In this document: piece by piece, positions 1 to 64,000 of the stretch
Numbering within the stretch: position 1 is the stretch's first letter
How the letters are laid out: each line of letters starts with the position of its first letter
Assembly: GCF_045037415.1 (NCBI RefSeq)
Contig: NZ_CP173438.1
Reading direction: 5' to 3' (one strand)
Source: Escherichia coli
GTDB lineage: Bacteria > Pseudomonadota > Gammaproteobacteria > Enterobacterales > Enterobacteriaceae
Length of the DNA stretch: 64,000 bases
Notes under the pieces: model-generated
The model's input: only the letters and a program-made list of their open reading frames with translations
What the model was told of the DNA's origin: nothing
Database searches by the model: none
Translations under genes and position numbers: made by a program

Positions 1-1105
1 GACTGTAACGCACGGCGTTATCCAGCAAATTTCGCACCAACAAACTTAGCAATAGCGGTTGTCCGGTGCGTTTGATGCCGTTGGCATTGAGTGTCAGTCG
101 CACGTCAATGTTCGCCTGCTGCGCCGTGTGGTAAATATCCATCACCGACGATTGCAGGAGATCTTCAAGCGGGATCTCCGCGACGTCCTGAAGGTTATCC
201 AGTGAGTCCAGCCGCGATAGCGTGAGCAGTTGATCAACCAGACGAGTAGCGCGATCGATCCCGGAATGTAATTGGAGCAGCGCTTTTTTCCGCGCCTGCG
301 GATCATCGTCAGAGAGCTGAGCAACTTCGGTTTGCACTTTCAGCGCCGTTAACGGGCTACGAAGTTCGTGAGCTGCGTCGGAGGTAAAGCGTCGTTCACG
401 AACCATCATCGCATGTGTGCGGGCGAACAGTTGATTTAGCGACTCAACCAGTGGGCGCACTTCGCTGGGTACGCCCGTCGCGTTTAGTGGTTTTTCCGAG
501 TCTGGGTCACGCATACGTAGTGCCAGCGCCAGTTTGTTCAGCGGCGCGAGTTCACGACCCAGTAGCACCATCATGATGATTAACATAATCGGCAGTGCGA
601 CCAGCCACGGGATCAATTGTCCGGCAACAATCGCCAGCGCCATGTCTTCACGGTATTCCCATTCCTGACCCACAACGATGCGATATTTGCCATCAGGTGA
701 GGTCATCCAGACAAAACGCCAGGGATCGTCTTCACCGACCAGTTGCCCGTCAGCAAAACCTTCCCGCTGATAGCTATAGGGAATATCTTCTCCGTTATCG
801 CCATCGTTAAGGACCATTCTGCCGTCGTGGGTAAAGATGGCAAAAGTCAGCGCATCGTCATCAACATGACCGTGTTTTAATTTATTTGGCGTCTGTGCCA
901 TGCGATCCGCCGCGTTGATTTCGTTGAGATCGAGCGTACTTAACCGTTTGGCAAACAGCATCAGTTGGGTGTCGAACAACTCATCGACGTTATCCGTTGT
1001 TTGTTTCCAGGCGACAAAGCTGGAAAGCAGCCAGGTCACCGAGGCCAGAATTAAAAAGATTAGCGTCAGCCTGACTCGCAGACTAAGACGTTGGGTAAAT
1101 TTCAT
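1..1105 (-). CDS. qseC: Sensor histidine kinase QseC, N-terminal ~368 codons; the 3' end lies beyond the window start
   Basis: Minus-strand translation from ATG at 1105 reads [17 protein letters not shown]...; the H-box ...[13 protein letters not shown]... is readable around 340-400. Start overlaps the qseB stop (ATGA). Absent from the ORF track because no stop codon falls inside the window. Confidence 0.9.
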
Positions 1106-1761
1106 TTCTCACCTAATGTGTAGCCAATACCATGCACGGTACGAATAAAATCACTACCGAGTTTGCGTCGCAGATGATGCACATGCACTTCAACGGCATT
1201 ACTGGTGACCTCTTCGTCCCAGGTATACAGTTTCTCTTCAATCAGTTTGCGCGGCAGTACCCGACCAGCGTTACGCATCAGTAATTCCAGCAGGGCAAAT
1301 TCTTTTGGTTTCAGCGTTAAGGGTTCGCCAGCCAGCGTGGCGATACGTTTGCCGGGGTCGAGCATGACGTTGCCGTGGCGCAGCTCGTTGCTGGCCTGGC
1401 CGTTGGTTCGGCGCATCAGAGCTTCCAGCCTGGCGGCGACTTCTATCAACGCAAAAGGTTTACACAGATAATCGTCAGCTCCCAGACGCAGCCCTTCTAC
1501 ACGTTCCGCCAGCGCATCGCGCGCAGTCAGGATCAATACAGGCTCACGCTGACCTTTTTCTCGCCATTCGCGCAAAATATCGCGACCATCCATGCCTGGT
1601 AAGGTTAAATCCAGGATCACCGCATCATAAGGTGCGCTATATAGCGCCTCTTTTCCCTGACGACCTTGTGTAAACCAGTCGACGCTAAAACCCATTTTAC
1701 TAAGGCCCGTTTTGATGCCGTCGCCAATCAGCATGTCATCTTCTATCAGTAAAATTCGCAT
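1102..1761 (-). CDS. qseB: OmpR-family response regulator QseB
   Basis: 219-aa [23 protein letters not shown]... with receiver domain (DLTLPGMDG) and winged-helix C-terminus; stop overlaps the qseC start. Confidence 0.93.
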
Positions 1762-1912
1762 TTTTTCATCCCTGCGATAACCGTATTTGCTGCCAGTAAA
1801 CCGTGTTGTAACGCGCTCTGTACAGCATTAAATTTTATTTTTTTCCCTTAAGAAGTTGTTAAGGACTATCTTGTTAAATGCTCGGAAACAGACATTAAAG
1901 GGAGTAATAAAC
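1762..1912. promoter_or_regulatory. Divergent intergenic/promoter region between qseBC and ygiW
   Basis: Non-coding gap between divergently oriented qseB and ygiW; AGGGAG Shine-Dalgarno ahead of the ygiW ATG at 1913. No operator sites were mapped. Confidence 0.5.
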
Positions 1913-2305
1913 ATGAAAAAATTCGCAGCAGTAATCGCAGTAATGGCCCTGTGCAGTGCACCGGTTATGGCAGCAGAGCAGGGAGGTTTTTCTGGCCCAT
2001 CGGCAACGCAAAGTCAGGCCGGAGGATTCCAGGGGCCGAACGGCAGCGTAACGACTGTAGAAAGCGCAAAATCCCTGCGTGACGACACCTGGGTAACCCT
2101 ACGCGGCAATATCGTTGAACGCATCTCTGACGATCTCTACGTGTTCAAAGATGCCAGCGGTACTATCAATGTTGATATCGACCATAAACGCTGGAACGGC
2201 GTGACGGTGACGCCGAAAGATACGGTTGAGATTCAGGGTGAAGTCGATAAAGACTGGAACTCTGTTGAAATTGACGTCAAACAGATCCGCAAAGTAAATC
2301 CGTAA
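1913..2305 (+). CDS. ygiW: BOF/YgiW-family periplasmic OB-fold protein
   Basis: Track ORF 1856..2305; preferred start is the internal ATG at 1913 (MKKFAAVIAVMALCSAPVMA signal peptide) preceded by AGGGAG. Confidence 0.88.
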   Translation: MKKFAAVIAVMALCSAPVMAAEQGGFSGPSATQSQAGGFQGPNGSVTTVESAKSLRDDTWVTLRGNIVERISDDLYVFKDASGTINVDIDHKRWNGVTVTPKDTVEIQGEVDKDWNSVEIDVKQIRKVNP

Positions 2306-2357
2306 TTGTTACCGCTCCCGGGACGCGTTCCCGGGAATAATTTCGCAGGGAGGCAAA

Positions 2358-2840
2358 ATGACAAACCTGACACTGGATGTAAATATTATCGATTTCCCAT
2401 CAATCCCTGTGGCGATGTTGCCGCACCGCTGTAGCCCTGAGTTGCTCAACTACAGCGTGGCGAAATTTATCATGTGGCGTAAAGAGACGGGGCTTTCTCC
2501 TGTTAACCAAAGCCAGACTTTTGGCGTCGCCTGGGACGACCCTGCCACCACCGCACCAGATGCGTTTCGCTTTGATATCTGCGGCAGCGTTAGCGAACCG
2601 ATCCCCGATAATCGTTATGGCGTAAGTAATGGTGAACTTACCGGTGGACGTTATGCTGTGGCCCGCCATGTTGGCGAGCTGGACGATATTTCACACACGA
2701 TATGGGGCATCATTCGCCACTGGCTGCCTGCAAGCGGCGAGAAAATGCGTAAAGCACCGATTCTGTTTCACTACACCAATCTTGCCGAAGGGATGACAGA
2801 GCAGCGACTGGAAATGGATGTTTATGTACCGTTAGCGTGA
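2358..2840 (+). CDS. ygiV: GyrI-like domain protein YgiV
   Basis: 160-aa ORF MTNLTLDVNIIDFPSIPVAM..., matching my recollection of the YgiV sequence and length. Confidence 0.85.
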   Translation: MTNLTLDVNIIDFPSIPVAMLPHRCSPELLNYSVAKFIMWRKETGLSPVNQSQTFGVAWDDPATTAPDAFRFDICGSVSEPIPDNRYGVSNGELTGGRYAVARHVGELDDISHTIWGIIRHWLPASGEKMRKAPILFHYTNLAEGMTEQRLEMDVYVPLA

Positions 2841-2948
2841 TGGGGAATCTTTACCGGAGTGTGAGCCAAATCACTCGCGATAAGTTTGAGCAAACAATGC
2901 CACAGGCGTATTGTTGTCGGGCTTATAATTTCTCCGGTAAGGAATACC

Positions 2949-4556
2949 ATGTATACGCGAAATTTATTATGGCTGGTCAGCCTGGTAAGTGCGGCTCCTC
3001 TCTACGCTGCTGACGTTCCCGCCAACACACCGCTCGCCCCGCAACAAGTCTTTCGTTACAACAATCATAGCGACCCAGGCACGCTCGACCCGCAAAAGGT
3101 AGAGGAGAATACCGCCGCGCAGATTGTGCTGGATCTGTTTGAAGGTCTGGTATGGATGGACGGTGAAGGCCAGGTGCAGCCCGCTCAGGCTGAACGCTGG
3201 GAGATACTTGACGGCGGCAAGCGCTATATTTTCCATCTGCGTAGCGGTTTGCAGTGGTCAGACGGTCAGCCTCTGACGGCAGAGGATTTTGTCCTCGGCT
3301 GGCAGCGCGCGGTTGACCCGAAAACGGCAAGCCCTTTTGCTGGCTATCTGGCACAGGCGCACATTAACAATGCCGCGGCTATTGTTGCGGGTAAAGCAGA
3401 TGTTACATCGCTGGGTGTCAAAGCGATGGATGATCGTACTCTTGAAGTTACGCTTGAGCAGCCGGTTCCTTGGTTCACGACGATGCTCGCCTGGCCGACG
3501 CTGTTCCCGGTTCCTCATCATGTCATCGCTAAACATGGCGATAGCTGGAGTAAGCCAGAGAACATGGTTTACAACGGTGCCTTTGTGCTTGATAAATGGG
3601 TAGTTAACGAAAAGATTACTGCACGCAAAAATCCAAAGTACCGCGATGCGCAACATACAGTATTGCAACAGGTTGAGTATCTGGCGCTGGATAATTCGGT
3701 CACCGGCTATAACCGCTATCGCGCGGGAGAGGTCGATCTCACCTGGGTTCCGGCGCAGCAAATTCCCGCCATTGAAAAATCACTGCCTGGCGAGCTACGA
3801 ATTATCCCGCGTCTGAACAGCGAATATTACAACTTTAACCTTGAGAAACCGCCATTTAACGATGTGCGGGTGCGTCGGGCGCTATATCTTACGGTTGATC
3901 GACAGCTTATTGCGCAAAAGGTACTGGGGTTGAGAACGCCCGCAACCACGCTGACGCCGCCAGAGGTAAAAGGCTTTAGCGCGACGACGTTCGATGAACT
4001 GCAAAAGCCAATGAGTGAGCGCGTCGCGATGGCAAAAGTCTTGCTGAAACAGGCGGGATACGACGCCTCTCATCCGCTACGCTTTGAGCTGTTCTACAAC
4101 AAGTACGATCTGCATGAAAAGACCGCGATAGCGTTGTCTTCCGAATGGAAAAAATGGCTGGGTGCACAGGTGACGCTGCGCACAATGGAGTGGAAAACCT
4201 ATCTTGATGCCCGACGAGCCGGTGATTTTATGCTGTCTCGGCAGTCGTGGGATGCGACGTACAATGATGCCTCCAGCTTCCTGAACACGCTCAAAAGCGA
4301 TAGTGAAGAAAACGTCGGCCACTGGAAAAACGCGCAGTATGACGCCTTACTAAACCAGGCGGCACAAACGGCTGATGCAACAAAGCGTAATGCGCTGTAT
4401 CAGCAGGCAGAAGTGATCATCAACCAGCAGGCACCGCTGATTCCCATCTACTATCAGCCGTTAATCAAACTGCTTAAACCCTACGTTGGCGGTTTTCCGC
4501 TGCATAATCCCCAGGATTATGTCTACAGCAAAGAGTTGTATATCAAGGCACATTGA
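2949..4556 (+). CDS. ygiS: Periplasmic solute-binding protein (ABC family 5) YgiS
   Basis: Track ORF 2886..4556; preferred start ATG at 2949 (MYTRNLLWLVSLVSAAPLYA signal peptide). Oligopeptide-binding-protein-like sequence. Confidence 0.88.
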   Translation: MYTRNLLWLVSLVSAAPLYAADVPANTPLAPQQVFRYNNHSDPGTLDPQKVEENTAAQIVLDLFEGLVWMDGEGQVQPAQAERWEILDGGKRYIFHLRSGLQWSDGQPLTAEDFVLGWQRAVDPKTASPFAGYLAQAHINNAAAIVAGKADVTSLGVKAMDDRTLEVTLEQPVPWFTTMLAWPTLFPVPHHVIAKHGDSWSKPENMVYNGAFVLDKWVVNEKITARKNPKYRDAQHTVLQQVEYLALDNSVTGYNRYRAGEVDLTWVPAQQIPAIEKSLPGELRIIPRLNSEYYNFNLEKPPFNDVRVRRALYLTVDRQLIAQKVLGLRTPATTLTPPEVKGFSATTFDELQKPMSERVAMAKVLLKQAGYDASHPLRFELFYNKYDLHEKTAIALSSEWKKWLGAQVTLRTMEWKTYLDARRAGDFMLSRQSWDATYNDASSFLNTLKSDSEENVGHWKNAQYDALLNQAAQTADATKRNALYQQAEVIINQQAPLIPIYYQPLIKLLKPYVGGFPLHNPQDYVYSKELYIKAH

Positions 4557-4693
4557 TGCCTTTATCGCCGCCGGAGCACGTCCGGCGGCGCTATTCACGC
4601 TGATCTCCTGTGACTCGACGCGGCAGATAATGTAGTATCTCCGGCAATATTGCCCCTTTGAAGGCTGGCGAATAAGTTGAGGAATCAGAATTA

Positions 4694-6952
4694 ATGAGCG
4701 ATATGGCAGAGCGCCTTGCGCTACATGAATTTACGGAAAACGCCTACTTAAACTACTCCATGTACGTGATCATGGACCGTGCGTTGCCGTTTATTGGTGA
4801 TGGTCTGAAACCTGTTCAGCGCCGCATTGTGTATGCGATGTCTGAGCTGGGCCTGAATGCCAGCGCCAAATTTAAAAAATCGGCCCGTACCGTCGGTGAC
4901 GTACTGGGTAAATACCATCCGCACGGCGATATTGCCTGTTATGTAGCGATGGTCCTGATGGCGCAGCCGTTCTCTTACCGTTATCCGCTGGTTGATGGTC
5001 AGGGGAACTGGGGGGCGCCGGACGATCCGAAATCGTTCGCGGCAATGCGTTACACCGAATCCCGGTTGTCGAAATATTCCGAGCTGCTATTGAGCGAGCT
5101 GGGGCAGGGGACGGCTGACTGGGTGCCAAACTTCGACGGCACTTTGCAGGAGCCGAAAATGCTGCCTGCCCGTCTGCCAAACATTTTGCTTAACGGCACC
5201 ACCGGTATTGCCGTCGGCATGGCGACCGATATTCCACCGCATAACCTGCGTGAAGTGGCTCAGGCGGTAATTGCCTTAATCGACCAGCCGAAAACCACGC
5301 TCGATCAGCTGCTGGATATCGTGCAGGGGCCGGATTATCCGACTGAAGCGGAAATTATCACTTCGCGCGCCGAGATTCGTAAAATCTACGAGAACGGACG
5401 TGGTTCAGTGCGTATGCGCGCGGTTTGGAAGAAGGAAGATGGCGCGGTGGTTATCAGCGCATTGCCGCATCAGGTTTCAGGTGCGCGCGTACTGGAGCAA
5501 ATTGCTGCGCAAATGCGCAACAAAAAGCTGCCGATGGTTGACGATCTGCGCGATGAATCTGACCACGAGAACCCGACCCGTCTGGTGATTGTGCCGCGTT
5601 CCAACCGCGTGGATATGGATCAGGTGATGAACCACCTCTTTGCTACCACCGATCTGGAAAAGAGCTATCGCATTAACCTCAATATGATCGGTCTGGATGG
5701 TCGTCCGGCGGTGAAAAACCTGCTGGAAATCCTCTCCGAATGGCTGGTGTTCCGCCGCGATACCGTGCGCCGCCGACTGAACTATCGTCTGGAGAAAGTT
5801 CTCAAGCGCCTGCATATCCTCGAAGGTTTGCTGGTGGCGTTTCTCAATATCGACGAAGTGATTGAGATCATTCGTAATGAAGATGAACCGAAACCGGCGC
5901 TGATGTCGCGGTTTGGCCTTACGGAAACCCAGGCGGAAGCGATCCTCGAACTGAAACTGCGTCATCTTGCCAAACTGGAAGAGATGAAGATTCGCGGTGA
6001 GCAGAGTGAGCTGGAAAAAGAGCGCGACCAGTTGCAGGGCATTTTGGCTTCCGAGCGTAAAATGAATAACCTGCTGAAGAAAGAACTGCAGGCAGACGCG
6101 CAAGGCTACGGTGACGAACGTCGTTCGCCGTTGCATGAACGCGAAGAAGCGAAAGCGATGAGCGAGCACGACATGCTGCCGTCTGAACCTGTCACCATTG
6201 TGCTGTCGCAGATGGGCTGGGTACGCAGCGCTAAAGGCCATGATATCGACGCGCCGGGCCTGAATTATAAAGCGGGTGATAGCTTCAAAGCGGCGGTGAA
6301 AGGTAAGAGCAACCAACCGGTAGTGTTTGTTGATTCCACCGGTCGTAGCTATGCCATCGACCCGATTACGCTGCCGTCGGCGCGTGGTCAGGGCGAGCCG
6401 CTCACCGGCAAATTAACGTTGCCGCCTGGAGCGACCGTTGACCATATGCTGATGGAAAGCGACGATCAGAAACTGCTGATGGCTTCCGATGCGGGTTACG
6501 GTTTCGTCTGCACCTTTAACGATCTGGTGGCGCGTAACCGTGCAGGTAAGGCTTTGATCACCTTACCGGAAAATGCCCATGTTATGCCGCCGGTGGTGAT
6601 TGAAGATGCTTCCGATATGCTGCTGGCAATCACTCAGGCAGGCCGTATGTTGATGTTCCCGGTAAGCGATCTGCCGCAGCTGTCGAAGGGCAAAGGCAAC
6701 AAGATTATCAACATTCCATCGGCAGAAGCCGCGCGTGGCGAGGATGGCCTGGCGCAACTGTACGTTCTGCCGCCGCAAAGCACGCTGACCATTCATGTTG
6801 GGAAACGCAAAATTAAACTGCGTCCGGAAGAGCTACAGAAAGTCACTGGCGAACGTGGACGCCGCGGTACGTTGATGCGCGGTTTGCAGCGTATCGATCG
6901 TGTTGAGATCGACTCTCCTCGCCGTGCCAGCAGCGGTGATAGCGAAGAGTAA
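4694..6952 (+). CDS. parC: DNA topoisomerase IV subunit A
   Basis: 752-aa [35 protein letters not shown]... with the GyrA/ParC N-terminal motifs. Confidence 0.97.
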
Positions 6953-6993
6953 TATGCCGGGGAGGGCGCTGTTTCCTCCCGCTTGCAAGGAAC

Positions 6994-7023
6994 GCCGGAT
7001 GAAACGTTAAGTCGTCATCCGGC
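6994..7023. repeat. REP-like palindromic element downstream of parC
   Basis: GCCGGATGAAACGTTAAGTCGTCATCCGGC; the GCCGGATG...CATCCGGC arms resemble the REP consensus. Confidence 0.4.
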
Positions 7024-7186
7024 AGCGTATTCAATCCCCGGAAACGATAAAAATTCCCTTGAAACCGTTGTTTATTCATGCGTTGCGATTAACAATACGC
7101 TTTTCCAGAGAGCGGCTTTTAACAATGCCCTAACCTGATTTTCAGGTGACGTACAATGCCAGTCTCTCAGACCTTCAGAGGGTGTT

Positions 7187-7924
7187 ATGCTATATATCTT
7201 TCGTCTTATTATTACCGTGATTTACAGCATCTTAGTCTGTGTATTCGGCTCCATTTACTGCCTTTTCAGCCCGCGTAATCCGAAACATGTGGCCACCTTT
7301 GGGCATATGTTTGGTCGTCTTGCGCCGCTTTTCGGCCTGAAAGTGGAGTGCCGCAAACCTGCAGACGCTGAAAACTACGGCAATGCTATCTATATTGCTA
7401 ACCACCAGAACAATTATGACATGGTGACGGCATCGAACATTGTGCAGCCGCCGACAGTGACGGTAGGTAAAAAGAGTTTGCTGTGGATCCCCTTCTTCGG
7501 GCAGTTGTATTGGTTAACCGGCAACTTATTGATCGACAGAAACAATCGCACTAAAGCTCACGGCACTATTGCGGAAGTAGTGAATCACTTCAAAAAACGC
7601 CGTATTTCCATCTGGATGTTCCCGGAAGGAACCCGCAGCCGTGGTCGCGGCCTGCTGCCGTTCAAGACCGGGGCATTTCACGCGGCAATTGCGGCGGGCG
7701 TCCCGATTATACCCGTGTGCGTCTCTACAACTTCGAATAAGATTAATCTTAATCGGCTACACAACGGTCTGGTGATTGTCGAAATGCTGCCGCCAATTGA
7801 CGTCAGTCAGTATGGCAAAGATCAGGTTCGCGAGTTGGCTGCCCATTGTCGTTCGATAATGGAACAAAAAATCGCCGAGCTCGATAAAGAAGTCGCAGAA
7901 CGCGAAGCCGCCGGAAAAGTTTAA
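7187..7924 (+). CDS. plsC: 1-acyl-sn-glycerol-3-phosphate acyltransferase
   Basis: 245-aa ORF MLYIFRLIITVIYSILVCVF... with the acyltransferase HX4D motif (NHQNNYD) and FPEGTRS. Confidence 0.95.
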   Translation: MLYIFRLIITVIYSILVCVFGSIYCLFSPRNPKHVATFGHMFGRLAPLFGLKVECRKPADAENYGNAIYIANHQNNYDMVTASNIVQPPTVTVGKKSLLWIPFFGQLYWLTGNLLIDRNNRTKAHGTIAEVVNHFKKRRISIWMFPEGTRSRGRGLLPFKTGAFHAAIAAGVPIIPVCVSTTSNKINLNRLHNGLVIVEMLPPIDVSQYGKDQVRELAAHCRSIMEQKIAELDKEVAEREAAGKV

Positions 7925-7998
7925 GTCGGCAATCTGTATTTTTGCGGGGAACACTTTCCTGCACGGTATTACTTTAGCCAGTTTTACATGGAGCAAAT

Positions 7999-9411
7999 AT
8001 GTCACTCAGTCGGCGTCAGTTCATTCAGGCATCGGGGATTGCACTTTGTGCAGGCGCTGTTCCCCTGAAGGCCAGCGCAGCCGGGCAACAGCAACCGCTA
8101 CCCGTTCCGCCGCTGCTTGAATCTCGCCGTGGGCAACCGCTGTTTATGACTGTACAACGTGCGCACTGGTCATTTACGCCAGGGACACGCGCGTCGGTTT
8201 GGGGAATCAATGGTCGTTACCTGGGGCCGACTATCCGCGTCTGGAAGGGCGACGATGTTAAGCTTATTTACAGCAACCGCCTGACAGAAAATGTCTCAAT
8301 GACGGTGGCCGGGCTACAGGTACCTGGCCCGCTGATGGGCGGTCCGGCACGGATGATGTCGCCAAACGCTGACTGGGCACCCGTACTGCCCATTCGCCAG
8401 AACGCAGCTACTCTGTGGTATCACGCCAATACTCCCAACCGCACGGCTCAGCAGGTCTATAACGGCCTTGCCGGAATGTGGCTGGTGGAAGATGAAGTCA
8501 GTAAATCGCTGCCTATCCCCAACCATTATGGTGTGGATGATTTTCCTGTCATTATTCAGGATAAACGGCTGGATAACTTTGGTACGCCAGAATATAACGA
8601 ACCTGGAAGCGGCGGCTTTGTTGGCGATACGCTACTGGTTAACGGTGTACAAAGCCCGTACGTTGAAGTCTCGCGTGGCTGGGTGCGCTTGCGTCTGTTG
8701 AACGCGTCGAACTCTCGTCGCTATCAACTACAGATGAGCGATGGTCGCCCGTTACATGTGATTTCTGGCGATCAGGGATTCCTGCCCGCTCCTGTATCGG
8801 TGAAGCAACTTTCGCTGGCACCGGGCGAGCGTCGTGAGATTCTGGTGGATATGAGCAACGGTGATGAAGTGTCGATTACCTGTGGCGAAGCGGCGAGCAT
8901 TGTTGATCGTATTCGTGGCTTCTTTGAGCCATCCAGCATTCTGGTTTCTACGCTGGTGCTAACGCTGCGCCCAACCGGCCTTCTGCCGCTGGTCACAGAC
9001 AGTCTTCCGATGCGCTTGCTGCCAACTGAAATCATGGCCGGTTCGCCGATTCGAAGTCGTGATATCAGTCTGGGTGATGACCCGGGGATTAATGGGCAGT
9101 TGTGGGACGTCAACCGTATTGATGTTACTGCGCAGCAAGGAACGTGGGAACGCTGGACGGTGCGCGCGGACGAGCCGCAAGCGTTCCATATTGAAGGCGT
9201 GATGTTCCAGATCCGTAACGTGAATGGCGCGATGCCGTTCCCGGAAGACAGAGGCTGGAAAGATACCGTTTGGGTTGACGGACAAGTGGAGCTGCTTGTT
9301 TATTTCGGTCAGCCTTCCTGGGCGCACTTCCCGTTCTACTTCAACAGTCAGACGCTGGAAATGGCGGACCGTGGCTCGATTGGGCAACTGTTGGTCAATC
9401 CGGTACCGTAA
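7999..9411 (+). CDS. ftsP: Cell division protein FtsP (SufI), multicopper-oxidase fold, Tat-exported
   Basis: 470-aa ORF with twin-arginine signal MSLSRRQFIQASGIALCAGAVPLKASA. Confidence 0.95.
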   Translation: MSLSRRQFIQASGIALCAGAVPLKASAAGQQQPLPVPPLLESRRGQPLFMTVQRAHWSFTPGTRASVWGINGRYLGPTIRVWKGDDVKLIYSNRLTENVSMTVAGLQVPGPLMGGPARMMSPNADWAPVLPIRQNAATLWYHANTPNRTAQQVYNGLAGMWLVEDEVSKSLPIPNHYGVDDFPVIIQDKRLDNFGTPEYNEPGSGGFVGDTLLVNGVQSPYVEVSRGWVRLRLLNASNSRRYQLQMSDGRPLHVISGDQGFLPAPVSVKQLSLAPGERREILVDMSNGDEVSITCGEAASIVDRIRGFFEPSSILVSTLVLTLRPTGLLPLVTDSLPMRLLPTEIMAGSPIRSRDISLGDDPGINGQLWDVNRIDVTAQQGTWERWTVRADEPQAFHIEGVMFQIRNVNGAMPFPEDRGWKDTVWVDGQVELLVYFGQPSWAHFPFYFNSQTLEMADRGSIGQLLVNPVP

Positions 9412-9422
9412 TGGACCAATTC

Positions 9423-9448
9423 AATGCCCCACAGAGTGGTGGGGCATT
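9423..9448 (+). terminator. Stem-loop immediately downstream of ftsP (putative terminator)
   Basis: AATGCCCCAC-AGAGTG-GTGGGGCATT, perfect 10-bp inverted repeat 12 nt after the ftsP stop; no strong T-run follows. Confidence 0.5.
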
Positions 9449-9481
9449 GAAAATTACTCAGTATGCAGTCTTCATTGTGTA

Positions 9482-10786
9482 TCAGGTCGAAAATAATCCT
9501 GGCAGCATCAGACTAAGCTGCGGGAAATAACAAATAATTGCCATTACTACAAACAATGCCAGAAACATCGGCAGTAATGGTTTTATTGCCCTGTCGATAC
9601 TGACCTTACCAATGCTGCATCCCACAAACAGAATGGTGCCGACAGGTGGTGTGCAAAGGCCAATGGTTAAGTTGAAAACCATAATGATGCCGAAGTGAAT
9701 CGGATCAATCCCCAGATGCTGGGCGATCGGCAGGAAAATAGGTGTAAATATCAGGATCGCCGGCGTGATATCCATAAAGGTACCAACGATCAACAGAATG
9801 ATATTGATAATAAACAGAATGACCCATTTGTTATCCGAAACGCGGGTAATCAGTTCGTTGATCAACTCAGGAACATCAGCATTCGTCATGGCCCATGACA
9901 TCCCCATCGAGCAGCCTACCAGTAACAGAACAATTGAACTGGTTACTACCGAATCTAACAGAATATCATTGAGCTTCTTAAGAGTGATTTCCCGGTAAAT
10001 CATCGCCAGGGCTAAACTATAAATTACCGCAATTGCCGATGCTTCTGTAGGCGTAAATACCCCCGCGATAATACCGCCAATAATGATAAAAATAAGCATC
10101 AGGCTAGGAATTGATTCGCGGAATACCTGTAAAAACTGACGGTAATTAATGCGCTCGGCCACCGGATAATGGTGACGTCGGGCATAAAGTGCAGCTACAA
10201 ACATTAAGGCAACAGCGGTGAGGATGCCCGGCAGATATCCAGCTAAGAACAACGCAGCGACAGAAGTCCCGCCACTGGCAAGGGAATAAACAATCAACAC
10301 ATTGCTCGGTGGGATCATCAGGCCAATGGGGGCAGAGGCAATATTAACCGCTGCTGAAAACGCCGGATCATATCCCTCTTTTTCTTGCAGTGGTGACATA
10401 ATCCCACCTACCGCGGCGGCTGACGCAACGGCTGAACCTGAAATCGCACCAAACAGTGTATTCGCGAGGATATTACAATGAGCCAGTGAGCCAGGAAGAC
10501 GCCCAACTAATGCTTGCGCCAGGTTAACCAGTCGTCTGGCTATACCACCGGTATTCATAATGTTTCCGGCTAACACGAAGAAGGGAATGGCTAATAGCGT
10601 AAAGCCATCCAGCCCCACAGTCATCTTTTGCGAAATCACAGAAATGGCGGCATCGGGTGGTAAGGCAGTAATAATAGATAACAGCGAAGAAAGACCAATC
10701 GCAAAAGTAATTGGCACACCTATTGCCAGCATGACGGCAAAACTGCCAAATAAAATTAAGACGGGGTAGATATATTCAAAGTCCAT
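9482..10786 (-). CDS. TRAP transporter large permease (DctM family)
   Basis: Track ORF 9482..10828 starts at TTG; preferred start is ATG at 10786 (MDFEYIYPVLILFG...), preceded by GAGGG. Polytopic hydrophobic protein typical of DctM. Confidence 0.85.
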   Translation of the reverse strand: MDFEYIYPVLILFGSFAVMLAIGVPITFAIGLSSLLSIITALPPDAAISVISQKMTVGLDGFTLLAIPFFVLAGNIMNTGGIARRLVNLAQALVGRLPGSLAHCNILANTLFGAISGSAVASAAAVGGIMSPLQEKEGYDPAFSAAVNIASAPIGLMIPPSNVLIVYSLASGGTSVAALFLAGYLPGILTAVALMFVAALYARRHHYPVAERINYRQFLQVFRESIPSLMLIFIIIGGIIAGVFTPTEASAIAVIYSLALAMIYREITLKKLNDILLDSVVTSSIVLLLVGCSMGMSWAMTNADVPELINELITRVSDNKWVILFIINIILLIVGTFMDITPAILIFTPIFLPIAQHLGIDPIHFGIIMVFNLTIGLCTPPVGTILFVGCSIGKVSIDRAIKPLLPMFLALFVVMAIICYFPQLSLMLPGLFST

Positions 10787-10796
10787 ATTTCCCTCG

Positions 10797-11279
10797 TTAA
10801 TGAAAATTCCGTTTACGATAGTTGTCAATAATATTCATTACTGAATACCAGACCAGAATAAGCCCACTGACAGGCATAACCCAATATACTTTATCCATTG
10901 GCCATTTTAATACTGGAGAGATTTGTCCAACATGTTGTGCTTTTTCAACAACAATATTCCCGCCATAGATCATGAAAATAACCGCAAAGACCGTAATAAT
11001 AATTTGGATAAAACTGTCAAGCGTCAGAACAGATGCAGCCGGAAGTTTTTGAGCCAACAAATCAATGGCCAGATGTTTTTTTAACCCCGCAGTATATACA
11101 CCGCCAAGTAAAATCATCCACATAAATAAAATCTGGGTGAACTCATCAAGCACAGTGCTGGGAGCGTTAAAAATAAAACGTGCAATAACTTGCCAGGTTA
11201 CGCAGAACACCATAATGGCGAGAATAATGCAGCAACATCCGGCAAGGATCTTATTAAGAATATGAGTGAGTGTTCGCAT
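10797..11279 (-). CDS. TRAP transporter small permease (DctQ family)
   Basis: 160-aa, 4-TM-like protein immediately upstream of the large permease, the canonical Q-M order. Confidence 0.8.
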   Translation of the reverse strand: MRTLTHILNKILAGCCCIILAIMVFCVTWQVIARFIFNAPSTVLDEFTQILFMWMILLGGVYTAGLKKHLAIDLLAQKLPAASVLTLDSFIQIIITVFAVIFMIYGGNIVVEKAQHVGQISPVLKWPMDKVYWVMPVSGLILVWYSVMNIIDNYRKRNFH

Positions 11280-11320
11280 AAGTCTTCCATGAAAAGGCAG
11301 GAATTACCTGCCCATTAGGG

Positions 11321-12304
11321 TTACATACTTTCTACTAGCTCAAGGTTTTTGGCTGATTGTGCATCTTTCGCCTTGAATTCATCGTATAACGGTTTGACGC
11401 GTTCTTTGAAAGCGGATTTATCAACATCAACAACTGTTGCGTTCATCCCTTTCATTTTGTCGTAGGCTTCTTTTTCAGCCGCAGGCCAGATGACGTCCTT
11501 CATCTGCATCATTGACTCATCGGCTGCTTTTAATAATGCCGTGCGCTCTTTATCACCAAGTTTATTTAACACGTCGGTGCTGATAATTAACACATCAGGT
11601 ACCATGGTGTGTTCATCACGTGAATAGACTTTTGCGACTTCGGCGTGACGCATATCGGCATAGACAACGGTATTGTTCTCTCCGCCATCAACCACTCCTT
11701 GCTGAAGTGCGGTGTAGAGTTCGCCTTGCGCCATCGGGGTAGCGACACCACCGAGTGCTTTCATCATTGCAATGGCGCTGGGGCTTTGTTGAACCCTGAT
11801 TTTCATTCCCGCTAAATCTTCAGGTTTTGTAATCGGTTTATTGGAATAAAAACTTCTCGCACCGCCGTCATAGTACGTAATACCAACAAAACCTTTGCTT
11901 TCTGATGAATTAAGTATTTTTTTACCTAAATCACTTTGCAGAACACGATAATAGTGATCACGGTCGCGGAATAAGAACGGCAGACTGAAAAGGCTGTAAT
12001 CCGGAGCAAATGATTCTAGTGATGCAGCATTAACCTTAACCATCTGTAATGCACCGGAGTTCATTAATTCCAGTGATTCACGCTCATTACCTAATGTCGC
12101 ATTTGGGTAAATGCGAATAACTAATTCACCATTAGAATACTCTTTGGTTTTATCCGCTAAATAGCTTAATGCTTTATGGACAGCATGGCTTTTATCCTGA
12201 TTATGACTCAGTTTTAATGTTGTTTTTGCCAGTGTGGTATTAGATATTAATAAACAACTGGTTAACAGCATAAGCGATGCCGTCAGAGGACGAAGTGCTT
12301 TCAT
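11321..12304 (-). CDS. TRAP transporter substrate-binding protein (DctP family)
   Basis: 327-aa ORF with signal peptide MKALRPLTASLMLLTSCLLISNTTLA; DctP-like size and position ahead of the Q and M genes. Confidence 0.82.
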   Translation of the reverse strand: MKALRPLTASLMLLTSCLLISNTTLAKTTLKLSHNQDKSHAVHKALSYLADKTKEYSNGELVIRIYPNATLGNERESLELMNSGALQMVKVNAASLESFAPDYSLFSLPFLFRDRDHYYRVLQSDLGKKILNSSESKGFVGITYYDGGARSFYSNKPITKPEDLAGMKIRVQQSPSAIAMMKALGGVATPMAQGELYTALQQGVVDGGENNTVVYADMRHAEVAKVYSRDEHTMVPDVLIISTDVLNKLGDKERTALLKAADESMMQMKDVIWPAAEKEAYDKMKGMNATVVDVDKSAFKERVKPLYDEFKAKDAQSAKNLELVESM

Positions 12305-12376
12305 ATCCTGCTCCTGGTTAATATAACAGAAACGATAAATACAGCGCTTTTCTATCGTTATAATAAAAAATAGTGA

Positions 12377-13387
12377 TTAATTCTCTGCCAGATAATGGAA
12401 TATTCCTGCCGGAACCGGAATACCTTCCTGTTGGCATTTTTCTTTGTAGTGCATTTGCGGATCGTTCGGCGCTAACACTTTTTCGACACCAGGAGCCGGT
12501 TTAACGGCATGCAGCTCCGTGACCATTTTCGCCATAGTTTTTGCAAAAACAGGATTGCCGAGCTTTTTCGGATCGATGGCAATAACCAAACTTGCCAGCT
12601 TACGCATCTTGTCATAATCACCATACATGCGAACAATATGGTTGCCAAAATTCGCATTCATCAGCACGCCAGTCAGTGCATCAATAGCCAGTGCAATGCC
12701 TGAACCTTTGTGTTGGCCGAAAGGTAGCAGGTTTTCAATCTTATACGGATCAGTGGTGCCATAACCGTTTTTATCTATCGCCAGTCCTTCACCAATATGT
12801 TTTCCGGTTTCCTTTGCATGAAGTATTTTGCCGAAAGCCGTGGCACTGGTCGCCATATCAACAATCATCGGATGGCTGTTTTCCACCGGGAAACCAAAGG
12901 CGATGGGGTTAGTTCCCAAAAAGCGCTCGGCGCCGCCATGGGGAGCCACACAGGTATCGGTTTGCGTCATTACGATAGCAACCAACCCTTTGTTGGTGAT
13001 CATCTCTGCAAAATAAGATAACGCACCACAGTGAGACGTGTTTTTAACGCTAACAAAACCGAGACCCTCTTGCTGGGCCAGTTTAATAGCGTGCTCAGTG
13101 GCGCTAATTAATGCGGAATGCCCCATTCCGTCGTCAGAGTCGAGAATGGCCACTGACGGTGAAATTTGCTCAATGCTAAACTGCGGGGCTTTATTTAACC
13201 CTCCGGCAGCAAGGCGGGTGCAATAATGTTCGACACGCATAACACCATGTGAATGCACACCGGTAATATCGGCATGTACTAAAACATCTGTCACCTGTTG
13301 TGTGGTGTCGGTATCCAGCCCGGCGGTATGTAATTTGTGGTGCACCAGTGATTTTAAATTTTCTTCACTGACATAAACAGTTGTCAT
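12377..13387 (-). CDS. Ldh_2 family (malate/L-lactate/2,3-diketogulonate-type) NAD(P)H-dependent oxidoreductase
   Basis: 336-aa ORF with the Ldh_2 motifs SHGV.R, GTNPIAFG, VDMATSA, HKGSG; resembles YiaK/AllD-type enzymes. Confidence 0.75.
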   Translation of the reverse strand: MTTVYVSEENLKSLVHHKLHTAGLDTDTTQQVTDVLVHADITGVHSHGVMRVEHYCTRLAAGGLNKAPQFSIEQISPSVAILDSDDGMGHSALISATEHAIKLAQQEGLGFVSVKNTSHCGALSYFAEMITNKGLVAIVMTQTDTCVAPHGGAERFLGTNPIAFGFPVENSHPMIVDMATSATAFGKILHAKETGKHIGEGLAIDKNGYGTTDPYKIENLLPFGQHKGSGIALAIDALTGVLMNANFGNHIVRMYGDYDKMRKLASLVIAIDPKKLGNPVFAKTMAKMVTELHAVKPAPGVEKVLAPNDPQMHYKEKCQQEGIPVPAGIFHYLAEN

Positions 13388-13397
13388 ATTTGTTCCC

Positions 13398-14414
13398 TTA
13401 AAAAGTGATCACACCCTTGACCATATTTTTATTTTCTACAACGTTACGCTGGTAATCTTCGCCAACACTAAAGAAATTGAACGCCTGGTTTTTCATTAAA
13501 TTTTCGTGAATTTTATTGCTGCGCATCAGTTCAATCACCAACGCAAAATCTTCCCGTGTGGCATTGCGGCTGCTGAGTAACGTTGTCTCTTTTTTATGGA
13601 AGGTCGGATCGTCAATAACAAGTTCACCAATGTACAAACCGATGAAAACAATTTTGCCGCCATGACGAATAAGATTGACATCATGACTCATTGAAGCTTT
13701 ATTTCCCGTCGCATCCAGTACTACGCAAGCCAGTTCGCCTCCAAAGGCCTCACGAAGCGCGGCAATAAAATCTTCCTGTGTGGGATTGAAGGCATTAATC
13801 GCCAGATGATCCACAACGTGCTGGCGACGTTGACAGTCAATATCAGCAACAACAACATGTGCCCCTTTAGCCCGGGCGATGGCTGCGGTAGCCAGACCGA
13901 TTGGCCCAGCGCCAATCACCAGTACGTTTTGTTCAGCCTTGATCTCTGCCCGACGAACGGCATGTGCACCAATGGCGAAACATTCAACCAATGCTCCGGC
14001 ACTGTCGCTGACCTCGTCAGGGAGAGGCACAAGGTTGTCTTCACGTACCGCAAGGTACTCACTAAAACCCCCATCCTGATGCACGCCATACAGCGAAACA
14101 CGTTCGCAGCAGTTCGTTTTCTCTTCCCGACAGGCTGCGCACTCGCCACACGGAATGCATGGGATGACGGAATAGCGCTGGCCTGATTGTGCTGTTTGGC
14201 ACTGGCTGCCTCGCGAAACCGCTTCGGCGCATATTTCATGACCTAATACACGTGGGTAGCTAAAAAAAGGCTGTCTGCCGGCAAAAGCGTGAATATCAGT
14301 ACCACAAATACCCACAGCTTTTATTTTTAACAGCACTTCATTATCTGCTGGTGTGGGAATATCCTTTTCCACATATTCCATAACGCCAGGCTGCTGACAA
14401 ATTAATGTTTTCAT
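13398..14414 (-). CDS. Zinc-dependent medium-chain alcohol/polyol dehydrogenase
   Basis: 338-aa ORF with GHE and cysteine-cluster zinc motifs (CGTDIH, ...CGECAAC...) and Rossmann GAGPIG; start ATG overlaps the upstream stop (ATGA). Confidence 0.8.
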   Translation of the reverse strand: MKTLICQQPGVMEYVEKDIPTPADNEVLLKIKAVGICGTDIHAFAGRQPFFSYPRVLGHEICAEAVSRGSQCQTAQSGQRYSVIPCIPCGECAACREEKTNCCERVSLYGVHQDGGFSEYLAVREDNLVPLPDEVSDSAGALVECFAIGAHAVRRAEIKAEQNVLVIGAGPIGLATAAIARAKGAHVVVADIDCQRRQHVVDHLAINAFNPTQEDFIAALREAFGGELACVVLDATGNKASMSHDVNLIRHGGKIVFIGLYIGELVIDDPTFHKKETTLLSSRNATREDFALVIELMRSNKIHENLMKNQAFNFFSVGEDYQRNVVENKNMVKGVITF

Positions 14415-15883
14415 TTCTGCTCATCCGATAATAATTGGCTGATGGTGGCCTTGATGCCTTTGTTTTTTATATTTGCAAAGGCGATTTTTATTTCATTTAT
14501 AAATGGCTGATGGTTGCTTAAATCACCAAATATGGCGCTAAGGTGCAGTAATGCGAGCGCCTGTTGCCATGCGTCTTGTTGTTCCTTTATTAGCGCCTGA
14601 AATTGTTCATTCATTGGATCCGCGACAGACTGGCTTTTCTCAACAGCTTCAATGACATAATGCAACCAACCAGCAACGAGCAGTGACAGAACAGCATTGT
14701 TTTGTTTTTGCTGATGCAATTTCAGCCAGGGCGTCAGCGCACGCTGGGGAAGCTTTTGTGAACCGTCCATAGCGATTTGCCCGGTACGGTGTGCAACATT
14801 ACGGTTGCTAAAGCGTTCAATTAACAGGTCGGCGTATTCCTGGGCGTCGATATTTAAGTCTGGATTAAGTGTTCGGGCTTGTTCATTAATCATCAGTTGG
14901 CGGGTAATGGAACGAAAATCAGCGTCTTCCATGCATTGCCAGATAAATTCATAGCCAGCCAGTGAGCCGTTATAGGCCAGAAATGAATGGCCACCGTTTA
15001 ACATGCGTAACTTCATCTCTTCATAAGGCTGAACATTGCTGACAAACATCGCGCCTGCTTTATCCCATTGTGGTCGCCCATGCACAAAATTATCTTCAAT
15101 CACCCACTGACGAAATGATTCGCAGACGATCCCGCAGGGATCGGCATAACCGGTTTTAGTTTCCAGTAAGGCGAATTGCGATTCGGTCATTGCCGGAACA
15201 ATGCGATCGACCATCGTGCCTGGAAATGAGACATTTTCTTCGATCCACTGAGCCAGGGGCTGGTCCAGTTGTCGGGCAAAACCGAGAACGGCATTTCGCG
15301 TCAGATGCCCATTGTCTGGCAAGTTGTCGCAGGAGAGCACGCTAAAAGCGGCGAGCCCTGCCGCTTTACGTTGTTGCAAAGCACAGACGATCAAGCCAAT
15401 AGCCGACTGAGGCGCATCCGGGTTTTGTAGATCGTGTTTGATTAATCCATTGGTGAGATCAAGCGATCGCGTTTGCGAATCGAGACAATAGCCTTTCTCG
15501 GTGATGGTTAATGAAACGATTTTTACCTGAGGTTCAGTCAATTTCTGGATTGCTGCGGCAATGCCATCCACGGGGGTATGAATACCGCCAGTTACCGAAC
15601 GCACAAGGCGTGAGGTAGATTGCGATGCAGATGTTTCCACAACCGAAAACAGCCCATTTTGCGCATTTAAGTTTTCGATCAGTTGAGCATCACCAAACAG
15701 GTTGATCTCAAAGATCCCCCAGTGGGTGTCAGAAAGCTGATTAGTGAGATCCGTGTAGACAGCCTGGTGTCCGCGATGAAAAGCGCCAAAACCAATATGG
15801 ACAATATCTGCCTGTAACCCGCCCCGAGGCCAGGTGGTTACCTGATCATAGTGGGCGGCATCGATACTTTCGTTCCCTGACAT
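14411..15883 (-). CDS. Mannitol-dehydrogenase-family oxidoreductase (UxuB/UxaB-like mannonate/fructuronate-type)
   Basis: Track ORF 14411..15919 starts at TTG; preferred start is ATG at 15883 (MSGNES...) preceded by AGGAG. Strongly UxuB-like blocks: GFGAFHRGHQ, SLTITEKGY, SCDNLPDNG, TMVDRIVP, KLRMLNGGHS, QIAMDGSQKLPQR. Confidence 0.85.
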   Translation of the reverse strand: MSGNESIDAAHYDQVTTWPRGGLQADIVHIGFGAFHRGHQAVYTDLTNQLSDTHWGIFEINLFGDAQLIENLNAQNGLFSVVETSASQSTSRLVRSVTGGIHTPVDGIAAAIQKLTEPQVKIVSLTITEKGYCLDSQTRSLDLTNGLIKHDLQNPDAPQSAIGLIVCALQQRKAAGLAAFSVLSCDNLPDNGHLTRNAVLGFARQLDQPLAQWIEENVSFPGTMVDRIVPAMTESQFALLETKTGYADPCGIVCESFRQWVIEDNFVHGRPQWDKAGAMFVSNVQPYEEMKLRMLNGGHSFLAYNGSLAGYEFIWQCMEDADFRSITRQLMINEQARTLNPDLNIDAQEYADLLIERFSNRNVAHRTGQIAMDGSQKLPQRALTPWLKLHQQKQNNAVLSLLVAGWLHYVIEAVEKSQSVADPMNEQFQALIKEQQDAWQQALALLHLSAIFGDLSNHQPFINEIKIAFANIKNKGIKATISQLLSDEQK

Positions 15884-16205
15884 TATGCTCTTACTCCTGG
15901 TGGCTTGTGTGTATACCAATTTACATAATTCATTAGACCAAAAACAGAGAGATGCATCACGCTTGCAGAGAAAGGTAAAAGTACGAAACAGAACAACAAG
16001 GCGTTATTTATATCTGTATCAATGAGTTATATGAATAAAATGAAAGGAAAGTTTTTTAGAGGTCAGTTTTTAGGATAATTGCCGCTAATCTAAGATATCT
16101 GATGATAGTCGATTTATTAGACCAATTAAAAAGAGAGCGTGTACCAGTGGAGGGCGGAAGGCAGAGCCGGCGTTATTTTTTCCGCCAGCTCTGGACTAAT
16201 GAAGG

Positions 16206-16955
16206 TTAACGAGCGAAGAAAAAGTCATCAAAATCGCTGATGGAAGCGTCTTGTTTGAAGATTTTGATCAGTTCATTTTTGCTGTTTTCCAGATGTCTCC
16301 AGGACGCTTCCCTGGCGAGCTCTGAATCTTTCTGTTGCAGAGCCAGGAAAATAGCCCGGTGATCTTCCAGCCATTGCAGACGCAAATGCTTTTCATGCAG
16401 GTACTTGTAGTTAAGTTTCTTCCAGCGGGGGTTTTCTGTACGAACTGCCCGCCATAATTCAGCAGCTTGTTTGATGAGTACCCGATTTTGCGTCGCTTCG
16501 GCAATAATGCTATGAAATCGGTGATCCAGGTCTTCAAATTTATCACTTTCCGCAGCGATGGCTTTTTCCTGTAATCCAATGATTTTCTTCAACTCTTGTA
16601 ACTCGTTAAAGCTGATCTGGCTGGCAGCAAAACCGGTAATATTGCTCTCAATTACCTGACGTGCCTGTAACAGTTCAAACGGGCCAATTTCTGAATAGGG
16701 CATTAATGATTTCTGGTTGAGCTTATCGGTGGAGTCGACAAAGAAAATCCCTGACCCTTGCTTCACATTCAATACGCCTTTCAGTTCCAGCATAATGATG
16801 GCTTCACGAATGGTAGTTCGGCTGGTATTAAACCGCTCGCTCAGTTCACGTTCTGAAGGTAAGCGTTCTCCGGCCTTAAATACGCCTGAATACAGCAGCT
16901 CTTCAATCTGTAGACCAATATCGTAATAGCGGCGCTTTGTAATAACCTGTTCCAT
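16206..16955 (-). CDS. GntR/FadR-family transcriptional regulator
   Basis: 249-aa ORF with N-terminal GntR helix-turn-helix (LPSERELSERFNTSRTTIREAI) and an FCD-like C-terminal domain; sits upstream of the TRAP/dehydrogenase operon on the same strand. Confidence 0.8.
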   Translation of the reverse strand: MEQVITKRRYYDIGLQIEELLYSGVFKAGERLPSERELSERFNTSRTTIREAIIMLELKGVLNVKQGSGIFFVDSTDKLNQKSLMPYSEIGPFELLQARQVIESNITGFAASQISFNELQELKKIIGLQEKAIAAESDKFEDLDHRFHSIIAEATQNRVLIKQAAELWRAVRTENPRWKKLNYKYLHEKHLRLQWLEDHRAIFLALQQKDSELAREASWRHLENSKNELIKIFKQDASISDFDDFFFAR

Positions 16956-17206
16956 ACCTTGCCTTACTGTGGGTGTCCTCGGATAGCCGATCGACGTGCA
17001 ATATGATTTGAACGTTGCTGAGCGGCATAAATAGTAGCGGCAGTTGCCACGATACCGCCAGCCTTAAATGTGCTTGCCCAAGTCGGGCAGTGAAAAACCT
17101 CACCAGGGTATTTCGCCACCGTTCATCAACATCACTTCATTTCCGCGCGTGATACAGCGTATAATCCCCGGCCTTTGATTATTTTTTTACCATTTCTGGA
17201 AGCAAA

Positions 17207-19426
17207 ATGAGCTCTATCTCCCTGATCCAACCGGATCGCGACCTGTTCTCCTGGCCGCAGTACTGGGCCGCCTGTTTTGGACCGGCACCGTTTTTGCCGA
17301 TGTCACGTGAAGAGATGGATCAACTAGGCTGGGATAGCTGCGACATCATTTTGGTTACTGGCGACGCGTATGTCGATCACCCAAGCTTCGGGATGGCGAT
17401 TTGCGGTCGTATGCTGGAAGCGCAGGGCTTTCGCGTCGGGATCATCGCCCAGCCAGACTGGAGCAGTAAAGACGACTTTATGCGTCTGGGTAAACCGAAT
17501 CTGTTTTTCGGTGTTACTGCTGGCAACATGGACTCGATGATCAACCGCTATACCGCCGATCGCCGTTTACGTCATGACGATGCCTACACGCCAGATAATG
17601 TCGCGGGTAAGCGTCCGGATCGCGCCACACTGGTTTATACCCAACGTTGTAAAGAGGCGTGGAAAGATGTGCCGGTGATCCTCGGCGGTATTGAGGCCAG
17701 CCTGCGCCGTACCGCGCACTATGATTACTGGTCGGATACCGTGCGCCGTTCCGTGCTGGTGGATTCGAAAGCCGACATGCTGATGTTTGGTAACGGTGAG
17801 CGTCCGCTGGTGGAAGTGGCGCACCGTCTGGCGATGGGCGAGCCGATTAGTGAAATCCGCGATGTGCGTAATACCGCGATTATCGTAAAAGAGGCGTTGC
17901 CAGGCTGGAGCGGTGTGGATTCCACCCGTCTTGATACCCCTGGGAAAATCGACCCAATCCCGCATCCGTATGGCGAAGATTTGCCGTGCGCGGATAACAA
18001 ACCGGTAGCTCCGAAAAAGCAGGAAGCCAAATCTGTAACCGTGCAGCCACCACGCCCGAAACCGTGGGAAAAAACCTACGTGTTGCTGCCTTCTTTCGAG
18101 AAAGTGAAGGGCGATAAAGTGCTGTACGCCCATGCTTCGCGCATTCTGCACCACGAAACTAACCCAGGCTGCGCCCGCGCATTGATGCAAAAACATGGCG
18201 ACCGCTATGTATGGATCAACCCGCCTGCTATTCCGCTTTCTACCGAAGAGATGGATAGCGTCTTTGCGCTGCCGTACAAGCGCGTGCCGCATCCGGCTTA
18301 CGGTAATGCCCGAATTCCGGCTTACGAAATGATTCGTTTCTCGGTCAACATTATGCGTGGCTGCTTTGGCGGCTGCTCTTTCTGTTCTATTACCGAGCAC
18401 GAAGGGCGCATTATTCAGAGCCGTTCCGAAGATTCGATTATTAATGAGATCGAAGCGATCCGCGACACTGTTCCAGGTTTTACGGGCGTGATTTCCGATC
18501 TCGGTGGGCCTACTGCCAACATGTATATGTTGCGCTGCAAATCGCCACGCGCTGAGCAAACCTGCCGTCGTTTGTCGTGCGTTTATCCGGATATTTGTTC
18601 GCACATGGACACTAATCATGAACCGACCATCAATCTCTATCGCCGTGCGCGTGATCTGAAAGGCATTAAAAAGATCCTGATTGCCTCTGGTGTGCGTTAT
18701 GACATCGCTGTAGAAGATCCGCGCTATATCAAAGAGCTGGCGACCCATCACGTTGGCGGTTATCTGAAGATTGCCCCGGAACATACCGAAGAAGGGCCGT
18801 TATCGAAGATGATGAAGCCGGGCATGGGCAGCTATGACCGCTTTAAAGAGCTGTTCGATACTTACTCGAAACAGGCAGGTAAAGAACAGTATCTGATCCC
18901 GTATTTCATCTCCGCGCACCCGGGTACGCGTGATGAAGATATGGTGAATCTGGCGCTATGGCTGAAAAAGCATCGCTTCCGCCTCGACCAGGTGCAGAAC
19001 TTCTATCCGTCGCCGCTGGCTAACTCGACCACCATGTATTACACCGGCAAAAACCCGCTGGCGAAGATTGGTTATAAGAGTGAAGACGTCTTCGTGCCGA
19101 AGGGCGACAAACAGCGTCGTTTGCATAAAGCGTTGTTGCGTTACCACGATCCGGCAAACTGGCCGTTAATCCGCCAGGCGCTGGAAGCGATGGGCAAAAA
19201 GCATCTGATTGGCAGCCGTCGCGATTGCTTAGTGCCTGCGCCAACTATTGAAGAGATGCGTGAGGCTCGTCGCCAGAACCGCAATACCCGTCCGGCGTTG
19301 ACTAAACATACGCCGATGGCGACCCAGCGTCAGACGCCTGCTACGGCAAAAAAAGCGTCGTCTACGCAATCTCGCCTGCAGAATGCTGGTGCGAAGAAAC
19401 GCCCTAAAGCGGCGGTTGGACGTTAA
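17207..19426 (+). CDS. ygiQ: YgiQ-family radical SAM protein (UPF0313)
   Basis: 739-aa [23 protein letters not shown]... with radical-SAM cysteine motif (CFGGCSFC) and a basic C-terminal tail. Confidence 0.92.
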
Positions 19427-19431
19427 AAAAT

Positions 19432-19466
19432 ATCCCCGGTAACAGAATGCTGCCGGGGATTTTTTT
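19432..19466. terminator. Bidirectional rho-independent terminator between convergent ygiQ and yqhH
   Basis: ATCCCCGGTAACAGAATGCTGCCGGGGAT followed by TTTTTTT on the + strand and preceded by an A-run, so it also serves the minus-strand yqhH. Confidence 0.8.
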
Positions 19467-19467
19467 A

Positions 19468-19725
19468 TCATTCTGCGTACATACGCAAGCAGCGCAGGCA
19501 GTCGAAATAGTCCTGTGCATCAAGACGCGTATTGGCTCTGTTAGCTTCGGATTTGGCAGCATAGATTTGTGGGCGTAATGCTTTCATATCCTGCTCAAGC
19601 CGGGCGATTTTGGCATTTAATGTTTGCACATTGCTCGCCAGCTGATTGATCTTTTGCTCATTGACGCAGCCACTGAGCAAGCAGGTTGCCAGAACAACAG
19701 CTCCCACGGTGAAAATCGTTTTCAT
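19468..19725 (-). CDS. yqhH: Lpp-like outer-membrane lipoprotein YqhH
   Basis: 85-aa ORF with lipobox (LLSGC) and coiled-coil Lpp-like body. Confidence 0.85.
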
Positions 19726-19775
19726 ATAGTGTTCCCTTTTATTTATTGTTCCGGCTAATTGTTATTTAATTCAGC

Positions 19776-20702
19776 TCATTGTTTTAATCTGGCGGCGGTT
19801 TTTGCCTCAATCTGCTTAAGTAGGCTGCCGCTGTTCGGGCGGATAAAATCAGCGATTTCCCACTTACCTTCGCGCCGCTGTAAAATCAGTTCTTGCTCTT
19901 CGTTGTTGCCATTGGTCAGCGTAAAGCGAACATGAATGCGGGCGGAATCGGTGGTTTTCTCCAGGACTCGAATTTCATCAACGCGTGAAAATAACGACTC
20001 TTCGCCAAAACAGATCGGATTGTCGTAAATAAATTGCCGTTCTATTGGCATATCTTCATCGGGATTGTTGGCCGTCTTGAAGGTGGTTTTATAGAAGGCA
20101 TTGACCGCCTGGCGGTAAGAGTCGGAAACCACCCACGTCCACGGCCAGCTATAATCAGCAATATGTTCAAAGAGTTCGGCAACAAAGGCTTCCGGCTGTT
20201 CTTTTTGCAACGAAGCTATAGCGGCCAGTGTTTTTTCATTCTCGCTATTAACCGCTTGTAAGACGCTGCCATGATTGCTGACAATATCGTCAATGACCCA
20301 ACGACCATTTTCCGCCACCATTTTCAGTGTCTGCGAGGTCTTTTCTTTATCGTCTTGAAAGATACGAAAGCGCACAATGGCATCGGCATGATCGGCGTCA
20401 GTTTGGGTTATCGCTACGCTTTCTAACACCAGATCGCCAAAATCCTGACAATCACAAACCGGATCATAATCCAGCCAGCCAATATTGCCCGGCAGCGTAA
20501 GATTGTCGTTCAGGGTAAGCGCCTGTTGAATACGCGCAGAAGTTATCGCTCGCTCTCCGGTTTCACCAAAATAAGGGGCAGTGGCATCTGATTTATAGTT
20601 CTGATAAATATGCCGGACTGTTTGTTCTACGGTCTGTGAGGGGGGCTGTGCGTGTACGGTAAAACTTGCCAGGGCTGCTAAAAACAGAAGTATTATTTTC
20701 AT
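19776..20702 (-). CDS. yqhG: Periplasmic DUF3828-type protein YqhG
   Basis: 308-aa ORF with signal peptide MKIILLFLAALASFTVHA; matches my recollection of YqhG. Confidence 0.82.
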   Translation of the reverse strand: MKIILLFLAALASFTVHAQPPSQTVEQTVRHIYQNYKSDATAPYFGETGERAITSARIQQALTLNDNLTLPGNIGWLDYDPVCDCQDFGDLVLESVAITQTDADHADAIVRFRIFQDDKEKTSQTLKMVAENGRWVIDDIVSNHGSVLQAVNSENEKTLAAIASLQKEQPEAFVAELFEHIADYSWPWTWVVSDSYRQAVNAFYKTTFKTANNPDEDMPIERQFIYDNPICFGEESLFSRVDEIRVLEKTTDSARIHVRFTLTNGNNEEQELILQRREGKWEIADFIRPNSGSLLKQIEAKTAARLKQ

Positions 20703-20901
20703 CTGTTTTTCACCTCTCCGTTGCGTTTATCCCGGATATAGATGAGTTGTTCTTTTAAGAGCTTCCGGCTCTGCATGATGATGTCCTTATATTTGGCATT
20801 CCTGAACAAGGAAGAGTAGCAACGGGCGGGACGCGAGGGGAATAAATGATTTCTGAAAAGTCCGGTAGCGGAACATTACCGCCACCGGGAGAATTTGCAC
20901 G

Positions 20902-21729
20902 TTAGCCGCCGAACTGGTCAGGATCGGGACCGAGACGCTTGCCCTGATCGAGTTTTGCAATTTCGCCAAGTTCGTCTTTGTCGAGACGGAAATCCCAGAC
21001 ATCAAAGTTTTCGACAATGCGTGAAGGTGTGACCGATTTTGGGATCACCACCAGGCCGCTATCCAGATGCCAGCGGATAACAATCTGCGCAGGGGTTTTG
21101 CCGTATTTATCTGCCAGATCGCGAATGACTTTCTGATCGAAAACGCCTTTCCCTCCTTGCGCTAATGGGCTCCAGGATTCGGTCTGGATTTTGTGTGTCG
21201 CGTTCCAGGCATGTAGCTGGCGTTGTTGCATCAGCGGGTGAAGTTCGATCTGGTTTATCACAGGCGTCACGCCAGTTTCATCAATCAGGCGTTGCAGGTG
21301 ATGGATCTGGAAGTTGCACACGCCGATGCTTTTGATTAATCCCTCTTTTTGCAATTCGATCATGCCTTTCCATGCTTTGACATAATGGTCGATAGCGGGA
21401 ACGGGCCAGTGCATTAAATAGAGGTCGATATAATCAAGCTGGAGTTTTTTCAGGCTGTCGAGCAGGGCTTCGCGGGGGCGCTTGTGGTCGTCGTTCCACA
21501 GCTTAGTGGTGATGAACAGTTCTTCTCTGTTGACTGAGGCATTTTTCAGGGCTTTGCCGACACCTTCTTCGTTCTTGTAGGCCGCGGCGGTATCAATCGA
21601 GCGATAACCCACTTCTAACGCTTTTTGAATGGCGGTGATTACTTCCTCATTACTTGCTTGCCAGACGCCCAGTCCCAGCTGGGGCATGACATTGCCATCC
21701 TGTAGCTTAATAACGGTTGGATTAGCCAT
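20902..21729 (-). CDS. dkgA: 2,5-diketo-D-gluconate reductase A / methylglyoxal reductase (aldo-keto reductase)
   Basis: 275-aa ORF MANPTVIKLQDGNVMPQLGLGVWQ... with AKR catalytic tetrad context. Confidence 0.95.
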   Translation of the reverse strand: MANPTVIKLQDGNVMPQLGLGVWQASNEEVITAIQKALEVGYRSIDTAAAYKNEEGVGKALKNASVNREELFITTKLWNDDHKRPREALLDSLKKLQLDYIDLYLMHWPVPAIDHYVKAWKGMIELQKEGLIKSIGVCNFQIHHLQRLIDETGVTPVINQIELHPLMQQRQLHAWNATHKIQTESWSPLAQGGKGVFDQKVIRDLADKYGKTPAQIVIRWHLDSGLVVIPKSVTPSRIVENFDVWDFRLDKDELGEIAKLDQGKRLGPDPDQFGG

Positions 21730-21749
21730 ACGTTCCTCCTTTATATGAA

Positions 21750-21773
21750 CTCACCGGAGCAGGCTCCGGTGAG
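21750..21773 (-). other. Intercistronic stem-loop between yqhD and dkgA
   Basis: CTCACCGGAG-CAGG-CTCCGGTGAG, perfect 10-bp stem, directly upstream of the dkgA Shine-Dalgarno on the minus strand; possible partial terminator or processing site. Confidence 0.5.
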
Positions 21774-21833
21774 GTGTTGTGAACTTAAGTCTGGACGAAA
21801 TGCCCGAAAACGAAAGTTTGAGGCGTAAAAAGC

Positions 21834-22997
21834 TTAGCGGGCGGCTTCGTATATACGGCGGCTGACATCCAGCGTAATGTCATGATTTTCGCCCAGTTGG
21901 GTCATGCCGTGCTCTTCCAGTTTTTTCAGCAAAGCCGGGATGGAGCTGCCGTCCAGACCGTAGTCGGAGAGGTGGGTCAGCACGCCTAATTGCTCAAAGA
22001 AATTGCGGGTTGCGGCAATCGCGGCGTCAATACGCTCATCGTCTGAACCTTCAGTGATGTTCCAGACGCGTTCAGCATATTGCAGCAGCTTAGCGCGCTT
22101 GGTATCGCGTTTTTCATTCCACAGTGCAGGCAGGACGATAGCCAGTGTTTGCGCGTGATCCAGACCGTGCATCGCAGTCAGTTCGTGGCCCAGCATATGC
22201 GTTGCCCAGTCCTGCGGTACGCCAGCGCCGATCAAACCGTTCAGCGCCTGAGTCGCCGCCCACATGACGTTGGCGCGCACATCGTAGTTTTCTGGCTCTT
22301 TCAGGGCTTTCGGACCATCTTCGATCAGCGTCAGCAAAATGCCTTCTGCGAAACGGTCCTGAATTTTGGCATCAACCGGTTTGGTAACATACTGTTCCAC
22401 GGTGTGTACAAAGGCGTCCACTACGCCGTTAGCCACCTGACGCGGCGGCAGGGTGTAGGTATAAACCGGATCGAGCACGGCAAATACGGGCTGAACATGG
22501 GCAGAATGGAACGCCTGCTTGTCGCCTGTGGTTTTACGGGAGATCACCGCGCCTGCGTTGGATTCTGAACCGGTTGCTGGCAGCGTCAGCACACAGCCCA
22601 TCGGGATGGCGCTTTTAATCTCTTTACCGCCCGTTTGCAGAATGTGCCACGGATCGATATTTTCCGGATAGTTAGCCGCTGCGGCGATAAATTTGGTGCC
22701 GTCCAGTACAGAACCGCCGCCAACCGCCAGCAGGAACGTCACTTTCTGTTCGCGAACCAGTTTCACGGCGTTCATCAGCGTTTCATAAGCCGGGTTTGGT
22801 TCAATACCGCCAAATTCCAGTACGTCCATGCCTTTCAGGGCATCCAGAACTTGATCGAGAACGCCGGTTTTTTTCACGCTGCCGCCGCCGTAGGTAATCA
22901 ATACGCGAGCATCGTGAGGAATTTGTTCGCGTAAACCAGCGATTGCGCCTTTACCAAACAGAATGCGGGTTGGGGTGTGCAGATTAAAGTTGTTCAT
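21834..22997 (-). CDS. yqhD: NADPH-dependent aldehyde reductase (iron-containing ADH family)
   Basis: Track ORF 21834..23021; preferred start is ATG at 22997 ([22 protein letters not shown]...), giving 387 aa. Confidence 0.95.
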
Positions 22998-23133
22998 TAC
23001 TTGCTCCCTTTGCTGGGTCAATATGAGGGCAGAGATCGGTCTGCCTGATGTTTTTCATTGTGGTCGCCAGCGCCGTACCTCTCAATGCTCATTTCTGCCA
23101 ATGTCTTGCCTATTTCTCCAGAGTGCTGGAGAA
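22998..23133. promoter_or_regulatory. Divergent yqhD / yqhC promoter region
   Basis: Intergenic gap between divergent genes; contains inverted repeats (GGCAGA-N6-TCTGCC at ~23025-23042, TCTCCAG-AGTG-CTGGAGA at 23115-23132). No binding sites verified. Confidence 0.5.
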
Positions 23134-24090
23134 ATGCTACAAAATTGCGCACAATCAAATTGCCGCATTATTCCTAAGAAATTACGCGATATGAAACGTG
23201 AAGAGATTTGCCGCTTGCTGGCGGATAAAGTTAATAAACTGAAAAATAAAGAAAATAGTTTGTCAGAGCTGTTGCCCGATGTGCGTTTGTTGTATGGCGA
23301 GACGCCTTTCGCACGCACACCGGTGATGTACGAGCCTGGCATCATAATTCTCTTTTCCGGGCATAAAATCGGTTATATCAATGAACGCGTGTTTCGTTAT
23401 GATGCCAATGAATACCTGCTGCTGACGGTGCCGTTGCCGTTTGAGTGCGAAACCTATGCCACGTCAGAGGTGCCGCTGGCAGGGTTGCGTCTCAATGTCG
23501 ATATTTTGCAGTTACAGGAACTGTTGATGGACATTGGCGAAGATGAGCATTTCCAGCCGTCGATGGCAGCCAGCGGGATTAACTCTGCCACGTTATCAGA
23601 AGAGATTTTATGCGTGGCGGAGCGGTTACTCGACGTGATGGAGCGACCGCTGGATGCGCGTATTCTCGGCAAACAGATCATCCGCGAAATTCTGTACTAC
23701 GTGCTGACCGGACCTTGCGGCGGCGCGTTACTGGCACTGGTCAGCCGCCAGACTCACTTCAGCCTGATTAGTCGCGTGCTGAAACGGATTGAGAATAAAT
23801 ACACCGAAAACCTGAGCGTCGAGCAACTGGCGGCAGAAGCCAACATGAGCGTATCGGCGTTCCACCATAATTTTAAGTCTGTCACCAGCACCTCGCCGTT
23901 GCAGTATTTGAAGAATTACCGTCTGCATAAGGCGCGGATGATGATCATCCACGACGGCATGAAGGCCAGCGCGGCGGCGATGCGCGTCGGCTATGAAAGC
24001 GCATCGCAATTTAGCCGTGAGTTTAAACGTTACTTCGGTGTGACGCCGGGGGAAGATGCGGCAAGAATGCGGGCGATGCAGGGGAATTAA
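23134..24090 (+). CDS. yqhC: AraC-family transcriptional activator of yqhD-dkgA
   Basis: Track ORF 22963..24090; preferred start ATG at 23134 (MLQNCAQSN...), 318 aa with a C-terminal AraC HTH. Confidence 0.9.
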
Positions 24091-24129
24091 ATACGTTCCC
24101 GGTACAGCAACCGGGAACGGGGAAAATCG

Positions 24130-24789
24130 TCAGGCGTTACAGTATTTTTTTTTAATCACCACAAACAGCGTGCCCAACAAGCCAGCGGTTAACAAGGCAA
24201 TTGGCAGGATCATCAGGAACGTCATTACCTGATCTTCATGTCGTTTAACGAACGGAATCATACTTAAGGCATAGCCGAAACTGGTTACCACGCTGACCCA
24301 CAGCAATCCGCTTAACCAGTTGAAAAACTGGAAGCGGCGGTTTGGCAGACCGGAAATTCCCGCCATGGTTGGCAGCAGCGTACGGACAAATGCAAGAAAA
24401 CGTCCAGCCAGCAGCGCCAGCAGACCGTGGCGGTCAAACATGCAGGTGGCGCGCTGGTGATATTTAGCAGGAAGCTGTGCCAGCCAGCCTTTCACCGTTT
24501 TGGTATTCCCTAACCAGCGCCCCTGAATATAACTTAGCCAGCAGCCCAGACTTGCTGCGGCGGTCAGAATCGCAATCGTAGGCAGAAAATCCATAACCCC
24601 CTGGGCAATCAATGCGCCTGCCAGTATCAACAAGCTGTCGCCTGGCAAAAATGAGGCGGGCAGCAAGCCGTTTTCTAAAAACAGCGTGGCAAACATAACA
24701 AAGTAAACAACGCTAACAATATGAGGGTCCGCCAGCGCGGCAAAGTCGTGTTGCCAGAGCGCAGCGATGATATCTTGAATAACAGCCAT
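24130..24789 (-). CDS. yghB: DedA-family inner membrane protein YghB
   Basis: 219-aa [26 protein letters not shown]... typical of DedA/YghB. Confidence 0.9.
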
Positions 24790-24928
24790 GGACTTTCCTG
24801 TGGAACAGCGTTTAAGCCTTTATCTGCCTATTGTACTCCTGAATCGTCCGGGACGCCTTGATCCCGGACGCAACAATTTAAGACTTTTCACAATAAAATG
24901 TCTGCAAAATTGTCCAAAAGTGGCAATG

Positions 24929-26116
24929 TTATACAATTCGCGCAAAACCGGCGTCCAGATCGGCAATCAGATCGTCGACATCTTCCAGACCAATATGCAG
25001 GCGAATCAAGGTCCCGCTAAAATCGATCTTGCCTTGTGGGCGAATGGCGGCGATATGTTCTGGTTGATTTGCCAGGATCAACGATTCATACCCGCCCCAC
25101 GAGTAGGCCATGCTGAATAAACTGAAGTTATCCAGATAGTTCGCCAGCTCTTCATCATTGAGTTTTTTCTTAAGCACAAAGGAAAATAGCCCGCTGCTGC
25201 CTGTAAAGTCTCGTTTCCAGAATTCGTGGCCTTTACTGCCAGGCAGAGCAGGGTGGTTAACTCGCGCTACTTGGGGATGTTCTGCCAGCCATTCAGCCAC
25301 TTTCAGACTGCTTTCATGATGTTGGCGCAAACGCACACCTAATGTGCGCAGGCCACGGCTGGTTATATAGGCGGTATCGGCATCGACCATCTGGCCCATC
25401 AGATAGGCATTCTCTCGCAGCTGCTCCCAGCAACGGGCATTGCACACCGCAGTGCCAATCATCGCATCTGAATGCCCAACCAGATATTTGGTGGCGGCCT
25501 GAATAGAAACATCGATGCCAAAATCCAGCGCCTTAAACAGCACACCGGCTGCCCAGGTGTTGTCGATCATAATGATGGCATCCGGGACCACACTGCGTAC
25601 GGCGGCAACAATCGCCGGAACATCGTGGACTTCCATGGTGATGGAACCTGGCGATTCCAGAAACACGATTTTAGTGTTTGGCTGCAGATGCTTAACGATA
25701 TCGGCACCAATCAGCGGATCAAACCACGATGTCGTTACGCCCAGTTTGCTGAGGATTTTGCTACAGAAATCCTGACTCGGTTCATAGGCGGTGTTGGTCA
25801 TCAACACATGATCGCCCTGTTCGACAAAAGCAAGAATGGAATTAGCAACCGCTGCCGCCCCGCAGGGAAATAGCACACAGCCTGCGCCACCTTCCAGTTC
25901 ACACATCGCTTGTTGTAAGGAGAAATGGGTTAACGTTCCACGCCGTCCATAGAACAACTCGCCATTGGCGCGATTACGTGTCGCGTGTTTTTTGGCTTCT
26001 ACACTGTCAAAGACCAGCGAAGACGCGCGCTGAATCACGCTATTTACCGCACCGAGCGTGTATTTTTTGCTGCGTCCTGCATTCACCAGTTGAGTATCAA
26101 GCTTTTTGTCCGCCAT
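24929..26116 (-). CDS. metC: Cystathionine beta-lyase (PLP-dependent)
   Basis: Track ORF 24929..26251; preferred start ATG at 26116 ([19 protein letters not shown]...), 395 aa. Confidence 0.95.
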
Positions 26117-26367
26117 GTCGGGATTCCTGTTTTTATACGTCTGGATGTCTAAACTAGCATGAATATTCGCGGGCGCATCCTGAAGAATTGGCATAAAGCA
26201 GAAAATTTTCGCAAATGGCGTGCTGGTTACTTTTTTACTGCGTAAACGCAAGGAAAAGAAAGCAAAGGTACGGCAGTATGCAAATAGTAATGAGAACGAC
26301 TATCAATTCGACGTCGTTTTGATATTATTATGCACAGATTTTGTGACTTGCGTCCTGGAGATACACA

Positions 26368-27102
26368 GTGGGTAATAATTTAATGCAGACGGACCTCTCC
26401 GTCTGGGGTATGTATCAGCACGCCGATATTGTCGTTAAGTGCGTGATGATTGGGCTTATTTTGGCCTCCGTAGTCACCTGGGCAATCTTCTTCAGTAAGA
26501 GCGTGGAGTTCTTCAATCAGAAGCGTCGTCTTAAGCGCGAGCAGCAACTGCTGGCTGAAGCGCGTTCCTTAAACCAGGCCAACGATATCGCCGCTGATTT
26601 TGGTAGCAAAAGCTTGAGCCTGCATTTGCTCAATGAAGCGCAGAATGAGCTGGAACTGTCAGAAGGCAGCGACGATAACGAAGGTATTAAAGAACGTACC
26701 AGCTTCCGTCTGGAGCGTCGGGTCGCCGCAGTAGGTCGTCAAATGGGCCGTGGTAACGGCTATCTGGCAACCATCGGCGCGATTTCGCCGTTCGTTGGTC
26801 TGTTTGGTACGGTCTGGGGCATCATGAACAGCTTTATTGGTATCGCGCAAACGCAGACCACTAACCTGGCAGTCGTTGCGCCGGGTATTGCAGAAGCTCT
26901 GTTAGCAACGGCAATCGGCCTCGTGGCAGCGATTCCTGCGGTCGTTATCTATAACGTATTTGCACGCCAGATTGGCGGCTTTAAAGCGATGCTGGGTGAT
27001 GTTGCAGCGCAGGTATTGTTGCTGCAAAGCCGTGACCTGGATCTGGAAGCCAGCGCCGCTGCGCATCCGGTTCGTGTCGCACAAAAATTACGTGCAGGAT
27101 AA
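26368..27102 (+). CDS. exbB: Ton system proton-motive-force component ExbB
   Basis: 244-aa ORF MGNNLMQTDLSVWGMYQHADIVVK..., MotA/TolQ/ExbB family. Confidence 0.96.
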   Translation: MGNNLMQTDLSVWGMYQHADIVVKCVMIGLILASVVTWAIFFSKSVEFFNQKRRLKREQQLLAEARSLNQANDIAADFGSKSLSLHLLNEAQNELELSEGSDDNEGIKERTSFRLERRVAAVGRQMGRGNGYLATIGAISPFVGLFGTVWGIMNSFIGIAQTQTTNLAVVAPGIAEALLATAIGLVAAIPAVVIYNVFARQIGGFKAMLGDVAAQVLLLQSRDLDLEASAAAHPVRVAQKLRAG

Positions 27103-27108
27103 TGTCCG

Positions 27109-27534
27109 ATGGCGATGCATCTTAACGAAAACCTCGACGATAACGGCGAAATGCATGATATCAACGTGACGCCGTTTATCGACGTGATGTTGGTTTTGCT
27201 GATTATCTTTATGGTGGCGGCACCGTTAGCGACGGTAGATGTGAAGGTGAATTTGCCTGCTTCTACCAGCACGCCGCAGCCGCGCCCGGAAAAACCGGTT
27301 TATCTGTCGGTGAAAGCAGACAACTCGATGTTTATTGGTAACGATCCGGTCACCGATGAAACAATGATTACGGCGTTGAATGCGTTAACCGAAGGCAAGA
27401 AAGACACCACCATCTTCTTCCGTGCGGATAAAACTGTCGATTACGAGACGTTGATGAAGGTAATGGATACGCTGCATCAGGCGGGTTACCTGAAAATAGG
27501 TCTGGTCGGCGAAGAAACTGCGAAAGCGAAATAA
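27109..27534 (+). CDS. exbD: Ton system component ExbD
   Basis: 141-aa ORF MAMHLNENLDDNGEMHDINVTPFIDVMLVLLIIFMVAAP... Confidence 0.96.
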   Translation: MAMHLNENLDDNGEMHDINVTPFIDVMLVLLIIFMVAAPLATVDVKVNLPASTSTPQPRPEKPVYLSVKADNSMFIGNDPVTDETMITALNALTEGKKDTTIFFRADKTVDYETLMKVMDTLHQAGYLKIGLVGEETAKAK

Positions 27535-27539
27535 AAATG

Positions 27540-27574
27540 ATGCCCGGTTGCTTTTCACAACCGGGCATTTTTTT
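27540..27574. terminator. Bidirectional rho-independent terminator between exbD and yghA
   Basis: GCCCGGTTG-CTTTTCA-CAACCGGGC followed by a T-run; the minus-strand yghA stop abuts it. Confidence 0.8.
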
Positions 27575-28457
27575 AACCTAAATGCTCGCCGCCGCAGACA
27601 CCGTGCACTTCTGCGGTGACGTAGCTCGACTCCTGACTTGCCAGGTAAACATATACAGGGGCCAGCTCCGCCGGTTGCCCCGCACGCTTCATCGGCGTTT
27701 TCTGACCAAACTGCGGGATCTTATCCTGCGTTTGTCCGCCAGAAATTTGCAGTGCTGTCCAGATCGGGCCTGGCGCGACAATATTCACCCGAATACCTTT
27801 CTCCGCGACCTGTTTTGCCAGGCCACGGCTGTAGTTCAGAATTGCCGCCTTCGTAGCCGCATAGTCCAGTAAATGCGGGCTTGGCTGGTATGCCTGGATT
27901 GAGGAAGTGGTGATGATACTTGCACCTTTCGGTAGCAGGGGGATCGCTTCCTGGGTTAGCCAGAACAACGCGAAAACGTTAATGGCAAAGGTCTTTTGAA
28001 ACTGTTCGCTGGTGAGGTCTGCAATATCAGGAATGGCAACCTGTTTCCCGGCTACCAGCGCCATAATATCCAGCCCGCCTAACGCCTTGTGTGCTTCGTG
28101 AACCAGCGAACGGGCGAATTTCTCATCGCTTAAATCGCCTGGCAGCAGAACGGCTTTGCGTCCGCATTCTTCAATGATCTTTTTCACATCCTGAGCGTCT
28201 TCTTCTTCCACGGGAAGATAACTGATCGCCACGTCAGCCCCTTCACGCGCGTAAGCAATGGCGGCAGCGCGACCGATTCCGGAATCGCCCCCTGTCACCA
28301 GTGCTTTACGATCTTTCAGGCGACCGCTACCAACATAGGTTTTCTCGCCGCAATCCGGTACCGGTGTCATCTTCGCCTGGATGCCTGGCGTCGGTTGTTT
28401 CTGTTTGGGATATTCACCAGTGTAATACTGCGTGGTCGGGTCTTTTAAATGAGACAT
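27573..28457 (-). CDS. yghA: SDR-family NADP-dependent oxidoreductase YghA
   Basis: 294-aa ORF with Rossmann TGGDSGIGR and the SDR catalytic region. Confidence 0.9.
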
Positions 28458-28578
28458 CGTTTTTCTCCCTTCAGGTTCAACGTCCTTTAAGGGTAGACGC
28501 TCTCGATGCGTTGATAAGGGAACCAGGAAGATCCCTAACCCTCAGAATTATGCGACAAAGGTTTAACGTATATGTTGA

Positions 28579-29142
<564 letters not shown>

Positions 29143-29181
29143 TCTGATTCGGGCGCGGTTCTCGCGCCCGTTATTAACAGG

Positions 29182-30222
29182 TCATTTATCGGAAGACGCC
29201 TGCCACAAATTCAGCTCTCCATCGGCGATATGCTGATCAATCTGCGCCAGCTCCTCGGTGCTAAATGTCAGATTATTCAGCGCCTGCACGTTCTCCTCAA
29301 GTTGCTCCGCGCGGCTGGCACCAATCAATACCGACGTCACGCGATCATCTTTCAGCAACCAGCTTAACGCCATTTGCGCCATTGATTGTCCACGCTGCTG
29401 TGCCATTTCATTCAATAACCGCAGGCTGTTGAGGTTGGCTTCGGTGAGCATTTTCGGCGTCAGACCACGAACTTTATTCCCTTCACGATGCATCCGTGAA
29501 TCTTGCGGAATACCGTTGAGATATTTTCCGGTCAGCAATCCCTGTGCCAGTGGAGTAAAGGCAATGCAGCCCACGCCGTTATTTTGCAGGGTATCCAGCA
29601 GGCCGCTTTTATCCACCCAGCGGTTCAGTAAATTGTACGAAGGTTGATGAATTAACAGCGGAATTTTCCACTCGCGCAGCAACTCGACCATTTTTTGCGT
29701 CCGCTCTGGCGAGTAAGAGGAGATCCCGACATACAGCGCCTTACCGCTTTGTACAGCATGAGCCAGCGCAGAGGCGGTTTCTTCCATCGGCGTATTTTCA
29801 TCGACGCGATGAGAGTAAAAGATATCGACATACTCAAGCCCCATACGCTTCAGGCTTTGGTCGAGGCTGGCGAGCAGGTATTTACGTGAGCCGCCAGAGC
29901 CGTATGGGCCGGGCCACATATCGTATCCGGCTTTGGTAGAGATAATCAGTTCATCGCGATAAGCGGCAAAATCCTCGCGCAGCAGGCGACCAAAGTTCTC
30001 TTCTGCGCTTCCTGGAGGCGGCCCGTAGTTGTTGGCTAAATCAAAGTGCGTAATGCCTAAATCAAACGCTTTACGCAGGATCGCACGCTGTGATTCCAGC
30101 GCGTTAACGTGACCGAAATTGTGCCATAAACCGAGCGATAACGCGGGCAGGCGTAAACCACTTTTTCCGCAATAGCGGTACTGCATCTGCCCGTAACGTT
30201 CGGGATTCGCTAACCAGACCAT
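29182..30222 (-). CDS. gpr: L-glyceraldehyde 3-phosphate reductase (aldo-keto reductase, YghZ)
   Basis: 346-aa ORF MVWLANPERYGQMQYRYCGKSGLRLPALSLGLW... Confidence 0.93.
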   Translation of the reverse strand: MVWLANPERYGQMQYRYCGKSGLRLPALSLGLWHNFGHVNALESQRAILRKAFDLGITHFDLANNYGPPPGSAEENFGRLLREDFAAYRDELIISTKAGYDMWPGPYGSGGSRKYLLASLDQSLKRMGLEYVDIFYSHRVDENTPMEETASALAHAVQSGKALYVGISSYSPERTQKMVELLREWKIPLLIHQPSYNLLNRWVDKSGLLDTLQNNGVGCIAFTPLAQGLLTGKYLNGIPQDSRMHREGNKVRGLTPKMLTEANLNSLRLLNEMAQQRGQSMAQMALSWLLKDDRVTSVLIGASRAEQLEENVQALNNLTFSTEELAQIDQHIADGELNLWQASSDK

Positions 30223-30378
30223 GACCTCTCCTTTCCATCGTTCAATTTCGAAACAATGTTTCTAGTTTAGCGATTCGCCAGCGCGTATCCCGTAGTCTGG
30301 CTCACAGAGTGACGAAAAACTGGGCAAAAACACGCGCTTATGCTTTGCTTAAAAAAACACCAGTTGAGGAGTGCAACG

Positions 30379-31266
30379 ATGCCGCGTTTAACCGCCAAAG
30401 ATTTCCCACAAGAGTTGCTGGATTACTACGACTATTACGCTCACGGGAAAATCTCGAAACGTGAGTTCCTCAACCTTGCGGCGAAGTATGCGGTGGGCGG
30501 GATGACGGCATTAGCGCTGTTTGATTTGCTCAAGTCAAATTATGCGTTGGCGACTCAGGTAGAGTTTACCGACCCGGAAATTGTTGCTGAGTACATCACG
30601 TATCCCTCGCCAAATGGTCACGGCGAGGTACGGGGTTATCTGGTGAAGCCCGCAAAAATGAGCGGCAAAACGCCAGCCGTGGTAGTGGTGCATGAGAATC
30701 GAGGGCTGAATCCGTATATCGAAGATGTGACGCGGCGAGTGGCGAAGGCTGGGTACATCGCCCTGGCGCCAGACGGTTTAAGCTCAGTAGGTGGCTATCC
30801 TGGTAACGATGATAAAGGCCGCGAACTGCAACAGCAGGTTGATCCAACCAAACTGATGAATGATTTCTTTGCCGCAATTGAGTTTATGCAACGCTATCCG
30901 CAAGCGACAGGCAAAGTGGGTATTAGCGGATTTTGCTATGGCGGGGGCGTATCGAACGCGGCAGCAGTCGCGTATCCGGAACTGGCCTGCGCGGTGCCGT
31001 TTTATGGGCGTCAGGCACCCACTGCCGATGTGGCGAAGATTGAAGCGCCTTTACTGCTCCACTACGCTGAACTGGATAGCCGAATCAACGAGGGCTGGCC
31101 CGCTTACGAGGCGGCGTTGAAAGCCAATAATAAGGTCTATGAGGCGTATATATATCCGGGGGTTAATCACGGATTCCATAATGATTCCACGCCCCGTTAT
31201 GACAAATCTGCCGCCGATCTTGCCTGGCAAAGGACGCTGAAATGGTTCGATAAATATCTCTCCTGA
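30379..31266 (+). CDS. yghX: Dienelactone-hydrolase-family protein YghX, apparently intact
   Basis: Track ORF 30340..31266; preferred start ATG at 30379 (MPRLTAKDF...) preceded by GAGGA. Continuous ~295-aa alpha/beta hydrolase with nucleophile elbow GFCYGG. Confidence 0.8.
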   Translation: MPRLTAKDFPQELLDYYDYYAHGKISKREFLNLAAKYAVGGMTALALFDLLKSNYALATQVEFTDPEIVAEYITYPSPNGHGEVRGYLVKPAKMSGKTPAVVVVHENRGLNPYIEDVTRRVAKAGYIALAPDGLSSVGGYPGNDDKGRELQQQVDPTKLMNDFFAAIEFMQRYPQATGKVGISGFCYGGGVSNAAAVAYPELACAVPFYGRQAPTADVAKIEAPLLLHYAELDSRINEGWPAYEAALKANNKVYEAYIYPGVNHGFHNDSTPRYDKSAADLAWQRTLKWFDKYLS

Positions 31267-31384
31267 TGGGTTTATCTCTTACAGGATTACGTCTTAAACA
31301 AGCATGAAAAAATAGCGTGCGCAAATGTCGTTCTTTGCCTAAAATATCGCTATATATGACAATATATAGCGAATGAGGTGAACG

Positions 31385-31672
31385 ATGAATAACCATTTTG
31401 GTAAAGGCTTAATGGCGGGATTAAAAGCAACGCATGCCGACAGTGCGGTTAATGTGACAAAATTCTGTGCCGATTATAAACGCGGTTTTGTATTAGGCTA
31501 CTCACACCGGATGTACGAAAAGACCGGAGATCGCCAGCTTAGCGCCTGGGAAGCGGGTATTCTGACGCGCCGTTATGGACTGGATAAAGAGATGGTAATG
31601 GATTTCTTTCGTGAGAATAATTCCTGTTCTACGTTGCGCTTTTTTATGGCCGGTTATCGCCTAGAAAATTGA
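31385..31672 (+). CDS. yghW: DUF2623 protein YghW
   Basis: 95-aa [30 protein letters not shown]... Confidence 0.8.
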
Positions 31673-31860
31673 TCAAACATACGTATTATCTTGCTTTAAT
31701 TAATTACACTAATGCTTCTTCCCTTCGTTTTAGTGCCCCGCCGCAGTATCATGATATCGATAACCATAATAAATGTGTGGTAAATGGCGCATCGATCGCA
31801 TTATTGATTTTGCGATTGAGGCAAAATATATGCCAGGTCTTCGCAACGGAATAACTATAA
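31673..31860 (+). promoter_or_regulatory. Region upstream of hybO (hyb operon promoter/leader)
   Basis: AT-rich non-coding stretch directly upstream of the first hyb gene; no individual sites mapped. Confidence 0.45.
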
Positions 31861-32979
31861 ATGACTGGAGATAACACCCTCATCCATTCTCACGGCATTA
31901 ACCGTCGTGATTTCATGAAGCTTTGTGCAGCATTAGCCGCCACCATGGGGTTAAGTAGCAAAGCCGCTGCAGAGATGGTCGAATCGGTTACTAACCCGCA
32001 GCGTCCGCCAGTTATCTGGATTGGCGCGCAGGAGTGCACCGGTTGTACGGAATCTCTGCTTCGTGCAACGCATCCAACGGTAGAAAACCTCGTGCTGGAG
32101 ACTATCTCTCTGGAGTATCACGAAGTGCTTTCCGCCGCCTTCGGTCATCAGGTCGAAGAGAACAAACATAACGCTCTCGAGAAGTACAAAGGGCAGTATG
32201 TGTTAGTGGTGGATGGTTCCATCCCATTAAAAGATAACGGTATTTATTGCATGGTTGCCGGTGAGCCGATTGTGGATCACATCCGCAAAGCGGCGGAAGG
32301 CGCAGCAGCCATTATCGCTATCGGTTCCTGCTCTGCGTGGGGCGGTGTTGCCGCAGCTGGAGTTAACCCAACTGGCGCAGTCAGCCTGCAAGAAGTTCTA
32401 CCGGGCAAAACCGTTATCAATATTCCTGGCTGCCCGCCGAACCCGCACAACTTCCTGGCGACCGTTGCGCACATCATCACTTACGGCAAACCGCCGAAAC
32501 TGGATGACAAAAACCGTCCGACTTTCGCCTATGGTCGTCTGATTCACGAACACTGTGAACGTCGCCCGCACTTCGATGCTGGTCGTTTTGCCAAAGAGTT
32601 CGGTGATGAAGGCCACCGCGAAGGCTGGTGCCTGTACCACCTCGGCTGTAAAGGGCCAGAAACTTACGGCAACTGCTCAACGCTGCAATTCTGCGATGTT
32701 GGCGGCGTGTGGCCGGTAGCGATTGGTCACCCGTGCTATGGCTGTAACGAAGAAGGTATCGGCTTCCATAAAGGCATCCATCAGCTTGCCAACGTCGAAA
32801 ACCAGACTCCGCGTTCACAGAAACCGGACGTTAACGCTAAAGAAGGCGGCAACGTCTCGGCAGGCGCTATTGGTTTGCTCGGCGGAGTGGTTGGGCTGGT
32901 TGCCGGTGTCAGCGTGATGGCGGTGCGTGAACTGGGTCGTCAGCAAAAGAAAGATAACGCTGACTCACGGGGAGAATAA
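31861..32979 (+). CDS. hybO: Hydrogenase 2 small subunit, Tat-exported
   Basis: 372-aa ORF with twin-arginine signal ([18 protein letters not shown]) and [NiFe]-hydrogenase small-subunit cysteine clusters. Confidence 0.96.
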
Positions 32980-32981
32980 CC

Positions 32982-33968
32982 GTGAACAGACGTAATTTTA
33001 TTAAAGCAGCCTCCTGCGGGGCATTGCTGACGGGCGCGCTGCCGTCTGTCAGTCATGCGGCTGCTGAAAACCGCCCGCCAATTCCGGGATCGCTGGGGAT
33101 GTTGTACGACTCGACCTTGTGCGTAGGCTGTCAGGCTTGCGTCACCAAGTGTCAGGATATCAACTCCCCTGAACGTAACCCGCAAGGGGAACAGACCTGG
33201 TCGAACAACGACAAACTGTCGCCGTATACCAATAACATCATTCAGGTGTGGACCAGCGGCACAGGGGTCAACAAAGACCAGGAGGAGAATGGCTACGCGT
33301 ACATTAAGAAACAGTGTATGCACTGCGTCGATCCGAACTGTGTCTCTGTGTGCCCGGTCTCTGCGCTGAAAAAAGATCCGAAAACCGGCATTGTCCATTA
33401 CGACAAAGATGTGTGCACCGGCTGCCGTTACTGCATGGTCGCCTGCCCATACAACGTGCCGAAGTACGACTACAACAACCCGTTTGGTGCGCTGCATAAG
33501 TGCGAGTTGTGCAACCAGAAAGGTGTGGAACGTCTCGATAAAGGCGGTCTGCCTGGCTGCGTAGAAGTGTGCCCGGCGGGCGCGGTGATTTTTGGTACGC
33601 GTGAAGAGCTGATGGCGGAGGCGAAAAAACGTCTGGCGCTGAAGCCTGGCAGCGAATACCACTATCCGCGTCAGACGCTGAAATCTGGCGACACTTACCT
33701 GCATACGGTGCCGAAATATTATCCGCATCTGTACGGCGAGAAAGAGGGCGGCGGTACTCAGGTTCTGGTACTGACGGGTGTGCCTTATGAAAATCTCGAC
33801 CTGCCGAAACTGGACGATCTTTCTACCGGTGCGCGTTCCGAAAATATTCAACACACCCTGTATAAAGGCATGATGCTACCACTGGCTGTGCTGGCGGGCT
33901 TAACCGTGCTGGTTCGTCGCAACACCAAAAACGACCATCACGACGGAGGAGACGATCATGAGTCATGA
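32982..33968 (+). CDS. hybA: Hydrogenase 2 4Fe-4S ferredoxin-type subunit
   Basis: 328-aa ORF with Tat-like N-terminus and multiple CxxCxxCxxxCP ferredoxin motifs. Confidence 0.95.
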
Positions 33969-35136
33969 TCCACAACCGCTGGGCGGCAAAATCATCAGTA
34001 AACCGGTCATGATTTTTGGACCGTTAATCGTCATCTGTATGCTCCTGATTGTGAAGCGTCTGGTGTTCGGTCTGGGCTCTGTCTCTGACCTGAACGGCGG
34101 CTTCCCGTGGGGCGTGTGGATCGCGTTTGACCTGTTGATCGGCACCGGCTTTGCCTGTGGCGGCTGGGCGCTGGCGTGGGCGGTATACGTCTTTAACCGT
34201 GGGCAATACCATCCGCTGGTGCGTCCGGCGCTGTTGGCGAGTCTGTTTGGTTACTCACTAGGTGGCTTGTCGATCACTATCGACGTGGGTCGCTACTGGA
34301 ACCTGCCGTACTTCTACATTCCGGGTCACTTCAACGTGAACTCGGTACTGTTCGAGACGGCGGTCTGTATGACCATCTATATCGGCGTGATGGCACTGGA
34401 GTTTGCTCCGGCACTGTTTGAACGTCTGGGCTGGAAGGTGTCGCTACAGCGTCTGAACAAGGTGATGTTCTTCATCATCGCGCTCGGTGCGCTGCTGCCG
34501 ACCATGCACCAGTCTTCAATGGGGTCGCTGATGATCTCGGCGGGCTACAAGGTGCATCCGCTGTGGCAGAGCTATGAAATGTTGCCGCTGTTCTCGCTGC
34601 TGACGGCGTTCATCATGGGCTTCTCGATTGTCATCTTTGAAGGTTCACTGGTGCAGGCGGGTCTGCGTGGCAACGGTCCGGATGAAAAGAGCCTGTTCGT
34701 CAAGCTGACCAACACCATCAGTGTGTTGCTGGCGATTTTCATCGTGCTGCGCTTTGGCGAGCTTATCTATCGCGACAAGCTGTCGTTAGCGTTTGCCGGT
34801 GACTTCTACTCCGTGATGTTCTGGATTGAAGTCCTGCTGATGCTCTTCCCGCTGGTCGTTCTGCGTGTGGCGAAGCTGCGTAATGATTCCCGCATGCTGT
34901 TCCTGTCAGCACTGAGCGCACTGTTAGGTTGTGCAACCTGGCGTCTGACCTATTCGCTGGTGGCATTCAACCCGGGCGGCGGTTACGCCTACTTCCCGAC
35001 CTGGGAAGAACTGTTGATTTCTATTGGTTTTGTGGCTATTGAGATTTGCGCTTACATCGTACTCATTCGTCTACTGCCGATACTTCCTCCTTTAAAACAA
35101 AACGATCATAATCGTCATGAGGCGAGCAAAGCATGA
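33958..35136 (+). CDS. hybB: Hydrogenase 2 integral membrane subunit
   Basis: 392-aa polytopic membrane protein; start overlaps the hybA 3' end. Confidence 0.95.
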
Positions 35137-36836
35137 GCCAGAGAATTACTATTGATCCGGTAACCCGTATTGAGGGGCATTTACGCATCGATTGCGAAAT
35201 CGAAAATGGCGTCGTTTCGAAAGCATGGGCTTCCGGTACCATGTGGCGCGGCATGGAAGAGATCGTGAAAAACCGCGATCCGCGCGATGCATGGATGATT
35301 GTGCAACGTATCTGTGGCGTATGTACTACCACTCACGCGCTGTCTTCCGTTCGTGCGGCAGAAAGTGCGCTGAATATCGACGTTCCGGTTAACGCGCAAT
35401 ACATCCGTAACATCATTCTGGCTGCGCACACCACGCATGACCATATCGTTCATTTCTATCAGCTTTCGGCGCTGGACTGGGTGGACATCACTTCTGCACT
35501 GCAAGCTGACCCAACCAAAGCCTCTGAAATGCTGAAAGGCGTTTCGACCTGGCATCTGAACAGTCCGGAAGAGTTCACCAAAGTTCAGAACAAGATTAAA
35601 GATCTGGTTGCCAGCGGTCAGTTGGGTATTTTCGCCAATGGCTACTGGGGTCACCCGGCGATGAAACTGCCGCCGGAAGTGAACCTGATTGCGGTAGCGC
35701 ACTACCTGCAGGCGCTGGAGTGCCAGCGTGACGCTAACCGCGTCGTGGCGCTGCTGGGCGGTAAAACGCCGCACATTCAGAACCTGGCGGTAGGCGGGGT
35801 CGCTAACCCAATCAACCTCGACGGTTTGGGCGTGCTGAACCTTGAGCGCCTGATGTACATCAAGTCTTTCATCGACAAGCTGAGCGACTTTGTTGAACAG
35901 GTTTATAAGGTTGATACCGCAGTTATCGCCGCGTTCTACCCGGAATGGCTGACGCGCGGTAAAGGTGCGGTGAACTACCTGAGCGTGCCGGAATTCCCGA
36001 CCGACAGCAAAAACGGCAGCTTCCTGTTCCCGGGCGGCTACATTGAGAATGCGGATCTGTCCTCGTATCGTCCGATCACTTCTCATTCCGATGAATACCT
36101 GATCAAAGGCATTCAGGAAAGCGCGAAGCACTCCTGGTATAAAGACGAAGCGCCGCAGGCACCGTGGGAAGGTACCACCATTCCGGCTTACGACGGTTGG
36201 TCTGATGACGGTAAATATTCCTGGGTGAAATCGCCGACTTTCTACGGCAAAACGGTAGAAGTGGGTCCGCTGGCTAATATGCTGGTGAAACTGGCGGCAG
36301 GTCGCGAATCTACCCAGAACAAACTGAATGAAATCGTTGCGATTTATCAGAAACTGACTGGCAACACGCTGGAAGTGGCACAGCTGCACTCCACGCTGGG
36401 CCGTATTATTGGTCGTACCGTTCACTGCTGTGAATTGCAGGATATCCTGCAAAACCAATACAGTGCACTGATCACCAATATCGGCAAAGGCGATCACACC
36501 ACCTTTGTGAAGCCGAACATTCCGGCAACGGGTGAGTTCAAAGGTGTTGGCTTCCTCGAAGCGCCGCGCGGTATGCTCTCTCACTGGATGGTTATTAAAG
36601 ACGGTATCATCAGCAACTACCAGGCGGTTGTTCCATCAACCTGGAACTCTGGTCCGCGTAACTTCAATGATGACGTCGGTCCTTACGAGCAGTCGCTGGT
36701 GGGTACACCGGTTGCCGATCCGAATAAACCGCTGGAAGTGGTGCGTACCATTCACTCCTTCGACCCGTGCATGGCCTGTGCGGTACACGTAGTGGATGCC
36801 GACGGCAACGAAGTGGTTTCAGTGAAGGTTCTGTAA
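35133..36836 (+). CDS. hybC: Hydrogenase 2 large ([NiFe]) subunit
   Basis: 567-aa ORF with N-terminal RICGVCTTTH and C-terminal DPCMACAVH nickel-binding motifs. Confidence 0.97.
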   Translation: MSQRITIDPVTRIEGHLRIDCEIENGVVSKAWASGTMWRGMEEIVKNRDPRDAWMIVQRICGVCTTTHALSSVRAAESALNIDVPVNAQYIRNIILAAHTTHDHIVHFYQLSALDWVDITSALQADPTKASEMLKGVSTWHLNSPEEFTKVQNKIKDLVASGQLGIFANGYWGHPAMKLPPEVNLIAVAHYLQALECQRDANRVVALLGGKTPHIQNLAVGGVANPINLDGLGVLNLERLMYIKSFIDKLSDFVEQVYKVDTAVIAAFYPEWLTRGKGAVNYLSVPEFPTDSKNGSFLFPGGYIENADLSSYRPITSHSDEYLIKGIQESAKHSWYKDEAPQAPWEGTTIPAYDGWSDDGKYSWVKSPTFYGKTVEVGPLANMLVKLAAGRESTQNKLNEIVAIYQKLTGNTLEVAQLHSTLGRIIGRTVHCCELQDILQNQYSALITNIGKGDHTTFVKPNIPATGEFKGVGFLEAPRGMLSHWMVIKDGIISNYQAVVPSTWNSGPRNFNDDVGPYEQSLVGTPVADPNKPLEVVRTIHSFDPCMACAVHVVDADGNEVVSVKVL

Positions 36837-37330
36837 TGCGTATTTTAGTCTTAGGGGTCGGCAATATTTTGCTGACCGATGAAGCCATCGGTGTGCGGAT
36901 TGTTGAAGCGTTAGAGCAACGATACATTCTGCCGGATTATGTTGAGATCCTCGATGGCGGCACGGCGGGAATGGAGCTGCTTGGCGACATGGCAAATCGC
37001 GATCATCTGATTATTGCGGATGCCATTGTGTCGAAAAAGAACGCGCCGGGAACGATGATGATCCTGCGGGATGAAGAAGTTCCGGCGTTGTTTACCAACA
37101 AAATCTCTCCGCATCAGCTTGGCCTGGCCGACGTATTGTCGGCCCTGCGCTTCACCGGCGAGTTTCCGAAAAAGCTGACGCTGGTCGGTGTGATCCCGGA
37201 ATCGCTGGAGCCGCACATCGGCTTAACGCCGACGGTTGAAGCAATGATTGAACCTGCGCTTGAGCAGGTTCTGGCTGCGCTGCGCGAATCAGGCGTGGAA
37301 GCTATCCCACGGGAGGCGACTCATGACTGA
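36836..37330 (+). CDS. hybD: Hydrogenase 2 maturation endopeptidase
   Basis: Track ORF 36767..37330; preferred start ATG at 36836 overlapping the hybC stop (TAATG); MRILVLGVGNILLTDEAIG..., 164 aa. Confidence 0.93.
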   Translation: MRILVLGVGNILLTDEAIGVRIVEALEQRYILPDYVEILDGGTAGMELLGDMANRDHLIIADAIVSKKNAPGTMMILRDEEVPALFTNKISPHQLGLADVLSALRFTGEFPKKLTLVGVIPESLEPHIGLTPTVEAMIEPALEQVLAALRESGVEAIPREATHD

Positions 37331-37811
37331 AGAGATAGCAGGTTTCCAGACCTCCCCGAAGGCGCAAGTACAGGCAGCGTTTGAAGAAATTGCCCGGCGT
37401 TCGATGCACGATCTCTCTTTTCTGCATCCCTCAATGCCGGTGTATGTTTCTGACTTTACGCTGTTCGAAGGTCAGTGGACGGGGTGTGTGATCACCCCGT
37501 GGATGCTGAGTGCAGTTATCTTCCCCGGCCCGGATCAACTCTGGCCGCTGCGCAAAGTGAGTGAAAAAATTGGTCTGCAACTGCCGTATGGCACTATGAC
37601 CTTTACCGTTGGCGAACTGGACAGTGTTTCTCAATATCTCTCCTGTTCGCTGATGTCACCGCTTTCGCATAGCATGTCGATTGAAGAGGGCCAACGCCTG
37701 ACGGATGACTGCGCGCGGATGATCCTTTCGCTACCGGTCGCTAATCCGGATGTACCACACGCAGGGCGTCGCGCCCTGCTGTTTGGTCGCAGGAGTGGCG
37801 AAAATGCATGA
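37323..37811 (+). CDS. hybE: Hydrogenase 2-specific chaperone
   Basis: Track ORF 37248..37811; preferred start ATG at 37323 (MTEEIAGFQTSP...), 162 aa. Confidence 0.9.
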   Translation: MTEEIAGFQTSPKAQVQAAFEEIARRSMHDLSFLHPSMPVYVSDFTLFEGQWTGCVITPWMLSAVIFPGPDQLWPLRKVSEKIGLQLPYGTMTFTVGELDSVSQYLSCSLMSPLSHSMSIEEGQRLTDDCARMILSLPVANPDVPHAGRRALLFGRRSGENA

Positions 37812-38145
37812 GTTGTCGCTTTGCCAGAGCGCCGTTGAAATTATCCAACGGCAGGCGGAGCAGCACGATGTTAAGCGCGTCACCGCCGTGTGGCTGGAAA
37901 TTGGCGCGCTCTCCTGCGTTGAGGAGAGCGCCGTCCGTTTTAGTTTTGAAATTGTCTGCCACGGAACGGTGGCGCAAGGGTGCGATTTACATATCGTCTA
38001 TAAACCCGCCCAGGCCTGGTGCTGGGATTGCAGCCAGGTGGTGGAGATTCATCAGCACGATGCGCAGTGTCCGCTCTGTCATGGCGAGCGGTTGCGTGTC
38101 GATACCGGCGATTCGCTGATCGTCAAAAGTATTGAAGTTGAATAA
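37804..38145 (+). CDS. hybF: Hydrogenase nickel-incorporation protein (HypA paralog)
   Basis: Track ORF 37750..38145; preferred start ATG at 37804 (MHELSLCQSAVEII...), 113 aa with the C-terminal CxxC...CxxC zinc motif. Confidence 0.92.
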   Translation: MHELSLCQSAVEIIQRQAEQHDVKRVTAVWLEIGALSCVEESAVRFSFEIVCHGTVAQGCDLHIVYKPAQAWCWDCSQVVEIHQHDAQCPLCHGERLRVDTGDSLIVKSIEVE

Positions 38146-38157
38146 CTGGAGTTAACA

Positions 38158-38406
38158 ATGTGTATTGGCGTTCCAGGCCAGGTGCTGGCTGTCGGTGAAG
38201 ATATTCACCAGCTTGCGCAGGTTGAAGTATGTGGTATCAAGCGCGACGTGAATATCGCCCTGATTTGTGAAGGTAACCCTGCCGATCTGCTGGGCCAGTG
38301 GGTGCTGGTACACGTCGGATTTGCCATGAGCATCATCGACGAAGATGAAGCCAAAGCCACATTAGACGCACTGCGCCAAATGGATTACGACATTACCAGC
38401 GCGTGA
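38158..38406 (+). CDS. hybG: Hydrogenase maturation factor (HypC paralog)
   Basis: 82-aa ORF starting MCIGVPGQV..., the HypC-family N-terminal Cys signature. Confidence 0.93.
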
Positions 38407-38414
38407 TGATTAAA

Positions 38415-38447
38415 GCCGGATGCGGCGTAAATGCTTTATCCGGCTAC
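38415..38447. repeat. REP (repetitive extragenic palindrome) element downstream of hybG
   Basis: GCCGGATGCGGCGTAAATGCTTTATCCGGCTAC closely matches the enterobacterial REP consensus. Confidence 0.75.
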
Positions 38448-38475
38448 ATAGCGATAAGCCTGCCAATGTTGCGAC

Positions 38476-39342
38476 TTACCCCTGACGCTTATCTTCCGTA
38501 TTCGTCTCGAAATCACTGGCGTCATGGCGCTCATGCAACTGCTCGTTCAGCGGCCCGTTGGTGCGGTTAACAATACGCCCACGCTTCACCGCCGGACGTT
38601 CGCCCACTTCTTTCGCCCAGCGTTGCACGTGCTTATAACTGCCCGCATCCAGAAACTCTGCGGCATCATACACGCCGCCTAACACCACGTTGCCAAACCA
38701 CGGCCAGATCGCCATATCCGCAATGGTGTACTCATCGCCCGCAACAAACTTGTGCTGCGCCAGTTGCTTATCCAGCACGTCGAGCAGGCGCTTGGCTTCC
38801 ATGGTAAAGCGGTTGATGGCGTACTCAATTTTCACCGGCGCGTAATGGTAAAAGTGACCAAAACCACCGCCGAGGAACGGTGCCGCGCCCTGTAACCAGA
38901 ACAGCCAGTTCATCGTTTCAGTACGCTTTGCCAAATCCTGCGGCAGGAAGTAGCCAAATTTCTCCGCCAGATAAAGCAGAATCGATCCAGACTCAAACAC
39001 GCGGATCGGTGGATTATGGGTATGGTCGCGCAGCGCCGGGATCTTCGAGTTTGGGTTCACTTCGACAAAGCCGCTGGAGAATTGATCGCCATCGCCAATA
39101 CGAATCAGCCAGGCGTCGTACTCTGCACCAGTAACGCCCAGTGCCAGCAGCTCCTCAAGCATAATCGTTACTTTCTGACCGTTCGGCGTTCCCAGCGAAT
39201 AAAGTTGCAATGGATGTTTGCCCACCGGCAGCGTTTTTTCATGCGTCGGACCAGAAACCGGGCGATTGATACTGGCGAACGCGCCGCCAGCGGATTTATC
39301 CCACGTCCAGACTTTCGCGGGCTGATAAGTATTGTCTGTCAT
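38476..39342 (-). CDS. yghU: Nu-class glutathione S-transferase-like disulfide reductase YghU
   Basis: Track ORF 38476..39390; preferred start ATG at 39342 (MTDNTYQPAKVWTWDKSAGG...), 288 aa. Confidence 0.9.
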   Translation of the reverse strand: MTDNTYQPAKVWTWDKSAGGAFASINRPVSGPTHEKTLPVGKHPLQLYSLGTPNGQKVTIMLEELLALGVTGAEYDAWLIRIGDGDQFSSGFVEVNPNSKIPALRDHTHNPPIRVFESGSILLYLAEKFGYFLPQDLAKRTETMNWLFWLQGAAPFLGGGFGHFYHYAPVKIEYAINRFTMEAKRLLDVLDKQLAQHKFVAGDEYTIADMAIWPWFGNVVLGGVYDAAEFLDAGSYKHVQRWAKEVGERPAVKRGRIVNRTNGPLNEQLHERHDASDFETNTEDKRQG

Positions 39343-39546
39343 AGTGAGTTGCCTTCTGAGTGGTAGTGTTGAAGCAGTGTAGCAGGTCACTTGCTGTACA
39401 GAATGTGAATTTTTTAACCCTTTGCGCCAGCCGCTGCGATGAGGTGTATGATTAGTCTGACCTCTGTCCGGTTAATGTCGCTGAGCAGGTAATCAGAGCA
39501 CAACAATTACGCCAACTGCTTAGGTTGTATTGTTAAAGGTAAAGTG

Positions 39547-41406
39547 ATGAGCAAAGGAACGACCAGCCAGGATGCCCCGTTCGGGACATTATTGGGCTAC
39601 GCCCCAGGTGGGGTAGCAATCTACTCTTCAGATTACAGTTCTCTCGATCCGCAGGAATACGAAGATGACGCCGTATTCCGTAGCTATATCGACGATGAAT
39701 ATATGGGCCACAAATGGCAATGCGTTGAATTTGCTCGCCGTTTTCTCTTTCTGAACTACGGTGTAGTCTTCACTGACGTGGGTATGGCATGGGAGATTTT
39801 CTCACTGCGCTTCCTGCGTGAAGTGGTCAATGACAACATCCTGCCATTGCAGGCATTTCCTAACGGTTCGCCGCGTGCACCGGTAGCGGGGGCGCTTCTT
39901 ATCTGGGATAAAGGCGGTGAATTTAAAGACACTGGCCATGTCGCCATCATTACCCAATTGCATGGCAACAAAGTCCGTATTGCGGAACAGAACGTGATTC
40001 ATACCCCGTTGCCGCAAGGGCAACAGTGGACACGCGAGCTGGAGATGGTGGTCGAAAACGGCGGCTATACCCTGAAAGACACCTTCGATGACACCACTAT
40101 TCTGGGCTGGATGATCCAGACGGAAGATACCGAATACAGCTTGCCACAGCCGGAAATTGCAGGCGAACTGCTGAAAATCAGCGGGGCGCGTCTGGAAAAC
40201 AAAGGCCAGTTTGACGGTAAATGGCTGGATGAAAAAGATCCGCTGCAAAACGCCTATGTACAGGCCAACGGCCAGGTGATCAATCAGGATCCGTATCATT
40301 ACTACACCATTACCGAGAGTGCCGAGCAGGAGCTGATTAAAGCCACCAACGAGCTGCACCTGATGTATCTTCACGCCACCGACAAGGTGCTGAAAGATGA
40401 CAACCTGCTGGCGCTGTTTGACATTCCGAAAATCCTCTGGCCACGTTTGCGTCTCTCCTGGCAGCGTCGCCGTCATCATATGATCACTGGTCGTATGGAT
40501 TTCTGCATGGATGAACGTGGCCTGAAAGTCTACGAATACAACGCCGATTCTGCCTCCTGTCATACCGAAGCGGGCTTGATCCTCGAACGTTGGGCGGAGC
40601 AGGGCTATAAAGGCAACGGCTTCAATCCTGCGGAAGGACTGATTAACGAACTGGCTGGCGCGTGGAAACACAGTCGTGCACGTCCGTTTGTCCATATCAT
40701 GCAGGACAAAGATATCGAGGAAAACTATCACGCGCAGTTTATGGAGCAGGCGCTGCACCAGGCGGGCTTTGAAACGCGTATCTTGCGTGGGTTGGATGAA
40801 CTGGGCTGGGATGCTGCCGGGCAACTGATTGATGGGGAAGGGCGACTGGTTAACTGCGTATGGAAAACCTGGGCGTGGGAAACGGCATTTGATCAAATCC
40901 GCGAAGTGAGCGACCGTGAATTTGCCGCAGTGCCGATCCGTACCGGGCATCCACAAAATGAAGTGCGTCTTATCGACGTATTGCTGCGCCCGGAAGTGTT
41001 GGTTTTTGAGCCGCTATGGACGGTGATCCCCGGTAACAAAGCGATTCTGCCGATCCTCTGGTCTCTGTTCCCGCACCATCGTTATCTGTTGGATACTGAC
41101 TTCACCGTGAATGATGAGCTGGTGAAAACCGGTTATGCCGTTAAACCGATTGCCGGGCGCTGTGGTAGCAACATTGACCTGGTCAGCCATCATGAAGAGG
41201 TGCTTGATCAGACCAGTGGTAAATTTGCCGAACAGAAAAATATTTACCAGCAACTGTGGTGTTTGCCGAAAGTGGACGGTAAATACATTCAGGTATGTAC
41301 CTTCACCGTTGGCGGCAACTACGGTGGGACGTGTTTGCGCGGTGATGAATCACTGGTCATCAAAAAAGAGAGTGATATTGAACCGTTAATTGTGGTGAAA
41401 AAGTAA
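39547..41406 (+). CDS. gss: Bifunctional glutathionylspermidine synthetase/amidase
   Basis: Track ORF 39544 starts at GTG; ATG at 39547 gives MSKGTTSQDAPFGTLLGY..., 619 aa, N-terminal CHAP amidase plus C-terminal ATP-grasp synthetase. Confidence 0.95.
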   Translation: MSKGTTSQDAPFGTLLGYAPGGVAIYSSDYSSLDPQEYEDDAVFRSYIDDEYMGHKWQCVEFARRFLFLNYGVVFTDVGMAWEIFSLRFLREVVNDNILPLQAFPNGSPRAPVAGALLIWDKGGEFKDTGHVAIITQLHGNKVRIAEQNVIHTPLPQGQQWTRELEMVVENGGYTLKDTFDDTTILGWMIQTEDTEYSLPQPEIAGELLKISGARLENKGQFDGKWLDEKDPLQNAYVQANGQVINQDPYHYYTITESAEQELIKATNELHLMYLHATDKVLKDDNLLALFDIPKILWPRLRLSWQRRRHHMITGRMDFCMDERGLKVYEYNADSASCHTEAGLILERWAEQGYKGNGFNPAEGLINELAGAWKHSRARPFVHIMQDKDIEENYHAQFMEQALHQAGFETRILRGLDELGWDAAGQLIDGEGRLVNCVWKTWAWETAFDQIREVSDREFAAVPIRTGHPQNEVRLIDVLLRPEVLVFEPLWTVIPGNKAILPILWSLFPHHRYLLDTDFTVNDELVKTGYAVKPIAGRCGSNIDLVSHHEEVLDQTSGKFAEQKNIYQQLWCLPKVDGKYIQVCTFTVGGNYGGTCLRGDESLVIKKESDIEPLIVVKK

Positions 41407-41697
41407 TACATGTTGTAGCAACCCCGTACTGATTATGAAGAATAATCAGTACGGGGATTAATCAAAACATTCAATATTTATATATTCCAATATTTATTCA
41501 TTTTATATGTGAATATATTAACCAGCAGAATACCTGTGTTTTGATTATTTCTAAAGGTTTTGAATGAATGCTTATTGTCTGATACACAAGAAATAACACG
41601 CTTTTTATCGTTAAAAAATGATATTTCACTTTGCCCATGCCGTTAAAGTCACTGATAATGCGTCCGTTCGTAAATTCAAAATGGCGTAATCTAATAT

Positions 41698-43197
41698 ATG
41701 CTAAATTTATTTGTTGGCCTTGATATATACACAGGGCTTTTGTTATTACTTGCTCTGGCATTTGTGTTGTTCTACGAAGCAATCAATGGTTTTCATGACA
41801 CGGCGAATGCGGTGGCAACCGTTATTTATACTCGTGCCATGCAACCACAACTTGCTGTGGTGATGGCGGCATTTTTTAATTTTTTTGGCGTGTTATTGGG
41901 CGGACTTAGCGTTGCCTATGCCATTGTCCATATGTTACCAACCGATTTGTTGCTGAATATGGGGTCAACTCACGGCCTGGCGATGGTCTTTTCCATGCTG
42001 CTGGCGGCGATTATCTGGAACCTGGGAACGTGGTTCTTTGGTTTACCGGCCTCCAGTTCGCACACCTTGATTGGTGCGATTATCGGCATCGGTTTAACCA
42101 ACGCGCTGTTAACCGGCTCATCGGTGATGGATGCGTTAAACCTGCGTGAAGTGACCAAAATTTTCTCCTCGCTGATTGTTTCCCCTATCGTCGGCCTGGT
42201 CATTGCGGGTGGTCTGATTTTCCTGCTGCGCCGTTTCTGGAGCGGGACGAAAAAGCGTGACCGTATTCACCGCATTCCGGAAGATCGCAAAAAGAAAAAA
42301 GGCAAACGTAAGCCGCCATTCTGGACGCGTATTGCGCTGATTGTTTCCGCTGCGGGCGTGGCGTTTTCGCACGGCGCTAACGACGGGCAGAAAGGGATCG
42401 GCCTGGTAATGCTGGTACTGGTGGGGATTGCCCCTGCTGGCTTCGTCGTCAATATGAACGCGTCCGGCTATGAAATTACCCGTACCCGCGATGCCGTCAC
42501 CAACTTCGAACACTACCTGCAACAGCATCCTGAACTGCCGCAGAAGTTGATTGCGATGGAACCTCCATTGCCTGCGGCATCGACTGATGGCGCGCAAGTG
42601 ACGGAGTTTCACTGTCATCCGGCAAATACCTTTGATGCGATTGCGCGCGTTAAAACGATGCTGCCAGGCAATATGGAAAGCTACGAGCCGTTAAGCGTGA
42701 GTCAGCGCAGCCAGCTGCGCCGCATTATGCTGTGCATCTCTGATACTTCCGCGAAGCTGGCGAAACTGCCAGGCGTCAGTAAAGAAGACCAGAACCTGCT
42801 GAAAAAACTGCGCAGCGATATGTTAAGCACCATTGAGTACGCACCGGTATGGATCATCATGGCAGTAGCACTGGCGCTCGGCATTGGCACCATGATTGGC
42901 TGGCGTCGTGTAGCGATGACCATCGGTGAGAAGATTGGTAAGCGCGGCATGACGTATGCGCAAGGCATGGCGGCACAAATGACGGCGGCAGTGTCTATCG
43001 GCCTTGCCAGTTATATTGGGATGCCCGTCTCCACAACACACGTACTCTCATCTGCCGTAGCAGGAACGATGGTGGTGGACGGCGGTGGGTTACAGCGTAA
43101 AACGGTAACCAGCATCCTGATGGCGTGGGTGTTTACTTTACCGGCGGCGATTTTTCTTTCTGGTGGGTTGTACTGGATAGCATTGCAGTTGATTTAA
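41698..43197 (+). CDS. pitB: Low-affinity inorganic phosphate transporter (PiT family)
   Basis: 499-aa [44 protein letters not shown]... with the PiT GANDGQK signature. Confidence 0.95.
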
Positions 43198-43245
43198 CCT
43201 TCCTGAAAATGCCCGGTCCTGGCGATCGGGCATTTCCATTTTTGA

Positions 43246-43938
43246 CTAGTGATAACCACGCGCGGTCATAAAATCCGTAATCGCTTTTTCTGCATCAATC
43301 AGCACCTTTTCCAGTGGCTGATTAGCATCGATATCAACCAGTTGTGCACCGCCAAAGGTTAACTGTGGCGTTATGGCAATCTTCCTCGCCAGCGATTCCC
43401 GTTTATGGTCGGGTTTACGCGCGCAGGCAACTTCAAGGTCAACATTGAGTTTGATGACCAGATCAGGTTTATGGCTCGCCATCCAGTGAAACGCTTTACG
43501 TTCCTGGCTTGCCAGCCATGAGACAAAACGACCACCTTCAATGTTAGGTGGGAACACTGTACCATCGTAAGCGCCAGGAATTTGGTCCTGAGGATAACGG
43601 TCGGTTAGAACAATTAACCCGCGACGACGACAGGCAAGCATATGACGAAAGCGCAGTAAGCGACGGGCGACAAACGCTGTAATTACCAGCGCCGGAACTG
43701 GTCCTGGCAATTTTTTTGCTGTTTTCACCTGATTTCGTTCAATTGTTTTATGTAAGGATTTTCCCATCAACGGTAATTTTGTCACTGAACGACCGACATT
43801 TCCGGCCTGTTTTCCTAAATGAACTCTTTCGGCAGCACCATATTTTTCGACAACGGTAATGAGATGTTCACACACCGTTGACTTGCCTGAACCATCGCTA
43901 CCAATAACGGCAATTAATGGAGGTGTTATTGACTGCAT
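43246..43938 (-). CDS. yghT: P-loop nucleotide/nucleoside-kinase-like protein YghT
   Basis: 230-aa ORF with Walker [10 protein letters not shown], a TDRYPQ motif and a lid-like ARKPDH block; paralogous to the two following genes. Confidence 0.85.
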
Positions 43939-44111
43939 GAATATATCCTTTAATTTAAATATCCATTAAAAATATTTATTTGGTTAATATGTTTTTATGA
44001 AAGCGTAATTCAGGTCAATGTCACAATTAACCATTGTCACAATAAGGTTGAACGGATATTCTGAGCACGGACCACGTAATATTCAATACATTATTTGCTG
44101 CCGGGTTTTTC

Positions 44112-44825
44112 GTGAATCAACGTAATATGTCAATAATTAATTCCACGCCAGTGCGTGTTATTGCCATTGTAGGATGTGATGGTTCAGGTAAATCGACCCT
44201 CACGGCAAGCCTGGTAAATGAACTGGCAGCAACAATGCCAACAGAACACATTTATCTCGGGCAATCGTCCGGGCGAATTGGCGAATGGATTTCACAGCTC
44301 CCTGTTATTGGCGCACCTTTTGGGCGTTATCTGCGAAGTAAAGCGGCACATGTGCACGAAAAGCCCTCCACACCGCCTGGCAATATGACTGCGCTGGTTA
44401 TCTATCTGCTTTCCTGCTGGCGGGCGTATAAGTTTCGCAAAATGTTGTGTAAAAGCCAGCAAGGCTATCTGCTCATCACCGACCGCTACCCGCAGGTTGA
44501 AGTGCCGGGTTTTCGCTTTGATGGCCCGCAATTGGCAAAAACCACGGGCGGTAACGGTTGGATAAAAATGTTAAGGCAGCGCGAGCTGAAGCTGTACCAA
44601 TGGATGGCATCTTATTTGCCCGTATTGTTGATTCGTCTTGGCATTGATGAACAAACCGCGTTTGCGCGTAAACCTGACCACCAACTGGCGGCGTTACAGG
44701 AAAAAATCGCCGTTACGCCGCAACTGACATTTAATGGCGCCAGGATCCTTGAACTGGATGGTCGGCAACCAGCCGATGAAATTCTGCAAGCGTCACTACG
44801 CGCAATTCAAGCTGCGCTTTCCTGA
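44112..44825 (+). CDS. yghS: P-loop kinase-like protein YghS
   Basis: 237-aa ORF starting at GTG (44112); Walker A GCDGSGKST, TDRYPQ, ARKPDH. Confidence 0.85.
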   Translation: MNQRNMSIINSTPVRVIAIVGCDGSGKSTLTASLVNELAATMPTEHIYLGQSSGRIGEWISQLPVIGAPFGRYLRSKAAHVHEKPSTPPGNMTALVIYLLSCWRAYKFRKMLCKSQQGYLLITDRYPQVEVPGFRFDGPQLAKTTGGNGWIKMLRQRELKLYQWMASYLPVLLIRLGIDEQTAFARKPDHQLAALQEKIAVTPQLTFNGARILELDGRQPADEILQASLRAIQAALS

Positions 44826-44856
44826 TCACCAAAATGGATAGGGGATGATTTAACGA

Positions 44857-45630
44857 ATGGACGCACTACAAACACAAACTGTTAATAGTACAACCGCGCC
44901 GCAGCCCAACTACATTCCGGGGCTGATTGCGGTGGTCGGGTGTGATGGCACCGGTAAATCCACACTGACCACCGACCTCGTGAAATCGCTGCAACAACAC
45001 TGGCAAACCGAGCGGCGCTATCTGGGGCTGCTCTCGGGCGAAGACGGCGACAAAATCAAACGATTGCCGTTGGTTGGCGTCTGGCTCGAAAGGCGACTGG
45101 CGGCCAAATCATCGAAAACCCAAAGCATGAAAACCCAAAGCATGAAAACCAAATCTCCAGCGCTATGGGCGGCGGTGATTATGTACTGCTTCTCGCTGCG
45201 AAGAATGGCGAATCTACGCAAGGTTCAGCGACTGGCGCAAAGTGGCGTTCTGGTGGTCAGCGATCGCTTCCCGCAGGCTGAAATTTCGGGCTTTTATTAT
45301 GACGGACCGGGGATCGGCGTCGAACGTGCGACCGGGAAAATCAGCATGTTTCTGGCGCAGCGCGAACGGCGTTTATACCAAAAAATGGCGCAATACCGTC
45401 CTGAATTAATCATTCGTTTGGGGATTGATATTGATACTGCCATCTCCCGCAAGCCTGACCATGACTATGCCGAGCTGCAGGACAAAATCGGCGTCATGTC
45501 GACGATTGGCTATAACGGCACAAAAATTCTTGAGATTGATTCCAGAGCGCCCTACAGCGAAGTGCTGGAACAGGCACAGAAGGCGGTTTCTCTGGTTGCC
45601 ATCGTTTCTGACCGCCGAAGTTTAACTTAA
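44857..45630 (+). CDS. yghR: P-loop kinase-like protein YghR (carries an internal 5-aa tandem repeat)
   Basis: 257-aa ORF MDALQTQTVNSTTAPQPNYIPGLIAVVGCDGTGKST...; SDRFPQ and SRKPDH motifs. Confidence 0.85.
   Translation: MDALQTQTVNSTTAPQPNYIPGLIAVVGCDGTGKSTLTTDLVKSLQQHWQTERRYLGLLSGEDGDKIKRLPLVGVWLERRLAAKSSKTQSMKTQSMKTKSPALWAAVIMYCFSLRRMANLRKVQRLAQSGVLVVSDRFPQAEISGFYYDGPGIGVERATGKISMFLAQRERRLYQKMAQYRPELIIRLGIDIDTAISRKPDHDYAELQDKIGVMSTIGYNGTKILEIDSRAPYSEVLEQAQKAVSLVAIVSDRRSLT
45115..45150 (+). repeat. In-frame 15-bp tandem duplication inside yghR
   Basis: AAAACCCAAAGCATG occurs twice in tandem, followed by a partial third copy (AAAACC), encoding ...KTQSMKTQSMKTKS... Confidence 0.9.
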
Positions 45631-45675
45631 GGCTGGCGGGATACTTTTTACTATCAACGATAAGGTCAGGCTGAA

Positions 45676-47025
45676 TTGGCGGGTTTTAACATCAAACATT
45701 GGTTTGCAGATGGCGCGTTTCGCACCATTATTCGCAATAGCGCCTGGTTAGGCTCCAGTAATGTCGTGAGCGCTTTACTGGGTCTGTTGGCGCTCTCGTG
45801 TGCCGGTAAAGGGATGACGCCCGCCATGTTTGGCGTACTGGTGATTGTACAATCGTACGCCAAGTCGATCAGCGATTTTATTAAGTTTCAGATATGGCAG
45901 CTGGTGGTTCAGTACGGAACACCAGCATTAACCAACAATAATCCGCAGCAATTCCGCAATGTCGTCTCATTTTCCTTCTCGCTGGATATCGTCAGCGGCG
46001 CGGTGGCGATTGTCGGCGGCATTGCCTTACTCCCTTTTCTTTCCCATTCATTAGGTCTGGATGACCAAAGCTTTTGGCTGGCAGCGCTGTATTGCACGCT
46101 CATTCCTTCAATGGCTTCCTCCACGCCGACCGGCATTCTGCGTGCGGTAGATCGCTTCGATCTAATTGCTGTACAGCAAGCGACGAAACCTTTTCTGCGC
46201 GCAGCGGGGAGCGTCGTAGCCTGGTATTTTGACTTTGGTTTTGCGGGTTTTGTTATTGCCTGGTACGTGTCGAATCTGGTTGGCGGCACCATGTACTGGT
46301 GGTTTGCCGCGCGCGAATTACGCCGCAGAAATATCCATAACGCCTTCAAATTGAATCTGTTTGAGTCTGCCCGACACATTAAAGGCGCGTGGAGTTTTGT
46401 CTGGTCAACCAACATTGCCCACTCCATCTGGTCGGCGCGTAACTCGTGCAGCACAGTGCTGGTGGGGATCGTGTTAGGACCCGCTGCCGCCGGGTTATTT
46501 AAAATCGCCATGACATTCTTCGACGCCGCCGGAACGCCAGCGGGTTTACTGGGCAAAAGTTTTTACCCAGAGGTGATGCGTTTAGATCCGCGCACCACCA
46601 GACCGTGGTTGTTAGGCGTGAAGTCAGGTTTACTGGCGGGCGGAATTGGTATTCTGGTGGCGCTCGCGGTGTTGATCGTCGGCAAGCCGCTTATTTCGCT
46701 GGTGTTTGGCGTTAAGTATCTCGAAGCGTATGACCTGATTCAGGTGATGCTGGGCGCAATTGTGATTTCGATGCTGGGCTTCCCACAGGAGTCATTGCTA
46801 TTGATGGCGGGAAAACAGCGCGCTTTTCTCGTGGCGCAAACCATCGCCTCAATCGGCTACATCGTATTGCTGTTCATGTTCTGTCATCTGTTTGGCGTGC
46901 TGGGAGCAGCGTTTGCTTATTTCGGTGGGCAATGTCTGGATGTGGTGCTCTCGTTAATTCCGACCTTAAAGGCATTTTTTCAGCGCCATTCCTTGCTTTA
47001 TAACGCAGCCGGAGAGAAATCCTGA
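45676..47025 (+). CDS. yghQ: MOP-superfamily (Wzx-like) polytopic membrane protein YghQ; start uncertain
   Basis: 449-aa track ORF beginning at TTG 45676 with AAGG 9 nt upstream; highly hydrophobic multi-TM protein. Stop overlaps the start of the next gene (TGATG). Confidence 0.75.
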   Translation: MAGFNIKHWFADGAFRTIIRNSAWLGSSNVVSALLGLLALSCAGKGMTPAMFGVLVIVQSYAKSISDFIKFQIWQLVVQYGTPALTNNNPQQFRNVVSFSFSLDIVSGAVAIVGGIALLPFLSHSLGLDDQSFWLAALYCTLIPSMASSTPTGILRAVDRFDLIAVQQATKPFLRAAGSVVAWYFDFGFAGFVIAWYVSNLVGGTMYWWFAARELRRRNIHNAFKLNLFESARHIKGAWSFVWSTNIAHSIWSARNSCSTVLVGIVLGPAAAGLFKIAMTFFDAAGTPAGLLGKSFYPEVMRLDPRTTRPWLLGVKSGLLAGGIGILVALAVLIVGKPLISLVFGVKYLEAYDLIQVMLGAIVISMLGFPQESLLLMAGKQRAFLVAQTIASIGYIVLLFMFCHLFGVLGAAFAYFGGQCLDVVLSLIPTLKAFFQRHSLLYNAAGEKS

Positions 47026-47849
47026 TGATGAGAAAATATTTCCCGCTTGAGGCGAGCGAGCGTTTATTTGTTGCAGTTGAAGAAGATGATGTCGTTGATG
47101 CACAGGTCAGTTTGCCGCCGACTATCGCACTAAGTTGTACCACCGAAATCATCCATGATAATTACGCGTTATGCCTGCAATTCTGGCTCAATGGCGTCAA
47201 TCGCCAGGAGTTACTGCGTTTAATATGCAAACAGGCCAAAGGCGATGAGCTGACTGCTGATGAGCGCAAACAATTTAAATACATGCGAGCGCGCTACAAG
47301 CACCTGCGTTTTGCGCAACGGCTGTATTTAAAGAAGCATCAGGCCGGATTTTTATTCGGCAAAACGACCGTTTTTTTGGGGCGTTTTCAGGACGGTTTTC
47401 GTAACGGTAAGAAAAATATTGTGTCGTATTACGGCAACTTGTTACGGGTTTATTTAAGCTCTCCGGTCTGGTCGTTGGTGAACTATTCATTACGCCATAG
47501 CCAGTTAGAAAGCGTAAGCGGTTTTATTGCCTATCGGCAAAAGCAAATGCATACCCTGAAAGAGATAATTGCCAAACCGCGACTCACCGGCAGGGAATTT
47601 CATGATGTGCGAAAAATCATCAGCCAGCAGGTTTCTTATTACGACACCTTAAGATCGCTTGATCCTGAAAATAAAGAGGCGTTACAGATTTCCCGCTTCC
47701 TCGCCGCCATTAATGGCCTGATGGGGGATAAACACGACGACATGGTGGCGGATGATATGGAAAACCGCCAGTCGTATGATGCACCGGTGGCGCTGGATAG
47801 CGATATTCGCCAGCGCTTAGAGCTGCTGATTTCGCGTTTTCCGCTATAA
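47025..47849 (+). CDS. Hypothetical soluble protein, no recognisable family
   Basis: 274-aa ORF MMRKYFPLEASERLFVAVEEDD...; coding assignment rests on length, coupling to yghQ (1-nt overlap) and operon context. Confidence 0.6.
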   Translation: MMRKYFPLEASERLFVAVEEDDVVDAQVSLPPTIALSCTTEIIHDNYALCLQFWLNGVNRQELLRLICKQAKGDELTADERKQFKYMRARYKHLRFAQRLYLKKHQAGFLFGKTTVFLGRFQDGFRNGKKNIVSYYGNLLRVYLSSPVWSLVNYSLRHSQLESVSGFIAYRQKQMHTLKEIIAKPRLTGREFHDVRKIISQQVSYYDTLRSLDPENKEALQISRFLAAINGLMGDKHDDMVADDMENRQSYDAPVALDSDIRQRLELLISRFPL

Positions 47850-47857
47850 CCGGAGCA

Positions 47858-48421
47858 ATGATGTCATCTCGTTTGATTATTGCGCTGATTATCATGCTCT
47901 TAGCCCAGGGTGTGCAGGCACACAATTTTGTCACTGGCAAAACGGTTACCCCCGTTTATATCCAGGAAGGCGGCGAGCTGCTTCTGAATAGCGACGACGA
48001 AATTCACTACCAAAAGTGGAACAGCACACAGCTGGCGGGAAAAGTCCGCATTATCCAGTATATCGCCGGGCGTAAGTCGGCGAAGAAAAAGAACTCACTG
48101 TTAATTAAAGCGGTTGAAGCGGCAAACTTTCCGCAGGATCGTTTTCAGCCCACCACCATTGTGAACACCGATGATGCCATCTTTGGTACTGGCTATTTTG
48201 TCGTTGGCAAAATCGAAAAAAATAAACGCCGCTATCCGTGGGCGCAATTCGTTATTGACGGCAATGGACTGGGACGCGTTGCCTGGCGGTTGCCGGAGCA
48301 GAGTTCAACCATTCTGGTGCTGAATAAAGACGGGCAAATTCAGTGGGCAAAGGACGGCAGCCTGACGCCGGAAGAGGTAGATCATGTCATTGCGCTGGCG
48401 CAGAAACTGATCAATGAATAA
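47858..48421 (+). CDS. YtfJ-family periplasmic protein
   Basis: 187-aa ORF with signal peptide MMSSRLIIALIIMLLAQGVQA and GGAG Shine-Dalgarno; body resembles my recollection of YtfJ (QKWNS..LAGKVR..QYIAGR, TTIVNTDDAI, LNKDG..QWAKDG.LTPEEV). Confidence 0.65.
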   Translation: MMSSRLIIALIIMLLAQGVQAHNFVTGKTVTPVYIQEGGELLLNSDDEIHYQKWNSTQLAGKVRIIQYIAGRKSAKKKNSLLIKAVEAANFPQDRFQPTTIVNTDDAIFGTGYFVVGKIEKNKRRYPWAQFVIDGNGLGRVAWRLPEQSSTILVLNKDGQIQWAKDGSLTPEEVDHVIALAQKLINE

Positions 48422-48451
48422 AAAATTCAAAGGATTGAGGGTGTTAGTGAG

Positions 48452-49522
48452 ATGAAGCTGGTTGAACACTACATCATGCGTGGTACGCGCCGTCTGGTGC
48501 TGATTATCGTCGGTTTTCTGATCTTTATTTTCGCCAGCTACTCCGCACAGCGTTATCTGACCGAAGCGGCAAATGGGACCTTAGCTCTTGATGTTGTGCT
48601 GGATATCGTTTTCTACAAAGTGCTGATTGCACTGGAGATGTTGTTACCTGTTGGTCTGTATGTGTCAGTTGGCGTGACGCTAGGGCAGATGTATACCGAC
48701 TCGGAAATTACCGCTATCTCTGCGGCGGGGGGCAATCCGGGACGCTTGTACAAAGCCGTTCTTTATCTGGCGATACCGCTAAGTATTTTTGTCACCCTTC
48801 TGTCGATGTATGGTCGGCCGTGGGCTTATGCGCAGATTTATCAACTGGAGCAACAGTCGCAGTCGGAGCTGGATGTTCGCCAGTTGCGGGCAAAGAAATT
48901 TAACACTAACGATAACGGACGAATGATCCTTTCGCAGACGGTTGATCAGGATAATAATCGCCTGACTGACGCGCTGATTTATACTTCTACTGCCAATCGA
49001 ACCCGCATTTTCCGCGCCCGTTCGGTTGATGTGGTTGACCCATCACCTGAGAAACCGACCGTTATGTTGCATAACGGGACCGCCTATCTTCTCGATCATC
49101 AGGGGCGTGACGACAACGAACAGATCTACCGTAATCTGCAATTACATCTGAATCCGCTGGATCAAAGCCCTAACGTCAAACGCAAAGCAAAATCGGTCAC
49201 GGAGCTGGCGCGCTCAGCCTTTCCTGCCGATCATGCCGAACTGCAATGGCGACAAAGCCGTGGCCTGACAGCATTGTTGATGGCGCTGCTGGCCATTTCA
49301 TTAAGTCGGGTAAAACCGCGGCAAGGGCGATTTTCAACGTTATTGCCACTGACATTGCTGTTTGTTGCCATTTTTTATGGCGGCGACGTCTGCCGTACGC
49401 TGGTGGCTAACGGTGCGATTCCCCTCATTCCTGGTTTGTGGTTAGTACCCGGACTCATGCTAATGGGCCTGCTGATGCTGGTCGCACGCGACTTCTCTTT
49501 GCTGCAGAAATTTTCCCGATGA
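48452..49522 (+). CDS. LptF/LptG-family (YjgP/YjgQ) permease paralog
   Basis: 356-aa ORF: three N-terminal TM segments, a central soluble domain and C-terminal TM segments, the architecture of LPS-export permeases. Confidence 0.75.
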   Translation: MKLVEHYIMRGTRRLVLIIVGFLIFIFASYSAQRYLTEAANGTLALDVVLDIVFYKVLIALEMLLPVGLYVSVGVTLGQMYTDSEITAISAAGGNPGRLYKAVLYLAIPLSIFVTLLSMYGRPWAYAQIYQLEQQSQSELDVRQLRAKKFNTNDNGRMILSQTVDQDNNRLTDALIYTSTANRTRIFRARSVDVVDPSPEKPTVMLHNGTAYLLDHQGRDDNEQIYRNLQLHLNPLDQSPNVKRKAKSVTELARSAFPADHAELQWRQSRGLTALLMALLAISLSRVKPRQGRFSTLLPLTLLFVAIFYGGDVCRTLVANGAIPLIPGLWLVPGLMLMGLLMLVARDFSLLQKFSR

Positions 49523-50598
49523 ATGTTTTCAGTCGCTATTTAATCCGTCATCTCTTTCTCGGTTTTGCCGCCGCCGCAGGGCTATTGCTGCCGCTTTTTA
49601 CCACCTTCAACCTGATTAACGAACTGGATGATGTCAGCCCGGGCGGTTATCGCTGGACTCAGGCGGTGCTGGTGGTGCTGATGACCTTACCGCGTACACT
49701 GGTCGAACTTTCGCCGTTTATCGCATTATTGGGAGGGATTGTTGGCCTGGGGCAGTTATCGAAAAACAGTGAGCTTACCGCCATTCGCAGCACTGGGTTT
49801 TCTATCTTCCGTATTGCACTGGTGGCGCTGGTTGCCGGGATATTGTGGACTGTTTCGTTAGGCGCGATAGATGAGTGGGTGGCGTCGCCATTGCAGCAAC
49901 AGGCGCTGCAAATCAAATCGACTGCCACCGCGTTGGGGGAGGACGATGACATTACCGGCAATATGCTTTGGGCCAGGCGCGGTAATGAATTTGTGACGGT
50001 GAAATCGCTGAACGAGCAGGGCCAGCCTGTGGGCGTGGAGATATTTCATTATCGCGACGATCTCTCGCTCGAATCCTACATTTTTGCACGCAGTGCCTCC
50101 ATTGAAGACGACAAAACGTGGATCCTGCATGGTGTGAATCATAAAAAATGGTTGAATGGCAAAGAAACGCTGGAAACATCAGATAATCTTGCCTGGCAAT
50201 CGGCCTTCACCAGTATGGATCTTGAAGAGTTATCGATGCCGGGGAATACTTTTTCTGTCCGTCAGCTTAATCATTACATCCATTATTTGCAGGAAACCGG
50301 ACAACCCAGCAGCGAATACCGCCTTGCACTGTGGGAAAAACTGGGGCAACCGATCCTGACCCTGGCGATGATTTTGCTGGCTGTGCCGTTCACCTTTAGC
50401 GCCCCGCGCTCGCCAGGGATGGGTAGCCGTCTCGCTGTAGGCGTCATCGTTGGCTTACTCACCTGGATCAGCTATCAAATCATGGTCAATCTGGGATTGT
50501 TATTTGCGTTGAGCGCACCTGTTACCGCGCTCGGTTTACCGGTAGCGTTTGTGTTGGTGGCGTTGAGCCTGGTGTATTGGTATGACAGACAACATTAA
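49519..50598 (+). CDS. LptF/LptG-family (YjgP/YjgQ) permease paralog, LptG-like
   Basis: Track ORF 49438..50598; preferred start ATG at 49519 (MNVFSRYLIRHLFLGFAAAAGLLLPLFTTFNLINELDDV...) overlapping the upstream stop (ATGA). The N-terminus and LSKNSELTAIRSTGFS block parallel E. coli LptG. Confidence 0.78.
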   Translation: MNVFSRYLIRHLFLGFAAAAGLLLPLFTTFNLINELDDVSPGGYRWTQAVLVVLMTLPRTLVELSPFIALLGGIVGLGQLSKNSELTAIRSTGFSIFRIALVALVAGILWTVSLGAIDEWVASPLQQQALQIKSTATALGEDDDITGNMLWARRGNEFVTVKSLNEQGQPVGVEIFHYRDDLSLESYIFARSASIEDDKTWILHGVNHKKWLNGKETLETSDNLAWQSAFTSMDLEELSMPGNTFSVRQLNHYIHYLQETGQPSSEYRLALWEKLGQPILTLAMILLAVPFTFSAPRSPGMGSRLAVGVIVGLLTWISYQIMVNLGLLFALSAPVTALGLPVAFVLVALSLVYWYDRQH

Positions 50599-50632
50599 AC
50601 CCGCCGTGGCGCAACACCACAGCGGGCTCACA
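50599..50632. terminator. Stem-loop between the convergent LptG-like gene and the AOS-like gene
   Basis: CCCGCCGTGG-CGCAACA-CCACAGCGGG, imperfect 10-bp inverted repeat filling the 34-bp gap between two convergent stop codons. Confidence 0.45.
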
Positions 50633-51805
50633 TTACTGCTTCAGAGTAGCAAATGCCTGAATGATGGCATCGATTTGCTCACGACTGTGGGCAGCGTTTA
50701 CGCTACAGCGCAGCAGAGTGATGCCTGCAGGCGCGGCAGGTGGCAGGATAAGATTCACATAAACGCCCAGCGAAATAAGCTCGCGCCAGATGCGTAAACC
50801 TTCCTCTTTCGAACCGATTATTACTGGCACTACCGGGCTAATATGTGAACTTAACTCATAACCCAGTTTTTGCAGACCGTCATACAGATGGTTGGCGTTA
50901 TCCATCAGTTTTTGCCGCAGCTCTGGTTGTGTGGCAATGGTTCTTAACGACGAGCGCACGGTCGCAATGCAGGACGGAGAAGGAGAGGCGGTAAAAATAT
51001 ACGGGCGGCTGCCGTAGCGCAGCACTTCCATCGCTTCCGAACCGACAGCAAAACCGCCAATCGAGGCCAGACTTTTACTGAAAGTACCAACGATAATATC
51101 CACATCATCTTCAACGCCAACGGCTTCAGCCAGTCCGCGCCCCGTTGCGCCTAACACGCCAAACGAATGCGCTTCATCGACAATCAAATAACCACCGAGA
51201 CGACGTTTGATATCAACAATTTCCGCTAACGGCGCAACGTCACCGAGCATGCTGTAGATGCCCTCAACGATGATAATCGCCTCTTTCGCCCGTTCACCGA
51301 GGCGAACCATGCGCCGTTCCAGATCTTTAGCATCGTTATGGCGGAAACGAATAATTTCTGCGCCACCGAGAGAACAGGCGTCATAAATACTGGCGTGGCT
51401 GTCGGCATCCAGTAACACCACGGCGTTATGGTCGGCAAGTGCGCTGATGACGCCTAAATTAGCGGTATAACCGGTTGAAAAAACGATAGCGGTAGGGCGA
51501 TTGAAAAACTCGGCAATCTCTTTCTCTAACGCCAGGTGCGGCGCATAACTGCCGTTTGCCATACGAGAACCGGTGGTGCCGGTGCCTTGGGCCGCTAACG
51601 CTGCCTGACCTTCGGCGATGGCATCATGATTAAAGGTTAAACCGAGATAATTATTGGTCCCGGCCAGAATCACTTTTTTATTGCCGATCCGACCTTCGGT
51701 GGCGGAATACACTTCATCAATACAGGTGCCAAACGGTGTTAACCCGTTGTCACTAAATTGCAGTCGCTCGCCAGCAAGGCGCGCATATTTATCGTATAGC
51801 CCCAT
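50633..51805 (-). CDS. PLP-dependent alpha-oxoamine synthase (serine palmitoyltransferase / BioF / Kbl family)
   Basis: 390-aa ORF with VDEAHSFG and the PLP-lysine block GTFSKS; start ATG overlaps the ACP stop (TAATG). Confidence 0.85.
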   Translation of the reverse strand: MGLYDKYARLAGERLQFSDNGLTPFGTCIDEVYSATEGRIGNKKVILAGTNNYLGLTFNHDAIAEGQAALAAQGTGTTGSRMANGSYAPHLALEKEIAEFFNRPTAIVFSTGYTANLGVISALADHNAVVLLDADSHASIYDACSLGGAEIIRFRHNDAKDLERRMVRLGERAKEAIIIVEGIYSMLGDVAPLAEIVDIKRRLGGYLIVDEAHSFGVLGATGRGLAEAVGVEDDVDIIVGTFSKSLASIGGFAVGSEAMEVLRYGSRPYIFTASPSPSCIATVRSSLRTIATQPELRQKLMDNANHLYDGLQKLGYELSSHISPVVPVIIGSKEEGLRIWRELISLGVYVNLILPPAAPAGITLLRCSVNAAHSREQIDAIIQAFATLKQ

Positions 51806-52053
51806 TATTTATTCTCCAGCCATGGAAGTAGAGTTTCCATTAATTGCGCAGGGGTTTTGACATCCAGCAGAATATTAATAGGAATGGAAATATCGAATCT
51901 GTCTTCCAGCATCATTAAGAGATCCATCACTTTGATCGACTCCAGGCCAAGATCGTTGACGAGATCGCTGTCGGGCTTAATTTCCACACCGTTTTCGACC
52001 AAATCCTGTAAACAGGAAAGGATGTAATCCATTACTATTTCACGATTTACCAT
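51805..52053 (-). CDS. Acyl carrier protein
   Basis: 82-aa acidic protein with a phosphopantetheine-attachment-like DLGLESI motif. Confidence 0.75.
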   Translation of the reverse strand: MVNREIVMDYILSCLQDLVENGVEIKPDSDLVNDLGLESIKVMDLLMMLEDRFDISIPINILLDVKTPAQLMETLLPWLENK

Positions 52054-52084
52054 AGAAACGTTAACACACCTTTAAACAAGACAA

Positions 52085-52999
52085 TCAAAATAGCCCGTTG
52101 CGTAATGCGTGTTCCAGGCTAATCCCGGGAAACCAATTAATATCTTCAGAAATACGGTTATTACTTGCCGACCAGTCGGCATGGGTTAATTCACGGATTT
52201 TCGAACGAGTCAGCATCGGTTCTTTACCCGCCAGACGGCTCAACGCGGTACTGATATCCGCAAGGCAGGTGAGTAGCGGCAGAGGAATACCGACCATCCG
52301 CACGGAACCACAGCGGACATCGGCAACAAGCTGTTGGACACGTTGCCAGTCATAGCCTCCGGCGACGCCATCGCATAATTCATAGGTTTGCGTCTGTACA
52401 GTTTCGGCGCTTAACCACTGACCCACTGCTTGCGCAAAATCGGTGACGTGCAGGAAAGAGAGCTGTGTCTCTGGCGTGCCAAGTCGTGGCAGCAGACCGC
52501 GCAGCATCCAGTCAAACAGCGGTTTTAACTCTTTATCGCCGGGACCATACACGGCTGTCGGGCGAAAAACGCCCAACGTAATTGCGTCAGCCATTGCAGT
52601 CAGCTGTTGTTCGGCGACGTGTTTGGAATTTGCGTACCAGGAGAGTTCGGGATGGCGCGCCGCCAGCGAAGAGATAAACAGAAATCGTTGGCAAAAGCCG
52701 CTCTCTTTTGCCGCTTGCATCAGGCGCAGGCTGCCGTCAACGTTGCAGCGGGTAAAAATCTCTTCTTTGTGCCCGCGCACTTGCCCGGCGCAATGGACCA
52801 CCGCGCTGGCTCCGGTAACCAGTTCGCTAAGCGAATGTGTATCTTCCAGCGAACCGCGCACCCAAGTGAGATTATCATTGACGTGAGCGCGGGCAGTACG
52901 CGTCAATGCGCGAACGTGAAAGCCGCGGGCGAGCAGGTTATCAATAATATATTTACCGATAAACCCGGTAGCGCCCGTCACCGCGACAGTTTGATTCAT
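52085..52999 (-). CDS. NAD(P)-dependent epimerase/dehydratase-family (extended SDR) reductase
   Basis: 304-aa ORF with Rossmann VTGATGFIG and catalytic YxxxK (YANSK); start ATG overlaps the upstream stop (ATGA). Confidence 0.82.
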   Translation of the reverse strand: MNQTVAVTGATGFIGKYIIDNLLARGFHVRALTRTARAHVNDNLTWVRGSLEDTHSLSELVTGASAVVHCAGQVRGHKEEIFTRCNVDGSLRLMQAAKESGFCQRFLFISSLAARHPELSWYANSKHVAEQQLTAMADAITLGVFRPTAVYGPGDKELKPLFDWMLRGLLPRLGTPETQLSFLHVTDFAQAVGQWLSAETVQTQTYELCDGVAGGYDWQRVQQLVADVRCGSVRMVGIPLPLLTCLADISTALSRLAGKEPMLTRSKIRELTHADWSASNNRISEDINWFPGISLEHALRNGLF

Positions 53000-54744
53000 G
53001 CCAGGGACTCCTGCACATGAAGACTGGCAGCATAAGCCTTCTGATAACGTTTTTTCGCTTCCGCACGGGCAGGCTTGCCGGAGGATGTTCGGGGAATACT
53101 GTGGGGCGGCAACAGATCGATATCCGCGGTAACGCCAAATTCGCTTTGGATCCGTGCTGCCAGCGCGTGGATAAGCTGCCCGCGACGTTCTTCATCGCTG
53201 ATCCGACACTGGATCTGCAAAATGATTTTTTCCTGGGCGGTAACAAAAGCAATCGCATCGCCAGAATGAATTTCCGGTTCCTGTTCCGCAATATATTCAA
53301 TATCCTGCGGCCAGATATTACGGCCACGAATAATAATCAGATCTTTAATGCGTCCGGTGACATACAGATAACCGTCCAGCAGATAACCGAGGTCGCCGGT
53401 GTCTAACCAGCCCGTCGCGGCAATCTCGTCTTGTGAAATCTGGTCGCCAAAGTAACCGCTCATCAGGCTAGGGCCGGAGATGCAAATATGGCCTACCACA
53501 CGTTCCGCGACAGGTATACCTGCTTCATTGCGGATTTCAATGCCATGTTCCGGCAACGCTTTACCGCAGTTGACGAAAGTCGATACGGCGCGTGTTTCAG
53601 CACCCGGCGCGACGGCTTTACCCTGGTATTCGAGGATGTCGCGATCCACTTCGTTAACCACAACCCCGGAAGCTTCATCAGAGAAGCTGACAGCCAGCGC
53701 ATTTTCTGCCAGTCCGTAGCACGGCATGAAAGTTTTATCGTCAAAGTTGACCTGACGGAAACATTCAGCGAATTGATGGAGTTGTTCTGCGGAGATGGGT
53801 TCTGCACCAATACCAGCGACGCGCCAGCAGGAAAGATCCAGTTCAGCGAGATCTTTTTCATTCACGCGGCGCTGGCACAATTCATAGCCAAACGGCGGCG
53901 CAACGGAAACGGTGCCGCGATTTTTACTGATCAATTTAAGCCATTGCAGAGGACGCATGGCAAAATCCTGAGTGCGCAAATAATCTACTGAAAGCTGCGT
54001 GGCGACGGGGGTCAGGAGAAAGCCGACCAGTCCCATATCATGGTAGAAAGGCAGCCAGGAGACGCAGCGGTCGCCAGGGCGTAATTTAATCCCATCGTGG
54101 CTTATAGCACGTAGATTAGCCATCACTTCGCGGTGAGTAATGATAACGCCACGGGGAAAACGGGTGCTGCCGGAGGTGTACTGGAGGTAGGCGATATCGT
54201 TTGGAACTGGACGTTGAAGCGCAACATCGGCTTCCGGTAATGCCTTAAACCAGGCGTGGCTTAAAACATGTAATTCGGGATTGTTATGCGTCGCGGCATT
54301 GACCAGTGGCAACCACTCATCACCAGTGATAATGGCTGCGGGCTGGCAACTTGCCAGTAACCCCTGCAGTTTGGCGCTCCAGGAATCCCGCTGACCGACG
54401 CCCATTGGAATCGCCAACGGGACGGCGACTAAGCCGGCATACTGGCAGGCAAAAAAAGCCTCTACAAACCCGCTACTCGTTTCGGCAATCAGTGCCACGC
54501 GATCGCCTTTTTTCAGGTTCAGCGATAACAACCGCTTCGCACCAGCTTCGGCACGCGCTTTTAACGTCTGATATTCCAGTTGATCTTCAAGTTGGCAACG
54601 TCTGTCATAAAAATTCATTCCAGCGCTACTCAGAGCGGCATAGTCCAAAGCATCAACCAGCGTTGGAAAATCGGCATAGCGCATAGGTAGGGAATGCGTA
54701 AAGATTTTATTAGACATATACACCACGAAAAAATTGGATATCAA
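52996..54744 (-). CDS. Fatty acyl-AMP ligase / acyl-ACP synthetase (AMP-dependent synthetase family); start uncertain
   Basis: Track ORF starts at TTG 54744; an in-frame ATG at 54717 (MSNKIF...) is the alternative. AMP-binding core YTSGSTRFPRGV and a C-terminal ...SGKPAR... block. Confidence 0.82.
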   Translation of the reverse strand: MISNFFVVYMSNKIFTHSLPMRYADFPTLVDALDYAALSSAGMNFYDRRCQLEDQLEYQTLKARAEAGAKRLLSLNLKKGDRVALIAETSSGFVEAFFACQYAGLVAVPLAIPMGVGQRDSWSAKLQGLLASCQPAAIITGDEWLPLVNAATHNNPELHVLSHAWFKALPEADVALQRPVPNDIAYLQYTSGSTRFPRGVIITHREVMANLRAISHDGIKLRPGDRCVSWLPFYHDMGLVGFLLTPVATQLSVDYLRTQDFAMRPLQWLKLISKNRGTVSVAPPFGYELCQRRVNEKDLAELDLSCWRVAGIGAEPISAEQLHQFAECFRQVNFDDKTFMPCYGLAENALAVSFSDEASGVVVNEVDRDILEYQGKAVAPGAETRAVSTFVNCGKALPEHGIEIRNEAGIPVAERVVGHICISGPSLMSGYFGDQISQDEIAATGWLDTGDLGYLLDGYLYVTGRIKDLIIIRGRNIWPQDIEYIAEQEPEIHSGDAIAFVTAQEKIILQIQCRISDEERRGQLIHALAARIQSEFGVTADIDLLPPHSIPRTSSGKPARAEAKKRYQKAYAASLHVQESLA

Positions 54745-55087
54745 AAATAAAATGACAATAATGCGGTGGATTATATAGGCATAAAAGATAAATGAGATAG
54801 TATTTTCATCGGTGCGATATTGAACATTGATTTAAATAATAGGTTTTGTTTTGTTGTTTTTATTGTGAATGATATTTGATTTATGAATGTATTAAGAATG
54901 AACCTTGTCTGACCGCATTAAATCGCTAAAAGGCATTGTGGCGCTTCTTCGTTGGCTGTGATCTTATCGTAATCATTAATAAATAATATTTATTCTTATT
55001 TTGTATTCATGGTGTTGATTATTAAGATGCCGTTCGTTGCTGTTGCAACCTGTTTTTCATCGTTAATTATTTGTTATCCACAGAGAT
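54745..55087. promoter_or_regulatory. AT-rich divergent intergenic region between the lipid-synthesis operon and yghO
   Basis: ~340 bp of visibly AT-rich sequence with A/T tracts (e.g. TTTTGTTTTGTTGTTTTTATTGTGAATGATATTTGATTTATGAATG) between two divergent starts. Confidence 0.4.
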
Positions 55088-56230
55088 ATGGAATGCGATC
55101 TGCTGATGATTAAAATTGAAAAAGTAATTAATAAAAATGACCTTAAGGCATTTATCGCTTTTCCGTCATCACTTTATCCCGACGATCCAAACTGGATACC
55201 CCCTTTATTCATTGAACGCAACGAGCATTTGTCTGCGAAAAATCCGGGGACGGACCATATCATCTGGCAGGCGTGGGTGGCAAAAAAAGCGGGGCAGATA
55301 GTTGGGCGTATTACCGCGCAAATAGATACCTTGCACCGCGAGCGTTACGGCAAAGATACCGGTCATTTCGGCATGATTGACGCCATTGATGATCCGCAGG
55401 TTTTTGCCGCGTTGTTTGGCGCAGCGGAAGCGTGGTTGAAGTCACAAGGTGCAAGTAAGATCAGCGGTCCTTTCAGCCTGAATATCAATCAGGAAAGCGG
55501 ATTACTGATTGAAGGTTTCGATACACCACCCTGTGCGATGATGCCGCACGGTAAACCGTGGTATGCCGCGCATATTGAACAATTGGGTTATCACAAAGGC
55601 ATTGATTTACTGGCGTGGTGGATGCAGCGAACCGATCTCACTTTCTCTCCGGCGCTAAAAAAACTGATGGATCAGGTGCGTAAGAAGGTGACCATTCGCT
55701 GCATCAATCGCCAGCGGTTTGCCGAAGAGATGCAGATCCTGCGTGAGATTTTCAATTCTGGCTGGCAGCACAACTGGGGATTTGTGCCGTTTACCGAACA
55801 TGAATTCGCGACCATGGGCGACCAACTTAAATATCTGGTGCCGGACGATATGATCTACATCGCTGAGATTGATTCTGCACCCTGCGCGTTTATTGTCGGC
55901 TTGCCAAACATCAACGAGGCGATTGCCGATCTGAACGGATCGCTCTTTCCCTTCGGCTGGGCAAAATTGCTGTGGCGTTTAAAAGTCAGCGGTGTGCGAA
56001 CTGCGCGAGTACCGCTGATGGGCGTGCGGGACGAGTATCAGTTCAGCCGCATCGGCCCGGTGATTGCGTTGTTATTGATTGAAGCCTTACGCGATCCGTT
56101 TGCCCGCCGGAAGATCGATGCGCTGGAGATGTCATGGATCCTCGAAACCAATACAGGCATGAATAACATGCTGGAACGCATTGGGGCGGAGCCGTACAAG
56201 CGTTACCGATTGTATGAAAAGCAGATTTGA
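55088..56230 (+). CDS. yghO: GNAT-like acyltransferase-family protein YghO, apparently intact
   Basis: 380-aa continuous ORF MECDLLMIKIEKVINKNDLKAF... (alternative start ATG at 55106). I recall K-12 yghO being annotated as a pseudogene. Confidence 0.7.
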   Translation: MECDLLMIKIEKVINKNDLKAFIAFPSSLYPDDPNWIPPLFIERNEHLSAKNPGTDHIIWQAWVAKKAGQIVGRITAQIDTLHRERYGKDTGHFGMIDAIDDPQVFAALFGAAEAWLKSQGASKISGPFSLNINQESGLLIEGFDTPPCAMMPHGKPWYAAHIEQLGYHKGIDLLAWWMQRTDLTFSPALKKLMDQVRKKVTIRCINRQRFAEEMQILREIFNSGWQHNWGFVPFTEHEFATMGDQLKYLVPDDMIYIAEIDSAPCAFIVGLPNINEAIADLNGSLFPFGWAKLLWRLKVSGVRTARVPLMGVRDEYQFSRIGPVIALLLIEALRDPFARRKIDALEMSWILETNTGMNNMLERIGAEPYKRYRLYEKQI

Positions 56231-56236
56231 TGGCAG

Positions 56237-57001
56237 TCACCCCTGCTTCATCTCCAGCGGCACCGCCGAGCGAATCAAATGGTGGCCTTCCAGCTCGATA
56301 TCGTGGAGATTCTTTTTCACGGTCCGCACATGATCGCGTGCTGCGCGCTGGGCGACGTGCGGCAGCCGCTGCAACACCGCGTTGTAGATCCGCGCATGCT
56401 GGCGATCGATCTGCTTTTTTTGCTGTGGTCGATGGTAGAGATTATTTACGCTGGCAAACACCGAATTAAACATCAGGTCGGTCAATGATTGCAGCGTAAA
56501 CTCCAGCACCTGATTGTGAGAAGCCTGACAAATGGCGAGATGGAAAGCGTGATCCAACTGCGCATGTTCGATCAGCGAAATCTCTTTGTTGTTCTCACTG
56601 GCGGCGAGCATTTTTTCATAACAGCGGGTTATCACAACAAAATCAGCCTGGGTTCCCAGCGTTGCCGCCAGCCTTGCCGATTCGCCCTCCAGTAATGCGC
56701 GAACGTCGAGCAGATCGTACAGCGTTCGCGGCTGCGTACTGAACAGATGGATCAGCGGGCTGGTGTCCTGCACCCGATTAAGCCGTGCGACACGAGAATC
56801 GCGACCCTGCGCCGTTTCAATAATCCCGCGCCCGCGCAGCACGGTCAGCCCTTCACGCAGTGCGGAGCGTGAGAAGCCGAGCTTTTCACACAGTCGACGT
56901 TCCGAGGGAAGCGGCTGACCGACCTTCAGTACGCCGTCGATAATTAACCGTTCGATACTCTCTGCAACCACTTCGCAAATAGGGCGACGTTCATCTTTCA
57001 T
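56237..57001 (-). CDS. glcC: GntR/FadR-family glycolate-responsive activator
   Basis: Track ORF 56237..57061; preferred start ATG at 57001 (MKDERRPICEVVAESIERLI...), 254 aa. Confidence 0.93.
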   Translation of the reverse strand: MKDERRPICEVVAESIERLIIDGVLKVGQPLPSERRLCEKLGFSRSALREGLTVLRGRGIIETAQGRDSRVARLNRVQDTSPLIHLFSTQPRTLYDLLDVRALLEGESARLAATLGTQADFVVITRCYEKMLAASENNKEISLIEHAQLDHAFHLAICQASHNQVLEFTLQSLTDLMFNSVFASVNNLYHRPQQKKQIDRQHARIYNAVLQRLPHVAQRAARDHVRTVKKNLHDIELEGHHLIRSAVPLEMKQG

Positions 57002-57251
57002 TCCCGGACCTCGTGCACAGGTAGGACCAATTTTTCTGTTCTTAACTCGCAAAACACGCACATCACGTAAGTGATTATGTTACATCAATTTAACATTAAG
57101 TTAACCAAGACAAGGTCACAGAGCTGGAAAAAAAATGGTCTGACCGGTAGCTAAAGAGATAGACGAAAACGAAAAGCCCGCTTAATAACTGTTCACAGAA
57201 GCAGCGCGAAAAAATCAGCTGCCACACAACACAACAAAGCGAAGCCTACTC
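57002..57251. promoter_or_regulatory. Divergent glcC / glcD promoter region
   Basis: Intergenic gap between divergent glcC and glcD; individual sites not mapped. Confidence 0.5.
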
Positions 57252-58751
57252 ATGAGCATCTTGTACGAAGAGCGTCTTGATGGCGCTTTACCCGATGTCG
57301 ACCGCACATCGGTACTGATGGCACTGCGTGAGCATGTCCCTGGACTTGAGATCCTGCATACCGATGAGGAGATCATTCCTTACGAGTGTGACGGGTTGAG
57401 CGCGTATCGCACGCGTCCATTACTGGTTGTTCTGCCTAAGCAGATGGAACAGGTGACGGCGATTCTGGCTGTCTGCCACCGCCTGCGTGTACCGGTGGTG
57501 ACCCGTGGTGCAGGCACCGGGCTTTCTGGTGGCGCGCTGCCGCTGGAAAAAGGTGTGTTGTTGGTGATGGCGCGCTTTAAAGAGATCCTCGACATTAACC
57601 CCGTTGGTCGCCGTGCGCGCGTGCAGCCGGGCGTGCGTAACCTGGCGATCTCCCAGGCCGTTGCGCCGCATAATCTCTATTACGCGCCGGATCCGTCCTC
57701 ACAAATCGCCTGTTCGATTGGCGGCAATGTGGCGGAAAATGCCGGTGGCGTTCACTGCCTGAAATATGGTCTAACCGTACATAACCTGCTGAAAATTGAA
57801 GTGCAAACGCTGGATGGCGAGGCGCTGACGCTGGGATCGGACGCGCTGGATTCGCCTGGTTTTGACCTGCTGGCGCTGTTTACCGGATCGGAAGGTATGC
57901 TCGGCGTGACCACCGAAGTGACGTTAAAACTGCTGCCGAAGCCGCCCGTGGCGCGGGTGCTGTTAGCCAGCTTTGACTCGGTAGAAAAAGCCGGACTTGC
58001 GGTTGGTGACATCATCGCCAATGGCATTATCCCCGGCGGGCTGGAGATGATGGATAACCTGTCGATCCGCGCTGCGGAAGATTTTATACATGCCGGTTAT
58101 CCCGTCGATGCCGAAGCGATTTTATTGTGCGAGCTGGACGGCGTGGAGTCTGACGTACAGGAAGACTGCGAGCGGGTTAACGACATCTTGTTGAAAGCGG
58201 GCGCGACTGACGTCCGTCTGGCACAGGACGAAGCAGAGCGCGTACGTTTCTGGGCCGGCCGCAAGAACGCATTCCCGGCAGTGGGGCGCATTTCCCCGGA
58301 TTACTACTGTATGGATGGCACCATCCCACGCCGCGCGCTGCCTGGCGTACTGGAAGGCATTGCCCGTTTATCGCAGCAATATGATTTACGCGTTGCCAAC
58401 GTCTTTCATGCCGGAGACGGCAACATGCACCCGTTAATCCTTTTCGATGCCAACGAACCCGGTGAATTTGCCCGCGCGGAAGAGCTGGGCGGGAAGATCC
58501 TCGAACTCTGCGTTGAAGTTGGCGGCAGCATCAGTGGGGAACATGGCATTGGGCGCGAAAAAATCAATCAAATGTGCGCCCAGTTCAACAGCGATGAAAT
58601 CACGACCTTCCATGCGGTCAAGGCGGCGTTTGACCCCGATGGTTTGCTGAACCCTGGGAAAAACATTCCCACGCTACACCGCTGTGCTGAATTTGGTGCC
58701 ATGCATGTGCATCACGGTCATTTACCTTTCCCTGAACTGGAGCGTTTCTGA
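57252..58751 (+). CDS. glcD: Glycolate oxidase FAD-binding subunit
   Basis: 499-aa ORF MSILYEERLDGALPDVDRTSVLMALREHVPG... Confidence 0.96.
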   Translation: MSILYEERLDGALPDVDRTSVLMALREHVPGLEILHTDEEIIPYECDGLSAYRTRPLLVVLPKQMEQVTAILAVCHRLRVPVVTRGAGTGLSGGALPLEKGVLLVMARFKEILDINPVGRRARVQPGVRNLAISQAVAPHNLYYAPDPSSQIACSIGGNVAENAGGVHCLKYGLTVHNLLKIEVQTLDGEALTLGSDALDSPGFDLLALFTGSEGMLGVTTEVTLKLLPKPPVARVLLASFDSVEKAGLAVGDIIANGIIPGGLEMMDNLSIRAAEDFIHAGYPVDAEAILLCELDGVESDVQEDCERVNDILLKAGATDVRLAQDEAERVRFWAGRKNAFPAVGRISPDYYCMDGTIPRRALPGVLEGIARLSQQYDLRVANVFHAGDGNMHPLILFDANEPGEFARAEELGGKILELCVEVGGSISGEHGIGREKINQMCAQFNSDEITTFHAVKAAFDPDGLLNPGKNIPTLHRCAEFGAMHVHHGHLPFPELERF

Positions 58752-59803
58752 TGCTACGCGAGTGTGATTACAGCCAGGCGCTGCTGGAGCAGGTGAATCA
58801 GGCGATTAGCGATAAAACGCCGCTGGTGATTCAGGGCAGCAATAGCAAAGCCTTTTTAGGTCGTCCTGTCACCGGGCAAACGCTGGATGTGCGTTGTCAT
58901 CGCGGCATTGTTAATTACGACCCGACCGAGCTGGTGATAACCGCTCGTGCCGGAACGCCGCTGGTGGCGATTGAAGCGGCGCTGGAGAGCGCCGGGCAAA
59001 TGCTCCCCTGCGAGCCGCCACATTATGGTGAAGAAGCTACCTGGGGCGGGATGATCGCCTGCGGGCTGGCGGGGCCGCGTCGCCCGTGGAGTGGTTCGGT
59101 CCGCGATTTTGTCCTCGGCACGCGCATCATTACCGGCACTGGAAAACATCTGCGTTTTGGTGGTGAAGTGATGAAAAACGTTGCCGGATACGATCTCTCA
59201 CGGTTAATGGCCGGAAGCTACGGTTGTCTGGGTGTGCTCACTGAAATCTCGATGAAAGTGTTACCGCGACCACGCGCCACCCTGAGTCTGCGTCGGGAAA
59301 TCAGCCTGCAAGAAGCCATGAATGAAATCGCCCAGTGGCAACTCCAGCCATTACCCATTAGTGGCTTATGTTACTTCGACAATGCGTTGTGGATCCGCCT
59401 TGAGGGCGGCGAAGGATCGGTAAAAGCAGCGCGTGAACTGCTGGGGGGCGAAGAGGTTGCGGGTCAGTTCTGGCAGCAATTGCGTGAACAACAACTGCCG
59501 TTCTTCTCGTTACCAGGTACCTTATGGCGCATTTCCTTACCCAGCGATGCGCCGATGATGGATTTACCCGGCGAGCAACTGATCGACTGGGGCGGGGCGT
59601 TACGCTGGCTGAAATCGACAGCCGATGACAATCAAATCCATCGCATTGCCCGCAACGCTGGCGGTCATGCGACCCGCTTTAGTGCCGGAGATGGTGGTTT
59701 TGCCCCGCTACCGGCTCCTTTATTCCGCTATCACCAGCAGCTTAAACAGCAGCTCGACCCTTGCGGCGTGTTTAATCCCGGTCGCATGTACGCGGAGCTT
59801 TAA
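58751..59803 (+). CDS. glcE: Glycolate oxidase FAD-binding subunit GlcE
   Basis: 350-aa ORF MLRECDYSQALLEQVNQAISDKTPLVIQGSNSKAF...; start overlaps the glcD stop. Confidence 0.95.
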   Translation: MLRECDYSQALLEQVNQAISDKTPLVIQGSNSKAFLGRPVTGQTLDVRCHRGIVNYDPTELVITARAGTPLVAIEAALESAGQMLPCEPPHYGEEATWGGMIACGLAGPRRPWSGSVRDFVLGTRIITGTGKHLRFGGEVMKNVAGYDLSRLMAGSYGCLGVLTEISMKVLPRPRATLSLRREISLQEAMNEIAQWQLQPLPISGLCYFDNALWIRLEGGEGSVKAARELLGGEEVAGQFWQQLREQQLPFFSLPGTLWRISLPSDAPMMDLPGEQLIDWGGALRWLKSTADDNQIHRIARNAGGHATRFSAGDGGFAPLPAPLFRYHQQLKQQLDPCGVFNPGRMYAEL

Positions 59804-59813
59804 GGAGCAGGCT

Positions 59814-61037
59814 ATGCAAACCCAATTAACCGAAGAGATGCGGCAGAACGCGCGGGCGCTGGAAGCCGACAGCATCCTGCGCGCCTGTGTTCACTGCGGA
59901 TTTTGTACCGCAACCTGCCCAACCTATCAGCTCCTGGGCGATGAACTGGACGGGCCGCGCGGGCGCATCTATCTGATTAAACAGGTGCTGGAAGGCAACG
60001 ACGTCACGCTTAAAACACAGGAGCATCTCGATCGCTGTCTCACTTGCCGCAATTGTGAAACCACCTGTCCTTCTGGTGTGCGCTATCACAATTTGCTGGA
60101 TATCGGGCGTGATATTGTCGAGCAGAAAGTGAAACGCCCACTGCCGGAGCGAATGCTGCGCGAAGGATTGCGCCAGGTAGTGCCGCGTCCGGCGGTCTTC
60201 CGTGCGCTGACGCAGGTAGGGCTGGTGCTGCGACCGTTTTTACCGGAACAGGTCAGAGCAAAACTGCCTGCTGAAACGGTGAAAGCTAAACCGCGTCCAC
60301 CGCTGCGCCATAAGCGTCGGGTTTTAATGCTGGAAGGCTGCGCCCAGCCTACGCTTTCGCCCAACACCAACGCGGCAACTGCGCGAGTGCTGGATCGTCT
60401 GGGGATCAGCGTCATGCCAGCTAACGAAGCAGGCTGTTGTGGCGCGGTGGACTATCATCTTAATGCGCAAGAGAAAGGGTTAGCGCGGGCGCGCAATAAT
60501 ATTGATGCCTGGTGGCCCGCGATTGAAGCAGGTGCCGAGGCTATTTTGCAGACTGCCAGCGGCTGCGGCGCGTTTGTCAAAGAGTATGGGCAGATGCTGA
60601 AAAACGATGCGTTGTATGCCGATAAAGCGCGTCAGGTCAGTGAGCTGGCGGTCGATTTAGTCGAACTTCTGCGCGAGGAACCGCTGGAAAAACTGGCAAT
60701 TCGCGGCGATAAAAAACTGGCCTTCCACTGCCCGTGTACCCTACAACATGCGCAAAAGCTGAACGGCGAAGTGGAAAAAGTGTTGCTTCGTCTTGGATTT
60801 ACCTTAACGGACGTTCCCGACAGCCATCTGTGCTGCGGTTCAGCGGGAACATATGCGTTAACGCATCCCGATCTGGCGCGCCAGCTGCGGGATAACAAAA
60901 TGAATGCGCTGGAAAGCGGCAAACCGGAAATGATCGTCACCGCCAACATTGGTTGCCAGACGCATCTGGCGAGCGCCGGTCGTACCTCTGTGCGTCACTG
61001 GATTGAAATTGTAGAACAAGCCCTTGAAAAGGAATAA
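59814..61037 (+). CDS. glcF: Glycolate oxidase iron-sulfur subunit
   Basis: Track ORF 59625..61037; preferred start ATG at 59814 (MQTQLTEEMRQNARALEAD...), 407 aa with two CxxCxxCxxxCP clusters. Confidence 0.95.
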   Translation: MQTQLTEEMRQNARALEADSILRACVHCGFCTATCPTYQLLGDELDGPRGRIYLIKQVLEGNDVTLKTQEHLDRCLTCRNCETTCPSGVRYHNLLDIGRDIVEQKVKRPLPERMLREGLRQVVPRPAVFRALTQVGLVLRPFLPEQVRAKLPAETVKAKPRPPLRHKRRVLMLEGCAQPTLSPNTNAATARVLDRLGISVMPANEAGCCGAVDYHLNAQEKGLARARNNIDAWWPAIEAGAEAILQTASGCGAFVKEYGQMLKNDALYADKARQVSELAVDLVELLREEPLEKLAIRGDKKLAFHCPCTLQHAQKLNGEVEKVLLRLGFTLTDVPDSHLCCGSAGTYALTHPDLARQLRDNKMNALESGKPEMIVTANIGCQTHLASAGRTSVRHWIEIVEQALEKE

Positions 61038-61041
61038 CAAA

Positions 61042-61446
61042 ATGAAAACTAAAGTCATTCTTAGCCAGCAAATGGCGAGTGCAATTATTGCCGCAGGTCA
61101 GGAAGAGGCGCAGAAAAATAACTGGTCTGTTTCCATTGCTGTTGCCGATGACGGCGGTCATCTGCTGGCGTTAAGTCGCATGGACGATTGCGCGCCGATT
61201 GCGGCTTACATCGCCCAGGAGAAAGCGCGTACCGCCGCGCTGGGGCGTCGTGAAACTAAGGGCTATGAAGAGATGGTGAACAACGGACGTACCGCGTTCG
61301 TGACTGCGCCGTTACTGACGTCGCTGGAAGGCGGCGTACCGGTTGTTGTGGATGGGCAAATTATTGGTGCCGTGGGCGTTTCTGGTTTAACCGGAGCACA
61401 GGATGCGCAGGTCGCGAAAGCGGCAGCAGCGGTGTTGGCGAAATAA
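61042..61446 (+). CDS. glcG: GlcG (heme-binding-like, DUF336) protein
   Basis: Track ORF 61024..61446; preferred start ATG at 61042 (MKTKVILSQQMASAII...), 134 aa. Confidence 0.9.
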   Translation: MKTKVILSQQMASAIIAAGQEEAQKNNWSVSIAVADDGGHLLALSRMDDCAPIAAYIAQEKARTAALGRRETKGYEEMVNNGRTAFVTAPLLTSLEGGVPVVVDGQIIGAVGVSGLTGAQDAQVAKAAAAVLAK

Positions 61447-61467
61447 GCGAAAACGAGGAGATAAATA

Positions 61468-63639
61468 ATGAGTGAAACCATAACCCAGGGCCGTTTACGC
61501 ATTGACGCCAATTTTAAACGTTTTGTGGATGAAGAAGTTTTGCCGGGAACAGGGGTGGACGCTGCGGCGTTCTGGCGCAATTTTGATGAGATCGTTCACG
61601 ATCTGGCACCAGAAAATCGTCAGTTGCTGGCAGAACGCGATCGCATTCAGGCGGCGCTTGATGAGTGGCATCGCAGCAATCCGGGGCCGGTTAAAGATAA
61701 AGCGGCCTATAAATCTTTCCTGCGTGAACTGGGCTACCTGGTGCCACAACCGGATCGCGTGACGGTGGAAACCACGGGCATTGACAGCGAAATCACCAGC
61801 CAGGCGGGGCCACAGCTGGTGGTTCCGGCAATGAACGCCCGCTACGCGCTGAACGCGGCGAACGCTCGCTGGGGCTCACTGTACGATGCGTTATACGGCA
61901 GCGACATCATCCCGCAGGAAGGGGCGATGGTCAGCGGCTACGATCCGCAGCGCGGTGAGCAGGTTATCGCCTGGGTTCGGTGTTTCCTCGATGAATCACT
62001 ACCGCTGGAAAACGGCAGCTATCAGGATGTGGTGGCGTTTAAGGTGGTTGATAAACAATTACACATCCAGTTGAAAAATGGTAAAGAAACCACGTTACGC
62101 ACCCCGGCGCAGTTTGTCGGTTACCGTGGCAATGCCGCTGCGCCGTCCTGCATTTTGCTGAAAAATAACGGCCTGCATATTGAGCTGCAAATCGATGCCA
62201 ACGGGCGGATTGGCAAAGACGATCCGGCGCATATCAACGATGTTATCGTCGAAGCGGCCATCAGTACCATTCTCGACTGCGAAGATTCGGTCGCGGCGGT
62301 TGATGCGGAAGATAAAATCCTGCTGTACCGCAACCTGCTGGGCCTGATGCAGGGGACTCTGCAAGAGAAAATGGAAAAAAACGGTCGGCAAATCGTGCGT
62401 AAACTGAATGACGATCGTCATTACACCGCCGCCGATGGCTCTGAAATTTCTCTGCACGGACGCTCGCTGCTGTTTATCCGCAACGTGGGTCATTTGATGA
62501 CCATTCCTGTGATTTGGGACAGCGAAGGCAATGAAATCCCGGAAGGCATTCTTGATGGCGTCATGACTGGCGCTATTGCCCTCTATGATTTAAAAGTGCA
62601 GAAAAACTCGCGCACTGGCAGCGTCTATATTGTGAAACCGAAAATGCACGGTCCGCAGGAAGTGGCGTTCGCCAACAAACTGTTTACCCGCATTGAGACA
62701 ATGCTCGGTATGGCACCGAATACCCTGAAAATGGGCATTATGGATGAAGAACGCCGAACCTCGCTGAACTTGCGTAGCTGTATTGCTCAGGCGCGCAACC
62801 GCGTGGCGTTCATCAATACCGGTTTCCTCGACCGTACCGGCGATGAGATGCATTCGGTGATGGAAGCTGGCCCGATGCTGCGTAAAAACCAGATGAAATC
62901 GACGCCGTGGATCAAAGCCTACGAGCGTAATAATGTGCTTTCCGGTCTGTTCTGTGGGCTGCGCGGTAAAGCGCAAATCGGTAAAGGCATGTGGGCAATG
63001 CCGGACCTGATGGCAGACATGTACAGCCAGAAGGGCGACCAACTGCGTGCCGGGGCAAACACAGCCTGGGTTCCGTCACCAACCGCTGCTACGCTCCATG
63101 TGCTGCACTACCACCAAACCAACGTACAGAGCGTGCAGGCCAACATTGCCCAGAGCGAGTTCAATGCTGAATTTGAACCGCTGCTGGACGATCTGTTGAC
63201 CATTCCGGTTGCTGAAAACGCTAACTGGTCGGTGGAAGAGATCCAACAAGAGCTGGATAACAACGTGCAGGGGATTCTGGGGTACGTGGTGCGTTGGGTG
63301 GAGCAGGGGATTGGTTGTTCAAAAGTGCCGGATATTCACAACGTGGCGCTGATGGAAGACCGCGCAACGCTGCGTATCTCCAGCCAGCATATCGCCAATT
63401 GGTTACGTCACGGTATTCTGACCAAAGAACAGGTGCAGGCGTCGCTGGAGAATATGGCGAAAGTGGTTGATCAGCAAAACGCTGGCGATCCGGCTTATCG
63501 TCCGATGGCGGGGAATTTCGCTAACTCGTGTGCTTTTAAAGCTGCCAGCGATTTAATCTTCCTCGGCGTGAAACAGCCAAACGGCTATACCGAACCGTTA
63601 TTACACGCCTGGCGTTTACGCGAAAAAGAAAGTCATTAA
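61468..63639 (+). CDS. glcB: Malate synthase G
   Basis: 723-aa [34 protein letters not shown]... Confidence 0.97.
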
Positions 63640-63651
63640 TAGCGTCAAAAA

Positions 63652-63679
63652 AGCCCCGGCAAGTTTTATTGTCGGGGCT
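63652..63679 (+). terminator. Weak stem-loop downstream of glcB
   Basis: AGCCCCG-(14-nt loop)-CGGGGCT about 12 nt after the glcB stop; large loop and no T-run, so only a tentative terminator. Confidence 0.3.
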
Positions 63680-64000
63680 ATGATAGTAACTGCGGTAGTA
63701 CATTTATCCCGGAAATAACCGGAGCGATTATCAGGGTTTAACAATATTAAATACCCGTAGCGCATTACTAGCGGGCCTAAAACAACAATATGGACATCTT
63801 AACGATACTCTGCGCCTGCGTGTGCGGAACAGAAACCCTTACCCGATATACTTGTTATGCCAGAGGTAGCAATTGCGTTAGCAGCGTACTGTTGCTGTAA
63901 AGTATAACGCCTATATTTTACAGTTCAGTCCTCTTTTGCTTATTACAACCTTAAGTATATCAAGCATATAAAGATAATAAGAGACTGAACAATATGGTTA

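What the first reader, a model, noticed from the sequence alone, without database searches (positions are those of the whole stretch)
45676..48421. yghQ (MOP-flippase-like) coupled to an unknown 274-aa protein and a YtfJ-like periplasmic protein
The yghQ stop overlaps the next start (TGATG at 47023-47027), and the YtfJ-like gene follows 8 bp later with its own GGAG Shine-Dalgarno and a signal peptide. A Wzx-like flippase plus a periplasmic protein upstream of the Lpt-like permeases gives a plausible inner-membrane-to-periplasm relay. The 274-aa protein has no family I can name. The yghQ start (TTG at 45676) is uncertain.
Basis: inference. Interest (0 to 1): 0.5.

Follow-up and report, generated by a model that had tools for sequence, protein, structure and literature searches.

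The report
CHAD-like protein in E. coli sphingolipid locus
The three coupled genes are real and form the middle of E. coli's 13-gene sphingolipid locus (lost in K-12): a Wzx-type lipid flippase, an unnamed protein shown here to have the polyphosphate-binding CHAD fold, and a secreted YtfJ-family protein, which together point to an unstudied head-group and export route for a bacterial sphingolipid.

Summary
yghQ (45676-47025, TTG start), a 274-aa ORF (47025-47849, TGATG overlap) and a YtfJ-family gene (47858-48421, GGAG, signal peptide) lie exactly as described. At least 80% of the trio is kept in 4128 of 5426 complete E. coli genomes. It stays contiguous across Enterobacterales even where neighbouring blocks are rearranged.

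The context is not LPS. The trio sits between three dTMP-kinase-like paralogs (yghT/S/R), LptF/G paralogs and spt-acpR-epi-aasR-yghO, the published E. coli B sphingolipid genes.

My best reading, which is inferred: the kinases and the CHAD-like protein build or hold a phosphate-rich ceramide head group, YghQ flips it, LptB-F2G2 extracts it, and the YtfJ-like protein is an Enterobacterales-specific periplasmic accessory.

This is a new variant of known kinds and can be tested directly in BL21.

The parts
43246..43938 (-). yghT, dTMP-kinase-like P-loop paralog 1 (230 aa)
   Evidence: ORF. RefSeq calls it 'dTMP kinase'. The NCBIfam dTMP kinase hit is below threshold (E 6.8e-6). It belongs to the YghR/S/T family alignment A3, which has an invariant Walker A, a DR motif and RKxDH.
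44112..44825 (+). yghS, dTMP-kinase-like paralog 2 (237 aa); apparent first gene of the + strand operon
   Evidence: The A3 profile's best PDB matches are thymidylate kinases (E 6e-7). A promoter-like site lies at 44034-44062 (consensus match only).
44857..45630 (+). yghR, dTMP-kinase-like paralog 3 (257 aa), containing a 15-nt tandem repeat at 45104-45150
   Evidence: (dTMP kinase, E 1.6e-7, below threshold).
45676..47025 (+). yghQ, Wzx-type MOP flippase (449 aa, TTG start, about 12 TM helices)
   Evidence: Pfam PF01943 at 5.8e-9 and PF13440 at 3.1e-8. NCBIfam MOP flippase at 4.2e-9, below threshold. The AF2 model has about 12 long helices. Best Foldseek hit is WzxE 9g9p_A: E 9.5e-8, TMt 0.80, rmsd 4.0.
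47025..47849 (+). 274-aa divergent CHAD-fold protein ('CHADL'), cytoplasmic, translationally coupled to yghQ (TGATG at 47023-47027)
47858..48421 (+). YtfJ-family periplasmic protein ('YtfJL', 187 aa; RefSeq start 47861); SD GGAG at 47852-47855; signal peptide residues 1-21; no cysteine
   Evidence: TIGR01626 at 216 bits against a cut-off of 151. PF09695 at 1.9e-59. Only 217 homologues were found, and all of the top 120 are at least 59% identical; every source name given for them is an Enterobacterales genus. Sequence.
48452..49522 (+). lptF2, LptF paralog (356 aa)
   Evidence: TIGR04407 at 316 bits. Annotated lptF. Counterpart of Caulobacter LptF2 (bioRxiv 10.64898/2026.04.12.717747).
49519..50598 (+). 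lptG2, LptG paralog (360 aa), ATGA overlap with lptF2
   Evidence: TIGR04408 at 306 bits..
50596..50630 (.). Terminator-like hairpin with a 16-bp stem, between the convergent lptG2 and spt genes
50633..51805 (-). spt, serine palmitoyltransferase
   Evidence: NF047599 at 600 bits against a cut-off of 500. E. coli B SPT was assayed in PMC9386255.
51805..52053 (-). acpR, specialised acyl carrier protein
   Evidence: PMC9386255 (ECD_02853).
52085..52999 (-). epi/cerR-type SDR reductase
   Evidence: PMC9386255 (ECD_02852).
52996..54744 (-). aasR, acyl-AcpR synthetase (fatty acyl-AMP ligase); RefSeq start corresponds to 54720
   Evidence: NF006624 at 874 bits.. PMC9386255 (ECD_02851).
55088..56230 (+). 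yghO, bCerS-type N-acyltransferase; intact in this window
   Evidence: PMC9386255 (ECD_02850).

Best explanation
The trio is the central block of the Enterobacterales sphingolipid locus.

Shown:
- The 13 genes yghT/S/R, yghQ, CHADL, ytfJL, lptF2/G2, spt, acpR, epi, aasR and yghO travel together across Enterobacterales loci from about 18 named genera. They are shuffled only as blocks, and yghQ-CHADL-ytfJL is one block.
- YghQ has the Wzx fold.
- The 274-aa protein has the CHAD fold. It keeps the CHAD polyphosphate-contact motif as K85-x-x-R88-x-x-x-K92-x-x-R95 and as H193-x-x-R196-K197.
- YtfJL is a secreted, cysteine-free YtfJ-family protein, seen here only in Enterobacterales and there almost always together with lptF2/G2.

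Inferred mechanism:
1. On the cytoplasmic face of the inner membrane, ceramide made by Spt, AcpR, AasR, Epi and YghO is given an anionic, phosphate-rich head group by the three dTMP-kinase-like paralogs YghR/S/T. The CHAD-like protein acts as their phosphate-chain-binding partner. It binds either the donor (polyphosphate) or the pyro- or oligophosphate product.
2. YghQ flips the lipid. It is made in fixed ratio with CHADL through stop/start overlap.
3. LptF2/G2, powered by the housekeeping LptB as in Caulobacter, extract the lipid from the outer leaflet.
4. YtfJL acts in the periplasm as an accessory to this step or to the head group.

This E. coli locus shows no hit to Tam41-, DAG-kinase- or CofC-type families. 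The YghRST+CHADL module is therefore the candidate replacement for Caulobacter's CpgABC head-group enzymes.
For: Locus identity:
- spt scores as an equivalog, and acpR, FAAL, SDR and LptF/G are all present.
- The same genes in E. coli BL21 were shown biochemically to make 3-oxo-sphinganine (PMC9386255).

Synteny:
- Of the 73 genome loci, 49 have spt within 10 kb of CHADL, 60 have yghQ, 64 have at least one dTMP-kinase-like paralog and 48 have three.
- The trio stays together when lptF2G2 is inverted or moved (L014, L016, L018, L029, L030, L046-L051, L055, L052, L039, L068).

Flippase. The Caulobacter PF01943-type CC_1166 was proposed as the sphingolipid flippase.

CHAD fold and motif. In CtCHAD, H253, R256 and R260 (H-x-x-R-x-x-x-R) contact polyP (PMC6537752).

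Link between kinases and CHADL:
- CHADL occurs with dTMP-kinase-like genes even where yghQ is absent (L006, L060, L069, L073, L074, L076, L078).
- CHADL is fused to an APH-type kinase in P0251, P0253 and P0268.
- Precedent: PPK3 combines two dTMP-kinase paralogs with a CHAD protein in one operon (PMC12995831).

Lipid-phosphate theme in distant loci: LmtA-like, LpxE-like and ArnT/ArnC-like genes, PmrAB-like two-component systems and PAP2_3 lie next to the module.

Export: Caulobacter LptF2/G2 are needed for sphingolipid transport and use LptB, and the periplasmic components are unknown.

Operon: gaps of 31, 45, -1, 8, 30 and -4 nt separate the genes from yghS to lptG2, and the only strong terminator lies after lptG2.
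Against: - No lipid product of this locus has been reported for E. coli in the library searched.
- The substrate of YghR/S/T is unknown. Their similarity to dTMP kinases is below threshold and does not reveal the phosphate acceptor.
- An AF2 model of YghQ fused to CHADL through a linker, built on 21 paired sequences, gave pTM 0.56. That shows no confident docking.
- The second CHAD half-motif has lost its +4 and +7 basic residues in E. coli, so polyP binding may be weak or retargeted.
- Some CHADL copies are solitary (L024, L031, L081, L079).
- Rhodanobacteraceae and Sphingomonadales have the yghQ-CHADL module but no ytfJL or lptF2G2 within 10 kb. The three transport-type genes are therefore not an obligatory unit.
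- YtfJL has no similarity to any known lipid carrier.
Confidence: 0.5

Rival explanations
1. Soluble polyphosphate module. YghR/S/T form a bacterial PPK3-type polyphosphate kinase or polyP-dependent nucleotide kinase, and CHADL is its polyP-binding partner. They sit next to the sphingolipid genes without acting on a lipid, and YghQ and YtfJL work separately.
For: The gene association matches the PPK3 operon: at least two dTMP-kinase paralogs plus a CHAD protein. [quoted passage not shown] CHAD domains are specific polyP binders. CHADL+kinase modules exist without yghQ or spt.
Against: No PPX, SixA, Pst or NUDIX neighbours were seen in any locus examined. The neighbours are membrane-lipid genes instead. 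E. coli already has PPK1/PPX (established knowledge). yghQ and CHADL overlap at stop/start in 40 of 62 loci. The A3 profile hits the S. tokodaii cPPK3 homologue (2plr/5h70) only at E 0.005 and over the P-loop alone, more weakly than it hits canonical thymidylate kinases.
Confidence: 0.15
2. The module acts on lipid A/LPS or on an undecaprenyl-phosphate carrier, not on ceramide. The kinases and CHADL make a diphosphate-type lipid (for example lipid A 1-diphosphate or a polyprenyl-PP donor), which YghQ flips. This fits the RefSeq name 'lipopolysaccharide biosynthesis protein'.
For: Wzx and MurJ substrates are polyprenyl-PP-linked (established knowledge), and the best structural match is WzxE. 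Distant CHADL+kinase modules sit beside LmtA-like, LpxE-like, ArnT/ArnC-like and PmrAB-like genes. LptF2/G2 score above the LptF/LptG equivalog cut-offs.
Against: In 49 of 73 loci the module is within 10 kb of spt. In Rhodanobacteraceae yghQ-CHADL directly follows spt in the same direction. The module is present in Sphingomonadales, which the 2026 preprint describes as lacking LPS. The E. coli locus holds no glycosyltransferase, Wzy or Wzz. The lipid A family hits are all far below their cut-offs.
Confidence: 0.15
3. The trio is a decaying remnant in E. coli with no present function, and only the gene order is conserved.
For: K-12-type genomes lost 3' yghQ through aasR to IS5, and strain E41 lost yghS through 5' ytfJL to IS1. 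yghO is frameshifted in TO124. About 24% of complete genomes lack an intact trio.
Against: All 13 ORFs are intact in this window. In E. coli, 4128 genomes keep the trio, nearly all at 95-100% identity. Homologues keep full length at 60-75% identity across genera, with invariant motif residues. E. coli B SPT, AcpR and AasR are active enzymes (PMC9386255).
Confidence: 0.05

Closest known systems
Caulobacter crescentus sphingolipid locus CC_1152-CC_1168 (PMC11324152; bioRxiv 10.64898/2026.04.12.717747)
   Same: Both have spt, acpR, aasR, an SDR reductase and a bCerS-type N-acyltransferase, clustered with an LptF/LptG paralog pair and a PF01943 (IPR002797) flippase candidate (CC_1166). The proposed logic is the same in both: make an anionic sphingolipid, flip it, then extract it with LptB-F2G2.
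   Different: The published annotations of the Caulobacter locus list no CHAD-like protein, no dTMP-kinase-like paralogs and no YtfJ-family protein. None of the 13 E. coli proteins hits a Tam41-, DAG-kinase- or CofC-type family, and no lptC2 is annotated. By this comparison of annotations, E. coli lacks CpgA/B/C (Tam41-like, DAG-kinase-like ceramide kinase, phosphoglycerate transferase), CC_1152/1153/1158 and LptC2. I could not test whether YghQ and CC_1166 are orthologous because no Caulobacter sequence was available.
CHAD domains (PF05235): RcCHAD 6qv5, CtCHAD 3e0s, PptA 6rn5, E. coli YgiF 5a61 (PMC6537752)
   Different: The E. coli sequence is below Pfam detection, at 9-17% identity to solved CHADs. 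The first-half His is replaced by Lys, and the second-half distal basic residues are lost in E. coli. The genomic context is membrane lipid and flippase genes, not PPK, PPX or TTM genes. Ligand binding is untested.
PPK3 operon of Sulfolobus acidocaldarius: saci_2017-2021 = SixA, PPX, cPPK3, rPPK3, CHAD (PMC12995831)
   Same: Several paralogous dTMP-kinase-derived P-loop proteins are encoded with a CHAD protein, in a genome that has its canonical dTMP kinase elsewhere.
   Different: There are three paralogs here, all keeping the Walker A, DR and RKxDH motifs, so none is obviously a degenerate regulatory subunit. There is no PPX or SixA. The module is embedded in a lipid locus and coupled to a flippase. 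Membership of the PPK3 clade has not been shown.
WzxE / Wzx O-unit flippases and MurJ (MOP superfamily)
   Same: The 12-TM MOP fold is shared (TM 0.80 to WzxE). Invariant Arg residues (R16, R20) sit on the first helix. The predicted role is flipping a lipid with a phosphate-containing head group.
   Different: Identity to WzxE is only 17-20%. There are no glycosyltransferase, Wzy or Wzz partners. The partner is a cytoplasmic CHAD-like protein, which has not been described for any Wzx.
E. coli YtfJ / Haemophilus HI0045 family (TIGR01626, PF09695)
   Same: It matches the family over its full length, above the cut-off, and is secreted.
   Different: It is a separate paralog confined to the sphingolipid locus of Enterobacterales. 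The family itself has no known function.

Membership tests
CHAD domain (PF05235) | All-alpha fold of two four-helix bundles | tested here: met
CHAD domain (PF05235) | Significant match to the Pfam CHAD HMM | tested here: not met
   The E. coli protein has no CHAD hit. Of 73 family members, 19 match at E<=0.1 and one at 2.5e-5. The family profile against PDB gives 6qv5 at E 0.0021. Homology is therefore supported only at profile and fold level.
CHAD domain (PF05235) | Conserved H-x-x-R-x-x-x-R/K residues that contact polyP (CtCHAD H253/R256/R260) | tested here: inconclusive
   The aligned motifs are K85-x-x-R88-x-x-x-K92-x-x-R95 and H193-x-x-R196-K197. R88, H193 and R196 are invariant. The first His is Lys, and the second-half +4 and +7 basic residues are absent in E. 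coli.
CHAD domain (PF05235) | Binds inorganic polyphosphate | not testable with these tools
   This needs binding assays.
MOP superfamily, Wzx-type flippase (PF01943) | Sequence-family match and the 12-TM MOP fold | tested here: met
   PF01943 at 5.8e-9 and PF13440 at 3.1e-8. About 12 long helices. WzxE 9g9p_A at E 9.5e-8 with TMt 0.80, followed by MATE and MurJ.
MOP superfamily, Wzx-type flippase (PF01943) | Encoded with glycosyltransferases and Wzy/Wzz of a polyprenyl-PP-glycan pathway | tested here: not met
   The E. coli locus holds no such gene. The neighbours are sphingolipid genes.
YtfJ_HI0045 family (TIGR01626 / PF09695) | Full-length HMM match above the curated cut-off; secreted | tested here: met
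   216 bits against a cut-off of 151. PF09695 at 1.9e-59. The signal peptide is read from the sequence.
Lpt bridge proteins (LptC/LptA, OstA-like beta-jellyroll), considered for YtfJL | LptC/OstA_N domain | tested here: not met
   The Pfam scan of YtfJL returns only PF09695, and NCBIfam returns only TIGR01626.
PPK3 (dTMP-kinase-derived heteromeric polyP kinase with CHAD in the operon) | At least two adjacent dTMP-kinase-like paralogs plus a CHAD gene | tested here: met
   yghT, yghS and yghR plus CHADL. Of the 73 loci, 48 have three paralogs and 12 have two.
PPK3 (dTMP-kinase-derived heteromeric polyP kinase with CHAD in the operon) | Neighbouring polyP genes (PPX, SixA, Pst, NUDIX) | tested here: not met
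   None in the window locus or in the loci inspected.
PPK3 (dTMP-kinase-derived heteromeric polyP kinase with CHAD in the operon) | Placement in the PPK3 clade of the dTMPK superfamily | tested here: inconclusive
   The A3 profile hits canonical thymidylate kinases at 6e-7. It hits the cPPK3 homologue 2plr/5h70 only at 0.005, over the P-loop alone.
Rhodobacteria-type bacterial sphingolipid locus | spt, acpR, aasR, SDR reductase and bCerS-type acyltransferase clustered together | tested here: met
   spt NF047599 at 600 bits against a cut-off of 500, with ACP, FAAL and SDR present. yghO is intact. The same genes were characterised in BL21 (PMC9386255).
Rhodobacteria-type bacterial sphingolipid locus | The trio is conserved in synteny with those genes | tested here: met
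   49 of 73 CHADL loci have spt within 10 kb. All Enterobacterales loci with full flanks have the whole gene set.
Rhodobacteria-type bacterial sphingolipid locus | The organism makes a sphingolipid | not testable with these tools
   No report for E. coli was found in the library.

The most novel reading that the evidence does not exclude
YghR/S/T and the CHAD-like protein form a lipid-directed, PPK3-like system. It builds a pyro-, tri- or oligophosphate head group on ceramide, a 'ceramide polyphosphate', either stepwise by three kinases or from polyP. A Wzx-type flippase that works with the CHAD protein flips the lipid. LptB-F2G2 then deliver it to the outer membrane with the YtfJ-like protein as the missing periplasmic component. 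This would be a new class of bacterial membrane lipid and a new role for CHAD domains, present in most E. coli but absent from K-12.
Probability: 0.12. Interest if true: 0.9.

Novelty: new variant of a known kind. Interest (0 to 1): 0.6.

Why it matters
How bacterial sphingolipids get their head groups outside Caulobacter is an open question. So is how they cross the inner membrane and the periplasm: the 2026 Caulobacter study states that the components downstream of LptF2/G2 are unknown.

This locus offers three conserved, uncharacterised candidates in the most tractable bacterium. The published sphingolipid genes are from BL21(DE3), so that strain should carry them, and K-12 is a natural deletion control.

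The locus also gives an unnamed protein family (207 representatives at 50% identity) a fold and a testable ligand class. It extends the "dTMP-kinase paralogs plus CHAD" association, just described for archaeal polyphosphate kinase PPK3, into bacterial envelope-lipid loci.

Two sets of RefSeq names here are probably misleading: "dTMP kinase" for yghS/T, and "LPS export permease LptF/LptG" for the paralogs.

Tried and rejected
Searches that gave nothing:
- Direct Pfam, NCBIfam and PDB sequence searches of the 274-aa protein found nothing. Only profile and fold methods worked.
- NCBIfam on six longer CHADL-containing fusion proteins plus three further long homologues found nothing. A local phmmer run and precomputed Pfam then showed tandem CHADL repeats in four of them, and an APH-type kinase plus CHADL architecture in three.
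- Rfam found no RNA family in 43000-56500.
- Base composition shows no island signature.
- A PDB sequence search of YtfJL found nothing.

Tests that were inconclusive or limited:
A 19-sequence alignment worked.
- I modelled YghQ-(GGGGS)4-CHADL on 21 paired sequences to look for a complex. pTM was 0.56, so there was no docking signal. The tool reports no PAE, so this is a weak test.
- YghR/S/T as a PPK2- or PPK3-type enzyme: only sub-threshold dTMP-kinase similarity.
- Contexts of distant homologues P0174 and P0215 sat on contigs too short to be informative. P0185 showed no informative neighbours.

Ideas considered and rejected:
- A functional link to the neighbouring phosphate transporter pitB. 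The adjacency is limited to four genera.
- 'TPR repeat protein', a RAST-style name seen. The fold is CHAD.
- The GspM name on one cluster (P0032). It looks like a mis-annotation.
- The PF09695+PF03739 'fusion' P0288. It is a single record and probably a frameshift artefact.


Full report
**1. What is in the sequence**

The window is an E. coli chromosome, in the pitB-glcC region, in the long form that K-12 lacks. The finding's coordinates are exact.
- yghQ is 45676-47025, 449 aa, starting at TTG.
- Its TGA stop shares one base with the ATG of a 274-aa ORF (TGATG at 47023-47027; ORF ends at 47849).
- GGAG lies at 47852-47855.
- A 187-aa ORF starts at 47858 (RefSeq picks the next ATG, 47861) and ends at 48421.
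- That ORF begins MMSSRLIIALIIMLLAQGVQA|HNF, a standard Sec signal peptide.

RefSeq uses it too. Other genera start six codons later at an ATG that is ATC in E. coli.

Gene spacing from yghS to lptG2 is 31, 45, -1, 8, 30 and -4 nt. The only strong terminator-like hairpin (16-bp stem, 50596-50630) follows lptG2. The seven genes therefore look like one operon. This is inferred and has not been mapped.

**2. Is it more than chance?**

Yes.
- 4631 of 5426 complete E. coli genomes match the trio, and 4128 hold at least 80% of it, nearly all at 95-100% identity.
- The exceptions are IS-mediated deletions. K-12-type genomes have IS5 in place of 3' yghQ through aasR. Strain E41 has IS1 in place of yghS through 5' ytfJL.
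- The 274-aa protein has 344 homologue clusters in Escherichia, Pseudocitrobacter, Hafnia, Serratia, Sodalis, Pantoea, Raoultella and others, at 60-75% identity and constant length.
- It has 207 representatives at 50% clustering.

**3. The context**

NCBIfam identifies the surrounding genes.
- Two genes score above the LptF and LptG equivalog cut-offs.
- A serine palmitoyltransferase scores 600 bits against a cut-off of 500.
- An acyl carrier protein, an SDR reductase and a fatty acyl-AMP ligase follow. yghO comes next and is intact in this window.

These five biosynthetic genes are the E. coli B/BL21 sphingolipid genes ECD_02850-02854. Their SPT, AcpR and AasR have been assayed (PMC9386255).

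In Caulobacter the equivalent locus also carries LptF2/LptG2 paralogs and a PF01943-type flippase candidate, CC_1166 (PMC11324152). A 2026 preprint shows three things.
- LptF2/G2 are needed for sphingolipid export and use the housekeeping LptB.
- lptC2 is restricted to Caulobacter.
- The periplasmic and outer-membrane steps are unknown.

**4. The three proteins**

*YghQ.*
- It hits Pfam Polysacc_synt (5.8e-9) and Polysacc_synt_3.
- Its AF2 model has about 12 long helices.
- Its best structural match is the lipid III flippase WzxE (E 9.5e-8, TM 0.80, rmsd 4.0), ahead of MATE and MurJ.
- "Wzx-like" is correct at fold level. The usual Wzx partners (glycosyltransferases, Wzy) are absent.

*The 274-aa protein.* Direct searches fail, but profile and fold methods identify it.
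- A profile of 73 diverse homologues finds a CHAD domain (6qv5) as its best PDB hit (E 0.0021). The hit aligns the two CHAD signature helices.
- Pfam CHAD matches 19 of 73 members at E<=0.1, the best at 2.5e-5.
- The AF2 model is excellent: pLDDT 97.1, pTM 0.93, all-alpha.
- Invariant residues are R88, D123, H193, R196 and D238. Near-invariant residues include K92, R95, H105, K197, H237 and Y251.
- They fall on the H-x-x-R-x-x-x-R motif whose residues contact polyphosphate in CtCHAD (PMC6537752). The motif appears as K85-x-x-R88-x-x-x-K92-x-x-R95 in the first half and as H193-x-x-R196-K197 in the second.
- It is a divergent, stand-alone, "long" CHAD domain with no signal peptide, so it is cytoplasmic.

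*YtfJL.*
- It is a full member of the YtfJ_HI0045 family (216 bits against 151; PF09695 at 1.9e-59).
- It has no cysteine.
- Its homologue set is narrow: 217 proteins, with the top 120 all at least 59% identical, and every source name given for them is an Enterobacterales genus.
- It is not an LptC/LptA-type protein.

**5. Comparative genomics**

I compared 73 CHADL loci, each from a different genome, with 10-kb flanks.

*Enterobacterales.* The loci come from about 18 named genera. The 13 genes occur together and are rearranged only as blocks:
- [yghT yghS yghR]
- [yghQ CHADL ytfJL]
- [lptF2 lptG2]
- [aasR epi acpR spt]
- [yghO]

The trio stays contiguous even where lptF2G2 is inverted or moved (Sodalis, Rosenbergiella, some Serratia, Erwinia, Pantoea and Rahnella).
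- ytfJL is adjacent on the same strand in 44 of 48 loci.
- 46 of 48 ytfJL loci also have lptF2/G2 within reach.

*Outside Enterobacterales.* The unit changes.
- Rhodanobacteraceae have yghT-yghS-yghR-aasR-epi-acpR-spt-yghQ-CHADL, with no ytfJL or lptF2G2 nearby.
- Sphingomonadales have a two-component system, an MBL-fold protein, two dTMPK-like genes, yghQ and CHADL, with overlapping starts.
- Several loci have CHADL with dTMPK-like genes but no yghQ (L006, L060, L069, L073, L074, L076, L078).
- Only four loci truly lack a dTMPK-like neighbour.

The yghQ-CHADL junction is a 1- or 4-nt overlap in 40 of 62 loci. The order of constancy is therefore: CHADL with the dTMPK-like paralogs, then CHADL with yghQ, then CHADL with ytfJL and lptF2G2.

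**6. The kinases and the PPK3 parallel**

YghR/S/T form one paralogous family. The Walker A (GxDGxGK[ST]), a DR motif and RKxDH are invariant in all three. The best PDB and Pfam similarities are to thymidylate kinases and are weak.

A 2026 JBC paper (PMC12995831) shows that two dTMP-kinase paralogs of Sulfolobus form a heteromeric polyphosphate kinase, PPK3. They are encoded in an operon with PPX, SixA and a CHAD protein. [quoted passage not shown]

The association "several dTMPK paralogs plus CHAD" is exactly what is seen here. The differences are these.
- There is no PPX, SixA or Pst gene.
- None of the three paralogs is visibly degenerate.
- The profile does not prefer the solved cPPK3 homologue over canonical kinases.

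Independently, CHADL repeats are fused to an APH-type kinase domain in P0251, P0253 and P0268. CHADL is thus tied to kinases in two separate architectures.

Distant CHADL+dTMPK modules sit next to gene types that modify phosphates of envelope lipids.
- LmtA-like methyltransferases (L069, L078).
- An LpxE-like PAP2 phosphatase (L073).
- ArnT/ArnC-like genes with a PmrAB-like two-component system (L060).
- PAP2_3 with a two-component system (L003).

All of these are family-level hits below their cut-offs.

**7. Most likely mechanism**

This is inferred, and I put its confidence at about 0.5 overall.
1. Ceramide from the five known enzymes is given a phosphate-rich anionic head group by YghR/S/T. 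dTMP-kinase chemistry turns a phosphomonoester into a diphosphate, so a ceramide pyro- or oligophosphate, or polyP-dependent phosphorylation, are the natural guesses.
2. CHADL binds the phosphate chain.
3. YghQ flips the lipid. Its classic relatives flip pyrophosphate-linked lipids.
4. LptB-F2G2 extract it.
5. YtfJL is an Enterobacterales-specific periplasmic accessory.

None of the 13 E. coli proteins hits a Tam41-, DAG-kinase- or CofC-type family, so this locus shows no counterpart of the Caulobacter CpgABC-type head-group enzymes. The module fills that gap.

Evidence against this reading:
- No E. coli lipid product has been reported in the library searched.
- A crude AF2 fusion test gave no YghQ-CHADL docking signal (pTM 0.56).
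- The second CHAD half-motif is partly lost in E. coli.
- Some CHADL copies are solitary.

Rivals:
- A soluble PPK3-like polyP module (0.15).
- A module acting on lipid A or a polyprenyl phosphate (0.15).
- A decaying remnant (0.05).

**8. Novelty**

Already known:
- The E. coli B sphingolipid biosynthetic genes.
- LptF2/G2 in gammaproteobacterial sphingolipid loci.
- The idea of a PF01943 flippase.
- CHAD as a polyP binder.
- PPK3.

I found no paper in the library searched that covers any of the following:
- the CHAD identity of this 274-aa family;
- its tight linkage to YghQ and to YghR/S/T;
- the recurrence of this module in envelope-lipid loci;
- the YtfJ-family protein as a locus component.

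I rate this a new variant of known kinds. Interest is 0.6, mainly because it makes the open head-group and transport questions testable in E. coli.

Noticed in passing
window 45104-45150: A 15-nt tandem repeat (3.1 copies) inside yghR encodes KTQSM repeats. The gene is 774 nt here and 759 nt in a K-12-type genome.
   Followed up: partly
window 55088-56230: yghO (bCerS-type N-acyltransferase) is intact in this window. Strain TO124 is identical over the trio but has a 1-nt insertion, which RefSeq marks as 'frameshifted'.
   Followed up: yes
L082 (K-12-type genome) and L083 (strain E41): There are two independent IS-mediated deletions of the locus. IS5 replaces 3' yghQ through aasR, and IS1 replaces yghS through 5' ytfJL.
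   Followed up: partly
window 44112-44825, 43246-43938, 48452-50598: RefSeq names yghS/yghT 'dTMP kinase', although their scores are far below the equivalog cut-off. It names the paralogs here 'LPS export ABC transporter permease LptF/LptG'. Both names are probably over-specific for genes in a sphingolipid locus.
   Followed up: partly
P0251, P0253, P0268 (L084 8001-10931): P0251 and P0268 have an N-terminal hydrophobic segment that looks like a signal peptide or anchor, then an APH/protein-kinase-like domain (HGDLKPGNLFFD) and two CHAD-like repeats. P0253 keeps only the C-terminal end of the kinase region plus the two repeats. If these proteins are exported, the kinase would need a donor other than ATP.
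   Followed up: no
L069, L073, L078, L060, L003, L080: Distant CHADL+dTMPK-like modules neighbour LmtA-like, LpxE-like and ArnT/ArnC-like genes, PmrAB-like two-component systems, PAP2_3 and an MBL-fold gene. The common theme is modification of envelope-lipid phosphates.
   Followed up: partly
L024, L031 (Pluralibacter), L081 (Acetobacter): These are solitary extra CHADL copies with no kinase, flippase or spt neighbours. The L024 copy, for example, lies next to a BCCT transporter.
   Followed up: no
window 50596-50630: A terminator-like hairpin with a 16-bp stem lies between the convergent lptG2 and spt genes.
   Followed up: no
window 41698-43197: pitB (phosphate transporter) lies next to yghT. 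The adjacency holds only in Escherichia, Pseudocitrobacter, Hafnia and Citrobacter loci, so it is probably lineage synteny and not a functional link.
   Followed up: yes

Follow-up and report, generated by a model that had tools for sequence, protein, structure and literature searches.

The sphingolipid locus of Caulobacter crescentus contains paralogues of LptF and LptG, named LptF2 and LptG2 (CCNA_01214 and CCNA_01213, corresponding to CC_1156 and CC_1155; Olea-Ozuna 2024, PMC11324152; bioRxiv 10.64898/2026.04.12.717747). The hypothesis that such a pair in a sphingolipid locus is dedicated to the extraction of a non-LPS lipid and borrows its ATPase dates from 2024 (Olea-Ozuna 2024, PMC11324152). 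In Caulobacter, lptF2 and lptG2 can be deleted only in the absence of anionic sphingolipid synthesis (Uchendu, Isom and Klein, bioRxiv 10.64898/2026.04.12.717747). The two proteins form a complex and the single LptB of the cell co-purifies with both of them (bioRxiv 10.64898/2026.04.12.717747). The locus of Escherichia coli UTI89 is drawn beside the loci of Caulobacter and Sphingomonas in Fig. 2B of the same preprint (bioRxiv 10.64898/2026.04.12.717747). With the 2024 proposal and the 2026 preprint, neither the concept nor the locus in E. coli is new, and therefore the present work adds confirmation and distribution data and is not a discovery.

Here, we describe the pair lptF2 (48452..49522, plus strand) and lptG2 (49519..50598, plus strand) of E. 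coli in a window of 64 kb, which is the whole stretch of DNA that was analysed. As in Caulobacter, a second pair of the LptF/LptG fold is found in a locus for serine palmitoyltransferase (Spt), acyl carrier protein (ACP), a reductase, an acyl ligase and an N-acyltransferase, and there is no copy of LptB. Unlike Caulobacter, E. coli has no LptC2. The accessory genes are also different: E. coli has YghR/S/T, the MOP flippase YghQ, a 274-aa protein and a YtfJ-like protein, whereas Caulobacter has the head-group genes CpgA-C and the flippase candidate CC_1166. The lipid product of E. coli, therefore, probably differs from that of Caulobacter. We consider it likely, with a probability of roughly 65%, that LptF2 and LptG2 form the membrane-spanning half of an ABC lipid extractor of type VI (LptFG fold), which is part of the sphingolipid cluster of E. 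coli.

The distance between the pairs of E. coli and Caulobacter was derived by way of the published identities of the A. vinelandii and P. luteola pairs. The latter are tabulated as orthologues and are 24-25% identical to Caulobacter LptF2/G2 (Olea-Ozuna et al. supplement); their LptG2 proteins are 48-49% identical to E. coli LptG2. An identity of 24-25% is no closer than the 28% found between LptG2 and canonical LptG and, therefore, the transfer of function from Caulobacter rests on gene position and not on orthology. In a neighbour-joining tree, the LptG2 proteins of sphingolipid loci were monophyletic, with a weak bootstrap of 28/100 for the exact group and 49/100 if up to two extra sequences are allowed. 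The closest nameable relatives of E. coli LptG2 outside the clusters are gammaproteobacterial LptG proteins, for example from Arhodomonas and Salinisphaera. Judged from these sequences, the gamma/betaproteobacterial and the Caulobacter pairs may have arisen by independent duplication.

LptF2 and LptG2 and the housekeeping pair

lptF2 and lptG2 code for permeases of 356 and 359 aa of the LptF and LptG type, respectively; RefSeq calls them lptF and lptG. The translation of lptG2, which starts with ATG, opens with MNVFSRYLIRHLF, and the stop codon of lptF2 overlaps the start codon of lptG2 in an ATGA at 49519-49522. The first-pass annotation had described such an adjacent, ATGA-coupled pair, and all the features it reported were found where it had placed them.

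The lptF2 product scored 316 bits against the LptF model TIGR04407 (model positions 2-346 of 347) and the lptG2 product 306 bits against the LptG model TIGR04408 (positions 2-350 of 351), with curated NCBIfam cut-offs of 230 and 240 bits, respectively. Against the opposite model, the scores dropped to 64 bits for lptF2 and 87 bits for lptG2; the far lower scores make the assignment to F and G clear. PF03739 is precomputed for the protein clusters of both LptF2 and LptG2. In phmmer searches against solved structures, LptF2 retrieved LptF chains (E 5e-32 to 3e-20) and LptG2 retrieved LptG chains (E 7e-42 to 2e-35), with matches over the full length. AF2 models, which were of single chains, had a pLDDT of 82 for LptF2 and a pLDDT of 90.4 and a pTM of 0.83 for LptG2, and the best Foldseek matches were again LptF chains (TM 0.83) and LptG chains (TM 0.85-0.88). 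In both proteins, the AF2 secondary structure consists of helices and a block of six strands at about 150-230, as expected for the jellyroll between TM3 and TM4. LptF2 has six TM helices, a periplasmic beta-jellyroll at about 150-232 and a coupling helix at about 85-91 that includes Glu85. HMM scores, PDB matches and AF2/Foldseek thus all agree with the LptF/LptG architecture claimed earlier, and the structure prediction that had been suggested as a check gave single-chain models that fit the LptFG fold.

Like the canonical LptB2FG(C) complexes (PDB 6MHU, 6MIT, 6MJP, 5X5Y, 6S8H), the pair has PF03739, six TMs and the TM3/TM4 beta-jellyroll, and it shares with canonical lptFG the coupling-helix glutamate, the F-then-G order and the overlapping stop and start codons. 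Unlike canonical lptFG, it lies in the context of an Spt cluster and not in pepA-lptF-lptG, and it is strain-variable and dispensable. Pairwise alignment, which had also been suggested as a check, gave an identity of only about 29% between LptF2 and the LptF of E. coli itself and about 28% between LptG2 and its own LptG. By sequence comparison, lptF2 and lptG2 are ancient paralogues of the housekeeping pair.

In the canonical transporter, a glutamate in the coupling helix (LptF E84, LptG E88) docks on the NBD and couples to LptB. The equivalent residue is Glu85 in both LptF2 and LptG2, and this glutamate is present in 139 of 140 aligned LptG-family sequences. When LptF2 is compared with LptG2, the coupling segment is by far the best-conserved window (9/15 residues versus 18.6% overall). 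It ties as the best window between LptF2 and LptF, again with 9/15; between LptG2 and LptG, the best window is found slightly upstream of it, at residues 66-80.

The sphingolipid cluster and its distribution

The genes of the "lipid locus" (serine palmitoyltransferase, ACP, reductase, fatty acyl-AMP ligase and YghO) identify it as a sphingolipid cluster of the bacterial type. The first-pass annotation had placed the pair among lipid-synthesis genes; the tight linkage to the Spt cluster bears this out, but the sphingolipid nature of the locus had not been recognised. lptG2 and spt are convergent, and a terminator scan revealed a GC-rich hairpin with a 16-bp stem (50596..50630) in the 34-nt gap between their stop codons, which probably is a terminator common to both genes. 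spt (50633..51805, minus strand; RefSeq name spt) scored 598 bits with NF047599 (cut-off 500). Beyond it, also on the minus strand, lie a dedicated ACP (51805..52053; sub-threshold NCBIfam ACP matches, acyl carrier protein in RefSeq) and a reductase of the NAD-dependent epimerase/dehydratase family (52085..52999; NCBIfam SDR matches, RefSeq), the positional counterpart of Caulobacter CerR, whose role is taken from the literature. The fatty acyl-AMP ligase (52996..54684, minus strand; NF006624, 874 bits, cut-off 600) is the counterpart of the acyl-ACP synthetase of Caulobacter; its coordinates and start are those of RefSeq, and the longest ORF extends to 54744. yghO (55088..56230, plus strand) has no Pfam or NCBIfam match and is a candidate for the N-acyltransferase. 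A copy on a Klebsiella plasmid is annotated as N-acetyltransferase, and the YghO homologues of A. vinelandii and P. luteola are tabulated as orthologues of Caulobacter bCerS with 45-47% identity (published supplement, Olea-Ozuna et al.). YghO is, thus, probably an N-acyltransferase and the counterpart of the bacterial ceramide synthase bCerS.

The other side of the pair was compared in 78 species with an LptG2 homologue, all of them gamma- or betaproteobacteria, from Escherichia to Pseudomonas, Azotobacter, Nitrococcus and Methyloversatilis. Directly upstream of lptF2 is the gene of a YtfJ-family protein (47858..48421, plus strand; TIGR01626, 216 bits, cut-off 151) that has an apparent N-terminal signal peptide on inspection of its translation and adjoins the pair in 44 of the 78 species. 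It is preceded in the same operon by the gene of the 274-aa protein (47025..47849, plus strand; no Pfam or NCBIfam match; 43/78 species) and by yghQ (45676..47025, plus strand; 37/78 species), whose product resembles membrane-bound flippases of the MOP/Wzx type with a weak MOP flippase match. yghS (44112-44825) and yghR (44857-45630), both on the plus strand, are part of the lptF2G2 operon, and yghT (43246-43938, minus strand) is divergent from it. These three paralogues (43246..45630) encode kinase-like P-loop proteins and accompany the cluster in about 35 of the 78 species. Searches of Pfam and PDB gave no sequence matches that account for the 274-aa protein, YghO, the YtfJ-like protein or YghS, and no relative of the YtfJ-family protein was found in the PDB.

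LptF2 is adjacent to the LptG2 homologue in 77 of the 78 species and Spt is found within 10 kb in 62. Spt, ACP, SDR and FAAL are each present within 10 kb in 61-66 species and YghO in 56, and PepA, LptC or LptA are near the LptG2 homologue in none of the 78. The clusters of Pseudomonas, Azotobacter and betaproteobacteria (for example pPNP1 of Pseudomonas sp. JS425 and Avin_44240-44370 of A. vinelandii) have LptG2 proteins that are 44-58% identical to that of E. coli and share with it the core Spt-ACP-SDR-FAAL-YghO plus F2-G2 without LptB. These clusters have an MsbA-like fused ABC protein, a DAG-kinase-like ceramide kinase, a CDP-alcohol phosphatidyltransferase and a metallophosphoesterase, the place of which is taken in enterobacterial clusters by YghQ, YghR/S/T, the 274-aa protein and the YtfJ-like protein. 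Synteny is held across many enterobacterial genera, and metagenomic relatives with 37-45% identity are located in like clusters. A conjugative plasmid of Klebsiella carries the entire block of 13 genes, and a plasmid of Pseudomonas has a related cluster.

Within E. coli, the pair was found in 4105 of 5426 complete genomes. Canonical lptFG is present in 5425 of them, as anticipated by the first-pass annotation, which had assumed an essential lptFG elsewhere; in K-12, its gene order is pepA-lptF-lptG. About 1300 of the 5426 genomes (about 24%) lack the second pair or have only part of it. In K-12, it is removed at an IS5 element, which also truncates yghQ. The many truncated or fused products include an LptF2 form of 243 aa (471 member sequences), a form of 238 aa in Shigella boydii and the fusions PitB::LptF2 and GspC::LptG2. 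Since K-12 and so many other strains with complete genomes have lost the pair, and since truncations and fusions of it are frequent, it is dispensable. Six E. coli alleles of lptF2-lptG2 were compared; each has 2147 nt, with no internal stops and no indels, and the frameshifted remnants that had been named as a possible objection were not seen in any of them. The alleles diverge by at most 4.4%, and dN/dS is 0.059 for lptF2 and 0.066 for lptG2; purifying selection acts on the pair. The G+C content of the locus equals the genome average and, therefore, the lipid locus is not a recent island.

Energy source, substrate and alternative explanations

With LptB, LptC and LptA of E. coli as tblastn queries, there was no match at E <= 1 in the whole 64-kb window. 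The absence of an adjacent LptB-like ATPase had been claimed before; indeed, none is present in the window, and none adjoins the pair in any of 78 other species. A gene for an LptC2- or LptA-like protein was found neither in the window nor in the related loci. Every LptB-like match at the 78 loci was at most 35% identical, and these matches are either MsbA-like fused transporters of 573-682 aa near the Spt cluster or unrelated ABC genes 5-9 kb away. At the DNA level, lptB is present in one full-length copy per genome. Since the locus has no nucleotide-binding subunit, the housekeeping LptB is the most likely source of energy.

In the proposed mechanism, Spt, ACP, the acyl-AMP ligase, the reductase and the acyltransferase YghO would act at the inner membrane to make a lipid of the ceramide type, and a flippase (YghQ in enterobacteria) would carry it to the periplasmic leaflet. 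The cavity of the LptF2/LptG2 heterodimer would then accept the lipid and drive it up the periplasmic beta-jellyrolls toward the outer membrane. To supply the energy, the housekeeping LptB dimer, common to this complex and LptFG, would dock on the conserved coupling helices of the two permeases. For E. coli, it is by analogy to Caulobacter that we propose a sphingolipid as the substrate, transport in this direction and LptB as the ATPase.

Could the pair be powered by an ATPase other than LptB? Candidates are the P-loop proteins YghR/S/T, whose genes lie 3-5 kb upstream, or another ABC nucleotide-binding protein. yghS and yghR share an operon with the pair, yghT is divergent and all three move with the block onto the conjugative plasmid; in addition, an ABC protein adjoins spt in Pseudomonas-type loci. 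However, YghR/S/T have only weak matches to dTMP kinase/AAA proteins and no ABC_tran domain. Moreover, they are missing from most lptF2G2 loci of Pseudomonas, Azotobacter, Nitrococcus and Methyloversatilis; a few Pseudomonas-type loci have matches of 31-39% identity, yet lptF2G2 is retained. Apparently, YghR/S/T track the biosynthetic gene set and not the transporter and, without an ABC domain and without co-variation with lptF2G2, they were rejected as the absent ATPase. The ABC protein of Pseudomonas is the fusion of an MsbA-type permease and ATPase mentioned above and is more likely a flippase. Considering also that the coupling-helix glutamate is conserved and that LptB of Caulobacter co-purifies with both proteins, we regard a non-LptB ATPase as very unlikely. 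Equally improbable is that a lipid island was once acquired horizontally and that the pair is what remains of it, silent or in decay and without function in present E. coli. The IS5-associated deletion in K-12, the genomes in which the pair is absent or partial and the many truncated or fused products would fit with decay, and neither a phenotype nor a sphingolipid of E. coli was found in the literature searched; the search gave no experiment on the E. coli LptF2/LptG2 proteins and no relevant report on the function of yghO or yghQ. The low dN/dS of both genes, the lack of indels and stops, the average G+C content and the synteny over many enterobacterial genera speak against it.

A redundant or condition-specific second exporter of LPS or modified LPS has to be considered as well. 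Cationic residues that contact the phosphates of lipid A and the inner core are K34, K40, K41, K62, R133 and R136 in LptG and R33 and K317 in LptF (Tang 2019, PMC6744409). In a Shigella structure, LptF R33/K317 and LptG K62/R136 touch the lipid A phosphates, and LptG K34E is lethal. Counterparts of the four phosphate-touching residues are kept in the second pair, as R34 and R315 in LptF2 and R59 and K133 in LptG2, and both proteins exceed the cut-offs of the "equivalog" LptF and LptG models and carry these names in RefSeq, all of which is in favour of an LPS exporter. Unlike enterobacterial LptG, LptG2 has N31, D37, D38 and L130 in place of K34, K40, K41 and R133. This is a weak argument against LPS as cargo, and the change in charge was rejected as a clue to the substrate: most of the 140 LptG-family sequences and P. 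aeruginosa LptG share this non-Lys or acidic pattern which, being so widespread, does not discriminate and says nothing about the substrate. Neither the alignment of the 140 sequences nor the comparison of the LPS contacts revealed a residue pattern that indicates a non-LPS substrate. What does speak against a second LPS exporter is that the pair is nearly always in an Spt cluster and never with pepA, lptC or lptA, that it is just 28-29% identical to the housekeeping pair with which it shares the cell, and that it is missing in K-12 and lost in many other strains, whereas canonical lptFG is universal. We therefore give this explanation little credit.

This leaves the sphingolipid extractor as the preferred reading. 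That such a pair is devoted to the extraction of a non-LPS lipid and borrows its ATPase, as proposed in the first-pass annotation, is also the conclusion of the Caulobacter preprint and, for E. coli, is supported by analogy. It is tempting to speculate further, although we hold it to be rather doubtful, that LptF2G2 of gamma- and betaproteobacteria was recruited independently of Caulobacter and exports an undescribed sphingolipid in natural E. coli, including strains of the B/BL21 type. YghR/S/T, YghQ and the periplasmic YtfJ-like protein would then define its head group and route, and the system would compete with LPS for LptB.

If the pair of E. coli works as proposed, most wild strains own a second route for lipid export to the outer membrane, and this route and LPS export would share the essential ATPase LptB. 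This would bear on the composition of the outer membrane, on the sensitivity to polymyxin and detergents and on drugs directed against LptB2FG. The loss of the locus in K-12 may explain why it has been so little studied in the model organism. The genetics of E. coli could address how one LptB serves two permease pairs and whether sphingolipids, too, are carried by LptC, LptA and LptDE.

Identity and fold of the second LptF/LptG pair

Two overlapping ORFs, lptF2 (48452-49522, + strand, 356 aa) and lptG2 (49519-50598, + strand, 359 aa counted from the ATG), share an ATGA at 49519-49522, and translation of lptG2 gives the N-terminus MNVFSRYLIRHLF; overlap and N-terminus are as described in the first-pass annotation. 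The LptF/LptG architecture ascribed to both products was borne out. LptF2 matched the NCBIfam LptF model end to end with 316 bits (cut-off 230) and LptG2 the LptG model, again end to end, with 306 bits (cut-off 240), the cross-scores on the opposite models being just 64 and 87 bits. Searched with phmmer, the PDB sequences yielded matches to LptF chains (best E 5e-32) and to LptG chains (best E 7e-42) and to nothing else. AlphaFold2 models of both proteins (pLDDT 82 for LptF2 and 90 for LptG2) have six TM helices, TM3 and TM4 being separated by a beta-sheet domain, and Foldseek ranked LptF chains top for LptF2 (9dok_F, TM 0.83) and LptG chains top for LptG2 (6mit_G, TM 0.88). Since profile HMMs, phmmer, AlphaFold2 and Foldseek all give LptF/LptG, structure prediction is compatible with the LptFG fold.

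The pair is indeed a second one: the canonical lptF-lptG genes for LPS export sit elsewhere (pepA-lptF-lptG in K-12) and were found in 5425 of 5426 complete E. coli genomes. With 29% (LptF) and 28% (LptG) identity to the E. coli housekeeping proteins, the pair is, judged by this divergence, an ancient paralogue. An adjacent LptB-like ATPase is missing, as claimed before: tblastn with E. coli queries (E <= 1) revealed no relatives of LptB, LptC or LptA across the 64-kb window, and profile searches with the products of the upstream P-loop genes yghT, yghS and yghR showed no ABC domain and only weak similarity to dTMP kinases or AAA proteins. At the DNA level, one full-length lptB copy was found per genome.

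Gene neighbourhood and relatives in other bacteria

The chromosomal order in the window is gss, pitB, yghT/S/R/Q, the pair with the sphingolipid genes, yghO, glcC and glcD. A four-gene operon convergent with lptG2 encodes serine palmitoyltransferase (Spt; 598 bits, cut-off 500), ACP, an SDR reductase and a fatty acyl-AMP ligase (FAAL; 874 bits, cut-off 600), and is followed by yghO. The same gene set (Spt, AcpR, AasR, CerR and the ceramide synthase bCerS) makes dihydroceramide in Caulobacter (Olea-Ozuna et al., PMC11324152). The yghO product (55088-56230) matched no Pfam or NCBIfam model; YghO homologues of A. vinelandii and P. luteola are tabulated as Caulobacter bCerS orthologues with 45-47% identity (PMC11324152). 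EcoCyc-style K-12 annotation has yghO as a putative DNA-binding regulator, a label that is probably wrong. The 34-nt gap between the lptG2 and spt stop codons is filled by a GC-rich hairpin with a 16-bp stem (50596-50630), likely a bidirectional terminator. Upstream of lptF2G2, one apparent operon comprises yghS, yghR, yghQ (MOP-flippase-like product), the gene for a 274-aa protein with no family assigned and a YtfJ-family gene whose product has an apparent signal peptide. The three genes yghT/S/R are mutually paralogous and P-loop kinase-like. In yghR, a 15-bp tandem repeat (45104-45150, 3.1 copies) encodes a repeated KTQSM motif; YghR has 257 aa here and is 5 aa shorter in K-12 (252 aa), which would fit a one-unit change in copy number.

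Homologues of LptG2 and LptF2 are found Enterobacterales-wide with 64-76% identity; at 50% clustering the next relatives have 51%, 45% and 44% (Methyloversatilis), followed by relatives with 37% or less. The metagenomic contigs with the 45% and 37% relatives carry an adjacent LptF/LptG pair together with nucleotidyltransferases, a metallophosphoesterase, a CDP-alcohol phosphatidyltransferase and a DAG-kinase-like gene, and that of the 45% relative has Spt-ACP-SDR-AMP ligase in addition. A scan of species-representative genomes gave 78 LptG2-homologue loci, from Escherichia, Hafnia, Serratia, Erwinia, Pantoea, Citrobacter, Rosenbergiella, many Pseudomonas, Azotobacter, Stutzerimonas, Nitrococcus, Methyloversatilis, Nitrosomonas and Nitrosospira. 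Within 10 kb, LptF2 was present in 77, SDR in 66, ACP in 64, Spt in 62, FAAL in 61 and YghO in 56 of the 78 loci, many of those missing these neighbours being short contigs; PepA, LptC and LptA were within 10 kb in none (0/78). LptB-like matches in 23 loci, every one at most 35% identical, were of two kinds: fused MsbA-type proteins of 573-682 aa encoded near the Spt cluster in loci of the Pseudomonas and beta-proteobacterial types, and unrelated ABC genes at a distance of 5-9 kb. The yghT/S/R, yghQ, 274-aa and YtfJ-family genes (43246-48421) accompany the Spt/LptF2G2 core in about 35-44 of the 78 species, essentially enterobacterial, whereas Pseudomonas-type clusters have an MsbA-like ABC protein, a DAG-kinase-like kinase, a CDP-alcohol phosphatidyltransferase and a metallophosphoesterase instead. 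This swap of accessory genes suggests a different head group and flippase in enterobacteria.

Maintenance, loss and mobility of the locus

Of 5426 complete E. coli genomes, 4105 carry the 2147-nt pair with at least 80% coverage, E. coli B and LF82 among them, and matches are ungapped down to 95.6% identity. Six alleles contain no stops or indels, dN/dS over these alleles is 0.059 (lptF2) and 0.066 (lptG2), and G+C content does not depart from the genome average; together with the wide presence, this argues against a frameshifted or decayed remnant. Synonymous divergence of this window from two other strains is 0.27-0.29 in lptG2 and only 0.04-0.05 in the adjacent lptF2, which suggests that a recombination breakpoint lies near their junction and that a divergent form of lptG2 is in circulation among E. 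coli strains.

In K-12 MG1655, IS5 (insH9) lies between truncated yghQ and yghO (K-12 stretch 4147-5341, window 47025-55088) and the 274-aa, ytfJ-like, lptF2, lptG2, spt, ACP, reductase and ligase genes are gone; therefore, the standard laboratory strain is devoid of the whole locus core. E. coli B (C2566) and LF82 retain lptF2, lptG2 and spt; other strains have truncations and deletion fusions. Public E. coli/Shigella assemblies encode the fused products GspC::LptG2, YtfJ-like::LptF2 (553 aa), LptF2::PitB-domain and AMP-ligase::LptF2 as well as truncated LptF2 (one fragment of 243 aa with 471 member sequences, another of 238 aa from Shigella boydii), which point to repeated deletion and decay in some lineages. 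Because K-12 and other strains lost parts while intact alleles persist, the locus is dispensable yet maintained.

The whole 13-gene enterobacterial block is also found on a conjugative IncFIB/MOBH plasmid of Klebsiella michiganensis (NZ_CP106839.1), and a complete Pseudomonas-type sphingolipid cluster with lptF2G2 on the IncP-type plasmid pPNP1 (Pseudomonas sp. JS425), flanked by an integrase with a toxin-antitoxin pair on one side and a class 1 integron integrase on the other, with an IS5-family transposase inside. Thus, the predicted capacity to make and export the lipid is horizontally mobile, and a module that moves between hosts without its own nucleotide-binding domain (NBD) fits reliance on a conserved host ATPase.

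A proposed lipid extractor with a borrowed ATPase

The coupling-helix Glu is retained in LptF2, LptG2 and 139 of 140 aligned family members. Between LptF2 and LptG2 this segment is by far the best-conserved window (9 of 15 residues vs 18.6% overall), and between LptF2 and LptF it is tied for best, as expected if an NBD homodimer offers LptF2 and LptG2 equivalent docking grooves. This conservation in both proteins makes an LptB2-LptF2-LptG2 complex that would extract the product of the locus's own biosynthesis genes the most likely mechanism. Substrate specificity could not be read from LPS-contact residues, which failed as a discriminator.

The proposal of a dedicated non-LPS lipid extractor with an ATPase in trans is thereby supported by analogy, the direct evidence coming from Caulobacter only. 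There, deletion of lptF2, lptG2 and lptC2 is possible only in cells lacking spt or cpgB, F2 co-purifies with G2, and both do so with the sole LptB (bioRxiv 10.64898/2026.04.12.717747). The transport idea was first proposed by Olea-Ozuna et al. (PMC11324152); the preprint reports lptF2/G2 from many sphingolipid loci of alpha- and gamma-proteobacteria, and its Fig. 2B includes the locus of E. coli UTI89 (bioRxiv 10.64898/2026.04.12.717747). According to published tables, the Caulobacter pair has just 24-25% identity to its A. vinelandii and P. luteola counterparts, against 38-57% for the biosynthetic enzymes (PMC11324152), so that the Caulobacter and gamma/beta lineages may stem from one shared duplication or from separate ones. 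For these two counterpart pairs, identity to E. coli LptG2 is 48-49%, and an NJ tree recovered a gamma/beta sphingolipid-locus clade, bootstrap support being weak.

The concept is already in the literature, the E. coli locus included, and RefSeq annotation carries the names spt, lptF and lptG for its genes. In our literature search, no description of a sphingolipid from E. coli turned up, and no experiment on genes of the E. coli lptF2/lptG2 locus. E. coli itself would allow tests of what the lipid is, whether LptB is shared and what the enterobacteria-specific partners do.

Follow-up and report, generated by a model that had tools for sequence, protein, structure and literature searches.

Bidirectional terminators located between convergent genes have been described in Escherichia coli (preprint 10.1101/2022.10.23.513370). 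According to the summary of Ju et al. 2019 given in this preprint, these elements act through hairpin-induced pausing together with collisions between RNA polymerases (RNAP), a likeness to intrinsic terminators not being required. In bidirectional intrinsic terminators, an A-rich tract placed before the stem is the characteristic feature (PMC12207403).

The junction considered here lies at the end of a sphingolipid (dihydroceramide) cluster published for E. coli B/BL21, which is formed by aasR-epi-acpR-spt (ECD_02851-02854) and yghO, the whole cluster corresponding to ECD_02850-02854 (PMC9386255). LptF and LptG are unmentioned in the paper describing this cluster (PMC9386255).

Gene context of the junction

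The window, that is, the whole stretch of 64 kb that was analysed, is a segment of E. coli chromosome which, in the region that was compared, shares 100% identity with strains 4/1-1 and FXCREC145. The spt/lptG-like junction is found in the gss-pitB-yghT-yghS-yghR ... yghO-glcC region, where two strings of genes face each other:

45676-47025, + strand: MOP-type flippase, first gene of the + string
47025-47849, + strand: hypothetical protein of 274 aa, without Pfam match
47861-48421, + strand: YtfJ-family protein
48452-49522, + strand: lptF-like permease
49519-50598, + strand: lptG-like permease, last gene of the + string (Pfam PF03739; PGAP annotation of a 100% identical genome)
50633-51805, - strand: spt (serine palmitoyltransferase), last gene of the - string (Pfam, PGAP annotation and published BL21 cluster)
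51805-52053, - strand: acpR, next to spt
52085-52999, - strand: epi
52996-54684, - strand: aasR, first gene of the - string

The spacing between genes within each string ranges from -4 to +45 nt, which fits an organisation in two convergent operons. The + string (45676-50598) places paralogues of the LPS permease components LptF and LptG (named lptF and lptG by PGAP) convergently to genes for sphingolipid synthesis, and alongside them the MOP-type flippase, the YtfJ-family protein and the 274-aa protein. These five genes are candidate components of a system for sphingolipid export.

Distribution of the locus in E. coli

A query of 2.1 kb across the lptG-like/spt junction (window positions 49600-51700) is matched by 4133 of the 5426 complete E. 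coli genomes. The sphingolipid cluster is present in about three quarters of the complete genomes, including BL21, and absent from about one quarter, including K-12. In K-12 MG1655 (NC_000913.3, 3129043-3132408), an IS5 element (insH9) is found between yghO and a shortened (truncated) yghQ, and eight genes, from the flippase end to aasR, are missing together with the hairpin described below. Most of the E. coli 3'-end maps that were found come from K-12 and, since this strain lacks the locus, such datasets cannot cover the hairpin site; in the literature on the BL21 locus tags and on Term-seq, no transcript or 3'-end report for this site was found. The locus tags led only to the biochemical paper describing the cluster and to two versions of a CRISPRi study on fatty acids in which ECD_02854 is named once, and Term-seq led only to papers on termination in general.

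Another internal deletion is carried by E. coli KSC64 (locus L065, 6001-6481), in which the 5' part of the lptG-like gene is fused to the 5' part of aasR. This deletion takes out the hairpin, spt, acpR and epi, and what remains of the two genes is annotated as pseudogenes. The E. coli spt/lptG-like junction was also detected in a contig of 273 bp (NZ_VLXZ01000209.1; coverage ~1.5) belonging to the assembly of Alkalicoccobacillus porphyridii (Bacillales). The C-terminus of Spt encoded there is 100% identical to that of E. coli, and that of the lptG-like product is 97.6% identical; the contig looks like E. coli DNA contaminating the Alkalicoccobacillus assembly.

A hairpin fills the intergenic gap

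The TAA stop codon of the lptG-like gene is located at 50596-50598 (+ strand), and that of spt at 50633-50635 (TTA on the + strand). An earlier note on this DNA had placed between them a gap of 34 nt (50599-50632), the sole non-coding sequence separating the two stops, and had described in it an imperfect hairpin with a stem of 10 bp. The coordinates of the gap are exact, and a hairpin answering to this description was found on the + strand, with helices of 5 and 4 bp on the two sides of a C·A mismatch and a loop of 7 nt. The stronger fold that the same repeat adopts on the - strand was overlooked in that note. The elements of the junction are the following:

50600-50626, - strand: core hairpin, reading CCCGCUGUGGUG-UUG-CGCCACGGCGGG, with 12 bp (13 with a flanking G·U pair) and a 3-nt loop
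50589-50599, - strand: interrupted U-tract UUUAAUGUUGU, which in the spt sense follows the stem directly on its 3' side, with a T-score of 3.03
50596-50630, - strand: extended stem of 16 pairs, the top match of the terminator scan, with an RNAalifold consensus of -29.8 kcal/mol
50600-50626, + strand: the palindrome in the lptG-like sense (5+4 bp, C·A mismatch, 7-nt loop), followed by CUCACAUUACUGC, with no U-tract

On the other strand, the U-tract overlaps the end of the lptG-like gene, namely its stop codon and its last two codons. The extended stem is lengthened by weak A-U and G-U pairs, in which nucleotides immediately behind the spt stop pair with the first ones of the U-tract.

The folding energy calculation that the earlier note had suggested as a check was carried out for both strands. 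In the lptG-like sense the gap folds with -15.7 kcal/mol (z = -2.7; 3 of 200 shuffled sequences were equally stable), and in the spt sense with -24.3 kcal/mol (z = -4.6), through 13 uninterrupted pairs (including three G·U) closed by the 3-nt UUG loop. As background, every second 34-nt window of the 64 kb was folded on both strands, giving 63,968 folds, among which the - strand hairpin is the most stable of all (-26.1 kcal/mol at 50597), while the + strand hairpin ranks in the top 0.46%. The inverted repeat at 50599-50632 exceeds chance expectation, and the structure is real.

Hairpins of this kind are common where genes of the window face each other. According to the annotation of the identical genome, there are nine convergent junctions:

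9412-9481, 19427-19467, 24091-24129, 27535-27572, 29143-29181, 38407-38475, 43198-43245, 50599-50632 and 56231-56236

In eight of them, a single hairpin, with an energy of about -15 to -24 kcal/mol, occupies a spacer of 34-70 nt, and in most of these eight one direction outscores the other. At the ninth, yghO><glcC, only 6 nt separate the genes and there is no comparable hairpin. The spt/lptG-like junction is thus a typical member of this set. The hairpin at 38413-38446 (+ strand), in the gap from hybG to yghU, contains GCCGGATGCGGCG, which we take to resemble the REP consensus, and in this it contrasts with the hairpin next to spt, which is single-copy.

Strand asymmetry and terminator features

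The stem read in the lptG-like sense is the weaker one because the G·U pairs of the spt-sense RNA turn into A·C mismatches on the opposite strand. The asymmetry extends to the tails. In the spt sense, the GC-rich stem of 12-13 bp (9 G-C; -22 to -24 kcal/mol) has the form of an intrinsic-terminator stem (GC-rich, at least 4-5 bp, loop of 3-13 nt), it starts 6 nt past the stop codon of the last gene of aasR-epi-acpR-spt (0-1 nt in the case of the extended stem), and it is followed by UUUAAUGUUGU, a U-tract that is interrupted and weaker than that of a model terminator. In the lptG-like sense, the stem starts 1 nt past the stop and is followed by CUCACAUUACUGC, with a T-score of 0.69. A U-tract serving this second direction would be seen, in the spt sense, as an A-tract preceding the stem, and no such tract is present there.

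Scanning of 45-57 kb for terminators, with a tail rule of at least 5 T in 8 that UUUAAUGUUGU satisfies, ranked the - strand site first (16 pairs, 9 of them G-C, T-rich tail), and gave no + strand site at the hairpin and none between 50.6 and 52.8 kb. In the spt sense, a d'Aubenton-Carafa-type score, which is only a rough guide, since the 1990 formula was newly implemented and combined with modern energy parameters, was +16.9 (window allele) and +24.7 (common E. coli allele); in the lptG-like sense, these alleles scored -52 and -30, respectively. The trp terminator, used as a control, reached +36, with a T-score of 5.1 as against 3.03 for the spt-sense tract.

Taking into account its structure, strand asymmetry, conservation and position, all of which are directly observed, the inverted repeat is probably the Rho-independent (intrinsic) terminator of the aasR-epi-acpR-spt operon. 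Thus, an RNA polymerase leaving spt would transcribe the GC-rich stem of 12-13 bp with its UUG loop and, directly afterwards, the interrupted U-tract UUUAAUGUUGU; once the hairpin had formed within the exit channel for RNA, the transcript would be released owing to the weakness of the rU-dA hybrid. The 3' stem-loop left on the spt mRNA would then shield it from 3' exonucleases. Given the size of ribosome footprints, a ribosome halted at the stop codon of spt or of the lptG-like gene would mask the 5' arm of the stem, and the hairpin would have to await ribosome release before folding. As the U-tract (UUU AA U G UU G U) is a short one with interruptions, the efficiency of the terminator may be moderate. 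In the lptG-like sense, the hairpin would be at most a 3' stabiliser or a pause site, and the facing operon would require another means of ending, either the action of Rho on untranslated antisense RNA or collision with polymerases coming from spt.

The earlier note had also proposed that the hairpin would act on the transcripts of both operons. A terminator role is well supported in the direction of spt; an equal action both ways is not, given the weaker stem on the + strand, its lack of a U-tract and its negative score. An effect on the lptG-like operon would be possible only if the hairpin served as a pause or collision site.

It is conceivable, although on balance doubtful, that the element is functionally bidirectional, so that the hairpin would pause polymerases arriving from both operons, and head-on plus trailing collisions would release both. 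This would predict overlapping 3' ends that insulate the two operons from each other, which is essentially the idea of the earlier note. Elements of this type are known between convergent E. coli genes, as mentioned above, and the present one also encodes a hairpin between a convergent pair, occupies the whole spacer and folds on both strands, also in the common allele (-20.8 kcal/mol on the + strand and -24.2 on the - strand). The hairpin-filled spacers at eight of the nine junctions of the window, and the stretch of 50.6-52.8 kb in which the terminator scan gave no + strand site, point the same way. However, there is neither a U-tract in the + sense nor, for the spt sense, an A-tract preceding the stem, the wobble pairs favour the RNA of the spt sense, and such a mechanism would require that both operons be transcribed jointly.

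It seems unlikely that the hairpin is, beyond this, a collision or pause point coupling the synthesis operon (aasR-epi-acpR-spt) to the putative export operon, each limiting the 3' ends of the other. If it were, read-through from the weakly terminated + operon would generate antisense RNA against spt, and a joint of 34 nt would help to determine how synthesis and export of the lipid are balanced.

It is likewise improbable that the stem-loop works only as a stabiliser of RNA 3' ends, with transcription ending elsewhere (e.g., by Rho) and exonucleases trimming the transcripts back to it, so that it would set mRNA half-life. The stability of the stem on both strands is compatible with this role, as are the C-rich, G-poor stretches that lie downstream in both senses, with C/G ratios of 1.7-1.8 over the initial 117 nt of read-through in the spt sense and of 1.3-1.6 at +117 to +273 in the + sense, a composition that is weakly suggestive of Rho sites. 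Nevertheless, the spt-sense stem and its U-tract already have what is classically expected of a terminator, and the two roles are not exclusive.

Conservation in Escherichia

An alignment of ten Escherichia sequences was analysed, composed of six E. coli strains chosen across the identity range and of GTDB species representatives, including E. whittamii. In these sequences, 97.9% of the stem cells are paired, compared with 36-49% in controls with a slid register. Compensatory double changes occur at two stem pairs (C-G to U-A and G-C to A-U) and wobble-compatible single changes at five, and in nine of the ten sequences there is a U·G pair that can only form in the spt-sense RNA. For the consensus fold, energies of -29.8 (spt sense) and -20.4 kcal/mol (lptG-like sense) were obtained, and the TTTAATGTTG part of the U-tract is nearly invariant across Escherichia. 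The support from covariation is modest, the ten sequences being close relatives with one sequence behind each double change.

The C·A mismatch that makes the + strand hairpin imperfect is a minority allele, as eight of the ten sequences have C-G at that place, which results in a perfect + strand stem of 10 bp. Within E. coli, the loop (50610-50616) can be TTG, TTTG or CTG, and stem position 50621 shows a C/T change, by which a U·G pair arises in the spt sense. Of 4112 genomes, 670 carry the exact 47-nt allele of the window.

These data also bear on whether the repeat could work at the DNA level, as a dispersed REP/BIME repeat, a protein-binding palindrome, or a recombination scar joining acquired gene blocks. 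An imperfect palindrome located at the joint of two gene blocks, in a variable region absent from about one quarter of E. coli genomes, might recall such elements. This is, however, very improbable, as the substitutions preserve RNA pairing, including G·U pairs, which would be meaningless for a DNA palindrome, and the sequences found at the same place in other genera are unrelated, keeping only the ability to fold. The possibility of a dispersed repeat (REP/BIME) was rejected, since the hairpin occurs at one place per genome (median 1, maximum 2) in 4112 E. coli genomes. Scanning of 50300-50900 against Rfam 15 with a permissive E-value gave no relevant family, and only two chance-level matches elsewhere in the region (E > 1).

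Hairpins after spt in other genera

A scan of species-representative genomes with the Spt protein led to 56 loci. In Escherichia, Citrobacter, Pseudocitrobacter and Hafnia, spt is followed within about 100 nt by a convergent lptG-like gene, whose distance in Pluralibacter is about 0.8 kb; none was found within 4 kb of spt in Serratia, Sodalis, Mangrovibacter, Rosenbergiella, Pantoea or Pseudomonas.

By means of a sliding scan of 40 nt and direct folds, a hairpin of -15 kcal/mol or better was identified within 75 nt after the spt stop in 32 of the 33 gammaproteobacterial loci, the exception being Hafnia, which has a longer-range stem of 13 bp (-22.8 kcal/mol). In 23 of the 33, the hairpin ranks among the best 5% for the locus concerned. 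The sequences of these hairpins are unrelated between genera, and they are present with or without a convergent lptG-like gene, textbook terminators with A-tract, stem and U-tract following spt in Pantoea, Pluralibacter and Mangrovibacter. In Serratia sp. M24T3, there are two spt loci on two contigs, whose products are ~80% identical to the E. coli protein, and related CATGCTGC...GCAGCATG hairpins follow spt at both.

Since hairpins are also found after spt where nothing converges on it, the hairpin tracks the end of spt, not the convergence, which goes against a release of both polymerases by collision as its function. Its position and fold are kept while its sequence turns over, which is how terminators behave. 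The Pseudocitrobacter loci (L007, L009 and L012; ~5177-5216) are more favourable to an element acting on both operons. A hairpin occupies the gap from spt to the lptG-like gene, which measures ~45 nt in L007. Its energy is -30 to -31 kcal/mol in L007 and L012, and -20 to -23 in L009, the U-tract on either side is poor in most cases, and these hairpins resemble the hairpin-only bidirectional elements described for E. coli.

Significance and comparison with known systems

If the hairpin is the intrinsic terminator of aasR-epi-acpR-spt, the 3' limit of this operon within the sphingolipid cluster of E. coli is set by it, and the asymmetry of the junction suggests that the facing lptF/lptG-like operon is without a proper terminator of its own. 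This would be of use when parts of the locus are engineered or deleted, or when RNA-seq data are read across the junction. It brings nothing new to the understanding of termination, and its importance beyond annotation is small.

With the bidirectional terminators of Ju et al. 2019, as far as they are summarised in the preprint 10.1101/2022.10.23.513370, the spt structure shares a single hairpin in a short convergent spacer that folds on both strands, and one direction lacking the features of an intrinsic terminator. It differs from them in being clearly strand-biased, and overlapping 3' ends and a dependence on convergent transcription are, in its case, predictions.

The bidirectional terminators with A-tract, hairpin and U-tract are represented after spt in Pantoea sp. 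A4 and Pluralibacter, and in the window by the ygiQ><yqhH and exbD><yghA junctions. In these, runs of A precede the stem and runs of T follow it, whereas the spt hairpin of E. coli, found in the same position, has a T-rich tail on one side only.

The canonical intrinsic terminators of E. coli share with the spt hairpin a GC-rich stem, a short loop, a T-rich tail and a location immediately behind the final gene of an operon, as well as the turnover of sequence between genera with conservation of the fold. The spt hairpin departs from them in its interrupted U-tract, which overlaps the coding end of the facing gene, and in a stem lying no more than 6 nt from the stop codon. In sum, its structure and strand arrangement are the usual ones between facing genes of E. 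coli, as would be expected of an ordinary terminator.

Follow-up and report, generated by a model that had tools for sequence, protein, structure and literature searches.

Four closely spaced minus-strand genes of this Escherichia coli genome bring together a fatty acid ligase, a reductase, an acyl carrier protein (ACP) and an alpha-oxoamine synthase, which raises the question of what lipid their products make. The preliminary description of the 64,000-nucleotide stretch that was analysed (the window) saw in them either the logic of 3-ketosphinganine formation plus keto-reduction, or another acyl-amino-acid or aminolipid head-group pathway. We are highly confident that the locus is the E. coli version of aasR-cerR-acpR-spt, the operon for sphingolipid (dihydroceramide) synthesis in proteobacteria. 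The operon itself is already known: spt is named in RefSeq, the ligase structure has been solved, and three of the proteins have been assayed in their BL21 forms (Padilla-Gomez 2022; Patil 2021). Its features are as follows.

50633-54717, minus strand: four-gene operon aasR-cerR-acpR-spt, 5' end moved from 54744
52996..54717, minus strand: aasR, fatty acyl-AMP ligase (FAAL)/acyl-AcpR synthetase (EcFAAL), from NF006624, 3PBK and BL21 identity
52085..52999, minus strand: predicted CerR/Epi-type extended SDR, an NDUFA9-like NAD(P)-dependent keto-reductase of the long-chain base, from Pfam PF01370, motifs and homologues
51805..52053, minus strand: acpR, dedicated ACP with its 4'-phosphopantetheine site at Ser39 in DLGLESI, from BL21 identity and homologue alignment
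50633..51805, minus strand: spt, serine palmitoyltransferase (SPT), a PLP-dependent alpha-oxoamine synthase, from NF047599, 2JG2 and BL21 identity
50596..50630, no strand assigned: GC-rich hairpin of 16 pairs between the convergent spt and lptG2 stops, from a terminator-like scan
54718..55087, no strand assigned: divergent AT-rich region of 370 bp (29.7% GC) between aasR and yghO, from composition

The minus-strand letters at the junctions were inspected directly and the coordinates confirmed by script, and this reading bears out the close packing and overlapping junctions first described. The ligase stop TGA shares letters with the SDR start ATG (ATGA, 52996-52999), exactly 31 bp separate the end of the SDR gene (52085) from the first base of the ACP gene (52053), and the final A of the ACP stop TAA is the first base of the spt ATG (TAATG, 51803-51807). 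All four motifs quoted at the outset are found in the translations: YTSGSTRFPRGV in the ligase, DLGLESI in the ACP, GTFSKS in the synthase and YANSK in the SDR. Of the original limits, 50633-54744, the first stands, whereas the TTG at 54744 probably overextends the ligase by 27 nt. That TTG is the start of the longest open reading frame and has no ribosome-binding site, the ligase N-terminus is conserved in Enterobacterales orthologues as far as approximately the ATG at 54717, with weaker conservation upstream, and the crystallised construct 3PBK starts at the position matching this ATG. These observations make 54717 the most likely ligase start and 50633-54717 the most likely extent of the operon. 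RefSeq starts the ligase at 54684, and annotates the four genes as fatty acyl-AMP ligase, NAD-dependent epimerase/dehydratase, ACP and spt. Over the interval the letters match an E. coli chromosome at 100% identity, and 4067 of 5426 complete E. coli genomes (about three quarters) contain at least 80% of it.

The SDR and spt starts are preceded at 8-9 nt by Shine-Dalgarno-like sequences (AGGAG and GGAG) that fall within the genes before them, which fits translational coupling; the overlapping junctions and conserved gene order likewise suggest that the genes are co-transcribed and translationally coupled. The hairpin, whose T-tract is weak, is probably the 3' end of the operon transcript, with a putative terminator function. 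Within 54718-55087 a promoter scan gave no sigma-70 match above chance and there was no Rfam match; we infer a possible regulatory role for this region. The same order on one strand recurs in 51 of the 54 other-species loci that carry all four genes, from Enterobacterales to Caulobacter, so it is more than an accident of this genome. The ATGA overlap is retained across Enterobacterales; most loci have -14 to +3 nt between the ACP gene and spt, and two have +17 and +86.

The ligase falls among fatty-acid-activating enzymes, scoring 868 bits against the NCBIfam FAAL model NF006624 (cutoff 600). It is identical to BL21(DE3) ECD_02851 at 552 of 562 positions, and aligns ungapped with PDB 3PBK (residues 3-575, from the MSNKIF start to the C-terminus) at ~99% identity, with about nine substitutions; the FAAL-specific insertion is therefore present by identity. 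3PBK is EcFAAL, the same protein as AasR (Zhang et al. 2011, as cited in passages of PMC8460268 and PMC11837247). AasR adenylates a free fatty acid and passes the acyl group to a dedicated ACP, not to CoA, an activity published for near-identical proteins (PMC8460268, PMC9386255). Passages of the structural papers describe EcFAAL loading holo-EcACP, which is not necessarily this AcpR (PMC8460268), and FAAL crystallised with C12/C14 adenylates (PMC11837247). The same passages treat EcFAAL as a model FAAL and draw no link to sphingolipids, and the word 'sphingolipid' is absent from the 2025 FAAL review (PMC11837247). The partner, AcpR, is a small acidic four-helix ACP with the D-L-G-L-D/E-S serine, encoded directly 5' of spt, and falls short of the cutoffs of the housekeeping ACP models that it matches. 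It is identical to BL21(DE3) ECD_02853 (82/82), Ser39 is invariant across 79 homologues, and the BL21 protein carries 4'-phosphopantetheine (PMC9386255).

The synthase scores 600.1 bits against the NCBIfam Spt equivalog NF047599 (cutoff 500), and is identical to BL21(DE3) ECD_02854 at 388 of 390 positions. The preliminary description had proposed comparing its active site with an Spt crystal structure; against Sphingomonas paucimobilis SPT (2JG2), the structural reference for the bacterial enzymes and 47% identical over the full length, all catalytic residues are conserved. The equivalents of its PLP lysine Lys265 and of His159, Asp231, His234 and Arg390, namely Lys244 (in GTFSKS), His137, Asp210, His213 and Arg366, are invariant across 82 aligned sequences. 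In crude extracts, SPT(Ec) of BL21 converts L-[14C]serine to a product migrating with 3-oxo-sphinganine and prefers acyl-AcpR over acyl-CoA, and AasR(Ec), AcpR(Ec) and SPT(Ec) together yield 3-oxo-sphinganine in vivo (PMC9386255).

The assignment of the reductase leans on Caulobacter genetics, from which it is inferred to act as a 3-keto reductase. It matches Pfam Epimerase PF01370 (9.6e-24), has NDUFA9 subunits of complex I among its best PDB sequence matches, and reaches no curated family cutoff among NCBIfam profiles, in which no curated CerR/Epi model exists. All 58 homologues with a covered N-terminus retain its TGxxGxxG (residues 8-15), and across 62 homologues there is little or no variation at Ser110, Tyr122 and Lys126 (the latter two in YANSK). 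It is 290/304 identical to BL21(DE3) ECD_02852. Full-length identity to the Caulobacter homologues, whose genes likewise sit between aasR and acpR, is 32-34%; the published figure for Caulobacter Epi (CC_1164/CCNA_01222) is 34% (E 7e-38). Whether the substrate is 3-oxo-sphinganine or N-acylated 3-oxo-ceramide is disputed (PMC11087976), as is the cell compartment of the reductase, and the published evidence is genetic, from Caulobacter.

The neighbouring genes are as follows.

55088..56230, plus strand: yghO, bCerS/Aca-type N-acyltransferase (bacterial ceramide synthase homologue), divergent from the operon
48452..50598, plus strand: lptF2-lptG2, second LptF/LptG permease pair (TIGR04407, 316 bits; TIGR04408, 306 bits)
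43246..48421, no single strand: linked accessory genes yghT (minus strand), yghS, yghR, yghQ, a 274-aa hypothetical protein and a YtfJ-family protein, co-retained with spt

YghO has a tandem-GNAT fold, is orthologous to Caulobacter CC_1154/CCNA_01212 and is identical to BL21(DE3) ECD_02850 (380/380). Lying just outside the interval first noted, it is, by analogy with Caulobacter, the fifth essential gene, with a predicted N-acyltransferase product. LptF2 and LptG2 are only 29% and 28% identical to canonical K-12 LptF and LptG, and their genes adjoin spt in many taxa; a role for Caulobacter LptF2G2 has been described (bioRxiv 10.64898/2026.04.12.717747), and the E. coli pair is a candidate sphingolipid exporter. 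Both yghO and lptF2G2 are found nearby in many of the loci compared, and the accessory genes remain with spt in most Enterobacterales loci despite rearrangements. YghR, YghS and YghT are three P-loop kinase-fold paralogs, of which YghS has a dTMP-kinase-like fold, and YghQ is a weak MOP flippase match.

In the proposed pathway, AasR would adenylate a long-chain free fatty acid and transfer the acyl group to the 4'-phosphopantetheine arm of AcpR only, because the CoA pocket is blocked. Spt would form an external aldimine with L-serine on Lys244 and carry out decarboxylative condensation with acyl-AcpR to give 3-oxo-sphinganine; YghO would then attach a second acyl chain, and the NDUFA9-like SDR would reduce the 3-keto group to yield dihydroceramide. 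Loading and condensation have been shown experimentally for near-identical E. coli proteins, while N-acylation, reduction and their order are predicted from the Caulobacter orthologues. The sequence first proposed, from activation through ACP loading and 3-ketosphinganine to keto-reduction, thus finds support in the profile scores and in the BL21(DE3) biochemistry, in which the proteins loaded ACP and made 3-oxo-sphinganine from L-serine (PMC9386255 and passages of PMC8460268).

The aminolipid alternative is not supported. A synthase of BioF/Kbl-like or other alpha-oxoamine type, acting on glycine, alanine or cysteate towards another aminolipid or sulfonolipid head group, is very improbable, although BioF, Kbl and cysteate acyltransferase are clear Spt homologues (PDB matches of 1e-50 to 1e-60) and relaxed thioester specificity has been published for these SPTs (PMC9386255). 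Among these families the synthase exceeds the curated cutoff of the Spt equivalog alone; bioF (334 bits, cutoff 426), Kbl (298, cutoff 460) and ALAS (220, cutoff 339) all fall below theirs, so that the synthase does not score as the pimeloyl-specific BioF, and a pimeloyl substrate would be at odds with a long-chain FAAL of the kind crystallised in the passages cited above. The nearly identical BL21 enzyme, moreover, incorporates serine. Leu354 stands in place of Arg378, the residue of S. paucimobilis SPT that contacts the serine carboxylate, but this position is hydrophobic (Leu/Ile/Met/Val) throughout the clade, Caulobacter homologues included, and is therefore no argument against Spt activity. 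It is hardly credible that the FAAL and its ACP supply the starter for a polyketide or lipopeptide pathway, with the synthase as a mere tailoring enzyme. FAALs do usually supply PKS/NRPS lines (passages of PMC11837247), and AasR matches NRPS/PKS loading-domain models below their cutoffs, but the gene content contradicts this reading: PKS and NRPS genes are absent from the 64-kb window, the ACP gene and the start of spt overlap in most taxa examined, and the experimentally preferred substrate of Spt is acyl-AcpR.

Whether the dihydroceramide operon is used in nature is a separate matter. The operon may be silent in laboratory culture, because 3-oxo-sphinganine was not detected in BL21 empty-vector controls (PMC9386255), and the literature searched held no report of sphingolipid from unmodified E. 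coli. The locus could then be a cryptic remnant whose enzymes work if over-expressed but make no natural sphingolipid: its control region is AT-rich and could be silenced, K-12 has lost the operon beside an IS5 with no known defect, and about a quarter of complete E. coli genomes lack most of the interval. We regard this as unlikely, though by no means negligible. Every reading frame is intact, the genes that differ from BL21 all have dN/dS values of 0.06-0.10, and the whole 13-gene neighbourhood is retained in many Enterobacterales genera at 60-88% protein identity. The low dN/dS and the retained neighbourhood point therefore to selection for function under some natural condition. A tentative extension, possible but doubtful, is that most E. 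coli natively make an undetected outer-membrane sphingolipid under non-laboratory conditions, with a head group unlike that of Caulobacter; the dTMP-kinase-fold YghR/S/T would phosphorylate or build this head group in place of CpgB, with YghQ as flippase and LptF2G2, together with housekeeping LptB, as exporter.

The operon itself adds nothing new, and its remaining significance lies in its genomic context. About three quarters of the complete genomes of the best-studied bacterium encode a full ceramide pathway that is under purifying selection, yet a native sphingolipid is unreported in the literature searched, and standard K-12 strains are without the operon. Bacterial sphingolipids of other gut taxa modulate immunity. 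Knowledge of the native product, of the condition that induces it and of its route of export would inform outer-membrane biology, host interaction and the question of why K-12-based lipidomics missed it.

The closest known system is E. coli BL21(DE3) ECD_02851-ECD_02854 with yghO ECD_02850 (AasR, Epi, AcpR, SPT and Aca; Padilla-Gomez et al. 2022, PMC9386255), which is the same locus with the same order and junctions, and differs by strain-level substitutions only, commonest in the SDR (14/304). Caulobacter crescentus CC_1165-CC_1162 (aasR, epi/cerR, acpR, spt) has the same four-gene order on one strand, with published identities to E. coli of 53% for Spt, 42% for AasR, 34% for Epi and 44% for Aca. 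The GNAT acyltransferase (CC_1154, aca/bcerS), LptF2/G2 and a flippase-like protein (CC_1166) are accessory classes found in both. The E. coli-type locus lacks homologues of the Caulobacter DAGK-like ceramide kinase CpgB, the cpg head-group genes and LptC2, and unlike Caulobacter has YghR/S/T, the YtfJ-family protein and the 274-aa hypothetical protein; these differences in gene content suggest that the final E. coli lipid is probably different. Compared with S. paucimobilis SPT, the E. coli enzyme is set apart by its preference for acyl-AcpR over acyl-CoA. The eukaryotic SPT/KDSR/CerS pathway shares the first-step chemistry and the end product class (dihydroceramide), whereas the bacterial enzymes are soluble and use a dedicated acyl-ACP instead of acyl-CoA. 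The bacterial reductase (NDUFA9-like SDR) and ceramide synthase (GNAT) are unrelated to eukaryotic KDSR and CerS, and the order of acylation and reduction in bacteria may be the reverse of that in eukaryotes.

The operon lies on the minus strand, most likely at 50633-54717, and RefSeq names its genes as a fatty acyl-AMP ligase (aasR), an NAD-dependent epimerase/dehydratase family protein (the SDR reductase), an acyl carrier protein (acpR) and spt (serine palmitoyltransferase). It is flanked on one side by yghO and the glc operon, and on the other by lptG/lptF paralogs, a YtfJ-family gene, a hypothetical gene, yghQ, yghR, yghS and yghT. The preliminary description had claimed three close junctions between the four genes, and each was borne out when the minus strand was read across 50560-55120 and the coordinates were scripted; the four protein motifs it quoted are also all found in the sequence.

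Junctions and non-coding features of the operon
52996-52999, minus strand: ATGA, the ligase stop overlapping the reductase start
Reductase stop to ACP start, minus strand: gap of exactly 31 bp
51803-51807, minus strand: TAATG, the ACP stop overlapping the synthase start
50596-50630: GC-rich hairpin of 16 pairs with a weak T-tract, exactly between the convergent spt and lptG2 stops and overlapping the lptG2 stop
54718-55087: divergent aasR-yghO intergenic region, 370 bp, 29.7% GC vs about 51% in the flanking genes

AGGAG or GGAG elements sit 8-9 nt 5' of the reductase and synthase starts, within the preceding genes. The ligase 5' end had been placed at a TTG at 54744, which lacks a ribosome-binding site, and we favour the ATG at 54717 instead. 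Conservation among Enterobacterales ligase orthologues extends to about this ATG and is weaker further upstream, and the crystallised construct (PDB 3PBK) starts at the same position; the RefSeq start is 54684. Promoter and terminator consensus scans gave chance-level results, with the sole exception of the hairpin after spt, which could serve as a bidirectional terminator. Taken together, the junctions, the conserved gene order and this hairpin suggest that the four genes are co-transcribed. The AT-rich divergent region upstream is plausibly a silenced promoter region, judging from its composition; no RNA family or above-chance promoter match was found in it, and an Rfam scan of 43000-57200 returned no match. 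The repeats seen there are short and AT-rich.

Against the NCBIfam Spt equivalog NF047599, which has a cutoff of 500, the synthase reaches 600 bits. It does not reach the cutoffs of the sister families BioF (334 vs 426), Kbl (298 vs 460) or ALAS, and is 47% identical to the SPT of S. paucimobilis. Comparison of the active site with an Spt structure had been proposed, and the equivalents of His159, Asp231, His234, Lys265 and Arg390 of the S. paucimobilis enzyme are invariant in an alignment of 82 sequences. Arg378 of Sphingomonas SPT is Leu354 in the window's protein, which might be taken as evidence against an Spt identity; we dropped this objection because, in the same alignment, the position is Leu, Ile, Met, Val or Phe across the whole clade to which the window's protein belongs, Caulobacter homologues included. 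The ligase reaches 868 bits against the NCBIfam FAAL model NF006624 (cutoff 600) and is about 99% identical, ungapped, to PDB 3PBK, the E. coli FAAL whose crystals contained lauroyl and myristoyl adenylate (PMC11837247). Given these curated NCBIfam scores, neither finding named beforehand as contradicting the proposed pathway, a BioF synthase or a ligase outside the fatty-acid-activating families, was obtained. FAALs may also be considered as primers of PKS/NRPS assembly, a role rejected here because the window holds no PKS or NRPS genes. All 79 homologues of the ACP keep its serine. The reductase carries a Pfam Epimerase domain, has NDUFA9 among its best solved relatives, and conserves TGxxGxxG and Ser110/Tyr122/Lys126 across 62 homologues.

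The same locus has been studied in BL21(DE3) as ECD_02851 to ECD_02854 by Padilla-Gomez et al. 2022 (PMC9386255), and the window's proteins are near-identical to those of that strain (AasR 552/562, SDR 290/304, AcpR 82/82, SPT 388/390, YghO 380/380). AcpR(Ec) carries 4'-phosphopantetheine, and the combination of AasR(Ec), AcpR(Ec) and SPT(Ec) produces 3-oxo-sphinganine in vivo, a compound absent from BL21 empty-vector controls (PMC9386255). Extracts containing SPT(Ec) convert L-[14C]serine and palmitoyl-AcpR to 3-oxo-sphinganine, with palmitoyl-AcpR preferred over acyl-CoA or acyl-AcpP (PMC9386255). Independently, Patil et al. 2021 loaded holo-EcACP with fatty acid using EcFAAL (PMC8460268). 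The main reading of the preliminary description, 3-ketosphinganine formation plus a keto-reduction step, was thus right on the profile scores and these assays, the reductase step being predicted. By analogy with the assayed proteins, AasR would adenylate a fatty acid and transfer it to AcpR, and Spt would condense the acyl group with serine to give 3-oxo-sphinganine. From orthology and fold, the SDR probably reduces the 3-keto group and YghO, a homologue of the bCerS/Aca-type N-acyltransferases, probably performs N-acylation. The K-12 annotation of YghO as a 'putative DNA-binding transcriptional regulator' is at odds with its GNAT fold.

Two laboratories disagree on the order of these last two steps. 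According to one, reduction precedes acylation, as in eukaryotes (PMC9386255); according to the other, acylation comes first, on the grounds that oxidised ceramide builds up when cerR is mutated and that CerR has been reported to be periplasmic (PMC11087976). In the homologue alignment, neither the E. coli SDR nor its Caulobacter homologues have an N-terminal signal peptide ahead of the Rossmann motif.

A scan with an Spt alignment, taking one genome per species, gave 80 loci, which were compared by tblastn with thirteen E. coli proteins before reading frames were called. Of the 54 loci with a full set of four genes, 51 carry them collinearly on a single strand; these span Enterobacterales (Hafnia, Pseudocitrobacter, Shimwellia, Citrobacter youngae, Pluralibacter, Cedecea, Mangrovibacter, Rosenbergiella, Erwinia endophytica, Tatumella and Serratia species) as well as Nitrospira, Geobacter, Methylotenera and Caulobacter. 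Enterobacterales retain the ATGA overlap, and the ACP gene adjoins or overlaps spt nearly everywhere among loci with frames called. Most loci have a divergent upstream yghO homologue, and many have lptF2/lptG2 homologues close by. Within E. coli, the interval matches a chromosome of the species at 100% identity, and of 5426 complete genomes, 4067 contain at least 80% of it; dN/dS against BL21 is 0.06-0.10 for every gene that differs. In K-12 MG1655, an IS5 element (insH9) borders yghO and a truncated yghQ (355 vs 449 aa; 9044-12409 of the K-12 locus against window 45676-56230), and the strain lacks the genes for the ligase, reductase and ACP as well as spt, lptG2, lptF2 and the ytfJ-like and hypothetical genes.

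Elsewhere in the window, a lower-GC block (0.44-0.48) at 9482-16955, between ftsP and ygiQ, encodes a TRAP transporter, three dehydrogenases and an FCD-family regulator. As ftsP lies directly next to ygiQ in BL21(DE3), this block is a strain-variable sugar-acid utilisation island.

The operon is already annotated, solved in part structurally, and has biochemistry for three of its four genes. What novelty is left lies outside the operon itself, in the native product and the accessory genes YghR/S/T, YghQ and LptF2G2. The literature searched described no sphingolipid made by unmodified E. coli, and nothing relevant tying yghQ/R/S/T to sphingolipids. RefSeq calls YghS and YghT 'dTMP kinase', a name that lacks family-level support (25-31 bits vs a cutoff of 83), and YghS has only weak P-loop matches in Pfam. 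In yghR, a 15-bp tandem duplication at about 45100-45130 gives KTQSM-KTQSM, single-copy in BL21(DE3) YghR (252 vs 257 aa). The 274-aa hypothetical protein matches nothing in Pfam or NCBIfam; it and a YtfJ-family periplasmic protein (window 47025-48421) accompany the locus in Enterobacterales.

LptF2 and LptG2 (48452-50598), labelled plainly 'LptF' and 'LptG' in RefSeq, score above the LptF and LptG equivalog cutoffs; their identity to the canonical K-12 proteins is only 29% and 28%. The annotation of the locus includes no second lptB or lptC, and the 274-aa protein has no family assignment. A 2026 preprint, in which the E. coli UTI89 locus is already depicted as one for sphingolipids, reports that Caulobacter LptF2 and LptG2 form a complex that also includes LptB, are deletable only where anionic sphingolipid is not made, and are implicated in sphingolipid export with the housekeeping LptB (bioRxiv 10.64898/2026.04.12.717747). 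The Caulobacter region comprises 17 genes (PMC11324152), and its proteins are 53% (Spt), 42% (AasR), 34% (Epi) and 44% (Aca/YghO) identical to those of E. coli (PMC9386255). By tblastn, yghR/S/T, yghQ and the 274-aa gene also occur with spt in Rhodocyclaceae, Methylotenera, Luteibacter and Dyella, whereas Caulobacter has spt without them and carries instead CpgB, a DAGK-like ceramide kinase.

Follow-up and report, generated by a model that had tools for sequence, protein, structure and literature searches.

The E. coli contig NZ_CP173438.1 carries, in the 64,000-nucleotide stretch analyzed here (the window), the gene yghO and the operon aasR-epi-acpR-spt, which belong to one dihydroceramide gene set and are separated by a long AT-rich gap. 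The literature on the E. coli locus reports no native product or inducing condition, which raises the questions of what the gap does and why a product of these genes has escaped notice. A reading of the sequence alone had described the gap as a control region and a likely site of H-NS silencing, which would account for the unnoticed product. As a type of element, an AT-rich divergent promoter region is commonplace; the gene set beside it is known but barely studied. The genes concerned are the following.

55088-56230, plus strand: yghO, N-acyltransferase of the 'aca'/bCerS type (ceramide-synthase-type), with an alternative start at ATG 55106
52996-54717, minus strand: aasR, fatty acyl-AMP ligase (specialised acyl-ACP synthetase); Pfam AMP-binding, E = 2e-58; RefSeq
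52085-52999, minus strand: epi, NAD-dependent epimerase/dehydratase-family reductase, CerR-type; Pfam and annotation
51805-52053, minus strand: acpR, specialised acyl carrier protein, 40.6% GC; Pfam; corresponds to c3714 (249 nt) in CFT073
50633-51805, minus strand: spt, serine palmitoyltransferase; Pfam and annotation

Transcription of the two gene sets runs outward from the gap in opposite directions and no gene lies between them, which is the arrangement of a divergent region. The operon begins with aasR, the equivalent of ECD_02851 in BL21, and all five homologues of the ceramide set are present and clustered. Pfam domains back four of the five enzymes; YghO has no Pfam match, and its assignment as an N-acyltransferase is taken from PMC9386255. 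That study (Padilla-Gomez et al. 2022) gives the dihydroceramide set of BL21(DE3) as ECD_02851-02854 plus yghO (ECD_02850, the N-acyltransferase 'aca') and, among the genomes compared there, finds the five genes clustered in Caulobacter and E. coli only. The sphingolipid locus of Caulobacter crescentus comprises the homologous genes spt (CC_1162), acpR (CC_1163), epi/cerR (CC_1164), aasR (CC_1165), and aca/bCerS (CC_1154). Unlike in Caulobacter, the acyltransferase gene of Enterobacterales sits back-to-back with aasR across an AT-rich gap.

AasR identity within Escherichia is 95 to 97%, and dN/dS among Escherichia clades lies between 0.02 and 0.11 for all five genes (aasR, 0.04-0.09; epi, ~0.10; spt, ~0.02-0.06; yghO, 0.03-0.07), except for a single acpR comparison with a value of 0.80 that is based on very few substitutions. 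Ratios in this range indicate that the five-gene pathway is kept by purifying selection, so that it should be functional and must be expressed somewhere. Overexpression of E. coli AasR, AcpR, and SPT yields 3-oxo-sphinganine, and BL21 carrying empty vectors or its own SPT alone produces none (PMC9386255). Since BL21 keeps aasR and acpR, the missing 3-oxo-sphinganine suggests to us that the chromosomal copies are not expressed in LB at 30°C. Among the papers searched, none connects yghO or the ECD_0285x genes with H-NS or with regulation, and none gives expression data for the locus.

The stretch upstream of spt, 43246-50598 (yghT to an lptG paralogue), encodes LptF and LptG paralogues, a YtfJ-family protein, a hypothetical protein, the Wzx/flippase-like YghQ, and three P-loop kinase-like proteins, YghR, YghS, and YghT. 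Judged by their predicted products, these genes may supply the other half of a sphingolipid pathway, head-group modification and export; K-12 keeps just the yghQ(truncated)-yghT portion. Shimwellia pseudoproteus has a second yghO homologue (74% identity) without an adjacent aasR/spt operon, and yghO-like genes are therefore also found outside the cluster. A 430-bp contig labeled 'Macrococcus' that matches E. coli yghO at 99% identity appears to be contamination.

We then delimited the gap from the start codons of its two neighbors. The longer AasR form, which begins MSNKIFTHSLPMRY, is matched from its first residue by homologues in other genera and is backed by this cross-genus conservation, and TGGTGTA-TATG is conserved ahead of the start codon. 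The conserved N terminus and the conserved GGTG ahead of the ATG point to ATG 54717 as the aasR start codon, which sets the intergenic region at 54718-55087. Two other starts, TTG 54744 and the RefSeq ATG 54684, were ruled out by the N-terminal conservation across genera. The span first singled out, 54745-55087, keeps its right edge and is slightly off at its left edge. RefSeq itself is inconsistent in starting the fatty acyl-AMP ligase, with a 1689-nt form (54684) and a 1722-nt form (equivalent of 54717). On the other side, all other genera start YghO at the codon that corresponds to E. coli Met7 (ATG 55106), and a TAAGG Shine-Dalgarno sequence precedes it by 7-8 nt. This TAAGG is lost in Escherichia, and the RefSeq start ATG 55088 has just a weak GAGA upstream, so that E. 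coli may initiate yghO translation inefficiently. Should Met7 be the start of yghO, the intergenic region would reach to 55105.

The aasR/yghO gap thus comprises 370 bp and is the longest among the 27 annotated intergenic gaps of at least 50 bp in the window. Its GC content of 29.7% compares with a window mean of 51.1%, and its AT content is far above the genome mean, in the intergenic DNA only. Windowed GC, the check that had been proposed for the span 54745-55087, likewise gave 29.7%, well below the window mean (z = -4.2). The description of the gap as the most AT-rich stretch stands at some scales and not at others: the minimum-GC windows of 200, 343, and 500 bp across all 64 kb every one lie inside it (30.2% GC at the 500-bp scale), but at the 100-bp scale 41456-41555, in the gss/pitB gap, drops lower, to 20% GC, and as whole regions the gss/pitB gap (29.9% GC) and the yghT/yghS gap (30.1% GC) are level with it. 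The gss/pitB gap spans 41407-41697 (291 bp) and holds the lowest-GC 100-bp window of the whole sequence.

A composition of this kind might reflect only the usual intergenic bias, exaggerated by mutation and IS traffic, in DNA that just houses ordinary promoters. Intergenic regions in the window average 42% GC and two or three other gaps lie at about 30%, in line with this explanation. Its weak point is persistence. In a scan of species-representative genomes, the back-to-back layout of yghO and aasR-epi-acpR-spt was found at ~40 loci in ~15 genera, with representatives in Citrobacter, Pseudocitrobacter, Pluralibacter, Shimwellia, Serratia, Erwinia, Pantoea, Hafnia, Rahnella, Tatumella, Rosenbergiella, Cedecea, Sodalis, Klebsiella indica, and two Pseudomonas loci. 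The gap between yghO and aasR measures 271-1095 bp in other genera, and its GC averages 14.6 points under that of the locus (19 representative loci from ~15 genera); a long gap of depressed GC has thus been kept at the same position. No conserved ORF was found in the gap in other genera, longer gaps included, and a search for 10-mers shared across genera returned nothing beyond A/T runs. Since the AT-rich gap is retained and no such 10-mer is shared, length and composition, not sequence, are conserved between genera. All Escherichia clades and many Enterobacterales carry the locus; it is ancestral to Escherichia, has normal GC, and is not recently acquired foreign DNA.

Within E. coli, the intergenic region is single-copy and was found in 4157 of 5426 complete genomes. 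Compared with the allele of the window, identity is bimodal, with 480 genomes at 99% or above, 3351 at 90-95%, and 325 at 80-90%; the majority of alleles are ~10% diverged. The window is 100% identical to several ST131-like isolates, and the YghO protein can be identical despite intergenic divergence, as in CFT073 and the window. In O157:H7 Sakai (3.81-3.93 Mb), only ~14.5 kb lie between the end of SpLE3 (pheV) and yghA, where K-12 and CFT073 carry the glc, yghO, pitB, and hyb genes; in O157:H7 the ceramide locus probably is missing or lies elsewhere.

Counting invariant alignment columns over eight Escherichia sequences divided the gap into three blocks.

54718-54835, minus strand: block A, 118 bp beside aasR, 92% invariant; presumed aasR promoter, 5' UTR, and operator platform
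54836-54965, no strand: block B, variable central spacer, 46% invariant with indels; T-rich tract and a GC-richer island at ~54905-54960
54966-55087, plus strand: block C, yghO-proximal, 56% invariant; presumed yghO promoter and 5' UTR

The first part of block A, 54718-54810, has 3 variable columns out of 93 in these eight sequences, in which the adjoining coding 5' ends are 87% and 78% invariant. Block A is conserved significantly above block B (Fisher p = 3e-16), block C, and the coding ends (p = 0.014), and it shows weak cross-genus similarity to Citrobacter, Pseudocitrobacter, and Hafnia. This pattern indicates that non-coding block A is under strong purifying selection, a constraint that mere compositional bias does not account for. 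The fast evolution of the central and yghO-proximal parts, with indels, is in turn in line with such a bias. The divergence between E. coli alleles is focused in blocks B and C and suggests either old allelic classes or fast spacer evolution. Taken together, the gene layout, the ~40 syntenic loci, and the conservation of block A bear out the original description of the DNA between yghO and the lipid operon as a divergent control region.

Conservation above that of the neighboring coding DNA could also mean that block A hides a small RNA, a leader RNA or riboswitch, or a translated leader peptide, and small ORFs do occur (18 codons on the minus strand and 34 on the plus strand). An Rfam scan of the gap, however, gave no match at E up to 1, and RNA folds of both putative leaders were no better than shuffles (z of -1.4 to +0.5). 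The 34-codon ORF (55009-55113, plus) was rejected because its ATG is absent from other Escherichia lineages. The 18-codon ORF (54826-54770, minus) has no Shine-Dalgarno sequence, carries few substitutions, which are mostly non-synonymous, and is absent in other genera. We regard a hidden element of this kind as highly improbable.

Scans of the gap for promoters, folded RNA, and regulator sites yielded the following candidates.

54775-54770, minus strand: candidate aasR -10, TATAAT, perfect and invariant in Escherichia; PWM scan
55001-55006 (-35, TTGTAT) and 55023-55028 (-10, TAAGAT), plus strand: candidate yghO promoter, PWM score 7.1
55036-55049, plus strand: hairpin GTTGC-TGTT-GCAAC followed by a T run, terminator-like; the sole stable fold element
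55062-55076, plus strand: ArcA-box-like GTTAATTATTTGTTA, 13/15 matches, 12-26 nt before ATG 55088; p ~0.02 uncorrected

The sigma-70 PWM was a simple one, and its outcome is indicative only. Upstream of the candidate aasR -10, the candidate -35 (ATCTCA, 54798-54793, minus) is a weak match; as a prediction only, transcription of aasR would start near 54763 and leave a 5' UTR of ~46 nt. The candidate yghO promoter predicts a start near 55035 on the plus strand; its -10 reads TAAGGT, i.e., is weaker still, in most other alleles. The best sigma-70-like score anywhere in the gap was 8.5, which is below that of 98.4% of dinucleotide shuffles, while the best scores of four other intergenic regions of the window resembled those of their shuffles. 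A second scan found 2 promoter-like sites where 2.9 were expected. The gap therefore is not a promoter island, as such sites are not enriched. It seems, by these scores, to avoid strong promoters, which would fit activator-dependent expression. Depletion of strong promoter-like sites relative to composition is also hard to reconcile with compositional bias as the whole explanation, which we consider improbable.

The hairpin at 55036-55049 is probably not essential, given that two Escherichia lineages lack seven of its bases. Comparison of the gap with consensus sequences for 24 regulators left no site after multiple-testing correction. Among these 24 motifs, ArcA-, FadR-, and NarL-like matches had uncorrected p values of 0.01-0.03. 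The ArcA-box-like sequence is largely conserved in Escherichia and serves as a lead only; the FadR-like match was discarded, because arbitrary filler bases inflate it and two lineages lack part of it.

Genome comparison with K-12 pointed to a simple answer to the question of the missing lipid. In MG1655, IS5 (insH9) replaces everything left of ~55128 up to yghQ (NC_000913.3 3130146-3131340), a deletion that begins within yghO, of which ~40 bp at the 5' end are gone, and takes all of the gap and the lipid operon up to the truncated yghQ. This IS5-linked deletion is the simplest, first-order reason why the lipid has gone unseen in the standard laboratory strain. The original proposal, that H-NS silencing explains the unnoticed product, did not take this loss into account. 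The gene annotated in K-12 as 'YghO, putative DNA-binding regulator' is what remains of an acyltransferase gene, fused to IS5. In other strains, IS1 has inserted at ~54780 (21AH057, with loss of yghO), ~54850 (Ecol_AZ146), and ~55236 (Ec-RL2-1X). With IS5 in K-12, this amounts to at least four independent insertions in or beside the gap and makes it an IS hot spot. Insertions within the gap are in keeping with IS traffic as a contributor to its composition. They also fit reports that IS5 and other elements favor AT-rich, H-NS-bound DNA as a target.

This last point bears on a stronger role of H-NS, in which an H-NS/StpA complex nucleated by the gap is the main cause of silence of both operons and removal of H-NS suffices for ceramide synthesis. 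At ~70% AT over 370-500 bp, the gap is the most AT-rich patch of the locus, and the apparent silence of the locus in BL21 in LB agrees with such a role. The extreme AT content makes the gap a likely short binding patch, and we consider it quite likely that H-NS and StpA bind there in vivo. Several sequence features expected with H-NS silencing were nevertheless not found. The gap holds 21 A/T tracts of at least 4 bp, which the sequence-only reading had called phased; AA/TT periodicity at 10-11.5 bp was not above that of dinucleotide-preserving shuffles (p = 0.26), so that this part of the description found no support. Curvature gave no better support: in an approximate wedge model, mean curvature resembled the rest of the window, the end-to-end ratio did not differ from shuffles (p = 0.13), and a single local bend lay near 54794. 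No site within 1 mismatch of the H-NS nucleation motif (TCGATAAATT-like) occurs in the gap; the best match (7/10) was equalled or beaten by every shuffle.

The surroundings of the gap likewise speak for a limited role. High AT content is confined to the intergenic DNA, the flanking genes having 50-55% GC (aasR, 52%; epi, 55%; spt, 52%; yghO, 50%; within the operon, acpR is highest in AT), and a long silencing filament is therefore not expected. Flanking genes that are AT-rich and recently acquired, which would allow a multi-kilobase filament, were not found here. Because the region is missing in K-12, H-NS ChIP data from K-12 cannot address the gap. We thus used the H-NS/StpA ChIP-seq data of Hustmyer et al. 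(2022) for the UPEC strain CFT073, which carries the locus, with the gap at NC_004431.1:3544845-3545220; the corresponding table (Data set S1E) is gene-averaged, scores genes and not intergenic DNA, and lists 795 H-NS-bound genes. In this data set, c3714 (acpR), yghS, and yghT are called bound by both H-NS and StpA, and the c3714 signal drops to background in the hns mutant. These AT-rich patches show that H-NS and StpA do reach the locus. By the same gene-averaged call, the list of H-NS-bound genes does not include aasR, epi, spt, or yghO, and any H-NS patch between aasR and yghO should therefore be short or weak. The genes yghT and yghS span 43246-44825 and flank the 30% GC gap mentioned above. 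ChIP data for ETEC H10407 give CRP sites alone, none of them near the locus.

Kahramanoglou et al. (2011) reported that H-NS patches of the short upstream class modulate mildly, 40% of the targets being changed when hns is mutated, and that silencing goes with H-NS regions of more than 1 kb. The aasR/yghO gap resembles the short-patch promoter regions of that study in being operon-upstream, a few hundred base pairs long, and AT-rich with normal-GC flanks, and the yghT/yghS gap of the same locus behaves like this class in the CFT073 ChIP data. Unlike the class, the aasR/yghO gap shows no nucleation motif or curvature and its flanking genes are not called H-NS-bound. It shares with the xenogeneic multi-kilobase H-NS/StpA filaments of LEE, kps, hly, and bgl the apparent laboratory silence, the AT-rich control region, and the attraction of IS elements; unlike in those systems, the ceramide genes are not AT-rich, the locus is ancestral and under purifying selection, and there is no sign of a long filament. 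Like the 'promoter islands' of PMC7054387, the gap is AT-rich upstream DNA near apparently silent genes. According to that source, promoter islands carry an excess of promoter-like sites bound by RNAP and H-NS at silent, horizontally acquired genes, the opposite of the gap, whose sites number 2 against 2.9 expected and whose best site is weaker than 98% of shuffles. Given also that the gap has no strong promoter to silence and that the locus is not recent foreign DNA, we think it doubtful that H-NS is the main cause of silence.

The reading we prefer, and hold to be probable, is that the gap is an ordinary divergent regulatory region with one weak, conditional promoter each way and H-NS as a modulator. 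It would be the non-coding divergent regulatory region of the dihydroceramide set, between yghO and aasR-epi-acpR-spt, and the single weak promoter in each direction would probably be activator-dependent or condition-dependent. The aasR promoter, a short 5' UTR, and the operators would sit within the 118 bp of block A. A short H-NS/StpA patch, not a multi-kilobase xenogeneic silencing filament, would dampen both promoters, modulating what is already weak. A more far-reaching version, which we put forward tentatively and regard as somewhat unlikely, is that block A is a platform for a condition-specific activator or counter-silencer that turns on ceramide synthesis in E. coli and its relatives, and that the depletion of strong promoters reflects selection keeping the pathway off until a signal arrives.

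For the biology of E. coli, this means that about three quarters of complete genomes, including UPEC, ST131-like strains, and BL21, hold an intact ceramide set under selection. As predicted from its genes, this set would let most E. coli, K-12 excepted, make ceramide-type lipids natively. The gap almost certainly carries the weak, regulated promoters of both gene sets. Corrected boundaries, a constrained 118-bp block, a weak-promoter signature, and the absence from K-12 are the starting points gained. The gap is the place where regulation of the ceramide set must be read out and thus an entry point to when E. coli makes sphingolipids. If block A is indeed an activator platform, the factor that acts on it would reveal when and why E. 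coli does so.
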